A stretch of 32,000 bases of DNA, from NCBI RefSeq assembly GCF_019049675.1, contig NZ_JAFMOW010000066.1, positions 305,615-337,614 of the forward strand. The letters are read 5' to 3'. Below, one piece after another: positions 1 through 32,000 of this stretch. Position 1 is the first letter of the stretch. Each line of letters opens with the position of its first letter. The notes under the pieces are model-generated. The model was not told the DNA's origin and searched no databases. It saw nothing but the letters and a program-made list of their open reading frames with translations. Position numbers and translations under genes: made by a program. The DNA comes from Rahnella bonaserana. Lineage in GTDB: Bacteria; Pseudomonadota; Gammaproteobacteria; Enterobacterales; Enterobacteriaceae.

Positions 1-173
1 TGCTGCACAACCAGCCACAACAAACCGGCTTCCTGAATTTTTTTCAGGCGCAGCGCCATTTCATGTTCATCAGGCGGCTGAGTTTCAAACGAGGCCGTGC
101 CATGCAAAACATGCCAGGCATAAATTTTCTGCATGGCAGGAATATGTCTTTCATCTGCTTCAATAATTTCCAT
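1..173 (-). CDS. GNAT-family N-acetyltransferase (phosphinothricin/MnaT-like), N-terminal part only; gene runs off the window start
   Basis: Absent from the ORF track because it is open at the window edge. The reverse complement from ATG at 173..171 reads MEIIEADERHIPAMQKIYAWHVLHGTASFETQPPDEHEMALRLKKIQEAGLLWLVVQ, which is typical of the N-terminus of PAT/MnaT-type GNAT enzymes. It is divergent from the LysR gene. Confidence 0.55.
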   Translation of the reverse strand, partial: MEIIEADERHIPAMQKIYAWHVLHGTASFETQPPDEHEMALRLKKIQEAGLLWLVVQ

Positions 174-270
174 CTTTCCGGTCTCGTGGGGGATTTCGCT
201 ATAGCCTACTCTTTCCGAAAAGGGGCTGGGAGGGCAAACTGTTTATCACCGGTATAAGGAAAACTTTGAG

Positions 271-1149
271 ATGCCCAGCCTTAATCTTGATCACCTGACC
301 ACATTTAAACTGGTCGCCAGCCGGAAAAGCTTTTCCGGTGCTGCTGACGCGCTCGGGCTTTCGCAACCTGCGGTCAGCCTGCAAATCCGTCAGCTTGAAC
401 AAACTCTGCAGGCCCGTCTGGTTGAGCGCACGGGCAGGGGGATCCGCCTGACCGCTGCCGGGCAAACATTGTTGCCACACATCAGTCATATCGATCAGGC
501 CGTGAGTGCCGCGCTGCTTTCGGTGGCGGCAACGACACAGGAAGTCAGCGGAACCGTAACTCTTGGAACGGGCGCAACGGCGTGTATCCATCTGCTGCCG
601 CCGCTTTTAGAGCAATTGCGCACTGAGCATCCGTTGTTAACCGTGCGTGTCCGAACGGGCAATACTCAGGAAATTTTGCAGGCGGTGGAAGATAACCGCG
701 TTGATATCGGCCTCGTCACGATGCCTGCGGCGGGGCGCAATCTGCATATCAGCCCGGTCACGCAGGATGATTTCAAAGTCATCATGAAAAAGGATGACAA
801 CGCGACGGACAGAAGTATGACGGCGGCAGAGCTTCAGACATTACCGCTGATCGTTTCTGAATACGGCAGCGGAACCCGCGCATTAATCGACGGCTGGTTT
901 CAGGCGGAAGGGATTGCCGTGCAGCCGGTGATGGAACTCGGCAACATCGAAGCGATTAAAAAAATGGTGCAGGCCGGTCTGGGCTACAGCATCGTGCCGG
1001 GAATGTCGGTGGCCAGCCCGCAGGACCGGATTGGATTGAGTGTGATGGCATTGCAGCCTGTTCTCACCCGTCCGCAGGGTATTGTGATGCGACAAGATAA
1101 AACGCTGACGAAAGGTATGGCGGAGTTGCTGAAGTTAATCGGCGGCTAA
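271..1149 (+). CDS. LysR-family transcriptional regulator
   Basis: 292 aa. The N-terminal wHTH signature FKLVASRKSFSGAADALGLSQPAVSLQIRQLE is followed by a LysR substrate-binding-type C-terminal region. It is divergent from the GNAT gene, the classic LysR arrangement. Confidence 0.9.
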   Translation: MPSLNLDHLTTFKLVASRKSFSGAADALGLSQPAVSLQIRQLEQTLQARLVERTGRGIRLTAAGQTLLPHISHIDQAVSAALLSVAATTQEVSGTVTLGTGATACIHLLPPLLEQLRTEHPLLTVRVRTGNTQEILQAVEDNRVDIGLVTMPAAGRNLHISPVTQDDFKVIMKKDDNATDRSMTAAELQTLPLIVSEYGSGTRALIDGWFQAEGIAVQPVMELGNIEAIKKMVQAGLGYSIVPGMSVASPQDRIGLSVMALQPVLTRPQGIVMRQDKTLTKGMAELLKLIGG

Positions 1150-1285
1150 ACTCGCCGCCACCTGCCGGATTTCGTGCATATGCTTTTTTCATCTTACAGA
1201 TGCTTTTTTTGTTTTTTAAACCGCCGCAGTCCTGCTGCTATAGTCATTTTCTTACGCATTAGCGGTTATTTTTTAAGGAAAAAAA

Positions 1286-2104
1286 GTGAAACTGACCTTA
1301 CCTCATTTACGGACTGGCGCTGTGGTATTGCTGGCGGGATTACTGCTGGCGGGTTGTGACCAAAAAAGCAGTGATGCAAAACACATTAAAGTCGGCGTGA
1401 TTAACGGCGCGGAGCAAGATGTCGCGGAAGTCGCTAAAAAAGTCGCGAAGGACAAATACGGTCTGGACGTCGAACTGGTCGGTTTCAGCGGCTCATTACT
1501 GCCGAATGACGCAACCGAACACGGCGAACTGGATGCCAACGTTTTCCAGCATCGTCCGTTCCTGGAGCAGGATAATAAAGCTCACGGTTATCATCTGGTG
1601 GTGGTCGGCAACACTTTCGTCTTCCCGATGGCCGGTTATTCGAAAAAGATTAAAACTGTGGATCAACTGAAAGATGGCGCCACCGTGGCGATCCCGAACG
1701 ATCCGACCAATTTAGGTCGCGCGCTTCTGCTGATGCAAAAAGAGAAACTGATCACCCTGAAAGACGGCAAAGGCCTGCTGCCAACGGCGCTGGATATTGC
1801 TGAAAATCCGTATCACCTGAATATTATGGAACTGGAAGGCGCACAGCTGCCGCGTGTGCTGGACGATCCGAAAGTTGATGTAGCCATCATCAGCACCACT
1901 TATATCCAGCAAACCGGATTATCGCCTGTACACGACAGCGTATTTATTGAAGACAAAAACTCGCCGTACGTGAACATTCTGGTTTCACGACCAGACAATA
2001 AAGATGCGCAAAACGTGCAGGATTTTCTGAAATCGTATCAGTCACCGGAAGTGGCGAAAGCAGCTGAGAAAATCTTTAACGGCGGGGCGGTTCCGGGCTG
2101 GTGA
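1286..2104 (+). CDS. nlpA: Lipoprotein-28 / MetQ-NlpA family methionine-binding lipoprotein
   Basis: 272 aa with a GTG start. The lipobox LLAGC sits in the signal peptide. The sequence is near-collinear with E. coli NlpA as I remember it (…DAKHIKVGVINGAEQDVAEVAKKVAK.KYGLDVELVGFSGSLLPNDAT.HGELDANVFQHRPFLEQDN…FNGGAVPGW). Confidence 0.85.
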   Translation: MKLTLPHLRTGAVVLLAGLLLAGCDQKSSDAKHIKVGVINGAEQDVAEVAKKVAKDKYGLDVELVGFSGSLLPNDATEHGELDANVFQHRPFLEQDNKAHGYHLVVVGNTFVFPMAGYSKKIKTVDQLKDGATVAIPNDPTNLGRALLLMQKEKLITLKDGKGLLPTALDIAENPYHLNIMELEGAQLPRVLDDPKVDVAIISTTYIQQTGLSPVHDSVFIEDKNSPYVNILVSRPDNKDAQNVQDFLKSYQSPEVAKAAEKIFNGGAVPGW

Positions 2105-2138
2105 TGGGGTTTGTGGGGGATATCTTGAGGAACTAAAA

Positions 2139-2160
2139 ATGGTGTCCCCTACAGGAATCG
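2139..2160. repeat. Distal att repeat (attL-like): 22-bp perfect copy of the tRNA-Arg 3' end
   Basis: ATGGTGTCCCCTACAGGAATCG at 2139-2160 is identical to 14393-14414. The flanking bases differ on both sides. Confidence 0.9.
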
Positions 2161-2365
2161 TATTTAATATTAACCATATGTTTTTGTTTGATTTTATTTT
2201 TATTGTGAATATATATACCCATTTATGTACCCATCATGATAGTGATAGGAGTCATCCTGCGACAAAAATGTTAAAGGCGATGTATCAACCTTCAATCATA
2301 TGCATAGTTAATGAGTGCTTTAATGTAAAATGTAACTCTGTATGTGAAAATAAATACAACATATC

Positions 2366-4096
2366 CTAATCAAAACTAGATTCCTTATTTGTCCGCAGAT
2401 CGATCTCTTCTTCAAATTCCGTAACAAATGCCATTAATGGTACTGGGAAACGATTAACTCTGCTTGCCAGAAACAAAATAGGTAGATAATCACTTCTAAT
2501 CACTGACAGTTCTTCATATCCTTTAGTGACTTTTGCCTCCTTAACTATTTCATCCAAGAAACATTCGGCTTCCTTATGAATAGGTATATTTGACAATGCT
2601 AAGCCATGATTCCTTTCACCATTGTAGTAAAATTCTTCGGATTGTACGGAGGGAAACCAAATCTGAATGTTAGTATGTGAAAGATGCTTCAGTTTTAAGT
2701 TTTGCAATGATTCATAAGTATTGATGTCGTTAAACAGCGAAGCAAAAAAAGCAAGATAGGAATAAAGAACACTTGCCTTTGTAACTTCTTTTTTGTATTC
2801 CTCATGATTGTTTTTATCTAAAAAATCCAAATATTTGAACAATGTTCTTGGATAGTTCCTATTTGTTTCGAATGAATAGGTTATTCTTTCTGTGATCGCA
2901 TGTATCCAATCTTTGACTAATTGATCATATTGACTATCTAAACTTAAAAAGTAAATTGCTAGAGCTAATTCTATAGAATTTTCATCTTTAAATGGTAAAT
3001 ATACACTAGAATTATTAATAATTAACTTGGCTAAAGTAGCTTGTAATAAATGGACTCTATGTGCTAAGTCATCAATAGGAAGTTCTGCTTCATAATTTTC
3101 CCGCATTGTCCAAATAAGCCATATTCCATAAGTTGCGAACCTGCCAATGACATCATAGACTTTAAAGTTTATGGCGTACTTACAGTGAGGGTAAACCCCC
3201 AAAGAAACTCCATCTCTAAAGTCTGCTAAAGGCGATATCTTATCTACTAATAATTCGTTGTTTAATATTAGGTACTGGTCAATTATCTTGTGGAATATTT
3301 CATTTATATTTTGTTTTACTTTACTTTCTTTTATTTCTTTTACTATATCCCAGCATGCTAGAATGCATAGTTCAGAAGATAAATAGGCAGATTCTATGTT
3401 TTTCAAATCCCTAGACCACGAATGAAGGATCCAAAGGCATAGGCTGATTTGACGAAGTAAAGTTATTGTGTTCTTATTTACGTCTCCTTTTCTTTTTTTT
3501 CTTTCCAATAATAACCCCTTTATAACATCCCGAAAATACATGACAGATGATTCTGGATCATCAATCATGGCCAAGGATTTTCTGAGGTTTTTTCTGATAG
3601 GCTCTGGTAATAATGACTCATTGAGAAGATGTGTCATTATTAGTTGAGCTAAGTGGTCACCATTCCAAATTTCATAATTAATATTTTCGGTGGTGTTGTT
3701 TTTAATATATCCATTAACATCTGCTTGAATCGTTTCATTAATAACACCCCCAAAGCATAGACAGATGGTAATTTTACCCTTTCTTTGATTTTTTGATAGT
3801 TTTGAGTTTAAATAACTATCTTTTATTTCATCTAAGGAAGGTCTTAAAGCTTGATTTTGAGGGCCAGACCAATCTGTGCGAGTTAAATCTCCAGCTTTGA
3901 TAGAGAATAAGTATGTAATATCCTCTTGTTTTGAAGATTTTTTTATAGCTGCAATATCCACTCCATTTTGCTTAGTACCCCTGCCTGGAGTTGATGTAAC
4001 AATCATTCCCATTTGGCTCAATAAGTCTGGAAGAATTGCATCTAATTCATCCCTTTCACGTAATGATGAAATGTATTGCTTAAGAATTAATCTCAT
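2366..4096 (-). CDS. Cargo protein B, 576 aa: N-terminal Mrr/PD-(D/E)xK-like putative nuclease domain plus a large helical C-terminal region; family unrecognised
   Basis: Long ORF in very AT-rich DNA. Its ATG overlaps the upstream gene's stop (ATGA at 4093-4096), and a GGAG lies 7 nt upstream. The N-terminus reads ...RERDELDAILPDLLSQMGMIVTSTPGRGTKQNGVDIAAIKK...ITYLFSIKAGD. This fits the pattern helix-E / G-x-D-I / (S)-x-K seen in restriction-endonuclease-like folds. No Walker A, HNH, TIR or TM segments were seen. Confidence 0.8.
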   Translation of the reverse strand: MRLILKQYISSLRERDELDAILPDLLSQMGMIVTSTPGRGTKQNGVDIAAIKKSSKQEDITYLFSIKAGDLTRTDWSGPQNQALRPSLDEIKDSYLNSKLSKNQRKGKITICLCFGGVINETIQADVNGYIKNNTTENINYEIWNGDHLAQLIMTHLLNESLLPEPIRKNLRKSLAMIDDPESSVMYFRDVIKGLLLERKKRKGDVNKNTITLLRQISLCLWILHSWSRDLKNIESAYLSSELCILACWDIVKEIKESKVKQNINEIFHKIIDQYLILNNELLVDKISPLADFRDGVSLGVYPHCKYAINFKVYDVIGRFATYGIWLIWTMRENYEAELPIDDLAHRVHLLQATLAKLIINNSSVYLPFKDENSIELALAIYFLSLDSQYDQLVKDWIHAITERITYSFETNRNYPRTLFKYLDFLDKNNHEEYKKEVTKASVLYSYLAFFASLFNDINTYESLQNLKLKHLSHTNIQIWFPSVQSEEFYYNGERNHGLALSNIPIHKEAECFLDEIVKEAKVTKGYEELSVIRSDYLPILFLASRVNRFPVPLMAFVTEFEEEIDLRTNKESSFD

Positions 4097-5781
4097 TTTA
4101 ATTCTCCAAACTTATACTTTATTAACATTAATTCTAGACCAGTTGTATCCGTAACTAACATTGCAGGACGTTCAAATGAATGCTCAAAAGTTCCCATTGT
4201 CATTTCTTGCCTCACTGGAGGGGTATTTATGCTTTCAGTATAATATATGGAACCATTACCATAGAGAATATGTAAAGGGGTTGCAAATTGAGAGAGTATT
4301 GAGTTTTTATGGGCTTGCTTATACACTTCTTCCATTTCTTTATGTTCATTTACTTCGAATTCATTTGTTAAGCTTGCTGAATTTTTTAACTCATTTACCA
4401 TCCATGATATATTTGCTTGTTTTTTTAGTGTTTCGATTTTATTTTGAAAGTCCTTAGCTAAGGCAGATTCTAAATGTAATTTTAAGTATTCATCTATAGT
4501 TGCAAGGTAGTTAGATAAAAAAACATCAGTTATCACATGCGCGGAAGTTAGTCTATTTTTTTCATCTAGTTTTTCATACAGCAATACTATAAATTCTAAT
4601 GCTAATTTGGGATGAAAGAAGAACCAGCCTGAACTTCGTATGATTATATATTTAAGTTGTCTTTGAGTGAGGTTTTCAGTCTCTAAAACACGATTCTTAA
4701 ATTTGTAATTATTGGCATCGTTAATGTTTTTATGGATTGAATCAATAATGGGAAATAGCTTGTCATTTCCTTCTGAAAACCATTTTATTACTATTTTTTT
4801 AAATATTTCTTCATTTTGAGCTATGTGATGTTCTATAGATGATAATTTACTTAGATATTCAATATTTTTTCCCCTTAAACCCATGGTCTCAATGAATTCT
4901 ATTGTTTTATTATCGCTTCCGCTGTCGATTAAATTATATATTATGCTGTTTAGTATCGGGGCGTTTTCATCATTCAATATTGTTTCATTCTTAACCTTAT
5001 TTGACAGATAGTCAAATAAGGTCTCATCAATTGTCGTCCTCTTATGGAAAAGACAATTTGCAAAGAAGTCAGAGTCCTCATTAACATTAGTTTGGATTAT
5101 ATCAATCAATTCCGTCGTTGTGATTAAATTTACCTTAACAAAGTTTATCAGAGCTGAAATTGCTAATTCTTTAAGCTCATTTAGACTCTCATCATCAAGG
5201 ATTTCGAGCATTTTTATACACACTTCTTTTTTTTCAATTTGGTTGTGATCTAAAAACACCAAACATTGATTGATTATTTCAATTTTTTTAGAATTCAATA
5301 AAGGGATTAAGTATGAAATTAAATATTCGTCATTAGATTCCTTTGTTGATAAAAGTATAGGAATTATTAGGTTTTTACTTTCTTGTGGCGAAGATATTAA
5401 CCATTCTACAATTTTTTCTGATTTTTCTACGCCTATATAATTACTACATAGGTTTTCCTCGAACCTACTAAAGGATTTTGGACTCAAATATATACGATTC
5501 TGATGTGTAAATTCTGTTAATAAAATGGCATCCTCTAGAGTAAGTCTTAACTCAGGTAGTAATTTCTCAATTAATTGTGATCTTCCAAAAAATCCGGAAC
5601 CTTCAGTGTTAGCTGTTTTTTTTGTAAGAATATCAATAAGTGAAATCTCACCCGAACTATAAGTATCTGATATCATTTTGACTAATTCTAAATGTTCATC
5701 CGAATTGACTATCATTCTTATCATCTCTGATAAAAATAAATCAGTATTTTCGCTTAGTTCTATTAGTTCAGGTTTGTTCAT
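4093..5781 (-). CDS. Cargo protein A, 562 aa: predicted all-helical repeat (HEAT/ARM-like) protein with a short beta-rich C-terminus; family unrecognised
   Basis: Long ORF, first gene of the AT-rich two-gene unit. The sequence is rich in L/I/E/K/N and looks amphipathic-helical. I recognise no catalytic motif. The only P-loop-like string, GSGFFGRS, lacks the lysine. Confidence 0.8.
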   Translation of the reverse strand: MNKPELIELSENTDLFLSEMIRMIVNSDEHLELVKMISDTYSSGEISLIDILTKKTANTEGSGFFGRSQLIEKLLPELRLTLEDAILLTEFTHQNRIYLSPKSFSRFEENLCSNYIGVEKSEKIVEWLISSPQESKNLIIPILLSTKESNDEYLISYLIPLLNSKKIEIINQCLVFLDHNQIEKKEVCIKMLEILDDESLNELKELAISALINFVKVNLITTTELIDIIQTNVNEDSDFFANCLFHKRTTIDETLFDYLSNKVKNETILNDENAPILNSIIYNLIDSGSDNKTIEFIETMGLRGKNIEYLSKLSSIEHHIAQNEEIFKKIVIKWFSEGNDKLFPIIDSIHKNINDANNYKFKNRVLETENLTQRQLKYIIIRSSGWFFFHPKLALEFIVLLYEKLDEKNRLTSAHVITDVFLSNYLATIDEYLKLHLESALAKDFQNKIETLKKQANISWMVNELKNSASLTNEFEVNEHKEMEEVYKQAHKNSILSQFATPLHILYGNGSIYYTESINTPPVRQEMTMGTFEHSFERPAMLVTDTTGLELMLIKYKFGELK

Positions 5782-5865
5782 TTTTCACTCAATCTTTGGT
5801 TGAAATAACTATTACTAGATAGAACTATTAATAATTATTTAAAACGGTTATTAAGATGGCGCGCA

Positions 5866-5884
5866 ATGCTATCCCCGCCACGCC
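5866..5884. other. P2/186/P4-type cos-like site (19-nt cohesive-end sequence)
   Basis: The reverse complement of 5866-5884 is GGCGTGGCGGGGATAGCAT. As I remember them, the 186 cohesive end is GGCGTGGCGGGGAAAGCAT (18/19 match) and the P2/P4 end is GGCGAGGCGGGGAAAGCAC (16/19 match). The site lies in a 396-bp non-coding gap between the Sid-like gene and the cargo. Confidence 0.6.
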
Positions 5885-6177
5885 TGCCCGCTTTTGATAT
5901 CGCTTTTAATGCATATGCATGGACGCGCTCAGAGCACGCCAGAGCAGGTCTTAAGGTTATTGAAAAATACTCGTTTTAAAATGCAAAAGCATGCAGTCAG
6001 AATGCACCACTCATTTAGAGAAAATCAATGATTTGGTCGAGGTTTTAACGTAAATTTTTGAATGGGAGCAGATTAGTTCTCGAGCAAGAAAAGTGGCGGG
6101 ATTTTTTGATAATAATGGGCATCTCATAAGCATGATCATGCTGAGATACCCATTTTGGGGATGAGCAATTTGGGCAG

Positions 6178-6927
6178 TTATGGTGCCGTTGTGCCGAGCT
6201 GCTCTTCCTTACGCTTAACGGCTGCAAAAGCCATTGAACGACCGCCACCGCTGGCGAGTTTCGCGCTGAAAAACTTCGTCTCAGGCCGGTGAACACCAAG
6301 TTGTGCTAAAACAGGTTCCTGAGCCATGTCGAATCTGTAGCGCGTCATCTCATCTTTCAGATACTGATTAATTTCTTCAAAAATGACGGCGTCCGGACTG
6401 ACTTCGTAGTCGCTCAGCCTGCCCCCCAGCGTTACGGTAGCCTGCTGGTATCTTAAGGCTGTACGTTTCAATGATACTGCCCGGATTAGCGTCTCAAGGC
6501 CTGCTGACAGCGCCTTTTTCAGTTCCTGTTCTGCATAGGCCATTAACGCACTTTCATGGCTGTCTAAAAGCGCTTTGCCAGAGCCTGAACAGGTAATTTC
6601 CTGACGGTCTTTTTCAATGTCCAGACTGAGAAGCAGGTGTCCCAGCTCGCGTGACATTTCCTGATTTGCCAGACGTTGCAGTTGCTGCGTTTTCATTTCG
6701 TCGCTGACCTGACCGCGCATTTTCAAAAAGGCCTCGCGCCACTGGCCACCGGACTGCTCACTGAGATTATCTATTTCCTCTTTTTGATTTTTGCAGCGGG
6801 TCATGTCGGCAATTATCTCCTCCATTTTATTCACATTCCCCTGCTGGGTCTGCTTGGTATCGAGATAACGCGAAATAGCCTGCTGCACGGCAGGTGATAA
6901 TTCTGACTCAGGCGTATTGGGTTTCAT
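6178..6927 (-). CDS. sid: P4 Sid-like capsid size determination (external scaffold) protein
   Basis: 249 aa, against 244 aa for P4 Sid. Several blocks match my recollection of P4 Sid: WREAF....G.VSDE.K, YAEQELKKAL...LIRAV, QEPVL. The position next to cos fits a P4-type morphogenesis module. Confidence 0.5.
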   Translation of the reverse strand: MKPNTPESELSPAVQQAISRYLDTKQTQQGNVNKMEEIIADMTRCKNQKEEIDNLSEQSGGQWREAFLKMRGQVSDEMKTQQLQRLANQEMSRELGHLLLSLDIEKDRQEITCSGSGKALLDSHESALMAYAEQELKKALSAGLETLIRAVSLKRTALRYQQATVTLGGRLSDYEVSPDAVIFEEINQYLKDEMTRYRFDMAQEPVLAQLGVHRPETKFFSAKLASGGGRSMAFAAVKRKEEQLGTTAP

Positions 6928-7102
6928 AAATGGCTCTCACGTTGGGTCGGTTAATATCAATAATTATGAGCCTGACCGGAGAGCGTTTCTATTGAGGCAG
7001 GACGTACTGTAGACGGCAGAACGGCGGAAGCTAACGCATATTTTTCAATGCTGTAATCTAAGCATATCGCTAATAACTTCAGGAAAGAAAGGGGAAATAT
7101 CA

Positions 7103-7318
7103 ATGCTCACACTCAAACTCGGCACCCAGCAAATCACACTCACTCAGCGTGATGCCATGCGGTTAATTGAAGGCATGATGTTAGCAATCAAAGACCCTGC
7201 CGGCGCGGGCAGGAATGCGCTACATCTTGGGGATTTGACTCTTTCCTCTCAGCCGCAGTCTGTGAATAAGCCGGTAAATTACTCTTCAGGCGCGAAGGAC
7301 ACGCTGACAAACTGTTGA
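7103..7318 (+). CDS. Hypothetical 71-aa protein
   Basis: ATG preceded by AGGGGA 8 nt upstream. Composition is normal. It is divergent from the Sid-like gene. No family recognised. Confidence 0.35.
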   Translation: MLTLKLGTQQITLTQRDAMRLIEGMMLAIKDPAGAGRNALHLGDLTLSSQPQSVNKPVNYSSGAKDTLTNC

Positions 7319-7403
7319 GGGTATTTGTTACCCGTCGGACGATGAAAAAAACGCCTGCCAGAAATAAACGCTTCGGGTTTCTGTATTATTCAGTAATTCT
7401 CGG

Positions 7404-7617
7404 CGCGTACATGTAGTACAGGTGCGTACACCTATGATTTGCAATGTAAAATACTGTACTACATGCCACATTTACACCGCGTACATGTAGTACAGTTGGG
7501 GACATGTAATGACAAATCAGCCGTGTACGACATGTACTACACGCTATTGCCGATGTAGTACATGAAAAAACCTTTAAATATCATAGCTTGTACGCGGTGT
7601 ACGACATGTACTACATG
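7404..7617. repeat. Iteron cluster, putative satellite replication origin
   Basis: The core ATGTAGTACA or its complement TGTACTACAT occurs six times, at 7411-7420, 7455-7464, 7485-7494, 7533-7541 (9/10), 7553-7562 and 7607-7616. An 18-mer CGCGTACATGTAGTACAG is repeated at 7404 and 7478. A 19-mer GTGTACGACATGTACTACA is repeated at 7523 and 7598. AT-rich stretches flank the cluster. It lies just downstream of the primase-helicase gene. Confidence 0.65.
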
Positions 7618-7653
7618 GATTAATAATAAAATAAGATACGCGAGGCACTGACC

Positions 7654-10329
7654 TCAGCCGATGACCTCCTGATTGAGCACGTAAACAAACTTCGGCCCTA
7701 TTTCTGGCAGGCGAATTTGCTTTTGTATCCGGTTTTCGCTGGTTTCCGTGATCCAGCCGTTTTCACGGCACAGCAGGGCGGTTTTCTTCTGGTCTGATGT
7801 GCCGCAAATCTCTTTCCAGCCGCTTGGCAATACGTAAAAAGTGGTCACCGCATCACTGGCATTATCACCTCTTACCACTCTGCGATAGCCCACCATATTG
7901 GCAGGCCGGTTTTTATCATCATTCCAGTCTGCAAAACGGGTGAACTGATTGGCCGTGATGAAACGCCGTATCCGCTCCAGCGCATCCGCTTCTTCCTGAT
8001 TGGCAGAGTGGCCACGGTCTTTCAGCCACGCATCAAGACAGGCTTGTGCGGCACGAAGCGCCTCGCCGGATGGCCATCCGGTAATGCCTGCAAGCGAGGC
8101 CAGCTCGCCCGCCACGGCCAGCAGGGCAAAGCGATCTACGATGCGCCCCACTTGTTTACCCGATTCGGCAGGGAGCAGGGTACGTTCATACTCTTTTTTC
8201 AGCGTCTTGGCGCGGTGCGTGACGTCCTGAAGGTTCGCGGTCAGGTAGCGTATCCAGTCGCGAAAAGGCGCGCCGTGGTACTGCTTGCTGGCCTGTTCAA
8301 GATGTTCCGCAAAATCCTTACCGCTGTCGAAACCGTGCAGGTTTTCAAAGGCACCGTGTACGCCGGTATCGCTGGGGATTTGCACCATGCGTACCCCCAC
8401 GCCCGCGCCGGTGCGTTTTTCGCCTGCCTCGGCGGCATGTTCCATAATGGAGACCTCGCCAGTTGACATGTAGAGCATCGACCACGTCACCGGATCACGT
8501 ACGCTGCCATCAACGCGACCGCGCGCCTTACCCTGACCGTTACCCAGCATGTAAGCAATCCGGCTGGCCTCTTTGCCGTCCACTTCGCTGATCTCATCGA
8601 GCATCAGGGCGGCATCATTGCGCCGCAGGGCGATACCTTCCAGCGCGTTACCGGTGGCGCGCCACGTTTTCCAGAAGTCGGGACTGCCGCACAGTGAAGC
8701 GGCCACCTTCATGGTGGTGGTTTTCCCGTCGGTAGACTCGCCTTTCAGGTGATAGCCACCGCCGCCCGCGCCGATTAAGTGGAGCAGCGGCGCCGCCAGT
8801 GCGAGGCTGACGCAAAAGGTCAGGCGTGAGTTATGAATACAGTAACGGCCTATCTGTTCGACCCATTCCGCCGTGGTGCCCGCCGTTCTGAAATCGTTCT
8901 TGGAAGAATAGGCCGACTGCAAAATCACAGACTCAGCACCGCTGCCTATGACCTCATCCTGCAAAACATACACGGAGCCGTGCCAGCCGGTTTTGTTCAC
9001 GCAGGTGACCTTACGCACGGGGCGGCAGGTGGAGATATATTCCATCAGATAGCCCCGCGCTGAACCGTTCACGCTGATAAAGTGCAGGCCGTTCTCCAGC
9101 AGCACCTCCCGCAGCTCCTGACCGCTACCGGCCAATACGGTCATGGGCATTGCCCACTGATGATTAATCCCGTTTGAGTCTTCCCATTCCAGCAGGCGGC
9201 CAAACTTTCCGCCGTCGGCATCACAGCTGATGGCCGTCACCCGCAGCGGGCTGCAAATTTTGATTTGCCTGACCTGACCGCTGTCGCCGTCATCGTTGAC
9301 CGGCTTATCGAACCACAGAAAATCCTTTGTCAGGCGAAAGCCGTGAGGCAGACGGGTTTCAGTGTCGTTAGGGTTCACCATTTCATCGGTAAAAGCGTCA
9401 CGGGCTCGCTGGACGCCAAATTCACGCCGGAAATCATCCCAGTCCGCTTTAAACTGGCCAGAGGGGATGGTTACCCACCCGTTGACGGCCTGCGCGGCCT
9501 GAAATGCTTTCTCCCGACCGGGATTATCTTTCCCGTCGGCAAAGTCATTATCACCGGCGATCACCAGACGGGTATCAGGCCACTTTTCCCTCAGCGCCTT
9601 GGCCACGTTGAGCAGATTGTTTGCCGATACGGCGGCGATGCACCAGCCTTCACTGAGGCCTGAGACGGTGATAGCCGTGGCAAAACCTTCTGTAATAATG
9701 ACCCGTTCAGGATAGTCATCCGGTACGGGCGTGACGGCCAGAAAAGCCCCCGACATTTTTGAGCCAGAGAGCAGGCATTTATCGCCCGTGGGGCTGATGA
9801 GCTGTGCGCCGGTGGTCTGATTATCCAGCGTGACCAGCGGCAGCAGGAGAGAGCCTTCCGCAAAGGTCATTCCCGCCAGTGAAACAGGGTGAGCGGTCAG
9901 CGGATATTGATGACCGATGAGTCCCTTACCTTTGAGATAAAGGCTTTCCCCCTGAGAGGACTGAGCGGAAAGAGCCTGATAAGTTTTTATCAGCTGAGCC
10001 CTTTTTTGTGCGTCAGAGGTATTTTTCTTGGCAGGCGCGGGGGCAGTGGCCACTTTACCGGCCAGCAGTTTTTTTATTTCAGCGGCCGCGGCTGACTTAT
10101 TCTTTCCTGATATCAGGCAGAGTAAATCCAGACCGTCACCGTTCCCGCACTGATTACAAAACCATGTGCCGCGTCCGTCTTTATCGTCGAAGCGAAACCG
10201 GTCTTTACCGCCGCATTTAGGGCAGGTTCCATGTTTGTTATTTTCAGGAACATTTATCCCTAACGCTGGCAAAATAAAAGGCCAGTTTCCGCAGGCGTTT
10301 TTTAACGTGCCGGAGACGTGCATATTCAT
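7654..10329 (-). CDS. P4 alpha-type primase-helicase (Zn-finger, Toprim, P-loop/DUF927-like helicase)
   Basis: 891 aa. The N-terminal zinc-binding motif is CPKCGGKDRFRFDDKDGRGTWFCNQCG. The Toprim motifs are VIITEGFATA ... VIAGDND. The Walker A motif is GESTDGKTT. Confidence 0.9.
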   Translation of the reverse strand: MNMHVSGTLKNACGNWPFILPALGINVPENNKHGTCPKCGGKDRFRFDDKDGRGTWFCNQCGNGDGLDLLCLISGKNKSAAAAEIKKLLAGKVATAPAPAKKNTSDAQKRAQLIKTYQALSAQSSQGESLYLKGKGLIGHQYPLTAHPVSLAGMTFAEGSLLLPLVTLDNQTTGAQLISPTGDKCLLSGSKMSGAFLAVTPVPDDYPERVIITEGFATAITVSGLSEGWCIAAVSANNLLNVAKALREKWPDTRLVIAGDNDFADGKDNPGREKAFQAAQAVNGWVTIPSGQFKADWDDFRREFGVQRARDAFTDEMVNPNDTETRLPHGFRLTKDFLWFDKPVNDDGDSGQVRQIKICSPLRVTAISCDADGGKFGRLLEWEDSNGINHQWAMPMTVLAGSGQELREVLLENGLHFISVNGSARGYLMEYISTCRPVRKVTCVNKTGWHGSVYVLQDEVIGSGAESVILQSAYSSKNDFRTAGTTAEWVEQIGRYCIHNSRLTFCVSLALAAPLLHLIGAGGGGYHLKGESTDGKTTTMKVAASLCGSPDFWKTWRATGNALEGIALRRNDAALMLDEISEVDGKEASRIAYMLGNGQGKARGRVDGSVRDPVTWSMLYMSTGEVSIMEHAAEAGEKRTGAGVGVRMVQIPSDTGVHGAFENLHGFDSGKDFAEHLEQASKQYHGAPFRDWIRYLTANLQDVTHRAKTLKKEYERTLLPAESGKQVGRIVDRFALLAVAGELASLAGITGWPSGEALRAAQACLDAWLKDRGHSANQEEADALERIRRFITANQFTRFADWNDDKNRPANMVGYRRVVRGDNASDAVTTFYVLPSGWKEICGTSDQKKTALLCRENGWITETSENRIQKQIRLPEIGPKFVYVLNQEVIG

Positions 10330-10419
10330 AAATATATACCTCAGATGTAAGCGACCCTGCGCTTTCGCGCATCAGTAATAGCCGTTTATTCAACGGGGCT
10401 ACCGGAGCTTAATGAGTCT

Positions 10420-11406
10420 TTAAACCGTGATGGAATTTAACGGGTTGAATGTAATGGCATCCTGAAGATATCCGGGTGCAAAATGCGCGTAGGTCATCGT
10501 TTGCTGGATAGTGGCATGCCCTAATACGCGCTGAAGCGTAATAATATTCCCGCCGTTCATCATAAAATGGGTGGCAAAGGTATGACGTAATACGTGCGCC
10601 GCTTGACCCTTTGGCAGGTCGGGCTTTACCTTTCTTAATGTCATGCGAACCGTATTGTAATTTGAAACAAAAAGTCGCCCGCTGGCTTTTGTTTTTATGG
10701 CGCGCACCAATTCATCCGAAACAGGGACTGACCTGCGTTTGCCGTTTTTAGTTTTCATGAACGTGATGACGTTCTTGATAATATGCTCACCTTTGAGGTT
10801 AGAGACTTCTCCCCAGCGGCCACCGGTGGCCAGACATAACTGAGCCACTTTAAGATTATCGCCCTCAAGCGTTTGCAGCAGTGCCTTAATCTCATCCGTG
10901 GTTAAAAACGCCATCTCTGTTGTTCCTTCCCTGAGCTTTTTGACCTCCCTGAAAGGATGCGCGTTATGGTACTCACCGGCACTGATTAACTTGGTGAACA
11001 TGCCGCTCAGAATGGCCTGATGTCGGTTAATGCTGGCGGGTTTGAGCCCCAAATCCAGCATCATAATCCGGTAATCAATAATCGCTTTATGGGTAAGCTG
11101 GTCTGCGCGGGTGACACCCATTTCTGACAGGTGATTGACGATGCTGTGCAGGCGGCTCCGGTCAATCTCTCCCCGCACATGATGCTTGCCGTGATATACC
11201 CACCAGAGGCTGAGAAGCTCGGTCAGCTTTCGTCTGTCAGCGCTTTTATCTAACCACGCTTTATCCTGATAACGGGCAATAATATAGCGCTCGAAAATCT
11301 GCGCTTCGCCTTTGGTATTAAATTTGCGGCGTATACGTTTTCCGTCGCAGCCTTGTGGCCGAATATCTACAAGATATGTAGCGTCCGTGAGTTTTTTAAT
11401 TGACAT
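10420..11406 (-). CDS. Tyrosine recombinase, P2/186-family integrase-like (second integrase of the island)
   Basis: 328 aa. The N-terminus MSIKKLTDATYLVDIRPQGCDGKRIRRKFNTKGEAQIFERY parallels the P2 Int N-terminus as remembered. Catalytic signatures are ATGGRWGE (R), HVLRHTFATH (HxxR) and GHATIQQTMTYAH (H...Y). Confidence 0.85.
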   Translation of the reverse strand: MSIKKLTDATYLVDIRPQGCDGKRIRRKFNTKGEAQIFERYIIARYQDKAWLDKSADRRKLTELLSLWWVYHGKHHVRGEIDRSRLHSIVNHLSEMGVTRADQLTHKAIIDYRIMMLDLGLKPASINRHQAILSGMFTKLISAGEYHNAHPFREVKKLREGTTEMAFLTTDEIKALLQTLEGDNLKVAQLCLATGGRWGEVSNLKGEHIIKNVITFMKTKNGKRRSVPVSDELVRAIKTKASGRLFVSNYNTVRMTLRKVKPDLPKGQAAHVLRHTFATHFMMNGGNIITLQRVLGHATIQQTMTYAHFAPGYLQDAITFNPLNSITV

Positions 11407-11444
11407 AATAATTACCTATAAAGAAAGAGTAGAGGCGCTGATTT

Positions 11445-11711
11445 TTAAAAATTCCCGCACATCCCTTTTTCTTTTAATTCTGCCAATACAAAAGACAAAT
11501 CTTCGTCCACATAGCTGAGGATATGAGGCAGATAAAATGGCGTCAGCCCGTCGATTTCTCTTTTTCTTAAATCACATCCTAAAAAATAGGTCAGCTCCTG
11601 TGAGCGGTTAAGCTTGCGAAATGCTTCAAGGCTGAGTGTTACTTTTACATCATTGCTAACATCATCGATTTGAGCTGTAACCTGAGTTTTATTATCTGTT
11701 TGGTTATGCAT
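11445..11711 (-). CDS. Hypothetical 88-aa protein (shorter start preferred)
   Basis: The internal ATG at 11711 is preceded by GGAGG 7 nt upstream. The track ORF (to 11792) would overlap the upstream gene extensively. No family recognised. Confidence 0.45.
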   Translation of the reverse strand: MHNQTDNKTQVTAQIDDVSNDVKVTLSLEAFRKLNRSQELTYFLGCDLRKREIDGLTPFYLPHILSYVDEDLSFVLAELKEKGMCGNF

Positions 11712-11907
11712 GAGTAACCTCCAGAACTGGCAGGCGACCTGCAAAGAAAAGGATGAACTTATCAGAGAGTAATTTCCTAGCCGCTTGCTCATTAGCGGCT
11801 ATCACTGCTTTACGATGGGGTAGCTTAGGAGCGTCAGTACGGCTTACCGCGAGGAATAACCAATAATATACAGTTGGTGTCTGTGTGATATCATTCTTGG
11901 TAGTCAT
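11704..11907 (-). CDS. Small 67-aa protein resembling Icd-like (host cell division inhibitor-like) proteins of P4-type prophages
   Basis: The start at 11907 (MTTKNDITQTPTVYYWLFLAVSRTD...ILFFAGRLPV) avoids the operator and promoter region that the longer track ORF would cover. The hydrophobic-W/F..LA..R.D ... FAGRLPV pattern recalls annotated Icd-like proteins. This rests on memory only. Confidence 0.4.
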   Translation of the reverse strand: MTTKNDITQTPTVYYWLFLAVSRTDAPKLPHRKAVIAANEQAARKLLSDKFILFFAGRLPVLEVTHA

Positions 11908-11997
11908 AGCGTAAATCTCGATTACGTTGTGATTAAACGCCTCGGCAGTGTTGCAAGCACTTCGGGGCGTTGCTTTTTGTAGTATCTGATAACGATG

Positions 11998-12085
11998 CTG
12001 TGCGCACAGTATGTTTCTAAGTGTGCGCACATGTCAACTCTTACATTCCGCCATTTTTTGCTGTATCGTGTGCGCACATGACAAT
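11998..12085. promoter_or_regulatory. Divergent promoter/operator region with three TGTGCGCACA palindromes
   Basis: The perfect 10-bp palindrome TGTGCGCACA occurs at 11999-12008, 12022-12031 and 12069-12078; the last two share the 13-mer GTGTGCGCACATG. A leftward promoter candidate has -35 TTGACA (12037..12032), an 18-nt spacer containing operator 2, and -10 CATACT (12013..12008) abutting operator 1. A rightward candidate has -35 TTGCTG (12058-12063), a 16-nt spacer containing operator 3, and -10 GACAAT (12080-12085). Confidence 0.55.
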
Positions 12086-12105
12086 GACAGTTTTGAGGCG
12101 TAAAC

Positions 12106-12312
12106 GTGACTAGTGGTAATACAAACAACAAATCGGCCAAGAAAAATATTCGCTTTCCCCATGAATTAATTGACGAGATAGATGCGAGTATTGAACGTGA
12201 AAAAAATAATTCTCCTGGAACTAACTTTTCCTCATGGGTGCTTGATGCTTGTGAAAGAAAACTCAAGGCAGAGTTGCGTAAAAAAGGGCAGCAGACGATA
12301 GTCAAAGATTGA
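12106..12312 (+). CDS. Small ribbon-helix-helix-like DNA-binding protein (68 aa)
   Basis: GTG start with GAGG 8 nt upstream. The stretch KKNIRFPHELIDEIDASIERE...NFSSWVLDACERKL has the beta-strand/helix/helix pattern of CopG/Arc-type RHH proteins. It is transcribed divergently from the leftward operon. Confidence 0.5.
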   Translation: MTSGNTNNKSAKKNIRFPHELIDEIDASIEREKNNSPGTNFSSWVLDACERKLKAELRKKGQQTIVKD

Positions 12313-12361
12313 ATAGTTATCATGTTGACCAGATACCTCTCTGGAATAAAAAGGGGAGGTA

Positions 12362-12580
12362 TTATTGCTGTAAATAACGTTGGTTTTTTTGTGCTTCTAT
12401 CCATTCTTCTATCTCTCTTTCAATCCATGCAACTGTGCGAATACCAGTCTTAATTTGCTTAGGAAATGCATTGTTTTTTATATCCTCATAAATTCTCGTC
12501 CGCGACTTCCCTGTTTTCTCAATTACCTTTGGGAGGCGAATTAATTTATAAGAGGTTTCACTTTGAGTTTGCGAATGCAT
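12362..12580 (-). CDS. alpA: AlpA/Vis-family phage transcriptional regulator / excisionase-like protein
   Basis: 72 aa. LIRLPKVIEKTGKSRTRIYEDIKNNAFPKQIKTGIRTVAWIEREIEEWI is the characteristic AlpA-family HTH. Confidence 0.8.
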   Translation of the reverse strand: MHSQTQSETSYKLIRLPKVIEKTGKSRTRIYEDIKNNAFPKQIKTGIRTVAWIEREIEEWIEAQKNQRYLQQ

Positions 12581-12940
12581 TTTCTACTCCTGAATGATTG
12601 TTAATTAGTTTTATGGCAGTAAGTTATGGTTGCTTACGGGACGTCAAAATAATAAACAAAACATTGTTGACTTGTAAAACGCTGCATAATAACGGGTGGT
12701 TGACAAAATAATGAATAAGGCGAAAAGCAATATTGGAGAGTAGGAACAGGTCTAAGTGGTTCTAAGTAGTTTTGAAAGTTGGAAGATAAAATTTTTTAAA
12801 TAGGTTGGAGTAAGAACTCGTGGATAAGTTGCTTTTATTTCGTCCGGTTGAACCTTTAGGAAGAAAATTTCATGTTTGTTTTTGTGATCCTTGTCACAAT
12901 TTTGAATGTGAGTTTATTAAGAAAGTTTGGTATTTCATAT

Positions 12941-12972
12941 TAGAAAAGGTGTATTAATGTTCATAATACACC
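12941..12972 (-). terminator. Rho-independent terminator downstream of the P4-type integrase
   Basis: A perfect 9-bp stem pairs GGTGTATTA (12948-12956) with TAATACACC (12964-12972) around a 7-nt loop. On the minus strand it is followed by TTTTCT. Confidence 0.6.
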
Positions 12973-12980
12973 CTAATAGG

Positions 12981-14216
12981 TTAATTACTTTCCCAATTAA
13001 ATGCGTAAGGAGGAATGAATTCCCCTCTACAAGCTTCAAGGTAATCTGCCCACCATTGCAGCATTGGTCTACGTTCTTCCATATGTTCCGCTTTATGAAT
13101 GTAAGCAGCTCGGACGCTGTTCCTTTCCTGATGGCTCATTTGACGTTCCACGGCGTCGCGCGACCATCTGCCTGATTCAATCAATGCGCTACATGCCATT
13201 GCCCTGAATCCATGACCACAAATTTCTGTTTTCGTATCGAAACCCATCGTGCGTAAAGCTTTATTAATCGTATTCTCGCTCATAGGCTTATGTTGGTAAT
13301 GATCTCCGGGAAACATTAACACTTCATCACCAGAGAGTGCCTCAAGCTCTTCTATAAGCACCAGCGCCTGATTTGAAAGAGGAATTAAGTGAGGCATTTT
13401 CATTTTGCTGCCACGATAAGAAAAGCGTACTTTTTCCAATTCTTCGCGATTCGCTGGAATTTCCCATAGACGATGCTCTTTGTTAATTTCAGTCCATCTC
13501 GAAAATCTTAGTTCGCTTGAGCGAATGAAAATCAGCAGATTTAATTTAACGGCAATTTTGGTCAGATTCCGGCCGCTATAACTGTCGATTTTTTGCAATA
13601 GTTCAGGGATTCTTTCAAGTGGCAAAGCAGGCCGATGCTGTGACTTATGGGTTTCTATCGCTCCAGTCAGCTCTTGTGCAGGATTGTATTTAATAAGACC
13701 GCTTTGTACTGCATATCGCATTATTGAAGTCGTGCGTTGCTGTAAACGAGAGGCTAATTCGTGTTTCCCAGTTTCTTCAATTGCTCTAAGCGGAGCTAAA
13801 AGGTCTTGAGTGGTTAACCGATTTATCGCTTTGCTGCCGATTTCAGGGAAAAGATGAGTCTCGAAGGCTCGCATGACATTGAGAGAGTGTAGGGAAGACC
13901 AAGTTTTCTTTCTGGCATGCCACTGCCGCGCAATCTCTTCAAACGAGGCGATTTTTTCTTTTTCTGCATGCAAAGGATCGATCCCTTGAGACAAACTTTT
14001 CAGAAACTCATCCCGCGCCTTCCTTGCTTCTGCAAGTGTCATTATTGGGTACATGCCTAACGCCCGAGTGGTGTCCTTCCCATTAATAGTGCGTCTGAAG
14101 CGCCAATACTTCGAACCATTAGAATGCACCAGAAGATATAACCCATTGGAATCACTGAGTTTATAGGGTTTATCTTTTGGCTTCGAGCTCCTGATGCCTG
14201 TGTCAGTTAATGGCAT
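12981..14216 (-). CDS. int: P4/IntS-type tyrosine integrase (DUF4102-type N-terminus)
   Basis: 411 aa. The N-terminus MPLTDTGIRSSKPKDKPYKLSDSNGLYLLVHSNGSKYWRFR is typical of P4-family integrases. Catalytic signatures are IRSSELR (R), HGFRAMA (HxxR) and RAAYIH (Y). It lies about 180 bp from the tRNA 3' end. Confidence 0.92.
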   Translation of the reverse strand: MPLTDTGIRSSKPKDKPYKLSDSNGLYLLVHSNGSKYWRFRRTINGKDTTRALGMYPIMTLAEARKARDEFLKSLSQGIDPLHAEKEKIASFEEIARQWHARKKTWSSLHSLNVMRAFETHLFPEIGSKAINRLTTQDLLAPLRAIEETGKHELASRLQQRTTSIMRYAVQSGLIKYNPAQELTGAIETHKSQHRPALPLERIPELLQKIDSYSGRNLTKIAVKLNLLIFIRSSELRFSRWTEINKEHRLWEIPANREELEKVRFSYRGSKMKMPHLIPLSNQALVLIEELEALSGDEVLMFPGDHYQHKPMSENTINKALRTMGFDTKTEICGHGFRAMACSALIESGRWSRDAVERQMSHQERNSVRAAYIHKAEHMEERRPMLQWWADYLEACRGEFIPPYAFNWESN

Positions 14217-14230
14217 GAAATTTCCTTAGT

Positions 14231-14383
14231 TCGACGGGTACAAATTTTATCGAACCAATTATACCCGTTTTTATACCCGAGAAAAAATGGGCTGTCGTGG
14301 GGTTTTATGGGATTAGATGGGATGTTATTTCTATTTTACTTTTTGATTTTAATGGGTTTTTTGTACTTGGCGGGATGTCGTGG
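14231..14383. promoter_or_regulatory. Short direct repeats between int and attR (possible integrase arm-type sites / int promoter region)
   Basis: TATACCCG occurs at 14259-14266 and 14271-14278, with the inverted CGGGTA at 14234-14239. TGTCGTGG occurs at 14293-14300 and 14376-14383. The functional assignment is inference only. Confidence 0.25.
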
Positions 14384-14392
14384 AAAGTGGTT

Positions 14393-14414
14393 ATGGTGTC
14401 CCCTACAGGAATCG
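14393..14414. repeat. Proximal att repeat (attR-like) within the tRNA-Arg 3' end
   Basis: Identical 22-mer to 2139-2160. It overlaps the last 21 nt of the tRNA plus 1 nt downstream. Confidence 0.9.
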
Positions 14415-14468
14415 AACCTGTAACTAGCCCTTAGGAGGGGCTTGTTATATCCGTTTAACTAAGGAGAC
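14394..14468 (-). tRNA. argW: tRNA-Arg (anticodon CCU)
   Basis: The reverse complement GTCTCCTTAGTTAAACGGATATAACAAGCCCCTCCTAAGGGCTAGTTACAGGTTCGATTCCTGTAGGGGACACCA is 75 nt. It has a cloverleaf-compatible acceptor (GTCTCCT/AGGGGAC), the anticodon loop CT-CCT-AA, a GTTCGATTC T-loop and an encoded CCA. It is near-identical to E. coli argW as remembered. Confidence 0.92.
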
Positions 14469-14558
14469 ACGGGCGCCTGTGGAAAGCGCCCGCGTAGTAT
14501 ACTCGTTTTTCTCGCAATAATAAGGCGTCAGGGGTCTGTTTGGTCGTTTCGTCGCCAG

Positions 14559-15476
14559 TCAGGGTTTTGACGCTTCTTTCTTCGCCGCTTCCATTTCCTC
14601 TTTCTTCGCTTTGGCTTTCTTCTGATTACTCATGTCGTTACGGATCTGAGCGTGGCTGATCAGTGCGAAGATAAAGGTGCCGCCGATGATGTTTCCGGCA
14701 AGCGTCGGCAGGGCGAATGGCCAGATAAATTCATACCAGGGAATGGCGCCCGAGAACACCAGATACAGCACTTCGACCGACCCGACCACAATATGCGTCA
14801 GGTCGCCAATCGCCACCATATAAGTCATCAGCATGATCACCCACAGTTTGGCGGTGCCTGCGGACGGGATCATCCACACCATCGTGGCAATCAGCCAGCC
14901 GGACACCATGCCGCCGACGAACATGCCTTCGGGGTCTTTTTCCATGATCTCCAGACTGATGGTGCGAAAAGCTTCGTCAGTGGCGGAATCAAAGAATGGC
15001 ACCAGATGAAACACCAGCGCGGCCAGTCCGCCGCCGATAACGTTGCCGGCCAGCACGATGCCCCACAGGCGCAACAGCAGCAGAATGTTTTTGCTTGTGG
15101 TTTTTTGCATCACAGGCAATACGGCGGTGACCGTGTTCTCGGTAAATAACTGCTGGCGCGCCATGATGACGATTATGAACCCGACGGTATAACCGATGTT
15201 TTCGATAAAGAAGCGTTCCGGGCTGTCGGGTAGTCGGGCGTGAAGAATGCCCTTTGCCATCAGCGAGGCACTGATGGAAAGTCCGGCAGCAATCGCCGAC
15301 CACAGTAATGCCTGTCCGTCGCGCTCAAGTTCTTTCTCACCCTCCATGCGGATGACTTCATGCACCGCAGCCGCTTTCGAAGGCAAATTCTCTTCCCCGG
15401 TTTCAATCTCTTTGCCCTGAGAATGTTCGTCGCTGTCGACATCTTTGTGGTCAGGATGTTGTTTTTCGGCGGTCAT
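14559..15476 (-). CDS. yfdC: Formate/nitrite transporter-family inner membrane protein YfdC-like
   Basis: The start is taken at MTAEKQ (15476), giving 305 aa against 310 aa for E. coli YfdC. The track ORF has a 43-aa upstream extension. Conserved blocks are MARQQLFTENT, GWLIATMVWM and FALPTLAGNI.GGTFIFAL.SHAQIRND. E. coli also has yfdC next to argW. Confidence 0.85.
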   Translation of the reverse strand: MTAEKQHPDHKDVDSDEHSQGKEIETGEENLPSKAAAVHEVIRMEGEKELERDGQALLWSAIAAGLSISASLMAKGILHARLPDSPERFFIENIGYTVGFIIVIMARQQLFTENTVTAVLPVMQKTTSKNILLLLRLWGIVLAGNVIGGGLAALVFHLVPFFDSATDEAFRTISLEIMEKDPEGMFVGGMVSGWLIATMVWMIPSAGTAKLWVIMLMTYMVAIGDLTHIVVGSVEVLYLVFSGAIPWYEFIWPFALPTLAGNIIGGTFIFALISHAQIRNDMSNQKKAKAKKEEMEAAKKEASKP

Positions 15477-15724
15477 GGTAATTCCCCAAAAGTACGTCAA
15501 AGTGGTTTTGAATGTGTTCCGAGATAAGCATAGGCGAGGCTGCGAGATTATGAAGAGATATACAGAAAAGTTACAAAGCATTAACCCATGAACCTTATGG
15601 GACATTTTGCGGATTGTTTGCTGGATTTCAGGGTTTTCAACCCTGTAAACTGTGGGGCCCTAAGCTGCGTCGCGCCTGACGCCTGTGATATGATGCGCGC
15701 TTGTGAAAAATAAGAGACATCACC

Positions 15725-16366
15725 ATGTTTGAAGCCCTTGACCTGAGCTGCGTACGCGATGAGCGAACTTTGTTTAGCGGCTTAAGTTTCACGATCGAAC
15801 CGGGTGAAATGGTGCAAATCGAAGGCCGCAACGGCGCCGGTAAAACCAGTTTACTGCGAATTCTTGCCGGATTGTCCTCTCCGGAGGCCGGTGAAGTCCG
15901 CTGGCAGGGCGTGAATACCCGCCGCCAGCGTGACGTTTTCCATCAGCAGCTGTTGTATCTCGGCCATCAGCCTGGCGTGAAGTCAGTGCTTACTGCGTAT
16001 GAAAACCTTGCCTTCTATCTGTCCGTGAACGGGCAATCCGCCAACCAGGCTGCCGATGCTGATGCTATTTATCAGGCGTTAGAAAATGTCGGGCTGCTGG
16101 GTTATGAAGATGTCACGGTGGCGCAGATGTCCGCCGGGCAGCAACGGCGTGTGGCGCTGGCGCGTTTGTGGCTGAGTGACGCACCGCTGTGGATACTCGA
16201 TGAACCGCTGACCGCCATTGATAAGCAGGGCGTGACCACGTTGATTGAACTGTTTGAACAACACGCGCAGCAGGGCGGAATGATATTGCTGACCACGCAT
16301 CAGGATTTACAGGGCGTGAACCGCGATGTGCGAAAAATTCGTCTGACCAGCGCTGAGCTGGCGTGA
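15725..16366 (+). CDS. ccmA: Cytochrome c maturation ABC transporter ATP-binding protein CcmA
   Basis: 213 aa. Walker [13 protein letters not shown] signature LSAGQQRR and Walker B LWILDEP. It is the first gene of the ccm cluster. Confidence 0.92.
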
Positions 16367-16387
16367 CGCGAAAGGAAAATAAACGGG

Positions 16388-17047
16388 ATGTTTACTAAAG
16401 TTCTGCGCCGCGAGCTGAAAATTGCCTTTCGCAAAAGTGCCGAAATCATTAACCCGCTGTGGTTCTTCCTGATCGTCATTACGCTTTTCCCGCTGGGGAT
16501 TGGTCCTGAGCCGAAACTACTGGCGCGGATTGCACCCGGTATCGTCTGGGTCGCGGCGCTGCTTTCTTCTTTGCTGGCGCTGGAAAGGTTGTTCCGTGAT
16601 GACTATCTCGATGGCACGCTCGAACAGCTTTTGTTATTGCCTTCGCCGCTGGCGCTCACGATTCTGGGGAAAGTATGTGCTCACTGGGTGGTGACCGGTT
16701 TGCCGTTGCTGATCCTTTCCCCGCTGATCGCCTTGCTGCTTTCGCTGGATTTTGAAACCTGGAAAGCCGTCGCGCTGACGATTTTACTGGGGACGCCGAC
16801 GCTGAGTTTTATCGGGGCGATTGGTGTGGCGCTGACCGTCGGGCTGCGCAAGGGCGGCGTTCTGCTGAGTCTGCTTGTGCTGCCTTTGTATATTCCGGTG
16901 CTGATTTTTGCCACCGGCGCGATTGATGCGGCATCGATGTCGATGCCGATCGGCGGCTATCTGGCTATTCTCGGCGCGATGCTGGCGGGCAGTGCGACGT
17001 TAGCACCCTTCGCGACAGCCGCCGCCTTGCGAGTCAGTGTTCACTAA
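16388..17047 (+). CDS. ccmB: Heme exporter membrane protein CcmB
   Basis: 219-aa polytopic membrane protein placed between ccmA and ccmC. Typical CcmB sequence (FPLG.GPE...LLLP). Confidence 0.9.
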   Translation: MFTKVLRRELKIAFRKSAEIINPLWFFLIVITLFPLGIGPEPKLLARIAPGIVWVAALLSSLLALERLFRDDYLDGTLEQLLLLPSPLALTILGKVCAHWVVTGLPLLILSPLIALLLSLDFETWKAVALTILLGTPTLSFIGAIGVALTVGLRKGGVLLSLLVLPLYIPVLIFATGAIDAASMSMPIGGYLAILGAMLAGSATLAPFATAAALRVSVH

Positions 17048-17081
17048 CCCGTCATACTTAGAGCCGCAGATGCGTTGGCTG
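17048..17081. repeat. ERIC/IRU-like repeat arm (partial) in the ccmB-ccmC spacer
   Basis: CCCGTCATACTTAGAGCCGCAGATGCGTTGGCTG resembles the left arm of the full ERIC copy at 30527 (CCCCGTTATACTTCGCATTGCAGATGCGTTGGCTG). They share an exact 16-mer, GCAGATGCGTTGGCTG. Similarity is lost after 17081. Confidence 0.55.
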
Positions 17082-17272
17082 ATTTCGCCATTATTTTACG
17101 TGTCGTTACAATAGAGAAGAAAAAGCGCAACCTTTGACTAACATCACACTTCTCTATAGTGAACAATAGAGGCGCCGATAATAACTGCGGATGATTTTTA
17201 ACTGACCGCATAAGAGCCCGGTGAGGCTTCACGGCATCACACAGTGACATTTTATAGTGAGCAACGATAAGA

Positions 17273-18010
17273 ATGTGGAAATGGTTACATCAACTCGCAA
17301 GGCCTGAGCGGCTTTACCACCTCTGCGGCCGGTTCATTCCCTGGCTCGGAATTTTGGGTATTGCCTGTCTGCTGACTGGCTGGGTGTGGGGCTTTGGTTA
17401 TGCACCGCCGGATTACCAGCAAGGTAACAGTTACCGGATTATGTATATCCATGTTCCGGCGGCGATCTGGTCGATGGGCATTTACAGTTCGATGGCGATT
17501 GCCGCTTTTATCGGGCTGGTATGGCAGATGAAAATGTCCGACATGGTGGTTTCCGCGATGGCACCCGTAGGCGCTGTTTTCACATTTATCGCACTGGTTA
17601 CCGGCTCCGCGTGGGGCAAACCGATGTGGGGCACCTGGTGGGTGTGGGACGCACGCCTGACGTCCGAACTGGTGTTACTGTTCCTCTATCTTGGCGTGAT
17701 TGCGTTGTATAACGCCTTCGACGACCGCCGTCTGGCTGGCCGTGCCGCCGGTATTCTGGTGCTGGTGGGCGTGGTGAATATTCCCATCATCCATTACTCC
17801 GTACAGTGGTGGAATACGCTGCATCAGGGCTCGACCAACATGCAGCAGACCATCGACCCGAGTATGCGTTATCCGCTGCGCTGGGCGATTTTCGGTTATC
17901 TCTTCTTCTTTATTACCCTGACGCTGATGCGTTTACGTAACCTGATTTTAATTCAGGAGCGCCTGCGTCCCTGGGTAGCCGGTCTTGTGAATAAGGAGCG
18001 CCGCGGATGA
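17273..18010 (+). CDS. ccmC: Heme exporter / heme lyase subunit CcmC
   Basis: 245 aa with the WGxxWxWD tryptophan-rich motif (WGTWWVWDARLT). Confidence 0.92.
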   Translation: MWKWLHQLARPERLYHLCGRFIPWLGILGIACLLTGWVWGFGYAPPDYQQGNSYRIMYIHVPAAIWSMGIYSSMAIAAFIGLVWQMKMSDMVVSAMAPVGAVFTFIALVTGSAWGKPMWGTWWVWDARLTSELVLLFLYLGVIALYNAFDDRRLAGRAAGILVLVGVVNIPIIHYSVQWWNTLHQGSTNMQQTIDPSMRYPLRWAIFGYLFFFITLTLMRLRNLILIQERLRPWVAGLVNKERRG

Positions 18011-18267
18011 GCCCTGCATTCTCCAGCTGGCATGATTTCTTTGCGATGGGCGGCTATGCATTTTATGTCTGGCTGTCGGTCGCGGCGACGCTGATTTCCC
18101 TGATTGCGCTGGTGGCGCATACCTTTATTCAGCGCGGTCAGATCCTCGATGAAGTTCGGCGCCGTCAGGCACGCGAAAAACGTATTAGTCAGTCTCAGTC
18201 TAAAAAACAGCAAGGCGCGCAGACGTCACCGCTGGAACCGGACACTTCCCCGGAGAAGTTATTGTGA
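18007..18267 (+). CDS. ccmD: Heme exporter protein CcmD
   Basis: 86 aa with a single TM segment ([22 protein letters not shown]). Start and stop overlap ccmC and ccmE. The hydrophilic C-terminal tail makes it longer than the 69-aa E. coli protein. Confidence 0.85.
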
Positions 18268-18758
18268 ATCCACGTCGTAAAAAGCGTTTGTCGCTGGCGC
18301 TGGTGGTGCTGATTGGCCTTGGTCTGAGCATTTCACTGGTGATGTATGCGCTGCGCTCGAATATTGATTTGTTCTATACACCCAGTGAAATTCTGCAAGG
18401 CAAAGGCGAAAACCACGAGATGCCGACGGTCGGTCAGCGCCTGCGTATTGGCGGTATGGTGATGCCCGGTTCGGTGAAGCGTGATACGAAAAGCCTGCAG
18501 GTGAGTTTCAAAATCTACGATGCGCGCGGCGCGATCGCGGTGACCTATAACGGTATCCTGCCGGATCTGTTCCGTGAAGGGCAGGGCGTGGTGGCGCAGG
18601 GCGTGATGGAACCTGGAAATGTGGTGAATGCCATTCAGGTTCTGGCGAAACACGACGAAAAATATGTGCCGCCGGAAGTTGCCGACGCCATGAAAGAAAA
18701 CCACAAAGGCCCGGCTTCGGCTTATGTGGGTAACGATAAAGGAAATGACCGCTCATGA
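18264..18758 (+). CDS. ccmE: Cytochrome c-type biogenesis heme chaperone CcmE
   Basis: 164 aa with an N-terminal TM anchor and the heme-binding histidine motif [13 protein letters not shown]. Confidence 0.92.
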
Positions 18759-20728
18759 TGCCGGAACTGGGAACATTTGCACTCTGTCTGGCGTTAGGTC
18801 TGGCGGTTTTACTGAGTATTTACCCGCAATGGGGCGCAGCGCGACAAGATAACCGGATGATGGCGATGGCGCGACCGTTGTCCTACGGTATGTTTGCCTG
18901 CATCGTGCTGGCGTTTGCCATTCTGGTTCATGCGTTCGTGGTGAATGATTTCACCGTCGCGTATGTCGCCAACAACTCCAACACACATTTGCCGGTCTAT
19001 TACCGCGTGGCGGCGACCTGGGGCGCGCACGAAGGTTCGCTGCTGCTTTGGGTGTTATTGCTGAGCTGCTGGACGCTTGCCGTAGCCTTGTTCAGCCGCC
19101 GTATGCCGCAGGATGCGGTGTCGCGTGTGCTGGCGGTGATGGGCATGATCACCGGTGGTTTCCTGCTGTTTATTCTGCTGACATCCAATCCGTTTATCCG
19201 CTCGTTGCCGAATTTCCCGGTGGACGGCAGTGACCTGAATCCGGTATTGCAGGATATCGGGCTGATTTTCCATCCGCCATTGCTGTACATGGGTTACGTC
19301 GGTTTCTCTGTGGCGTTCGCGTTTGCCATTGCCTCGCTGATGGCCGGACGTCTCGACACGGCGTGGGCGCGCTGGTCGCGTCCGTGGACACAAGCCGCAT
19401 GGGTGTTTCTCACCATCGGTATCGTGCTCGGATCCGCCTGGGCGTATTACGAATTAGGCTGGGGTGGCTGGTGGTTCTGGGATCCGGTTGAGAACGCTTC
19501 CTTTATGCCATGGCTTGCCGGTACAGCGCTGATCCACTCACTCGCCGTGACCGAAAAACGCGGGACGTTCAAAGCCTGGACTGTGTTGCTGGCGATCACC
19601 GCCTTCTCGCTGTGTCTGCTCGGGACTTTCCTGGTGCGCTCCGGCGTGCTGGTTTCGGTTCACTCATTTGCCTCAGATCCGGCGCGCGGCATGTTTATTC
19701 TCGCGTATCTGGTGATTGTGATCGGCGGTTCGCTGCTGCTGTACGCCTTTAAAGGTAACTCGGTGCGCGCACCAAGCCGTCACGAGTTACATTCCCGCGA
19801 AAGCTATCTGCTTGGGAATAACGTGCTGCTGGTCGCAGCGATGCTGGTGGTGTTGCTTGGTACTTTGCTGCCGCTTATCCACAAACAGCTCGGGCTGGGC
19901 AGTATTTCAATCGGCGAACCTTTCTTTAATACCATGTTTACCTGGCTGATGGCGCCGCTGGCGCTGCTGTTAGGCATCGGCCCGCTGGTGCGCTGGCGTC
20001 GTGATGAGCCGGGCAAACTGTGGCGTCGTCTGGGTGTTGCGCTGGTCGTCACGCTGGTCTTGTCGATTCTTCTGCCGTGGTTGTTGCAGGACAAAATTGT
20101 TGGCATGACCGTGGTCGGTCTGCTGATGTCGGTGTGGGTGATTGTGCTGACGCTGATGGAACTGCACGAACGCGCCACCCATCGTCATTCCTTCTGGCGC
20201 GGTCTGACCAAACTTTCCCGCAGCCACTGGGGCATGGTGCTCGGGCATCTCGGTGTGGCGGTGACGGTTATCGGTATTGCGTTCAGTCAGAATTACAGCG
20301 TTGAACGCGATGTGCGCATGAAGTCCGGCGACACCGTAGATATTCATGATTATCACTTTATCTTCCGCGACGTTCGCGACATCACCGGCCCGAACTATAC
20401 CGGCGGTGAGGCGAATATTGATGTGACGCAGAACGGCAAGAAAGTCACCACGTTGCATGCTGAAAAACGTTTCTACAGCGTGGCGCGCAGCATGATGACG
20501 GAAGCGGCTATCGACGGCAATCTGGCGCGCGATCTGTATGCCGCGCTCGGTGAAGAGATGGACGACGGATCCTGGGCGGTGCGTTTGTACTACAAACCAT
20601 TTGTCCGCTGGATTTGGCTGGGCGGCCTGTTTATGGCAGCCGGTGGCGTGCTGTGTATTCTCGATCCGCGTTATCGCATGAGTAAAAAACTCAAGAAACA
20701 AGGTCTGGCGGAGGCTGAAGACGCATGA
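18755..20728 (+). CDS. ccmF: Cytochrome c heme lyase subunit CcmF
   Basis: 657-aa polytopic protein with the [11 protein letters not shown] tryptophan-rich motif. Confidence 0.92.
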
Positions 20729-21276
20729 ACCGAAAACTCCTCTTTATTCCGCTGATCCTTTTTCTGGCGCTGGCTGCGGCATTTTTAGTGCAGCTGACGC
20801 GCAATGCCAACGGTGATGACCCGACGCTGCTGGAGTCCGCTCTGATCGGCAAACCTGTGCCGGTGTTCAAACTGGAATCACTGGCGCAGGCGGGTAAAAC
20901 CTACGATCAGTCGGTACTGCGCGATGGCAAACCGATGTTGCTCAACGTCTGGGCGACCTGGTGCCCGACCTGCCGCGCCGAGCATGATTATCTGAATACG
21001 CTGGCGGCAAAAGGTGTACGCGTGGTTGGTCTGAACTACAAAGACGACCGGCAGAAAGCAGTTAACTGGCTGAATACGCTGGGCAATCCGTACATGCTGA
21101 GTCTGTACGACGGTGACGGTATGTTAGGGCTTGATCTCGGTGTGTACGGTGCGCCGGAAACCTTTCTGATCGACGGAAAAGGCATAATCCGTTATCGCCA
21201 TGCCGGTGATTTGAATGAAAAAGTCTGGCAGAAAGAAGTATTGCCCCTGTACAAAAAATACGGAGGCAACGCATGA
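20725..21276 (+). CDS. ccmG: Thiol:disulfide interchange protein CcmG/DsbE
   Basis: 183 aa with an N-terminal anchor, the thioredoxin motif WATWCPTCRAEH and GVYGAPETFLID. Confidence 0.92.
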   Translation: MNRKLLFIPLILFLALAAAFLVQLTRNANGDDPTLLESALIGKPVPVFKLESLAQAGKTYDQSVLRDGKPMLLNVWATWCPTCRAEHDYLNTLAAKGVRVVGLNYKDDRQKAVNWLNTLGNPYMLSLYDGDGMLGLDLGVYGAPETFLIDGKGIIRYRHAGDLNEKVWQKEVLPLYKKYGGNA

Positions 21277-21758
21277 AGCTGATTTCTTCATTACCTGCAT
21301 TGCTGCTGGGCATGATGCTGAGCATCAGCGCCTTCGCGGCCATCGATACTTATCAGTTTTCCTCTCCGGCTCAGGAGCAGGAATACCGTGATATCACGGC
21401 GCAGCTGCGCTGTCCGAAATGTCAGAATACTAATATTGCCGCGTCGGATTCGATTATCGCTGCGGATATGCGCACCAAAGTTTTTCAGCTTCTGCAGCAG
21501 GGGCAGAACAAACAGCAGATCGTTGCTTATATGGTCGCGCGTTACGGCAACTTTGTGACCTACGAACCGCCGGTGACGCCATCTACGGTGATCTTGTGGC
21601 TCGGGCCGGTGCTGGTGGTCATTATCGGCGCAGGGATGATTTTCATGCGCTCCCGCCGTGGCGAAGTGCGTTTGCAAAATACGACCGAAGAAATGTCAGA
21701 ACAAGAGAGACAGCGCCTGGCGCAGTTACTTAAAGACAGCGACAGGAAAGGATCATGA
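21273..21758 (+). CDS. ccmH: Cytochrome c-type biogenesis protein CcmH (NrfF/CcmL-type, LRCxxC)
   Basis: 161 aa with a signal peptide, the LRCPKCQNTNIA motif and a C-terminal TM segment. Confidence 0.9.
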   Translation: MKLISSLPALLLGMMLSISAFAAIDTYQFSSPAQEQEYRDITAQLRCPKCQNTNIAASDSIIAADMRTKVFQLLQQGQNKQQIVAYMVARYGNFVTYEPPVTPSTVILWLGPVLVVIIGAGMIFMRSRRGEVRLQNTTEEMSEQERQRLAQLLKDSDRKGS

Positions 21759-22969
21759 GTATTTTTTGGCTGTGCATTGTAGTGATGCTGGTTATTGCGC
21801 TGGCGCTGTTTATTGTGCCGGTTATTCGCGGCGACCGGGCGGAACACACATCCCGCGATGCGCTGAATAAAGCGTTTTATCATCACCGTTTGACTGAGCT
21901 TGAAGAAGACGAAGCGCAGGGCGTGGTGGACGAACGTCCGGCGCATATTCAGGAATTGCAGGAAAACTTACTGACCGACATTCCGGCGGGTCAGGCGCCC
22001 GCCGCCATTCACCCGATTGGTCGCTGGACGCTGGTGCCCGGTGCTATTTTGCTGGTGATCATCACGCTCGGTTTGTATCTCTATGCCGGAGGTCTGGGGC
22101 AGGTGAGTGCGTGGAATCAGGTGATGCAGCACATGCCGGATTTGCGGCAACGTATTGCCGATGACCACGGTGCGCCGCTGACCGCTGCGGATGTGCAGGA
22201 TTTAGGGCTCGGATTGCGTACCGATTTACAGGCAAATCCGGATAATGTGCAGGACTGGGTAATGCTTGGCCGCGTGGGTATGGCACTGAATAATGCCGCC
22301 ACCGCGACGCAGGCCTATGCTCATGCATATCAGCTTGCACCGAACGATATGTCGGTAAAGCTCGGTTATGCCGAAGTGCTGACCCGTTCATCTGATCCGC
22401 AAGATAACCTTACCGGCGGCAATCTTTTACGCAGTATGCTGGAAAAATCTCAGGGTGATCTGCGTGTATTAAGTCTGCTGGCCTATAATGAATATGAACA
22501 GGGTCATTACCCGCAAGCCATTGGCGCGTGGGAAGTTATGCTGAAGATTCTTCCGGCAGGTGATAAGCGTCTTGAGATGGTGAGTGCAAGCATTGCGCAG
22601 GCGAAACAGAAAGCCGGTCTTGATCAGGTTAAACTGGGCGTAAACGTCACGCTTTCCTCTGCTGCTCAGCAGAAACTTCCACAGGATGGCACGGTCTTTA
22701 TTTCCGTGACAGATGGCACCAGTCCGGTGCCGGTTGCGGTCAAAAAGCTGCCGATGAGCCGCTTCCCGCTGGCGGTTACTGTGGATGACAGCAACGCAAT
22801 GATGCCGGAACGCTTGCTTTCTTCGCTACATCAATTAAAAGTACGCGTTCGTATTTCACAAAATGGTCTGGCAACACCGGCCACAGGTGACTGGTACGGC
22901 GACAGTCCGCTGACTGATTTTGCCGGTAACGGTCAGGTTAGCATTGAAATTAATCAGCAGGTTCCTTAA
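21755..22969 (+). CDS. ccmI: Cytochrome c-type biogenesis protein CcmI (TPR-containing; equivalent to the C-terminal half of E. coli CcmH)
   Basis: 404 aa with two N-terminal TM segments followed by a TPR-like region. Its start overlaps ccmH. Confidence 0.85.
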   Translation: MSIFWLCIVVMLVIALALFIVPVIRGDRAEHTSRDALNKAFYHHRLTELEEDEAQGVVDERPAHIQELQENLLTDIPAGQAPAAIHPIGRWTLVPGAILLVIITLGLYLYAGGLGQVSAWNQVMQHMPDLRQRIADDHGAPLTAADVQDLGLGLRTDLQANPDNVQDWVMLGRVGMALNNAATATQAYAHAYQLAPNDMSVKLGYAEVLTRSSDPQDNLTGGNLLRSMLEKSQGDLRVLSLLAYNEYEQGHYPQAIGAWEVMLKILPAGDKRLEMVSASIAQAKQKAGLDQVKLGVNVTLSSAAQQKLPQDGTVFISVTDGTSPVPVAVKKLPMSRFPLAVTVDDSNAMMPERLLSSLHQLKVRVRISQNGLATPATGDWYGDSPLTDFAGNGQVSIEINQQVP

Positions 22970-23003
22970 TCAGGAACCGACGATCAAAAACAGGGAGATA
23001 TCC

Positions 23004-23771
23004 ATGAACTTACGCCTGACTGGGCTGGCGTTTGCGACAGTTTTGCTGGTTGGTTGTGCCGGCACATCCGGATCATCAGACAGCGAGCAGCAGGGACGTT
23101 CTGATCCGCTGGAAGGTTTCAACCGGGTGATGTTCGACTTCAACTACAACTATATGGATCCGTACGTTTTGCGGCCTGTAGCGGTAGCATGGCGTGATTA
23201 CGTGCCGCAACCTGCGCGTAACGGAACCAGCAACTTCCTGAGCAACCTTGATGAACCTGCGAGCATGGTCAACTCATTGCTTAAAGGCGATCCGTACCGT
23301 GCTGCAATCCACTTCAACCGTTTCTTCCTGAACACTCTTCTGGGGATGGGCGGTCTGATTGACGTGGCCGGTATGGCGAACCCGAAACTGGCGCGCGAAG
23401 AAGCCCAGGGCTTCGGCAGCACGCTCGGTCATTACGGTGTCGGTTACGGTCCGTACGTGGTTCTGCCTGGTTACGGCAGCGCGACGATACGTGATGAAGG
23501 TGGCGATCTGGTTGATGATTTGTATCCGATGCTTAGCTACCTGACGTTCTGGATGTCAGCTGGTAAGTGGGTGCTTGAAGGCGTTGAAACCCGTGCAGAA
23601 TTGCTCGATTCCGATGGCCTGATCCGTAACTCTTCTGATCCGTATCTGTTTATCCGTGAAGCTTACTTCCAGCGTCACGACTTCCTGGCACGAGGCGGTC
23701 AGCTGACGCCACAGGAAAACCCGAACGCGGCATTGATTCAGGGCGACCTGAAAGATATCGACTCGGAATAA
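23004..23771 (+). CDS. mlaA: Outer-membrane lipoprotein MlaA (VacJ)
   Basis: The start is taken at MNLRLTGLAFATVLLVGCAG (lipobox) with GGGAGA upstream. Conserved blocks are DPLEGFNR.MF.FN and GYGPYVVLPGYG. Confidence 0.9.
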   Translation: MNLRLTGLAFATVLLVGCAGTSGSSDSEQQGRSDPLEGFNRVMFDFNYNYMDPYVLRPVAVAWRDYVPQPARNGTSNFLSNLDEPASMVNSLLKGDPYRAAIHFNRFFLNTLLGMGGLIDVAGMANPKLAREEAQGFGSTLGHYGVGYGPYVVLPGYGSATIRDEGGDLVDDLYPMLSYLTFWMSAGKWVLEGVETRAELLDSDGLIRNSSDPYLFIREAYFQRHDFLARGGQLTPQENPNAALIQGDLKDIDSE

Positions 23772-23784
23772 CGGTTCCGCAGAC

Positions 23785-23812
23785 AAAAAAAAGCGCCTTT
23801 CGGCGCTTTTTT
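23785..23812. terminator. Bidirectional Rho-independent terminator between the convergent mlaA and fadL genes
   Basis: The hairpin AAAAAAAAGCGCC-TTTC-GGCGCTTTTTT has an A-run and a T-run on either side. Confidence 0.8.
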
Positions 23813-23871
23813 CATTTCAGGTATCACACTCAGTTGATCAGAAGCTGTGGTCTGTCAGCCGCTATAGTTCA

Positions 23872-25149
23872 TCAGAAGCTATAGTTGAAGTTCGCGCCGT
23901 ACAGCATCGCGGTGCCTTTAGCCTGGAATTCATAGTTCGGCACGCCGTCAGCCACTTTCTCGCTGATATTCACAGTCTGGCCATGCATGTAAGACACACC
24001 GACATCGACGGAAGCATCTTTATTGAAGGCATACGTGGTACCCGCAGATACCCAGAAGCGGTCCTGATCCGGGATAGAGATGGTGCGGTTATCTGCCGGA
24101 ACCGGGCTGTCATCGAAGGCGATACCGGTACGGAACGTCCAGTTATCATCGTAATAATAGGTGGTACCCAACGCGATGCGGTAAGCGTCGTGATAGCCTT
24201 CTTCTTTCTGGAACAGCGTCTGGCCGTTAGAACCGGTGGCTTTCAGCTCCTGGAACTGGCTCCAGCTGGTATAAGCCAGGCTGTAGTGAATCGCCCATTT
24301 CGGTGCCACTTTGTTATACCCGGACACTTCCCACATTTCTGGCAGATTCAGGGTCAGGGAACCCGGAACGGTGTGACCGCCCGTGCCGCCTAACGCCTGC
24401 GGAATGCCGTTGCGGTATTCGCCGTCAAAGTCGATTTTAACTTCTGAGCGATAAGTAAAGCCGTAACGGTTATTGTCATCGACTTCATAAAGAATACCGG
24501 CATTCCAGCCGTAGCCCCACTCGTCGCCTTTCAGCTTGGCGGCTTCAGTATCTGCTGGCAGTAAGCCGCCGGTTTTGATCGGCACCAGTTCACCGGCAGT
24601 ACGACGGATTTTCGCTTTCGCGTAGACGGCATCAAAGCCCACACCGAAGCTGAAATTCTGGTTCAAACGGTAAGCAACACTTAAGTTAGTGTTTATGGTG
24701 GTGAGATCTGTTTCACCGCCAATCGGGCCTGCCGGATAATTATCGCTAAATTCTGTCGCCAGACCGTAGTTAGAGGTCGCAGATGCGCCGACTGCCCATT
24801 GGTCATCAAGCGGCATAATAAAGTGGATATTGGGTACCCACTGATTTGGCGCAATATTATCATCACTGGTGCTGGCGCCGGTGACCGGGGATTTCCCTGT
24901 CACACTGACGTCCGGGTCGACATAAATCGCGCCCATAGAAAACGCCGGGCGGTTAAACATGGTCATGGTTGCCGGGTTACGGCTACCGGATGCGGCGGTG
25001 TCAGCGATAGCACCTTCGCCTGAGAATGAACGACCTAAACCCGCAGCAGTATATTCATTTAACTGAAAACCTGCTGCGTATACGTTGGAGGAAACAATTG
25101 CCACTGCAGCTGCCAGAGCTGATCTTTTAAACAGGTTTTTCTGGTTCAT
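23872..25149 (-). CDS. fadL: Long-chain fatty acid outer membrane transporter FadL
   Basis: The start is taken at [25 protein letters not shown] (signal peptide). The mature N-terminus [15 protein letters not shown] and the C-terminal ...NFNYSF are typical of FadL. Confidence 0.92.
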
Positions 25150-25230
25150 GACCAAAACCTCAATATTATGTTTTTTATCAAACAATGTTACATGGAGTAA
25201 CAATGAGCGCGGGATTGTAGGGTTCGTTAT

Positions 25231-25276
25231 CAGTCTGACAAATCAGACCAGTGAGCGAAGTATAGGTCTGACCTGT
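25231..25276. promoter_or_regulatory. Two FadR-operator-like sites upstream of fadL
   Basis: The reverse complement of 25238-25252 is ACTGGTCTGATTTGT, and 25264-25276 reads AGGTCTGACCTGT. The remembered FadR core is CTGGTCCGACCTGT. Confidence 0.45.
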
Positions 25277-25566
25277 GGTGTAGTTGCAATAATGTTTCAT
25301 TGATATTTAAAAATTGATGCAAGAAATTGGATCCACTTAACAAAAAACCAACAATAAAAGTTCAATTAAGAAACGTTAAAGTGAGAACGATGACTTAGTT
25401 TTAATCGATTACTTACATATACGTGATCTGGATCACTTCAAAGGCACATAATAAGTAAGTGCTAGTGTGTTGTCAGAAGGGTGGCGTAAAATACAGGCTG
25501 GAAATAAAACTTTATTCGCAAACAGGCCAGACGGTGGACGTTGCCGTTGATGCCGGGGAGAAAATT

Positions 25567-25899
25567 ATGTCTGACGTAACCATGTCCTCTAAATCCACCC
25601 AACCTCTGCACTCCATCAACAAATGCGGCGCAGAAGAAACCGCAGCCTGCTGCTGTGTTGATGTGGGTACTATCATGGACAACACCGATTGCACCGCATC
25701 TTACAGCCGCGTTTTTGAAAACGAAGCTCAGGCAAAAGAAACGCTGGAAGCCCTGACCGCACGCGCACGTGGCGTCGAATCAGAACCTTGCGAAATCAAC
25801 AGTCGTATGGAAAAAGTAGAGGGCGGCGTTGAGCTCAATATCGATTTCACTTTCAGTTGCCAGGCTGAAACCATGATCTTCCAGTTAGCTTTACGCTGA
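25567..25899 (+). CDS. yfcZ: YfcZ-family (UPF0381) small protein
   Basis: The start is taken at MSDVTM with GGGGAG upstream. The blocks CCCVDVGTIMDNTDCTASYSRVF and IDFTF.C.AE..IFQL.LR match E. coli YfcZ, and the position between fadL and fadI is the same. Confidence 0.85.
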   Translation: MSDVTMSSKSTQPLHSINKCGAEETAACCCVDVGTIMDNTDCTASYSRVFENEAQAKETLEALTARARGVESEPCEINSRMEKVEGGVELNIDFTFSCQAETMIFQLALR

Positions 25900-25916
25900 T
25901 CCCCGTCTGGATAAAA

Positions 25917-25946
25917 AATACCGCTTATATAAGCGGTATTTTTTTG
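25917..25946 (+). terminator. Rho-independent terminator after yfcZ
   Basis: A perfect 10-bp stem pairs AATACCGCTT with AAGCGGTATT around the loop ATAT, followed by TTTTTT. Confidence 0.8.
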
Positions 25947-26063
25947 TCTGCTATTTGTTCCCGCCGCTCTCCCTTCTCATTCTTATTTCAGAAAAATTTG
26001 CTGTTGCTCGCACTTCATTGCCTTTCACTTTGCCAAATGTAAATACATAGTTAAAACTGAGTT

Positions 26064-26080
26064 ATCAGGTCTGACCTCTT
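26064..26080. promoter_or_regulatory. FadR-operator-like site upstream of fadI
   Basis: ATCAGGTCTGACCTCTT matches the remembered consensus AGCTGGTCCGACCTGTT at 13/17 positions. It lies 29 bp upstream of the fadI ATG. Confidence 0.45.
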
Positions 26081-26108
26081 AAGACCCTATTTTTTCTCAG
26101 GAGCTTGT

Positions 26109-27422
26109 ATGAATAAAGTCATTCCACTGGTGACACGTGAAGGCGATCGCATTGCGATTGTCGATGGTTTGCGTACGCCGTTTGCCAAACAGGCCACCGC
26201 CTATCACGGCATTCCCGCCGTAGACCTCGGCAAAATCGTGGTCAGTGAGTTACTGGCGAAAAGTGGGATCGACCCGAAGGTCATCGATCAGCTGGTATTC
26301 GGGCAAGTCGTGCAGATGCCGGAAGCCCCAAACATTGCGCGCGAAATTGTGCTCGGCACCGGCATGAATGTGTCGACCGACGCCTACAGCGTTTCGCGTG
26401 CCTGCGCCACCAGTTTTCAGGCGGTCGCTAACGTCGCTGAAAGTATTATGAGCGGGACGGTCAGCGTCGGGATTGCAGGCGGAGCGGATTCCTCTTCGGT
26501 ACTGCCGATTGGCGTCAGCAAACGTCTCGCCCGCGCCCTGGTGGACGTCAATAAAGCGCGCACGTTGTCGCAGCGGCTGTCTATATTCAGCAAACTGAAA
26601 CTGCGCGACCTGATGCCGGTCCCGCCTGCCGTGGCCGAATATTCCACCGGCCTGCGCATGGGTGATACCGCGGAACAGATGGCGAAAAGTCATAATATTT
26701 CCCGCGAACAGCAGGACGAACTGGCACACCGTTCGCACACGCTGGCGGCACAGGCGTGGGAGCAGGGCTATCTGAATTCTCAGGTGATGGCCGCGCAGGT
26801 TCCGCCTTACCGTGAGGTGCTGCAAAAAGACAACAATATCCGCCTGAACTCTGAAATCGGGCAATACGCCAAATTGCGTCCGGCGTTTGATCGCAAACAC
26901 GGCACCGTGACCGCCGCGACCAGTACACCGCTGACTGACGGCGCGGCAGCCGTACTCATGATGAGTGAATCGCGGGCGCGTGAACTCGGTCTGCAGCCTC
27001 TTGGTTATCTGAAAAGTTTTGCGTTTGCCGCCATCGACGTATGGGAAGACATGCTGCTCGGTCCGGCTTATGCCACACCCCTGGCGCTGGATCGTGCCGG
27101 ACTGACGCTTGGTGATCTCGACCTGATTGATATGCACGAGGCGTTTGCCGCGCAGACATTGGCGAATATCAAAATGTTGGCCAGTGATGAATTTGCTCGT
27201 GAAAAACTCGCGCGTACTCAGGCAGTTGGCGAAATAGACTGGGATAAATTTAACGTTCTCGGCGGTTCGCTGGCTTACGGGCATCCTTTTGCCGCTACAG
27301 GCGCACGAATGATTACCCAGACGTTGCATGAATTGCGCCGTCGCGGTGGAAAATACGGGCTGACGACCGCCTGTGCGGCCGGTGGGTTAGGCGCAGCCAT
27401 GATCCTGGAGGCAGCGCAATGA
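26109..27422 (+). CDS. fadI: 3-ketoacyl-CoA thiolase FadI (anaerobic beta-oxidation)
   Basis: 437-aa thiolase with the active-site region [10 protein letters not shown] and the C-terminal [12 protein letters not shown]. It is followed by fadJ. Confidence 0.92.
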
Positions 27423-29620
27423 GGGACAATATGGAAAACCCAAACATTCCGGAAATCACCCCGGCAGAAACGGTTTCTGCTTTTTCGCTGATGTTTACCG
27501 CGGAGCACGTGGGGATTATCACCATCGACGTTCCCGGCGAAAAGGTGAATACCTTAAAGGCTGAATTCGCTCAACAAATTTGCGCCATTTTGCAAAAAGC
27601 CCAGCAATACCCCAGCCTTAAAGGCCTGGTGCTGGTTTCCGGCAAACCCGACTCTTTTATCGCGGGTGCGGATATCACCATGATATCGGGCTGCAAGACG
27701 GCGGCAGAGGCAAGCAATCTGGCGCAAAAAGGTCAGACTGTCATGTCGCAGATTGCTTCGTTTCCGGTGCCTGTCGTTGCGGCCATCCACGGTGCCTGTC
27801 TGGGCGGCGGTCTTGAGCTGGCGCTGGCGTGCCATGCGCGCGTCTGTTCCCTCGATGATAAAACCCAGCTCGGCCTGCCGGAGGTTCAGCTTGGCCTGCT
27901 GCCAGGATCCGGCGGTACGCAGCGTCTTCCACGTTTAATCGGCGCGCCGAAAGCGCTGGATATGATGTTAACCGGTCGCAGCATTCGCGCGAAACAGGCG
28001 CTGAGAATGGGGCTGGTGGATGACGCCGTGCCTTACTCTATTTTGCTGCAAACTGCGCTGGAGCGTGTGGCTAAAGGGCGTAAGTCGCGTCCGCCATTGC
28101 CGTGGCAGGCGCGGCTGGCCGGTGGCCCGTTGGGTAAAAGTGTGCTGTTTCATTTTGTGCGCAAACAGACCCGTGCCAAAACGCACGGTAATTACCCGGC
28201 GACCGAAAAAATTATTGATGTGGTGAAAACCGGTCTCGATCAGGGCAGCGGCAACGGCTATCAGGCTGAAGCGAAAGCCTTTGGCGAACTGGTCATGACG
28301 CCGGAATCCGCGGCATTACGCGGCCTGTTCTTCGCATCCACCGCACTGAAAAAAGAAAAGGGCGGCGATGCCGAACCTTTACCGGTGCGTCGCGTCGGCA
28401 TTCTGGGCGGCGGGCTGATGGGCGGTGGTATCGCCAACGTGACTGCCATCAAAGCCGGACTGCCGGTACGCATCAAAGATATAAATCAGGAAGGCATCCG
28501 TCATGCGCTGAAATACAGCTGGGATTTGCTGGAGAAAAAGGTGCGCAGCCGCAGGCTCACCCGTAACGAACAGCAACGCCAGATGATGCTGATTTCCGGC
28601 ACTACCGATTACAGCGGTTTTGCGCAGATTGATATCGTGGTGGAAGCGGTCTTTGAAGATTTATCCCTCAAGCAGTCGATGGTGGCGGAAATTGAAAATA
28701 ACGCCGCTCCGCGCACGATATTCGCTTCAAACACGTCTTCACTGCCTATCCATAAGATTGCAGAGCAGGCCAGCCGGCCTGAACAGGTGATCGGCCTGCA
28801 CTATTTCAGTCCGGTAGATAAAATGCCGCTGGTTGAAGTGATACCCCATGCAGGAACCAGTGCGCAGACGATTTCGACCACAGTTTCACTGGCGAAGAAA
28901 CAAGGGAAAACAGCGATTGTGGTCGGTGACAGCGCCGGGTTCTATGTAAACCGCATTCTGGCGCCGTACATCAATGAAGCTGCCCGCTGTCTGCTGGCGG
29001 GCGAACCTGTCGATCACATCGATAAAGCGCTGGTGAATTTCGGATTCCCGGTCGGCCCGATACAGTTGCTGGATGAAGTGGGTATTGATGTGGGCACCAA
29101 AATCGGTCCGATTCTGGTGGAGGCATTTGGTGAGCGTTTTGCTGCGCCATCGGGTTTTGATGCAGTGCTGAAAGACGACCGCAAAGGGCGTAAGAACGGC
29201 AAAGGTTTCTATTTGTACGGGCAAAAAGGCCGGGCGGCGAAGAAGAAACAGGTCGATCCTGCCATTTACCGGCTGCTGAATGTCACACCGAAAGCGCAGC
29301 AGTCAGAAGAAGAGATCGCGCAGCGCTGCGTGATGCTGATGCTCAACGAAGCGGTACGTTGTCTGGATGAGCAGGTTATCCGCAGTGCGCGGGATGGTGA
29401 TCTGGGTGCGGTGTTCGGCATTGGTTTCCCGCCATTCCGTGGTGGACCGTTCCGTTACATCGACACACTCGGTGTCACGAACGTTGTGAAAACCCTTCAA
29501 CAGCTGGCACAACGCTATGGCGAGCATTTCCTGCCATGCGAAGGGCTGGTGCGCAGGGCAGAGCAGGGCGAGCCTTGTTTTTTGACAGACGGCGCAAACG
29601 AAAAGGTCAGCAAAGTGTGA
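27419..29620 (+). CDS. fadJ: Fatty acid oxidation complex alpha subunit FadJ (enoyl-CoA hydratase / 3-hydroxyacyl-CoA dehydrogenase)
   Basis: Collinear with E. coli FadJ ([43 protein letters not shown]). The ATG at 27419 overlaps the fadI stop; an alternative start is the ATG at 27431. Confidence 0.9.
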
Positions 29621-29665
29621 CTGCGGTCACTGCTTATTTCTGAGTTTCGCGGGAATCTGGAATAG

Positions 29666-29707
29666 ATCCTGCTTGTGGCCAGACGAAGGCCTGCGGGATC
29701 TTTTTTA
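29666..29707 (+). terminator. Probable Rho-independent terminator after fadJ
   Basis: GATCCTGC pairs with GCGGGATC (one G-U pair), with an inner GGCC/GGCC stem. TTTTTT follows. Confidence 0.55.
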
Positions 29708-30036
29708 TGGTGAGACTGACTTTGTACAGAAACGATCCCAAACGATTGATCTACAACCCGAGTGGTTAAATAATCGCCTGAATAGTTTACAAGCAGTAAG
29801 TGTTGGTGTAAAAAACAGCGTTTTCTTTACGTGAACTTTCAGGCAAAATGCCCGACCGCTGATACTTACCATGCAAAGCATGTGGGCACAGCCGGTTAAG
29901 TGGATGTACTGCCTTACAGCTATCTTGTAATGAGAAAGGTCATTTGAAACATGATGAAAAACAGCTGGGCAATGGGTAATACAGCACGCACGGCGTTTCT
30001 GTATAGCGCTATTTTTGTTAACAAAAGCGGTGCAAT

Positions 30037-30525
30037 ATGCAAGTTGTAATTATGCGTCACGGTGATGCAGTTCTCGAAGCTGCAAGCGACTCAGTTCGCC
30101 CGTTAAGCGAATGCGGATGTGACGAATCAGTACATATGGCGGCCTGGCTGAATGGCCGTGGCGTCAAAATTGATCGCGTTCTGGTCAGTCCTTACCTGCG
30201 TGCGCAGCAGACGCTTGAAAAGGTTCGCCAGTGTCTGTCTCTGCCTGAAAACGTAGAAATTGATATTCTCAAGGAACTGACGCCGGGCGGTGATCCTGCT
30301 CTGGTCGCCAGTGAACTGCAACATCTGGCGCTGACCGGCGTCAGTGCCGTGCTGGTGGTGTCCCACCTGCCGCTGGTCGGTTATCTGGTTGCAGAACTCT
30401 GTCCGGGCGTGTGCCCGCCGATGTTCGCTACGTCAGCCATGGCCAGCGTCGAGCTGAATGGTGAAACCGGGCAAGGGACTTTCGACTGGCAGTTCAGCCC
30501 GTGCCAGGTGATGGCCAAAGTATAA
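30037..30525 (+). CDS. sixA: Phosphohistidine phosphatase SixA
   Basis: 162 aa. MQVVIMRHGDA (RHG catalytic motif) and SHLPLVGYLVAELCPG match E. coli SixA. Confidence 0.92.
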   Translation: MQVVIMRHGDAVLEAASDSVRPLSECGCDESVHMAAWLNGRGVKIDRVLVSPYLRAQQTLEKVRQCLSLPENVEIDILKELTPGGDPALVASELQHLALTGVSAVLVVSHLPLVGYLVAELCPGVCPPMFATSAMASVELNGETGQGTFDWQFSPCQVMAKV

Positions 30526-30526
30526 T

Positions 30527-30647
30527 CCCCGTTATACTTCGCATTGCAGATGCGTTGGCTGCGCTCACTTACCCCGGTCACATAGTTATCTATGCTCCCT
30601 GGGATGCGTTCACTTGCCGCCTTCCTGCAATCCGAATTATTTAGGGG
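30527..30647. repeat. ERIC / IRU element (full length, about 121 bp)
   Basis: The element has an imperfect palindromic organisation. The internal stretch ...GCGTTGGCTGCGCTCACTTACCCCGGTCAC...GCTCCCTGGGATGCGTTCACTTGCCGCCTTCCTGCAATCCGAATTATTTAGGGG matches the remembered ERIC consensus. Confidence 0.75.
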
Positions 30648-30684
30648 ATCTGTTCTGAGACAGACAGGTCAGCGACAGACAAAA

Positions 30685-30712
30685 GAAAGGCACAGCTCCG
30701 GCTGTGCCTTTC
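30685..30712. terminator. Bidirectional terminator hairpin between the convergent sixA and smrB genes
   Basis: A perfect 12-bp stem pairs GAAAGGCACAGC with GCTGTGCCTTTC around the loop TCCG. Confidence 0.7.
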
Positions 30713-30735
30713 TCGTTTGCGGAAGCCGGGATGGG

Positions 30736-31275
30736 TCAGCTGATTTTGTCGTCCAGCTCCACCAGCACCAGCAGGGCGGCGGTGCCACCGAGTTCTTTCG
30801 GGGCCTGATGGAAGGCTTCGACGTCAGGATGCTGCGCCAGCCACAGCGGGGTTTGCTGCTTGAGAATATGCTTGCCGTGTCCGTGCATCACGCAGGCGCA
30901 ATGCACGTGTTCGCGGCGGCAGGCGGCGATCAGGGCACCCAGTTCCTGCTTGGCTTCTTTCTGCGTTAAACCGTGCAAATCAAGAAACAACTCTGGCGAG
31001 TAATCCCCGCGGCGTAATTTTTTCAATTCAAAATGACTGACGTCTTGCCGGATATGGCGGACCGGGCCGTCTTCCTGCAACATCGGCTGGAATTCATCAG
31101 AAAAATAATAACTCGCGTCCACCTGCTCCTGAAGCAGCTTTTTAGGCGACAGTTCTGCCCTCTTTTTTCTCGGCGGGCGGTGAGTAATTGTATCGTTTTT
31201 CAGGCGCTTGACGCCCGGTACAGCTTCACGGAATAACGCCGTTTCTTCCGGGCTGAGCAGGTGTTTTTTCTTCAT
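30736..31275 (-). CDS. smrB: Smr-domain ribosome rescue endonuclease SmrB
   Basis: The start is taken at [11 protein letters not shown] (ATG at 31275), matching E. coli SmrB MKKK...; the track ORF extends to a GTG at 31323. Conserved blocks are [24 protein letters not shown] and [20 protein letters not shown]. Confidence 0.9.
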
Positions 31276-31478
31276 CTTTTCATCGTCATTTTCGCTCAAT
31301 TCACACAGTGTACCTTCCGTCACCCTGCGGTTTAAAGAAAACTCAGGGTTAAATTCTTCGAGACATCGCGCAAGTGCGTTGACTAGCTGCTGATTTGTGG
31401 CGGGCTTCGTGGCAAACTATGCGGCAAATAATGGGTTAAACGTCTGTTAAAAACCCGTGCACTGCCTGGAGAATAAAA

Positions 31479-32000
31479 TTGGACAAAATTTTCGTCGACG
31501 AAGCTGTCAGTGAACTGCATACCATTCAGGATATGCTGCGCTGGACCGTCAGCCGCCTGAACGCGGCCAATGTCTATTACGGTCACGGCACCGATAACCC
31601 GTGGGACGAAGCAGTGCAGCTGGTTTTGCCAAGCGTGTTTTTGCCGCTGGACATTCCTGAAGATATGCACACTGCGCGTCTGACTTCCAGCGAGCGCCAC
31701 CGTATCGTTGAGCGAGTGATTCGCCGTGTTAACGAACGCGTACCGGTCGCCTATCTGACCAACAAAGCCTGGTTCTGCGACATGGAGTTTTATGTCGATG
31801 AGCGCGTGCTGGTGCCACGTTCGCCGATTGGTGAGCTTATCAACAACCGCTTCGCCGGGATTCTGCAGGATAAACCGCAGCACATTCTCGATATGTGTAC
31901 CGGCAGCGGCTGTATCGCTATCGCCTGTGCTTACGCGTTCCCTGAAACCGAAGTGGATGCGGTTGACATTTCTGCCGACGCGCTGGCTGTGGCTGAACGC
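31479..32000 (+). CDS. prmB: Ribosomal protein uL3 glutamine methyltransferase PrmB, N-terminal 174 codons; continues beyond the window
   Basis: Absent from the ORF track (TTG start, open at the window end). The translation from the TTG at 31479 (GGAG 8 nt upstream) is (M)[21 protein letters not shown]...[17 protein letters not shown]...[20 protein letters not shown], collinear with E. coli PrmB. Confidence 0.88.

Follow-up and report, generated by a model that had tools for sequence, protein, structure and literature searches.

What is the AT-rich gene pair that lies beside the cos-like site of a satellite island in Rahnella bonaserana? The window analyzed here is a stretch of 32,000 nucleotides, and an earlier note, made from its sequence alone, had read positions 2366–5781 as a candidate anti-phage system that had not been described before. 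The reading as a two-gene anti-phage cassette has held up, but the claim of novelty has not. The pair is very probably an Olokun system (oloA-oloB), which a P4-like satellite at argW of R. bonaserana carries as cargo in its variable slot next to cos. It is a divergent copy of a known system and an example of a known pattern, not a new defense system.

The satellite and its cargo slot

The P4-like island is 12,276 bp long and is integrated at argW, the gene for tRNA-Arg(CCU) (14394–14468, minus strand). Its att repeat, ATGGTGTCCCCTACAGGAATCG, occurs in exactly two copies of 22 bp: attR at 2139–2160 (plus strand), which forms the distal boundary of the island, and an exact proximal copy at 14393–14414 (plus strand), which overlaps the 3' end of the tRNA gene. 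Between them, all on the minus strand, are a P4-type tyrosine integrase adjoining the tRNA (12981–14216; NCBIfam PRK09692, E=3.7e-68; Pfam Arm-DNA-bind_3, Phage_int_M and Phage_integrase), an AlpA-family regulator (12362–12580; Pfam Phage_AlpA, E=9.2e-18), a derepression protein of the P4 epsilon type (11445–11792; Pfam PF25738, E=2.2e-26), a P4 alpha-type primase/helicase (7654–10329; phrog_1139, E=1e-162; Pfam Zn_Ribbon_Prim, Toprim_3 and DUF927) and a Psu-like gene (6178–6927; phrog_6165, "polarity suppression Psu-like", E=1.4e-40). The last of these is conserved and anchors the cargo slot on its satellite side. The proximal boundary of the slot is a cos-like core, GGCGTGGCGGGGATAGCAT (5866–5884, minus strand), which has 3 mismatches over 19 positions to the cos sequence of P2/P4. 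The gene pair fills the segment between this core and attR, so that its placement in the cos-to-att/int region of the satellite, as originally proposed, is correct. A 76-aa ORF on the plus strand (2139–2369) covers the att repeat and an AT-rich spacer and was rejected as a gene. Searching 2100–6200 for repeats gave chance AT-rich matches only, and an Rfam scan of the island found only the tRNA.

A defense hotspot beside cos, between psu and int, has been described in P4-like satellites (Rousset et al. 2022, PMC9122126). The Rahnella island shares its layout, with variable cargo beside cos, between psu and att/int, in a satellite of about 12 kb at a tRNA gene, and its length fits the limit of about 12 kb associated with the small capsid of P4-like elements (PMC9122126). 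The host, on the other hand, is Rahnella (Yersiniaceae) rather than E. coli, and the cargo measures 3.7 kb, compared with an average of 2.6 kb in the published hotspot. The Rahnella satellite also differs in carrying an additional tyrosine recombinase and in lacking a detectable Ogr/Delta homologue (searched for in the island with the L082 protein as query) or a Sid-like match among the scanned island proteins (PHROG, Pfam). The 727-nt gap at 6928–7653 contains no minus-strand ORF that reaches 50 aa. The island may represent a variant of the P4-like satellites or an incomplete one.

The gene pair is Olokun

Both genes are intact ORFs on the minus strand: oloA (4093–5781) encodes 562 aa (65.1 kDa) and oloB (2366–4096) encodes 576 aa (66.8 kDa). 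The PADLOC OloA profile PDLC03925 matches the 562-aa protein with E=4.5e-40 (residues 26–557 on profile positions 36–590 of 596), an alignment that spans 95% of both protein and profile. The OloB profile PDLC03926 matches the 576-aa protein with E=2.4e-157 (residues 1–555 on profile positions 1–548 of 556), and no rival family was found for either protein in the PADLOC profile search. A profile built from 70 partner genes of other genomes also matches the oloA product (E=5e-63, residues 4–560). By these sequence comparisons, membership in the OloA and OloB families is demonstrated for both proteins. In the family profile searches a dUTPase match was obtained as well, but at 18 bits it fell below the cut-off of 22 and was judged spurious.

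Could the pair still be an undescribed two-gene system? Neither protein has a family match above threshold in Pfam, NCBIfam or PHROG, public records label them "hypothetical protein" or "Chemotaxis protein", and OloA shares only some 18% identity with the rest of its family, all of which would suit such a reading. It is nevertheless refuted by the full-length PADLOC matches to both profiles, by a gene order, size and overlap that are the same as in 75 other Olokun loci, and by the 37–42% identity of OloB to mainstream OloB proteins over 96% of its length, leaving it hardly any probability. The earlier note had itself held that a confident profile match to a described system would remove the novelty, and PADLOC provides that match. 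Olokun was described and named in 2022 (Millman et al. 2022); the preprint version of that work does not carry the name.

The copy analyzed here shares with described Olokun systems the oloA-oloB order, the stop/start overlap, proteins of about 570 and 575 aa, the nuclease invariants, the lack of NTPase motifs and probably an OloA of the HEAT/adaptin-like type. It differs in belonging to an outlying subclade, in its G+C content of 31% and in its carriers, which are P4-like satellites found in Rahnella and Pantoea.

Coupling, composition and expression

How are the two genes expressed? At their junction (4093–4107, minus strand; read on that strand as tttGGAGaattaaaATGAgat), a GGAG at 4107–4104 is followed, after a 7-nt spacer, by an ATGA stop/start overlap at 4096–4093, in which the oloB ATG (4096–4094) and the oloA TGA (4095–4093) interlock. 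The two ORFs, the overlap and the GGAG had all been noticed from the sequence before, and are confirmed. Among 80 loci of other species, drawn from many phyla, 75 have the same two genes overlapping by 4 or 17 nt, with an upstream partner of about 580 aa. Co-transcription and translational coupling of oloA and oloB are supported. Coupling of this kind would keep OloA and OloB at 1:1 stoichiometry.

The composition of the cassette is foreign even to the island, as previously suggested from sampled lines: oloA has 29.7% G+C, oloB 32.9% and the whole cassette (2161–5865) 31.0%, compared with 47.7% in the satellite core and 51.9% and 53.7% in the chromosomal flanks. With so low a G+C content, it may be subject to H-NS silencing in its host. 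Upstream of oloA the scan for sigma-70 promoters found none that was convincing (15 sites, where 20 are expected by chance), and no terminator was detected between psu and the cassette.

This arrangement raises the question of whether the cassette serves general defense at all. It adjoins cos and follows psu, and no terminator was detected to separate it from the latter; it is AT-rich, lacks an obvious promoter and is kept even in a decayed mini-island. It could instead serve the life cycle of the satellite (by interfering with or excluding helpers or competitors, or by post-segregational stabilization), or be a silent passenger. We consider this very unlikely, however. Most Olokun loci, which span 260 species of many phyla and include 35 on plasmids, are not on satellites, and homologous Olokun operons expressed in E. 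coli gave phage defense (bioRxiv 10.1101/2025.07.10.664194). Both genes, moreover, are under purifying selection: dN/dS is 0.18–0.24 for oloA and 0.10–0.11 for oloB, values which show that function has been retained and which argue against a silent passenger.

OloB as a nuclease

The first 160 residues of OloB (3617–4096, minus strand) form a PD-(D/E)xK nuclease domain like those of MspJI, FokI and Mrr, in which all the invariant residues are intact (E14, E17, D19, D24, D47, S65-x-K67 and E121), and the remainder (residues 161–576; 2369–3616, minus strand) a large alpha-helical domain of about 400 aa, as assigned by DSSP on the AlphaFold2 (AF2) model, with a putative role in partner or DNA binding. 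E17, D47, S65-x-K67 and E121 do not vary across 26 OloB homologues of different phyla and are presumably catalytic. D47 and K67, which had been put forward as targets for mutagenesis, are sensible choices.

The full-length AF2 model of OloB has a pLDDT of 84.5 and a pTM of 0.82; in Foldseek against the PDB it gave non-specific helical-repeat matches, none of them at E<=0.001. Modeling the N-terminal domain alone (pLDDT 78) yielded a fold match that the full-length model had missed, the best being MspJI (4f0q_D, E=2.5e-4, prob 1.00, TM 0.51), followed in the list by FokI, EndoMS, McrC, MUS81, Avs3 and HamA. Pfam Mrr_cat matches residues 17–69 below threshold (E=0.043). When the profile of the OloB N-terminal domain was searched against PDB sequences, the only match was a designed Kelch-repeat protein, which is spurious. 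In its modeled fold OloB 1–160 resembles MspJI, FokI and Mrr_cat, and it shares with them a motif of the D...(Q/S)xK type, which reads D...QxK in MspJI and D47...S65xK67 in OloB. Unlike MspJI and FokI, OloB has no SRA or DNA-recognition domain, is fused to 400 aa of helices and relies on a separate HEAT-repeat partner.

OloA and the divergence of the pair

The OloA family profile matches HEAT/ARM proteins with E=6e-9, and Pfam HEAT_2 is found in 10 of 24 family members (Adaptin_N in one of the 24). Pfam gave no match on the Rahnella OloA itself, so that its repeat class comes from the family alignment only. On this basis OloA would be a divergent, all-helical partner of the HEAT/armadillo-repeat family without an NTPase motif. 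Neither OloA nor OloB has Walker A/B motifs or TM-like stretches, which agrees with the first reading of the translations, and the pairing of a helical-repeat protein with an Mrr/PD-(D/E)xK-like N-terminus recognized at that stage is supported by the family profile and by the MspJI/FokI fold match. Word-index searches with OloA, as a single sequence or as a 24-sequence profile, retrieved only three close relatives, and partners were hence taken from the genomic loci; an exhaustive phmmer search found 322 family representatives of uniform length, about 575 aa.

Over 1100 homologues of OloB are known from the searches, with identities near 40%. None was found in phage genomes, and the Olokun cassette is absent from 5426 E. 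coli genomes. Compared with 66 other pairs, the Rahnella OloA has a mean identity of 17.6% (maximum 21%) and OloB one of 37% (maximum 42%); between two satellites, OloA is 40% and OloB 63% identical. The pair belongs to an outlying, AT-rich subclade from Enterobacterales, in which OloA has diverged very strongly. Might this Rahnella/Pantoea clade be a distinct Olokun subtype specialized for P4-like satellites, in which a diverged OloA responds to another trigger or selects other targets, perhaps sparing P2-like helpers? We offer this only tentatively and hold it to be rather doubtful.

The imbalance between the two proteins is general. OloA is the more divergent partner in 2211 of 2211 locus pairs, with a co-divergence of r=0.95, which points to a sensor/effector asymmetry. 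Across the family, OloA may be a rapidly evolving sensor in an arms race and OloB its constant effector. The ends that are conserved are the C-terminus of OloA and the N-terminus of OloB.

How might the complex act?

Domains of the MspJI/FokI type must pair in order to make double-strand breaks. This requirement agrees with the PfOlokun complex, in which two OloB nuclease domains are modeled side by side (bioRxiv 10.1101/2025.07.10.664194). PfOlokun consists of an adaptin-like OloA and a PD-(D/E)xK OloB in a 2:2 complex of about 278 kDa, and OloA is not one of the accessory proteins for which the same work lists homology to P-loop NTPases (bioRxiv 10.1101/2025.07.10.664194). For the Rahnella pair, a 2:2 complex has a similar calculated mass, 264 kDa. 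The preprint describes OloA as contacting an "N-terminal helical domain" of OloB, whereas the N-terminus of the Rahnella OloB is the predicted nuclease, its core preceded only by helices at residues 2–28. In Hachiman HamAB, AbpAB and Gabija, likewise, a nuclease of the PD-(D/E)xK class or a related one is held in a stoichiometric complex by an accessory protein larger than itself, and HamA is among the weak fold matches of the OloB N-terminal domain. The accessory proteins of those systems, however, are helicases or NTPases, while OloA lacks Walker motifs. OloA would be the faster-evolving sensor or scaffold that holds the OloB dimer, and would license OloB for double-strand cleavage of invading phage DNA.

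Which DNA would be cut? Phage DNAs differ in modification: that of SPO1 contains hydroxymethyluracil, that of T4 is heavily modified, and T7 has unmodified DNA. PfOlokun degrades the DNA of T7, SECphi17 and SPO1, nicks plasmid and spares E. coli genomic DNA, and it is not among the systems that degrade T4 genomic DNA (bioRxiv 10.1101/2025.07.10.664194). Since the closest structural match of the nuclease domain is the catalytic domain of MspJI, and since SPO1 DNA is degraded, the system could be imagined to restrict modified phage DNA in the manner of type IV or MspJI-like enzymes. Degradation of T7 DNA, with T4 genomic DNA not among the substrates, speaks against such modification dependence, as does the absence of any SRA-like or other modification-reading domain from OloA and OloB (Pfam, Foldseek), and we regard it as highly improbable.

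A second alternative is abortive infection, in which triggered OloB would degrade host and phage DNA alike and kill or arrest the cell, with no selective destruction of phage DNA. Many PD-(D/E)xK defense effectors are indiscriminate once activated, and no modification or self-marking gene lies beside the pair. PfOlokun, furthermore, was active in vitro only at 1 μM, and its authors consider that a phage cue or crowding may be required (bioRxiv 10.1101/2025.07.10.664194); the partial match of this activity to defense in vivo suggests that specificity may widen upon activation. On the other hand, PfOlokun left E. coli genomic DNA uncut and only nicked plasmid while degrading phage DNA. Abortive infection is unlikely on balance, though it deserves some weight, and licensed cleavage of invading phage DNA is the preferred reading.

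Recurrence of Olokun as satellite cargo

Is the position of the cassette peculiar to this island? About 80 bp around cos is the sole part of 2100–7700 that is common to E. coli. Of 5426 genomes of that species, 531 contain this block, which adjoins psu in a P4-like remnant and, in a prophage of the P2 type, the gene for the portal protein. E. coli relatives have other cargo next to the block, e.g., a pair encoding an AAA ATPase and an HNH protein. Near-identical cos cores lie upstream of oloA in four loci (L081, L082, L047 and L054), and homology with the L081 island stops at attR (2139–2160). A divergent satellite of the Pantoea type has the Olokun cassette in the corresponding slot, and a mini-island at argW carries it too. 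The AT-rich Olokun subclade recurs next to cos in satellites that have themselves diverged.

As a discovery the locus carries little weight, since standard defense annotation of the PADLOC type would call it Olokun. It has modest value for annotation, where the deposited proteins carry the labels "hypothetical protein" or "Chemotaxis protein". The asymmetry between OloA and OloB, together with the conserved OloA C-terminus and OloB N-terminus, provides a testable hypothesis about sensor, effector and their interface. Carried on a satellite, Olokun would shield the host, and hence both the satellite and a P2-like helper prophage, from unrelated phages. Beyond E. coli, in Rahnella, Pantoea and Mixta, Olokun is found repeatedly as cargo of the hotspot that P4-like elements have beside cos, and the decayed argW mini-island, of which only cos and Olokun are left, illustrates how satellite cargo can become a chromosomal defense locus.

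Identity of the cassette

The cassette consists of two minus-strand ORFs, oloA (4093..5781, 562 aa) and oloB (2366..4096, 576 aa). At their junction (minus strand, tttGGAGaattaaaATGAgat), the oloA TGA (4095-4093) is overlapped by the oloB ATG (4096-4094), forming ATGA, and a GGAG lies at 4107-4104, 7 nt 5' of the oloB start. The two ORFs are exactly as an earlier note had read them from the sequence. The same note took the pair for a candidate undescribed system, a claim of novelty refuted by the profile test that it had itself named. Both proteins gave full PADLOC matches: OloA with E=4.5e-40 (residues 26-557 on positions 36-590 of a 596-position profile) and OloB with E=2.4e-157 (residues 1-555 on 1-548 of 556), with no competing family among the PADLOC profile matches for either. 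These matches settle the identity of the pair as Olokun, which is among the systems named by Millman et al. 2022; judged by its sequence, the cassette is an unannotated, divergent member of a known system in a known P4-like hotspot. Each protein is 100% identical to a "hypothetical" Rahnella bonaserana protein, and a Pfam scan of the two yielded nothing above threshold. In agreement with the note, Walker A/B motifs and TM-like stretches are absent from both.

Homologues of OloB number more than 1100 (~40% identity) and span Cyanobacteria, Chloroflexi, Firmicutes, Nitrospirae, Proteobacteria and further phyla; among species-representative genomes, 260 were found to encode it. UniRef labels these homologues "Chemotaxis protein", and one plasmid record carries the same label under the match; this is probably a propagated misannotation, since neither the sequence nor the fold of OloB supports chemotaxis. 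In 75 of the 80 loci examined, oloB is preceded on the same strand by a gene of ~580 aa whose end overlaps the oloB start by 4 or 17 nt, which makes translational coupling of the two genes a trait of the family. The junctions fall into two discrete classes across phyla: an overlap of exactly 4 nt prevails, and one of 17 nt is seen in a minority of loci, chiefly those of Gammaproteobacteria (among them Vibrio, Shewanella, Proteus and Mixta).

A word-index search retrieved only three close relatives of the window OloA. With phmmer, it matched 73 of the 75 partner genes, and a profile built from those genes matched it in turn with E=5e-63 over residues 4-560. An exhaustive search gave 322 OloA-family representatives, which are uniform in length; none of the best 150 is fused to another effector.

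Divergence and maintenance

Compared with 66 other full-length pairs, the window OloA has a mean identity of 17.6% (maximum 21%) and the window OloB one of 37% (maximum 42%); by these identities, the pair is an outlier of the Olokun family. In each of the 2211 locus pairs compared, OloA shows more divergence than its OloB (median identity 27% vs 44%); the two co-diverge tightly across the family (r=0.95), and conservation is strongest at the OloB N-terminus and in the C-terminal ~80 residues of OloA. This pattern fits a co-evolving complex in which OloA would be the faster-evolving sensor or scaffold.

The foreign composition proposed for the cassette was borne out: its G+C content (2161-5865) is 31.0% (oloA 29.7%, oloB 32.9%), against 47.7% in the remaining island and 51.9% and 53.7% in the chromosomal flanks. 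No convincing promoter was found upstream of the AT-rich cassette in the window scan. With dN/dS values of 0.18-0.24 for oloA and 0.10-0.11 for oloB, the cassette is being maintained. Two other patches of low G+C (33-38%) occur away from Olokun, one at 25001-25500 in the chromosomal flank and one at 12001-13000 within the satellite, covering a 160-aa ORF (11922-12404), AlpA and the spacer that follows as far as the integrase.

A nuclease and its probable helical partner

What kind of proteins are these? The full-length OloB model (pLDDT 84.5, pTM 0.82) has an alpha/beta domain at residues 1-160, the rest being helical. A fold search with this model was uninformative. The isolated N-terminal domain (pLDDT 78) matched the MspJI catalytic domain best (E=2.5e-4, probability 1.00, TM 0.51), followed by FokI, EndoMS, McrC, MUS81, Avs3 and HamA, all of them PD-(D/E)xK nucleases. 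Residues 17-69 gave a sub-threshold match to Pfam Mrr_cat. E14, E17, D19, D24, G45-V46-D47, S65-x-K67 and E121 do not vary among 26 homologues taken from different phyla. Together, the fold, the Mrr_cat match and the invariant residues uphold the Mrr/PD-(D/E)xK-like N-terminus ascribed to the 576-aa protein, and D47 and K67, chosen for mutation in the earlier note, fit a D...(Q/S)xK variant of the motif. The window OloB carries its nuclease domain at the N-terminus and the large helical domain at the C-terminus, whereas the OloB of the preprint (10.1101/2025.07.10.664194) is said to be bound by OloA at its "N-terminal helical domain". The sole elements before the nuclease core are two extremely conserved helices (residues 2-28; window 4013-4096 encodes residues 1-28), of low pLDDT in the isolated-domain model, which may be the OloA interface.

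The helical-repeat character suggested for the partner holds at the level of the OloA family. The family profile, at positions ~125-260, matches designed armadillo/HEAT proteins and YibA with E down to 6e-9; Pfam finds HEAT_2 in 10 of 24 members and Adaptin_N in 1 of 24, and no match in the window OloA itself.

The satellite and its cargo slot

The island is bounded by a 22-bp repeat, ATGGTGTCCCCTACAGGAATCG, present in exactly two copies (2139-2160 and 14393-14414), of which the second overlaps the 3' end of tRNA-Arg(CCU) (14394-14468). The element that they delimit, 12,276 bp long, encodes a P4-type integrase (12981-14216), AlpA (12362-12580), an epsilon-type derepression protein (11445-11792), an alpha-type primase/helicase (7654-10329) and a Psu-like protein (6178-6927). 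Neither Ogr/Delta nor Sid was found among the island proteins; by its gene content, the element is a P4-like satellite that may be incomplete or a variant. In the 727-nt gap between psu and the primase gene (6928-7653), neither an Ogr/Delta homologue nor any minus-strand ORF of 50 aa or more is present; at the equivalent position, a Pantoea-type satellite (L082) has a 91-aa Ogr/Delta gene. The window satellite may therefore be incapable of switching on helper late genes or of changing capsid size. In addition to the P4-type integrase, there is a second tyrosine recombinase (10420-11406, minus strand, 328 aa; Pfam Int_N and Phage_integrase, XerC/D-like) between the primase and epsilon-type genes, which is unusual for a P4-like element.

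A cos-like core, GGCGTGGCGGGGATAGCAT, lies at 5866-5884. Within 2100-7700, E. coli matches are limited to the ~80-bp block around this core, which occurs in 531 of 5426 complete E. coli genomes. In one of these genomes the block adjoins the psu pseudogene of a P4-like remnant, in which an AAA-ATPase and HNH pair fills the cos-to-integrase slot; in another, it adjoins the portal gene of a P2-like prophage, the location of P2 cos and of the P2 hotspot according to Rousset et al. (PMC9122126). These neighborhoods and the published location support the reading of the cos-to-att segment as a cargo slot, and the window Olokun pair occupies the same type of slot as in the known P4-like hotspot.

Relatives and other carriers

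The nearest relatives of the window pair are also satellite cargo. The OloB of L081, 83% identical to that of the window, is encoded on a 4.3-kb mini-island (within L081 1-4512) at the same tRNA-Arg(CCU), flanked by att copies at 151-172 and 4488-4509 (19/22 matching). Besides oloA and oloB, this island contains just a cos-like site (758) and an Ogr/Delta-like zinc-finger ORF. At the DNA level it shares 78% identity with window 2136-6006, and it resembles a satellite that has decayed but retained its defence cargo.

Cos-like cores also occur upstream of mainstream Olokun, outside the AT-rich Enterobacterales subclade of the window pair, in Mixta theicola and Pantoea leporis. In L082, two cos-like copies ~300 nt apart, GGCAGGCGTGGCGGGGCTACGAGC and GGCAGGCGTGGCGGGGATAACAT, lie between psu and oloA (5715-6315). 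The arrangement differs in Pantoea brenneri (L057), where Olokun (22-3050) is outside the psu-ogr-cos-int segment of a neighboring P4-like element (primase 4630-5502, psu 7834-8277, ogr 8388-8621, cos 8858, int 10226-11047); perhaps these are tandem elements. OloB was absent from 50,697 phage records. Thirty-five plasmids carry relatives of OloB, 19 of them Klebsiella plasmids. The single Klebsiella example listed (Klebsiella michiganensis) shares just ~23% identity, which suggests a remote OloB-like variant, perhaps not classical Olokun.

Proposed mechanism

How might the window Olokun act? Reviews still give the mechanism of the system as unknown. A preprint (10.1101/2025.07.10.664194) describes OloA as adaptin-like, with no place in its list of accessory proteins with P-loop NTPase homology, and OloB as a PD-(D/E)xK nuclease. 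The homologue studied there, PfOlokun, is a 2:2 assembly of ~278 kDa. Its nuclease domains are placed next to each other in the model, and active-site mutations in the nuclease disrupt the complex. It degrades T7, SECphi17 and SPO1 DNA, nicks plasmid and leaves E. coli genomic DNA uncut, with activity at 1 µM only. For the window pair, the calculated 2:2 mass is 264 kDa.

A four-step mechanism is most likely for the window system. The translationally coupled proteins would assemble into an OloA2-OloB2 complex, as shown for the homologue, in which the HEAT-repeat OloA would control or target the paired OloB PD-(D/E)xK domains. These domains would then cleave invading phage DNA while sparing that of the host, again as shown for the homologue. 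The host, the satellite and the helper prophage would all be protected.
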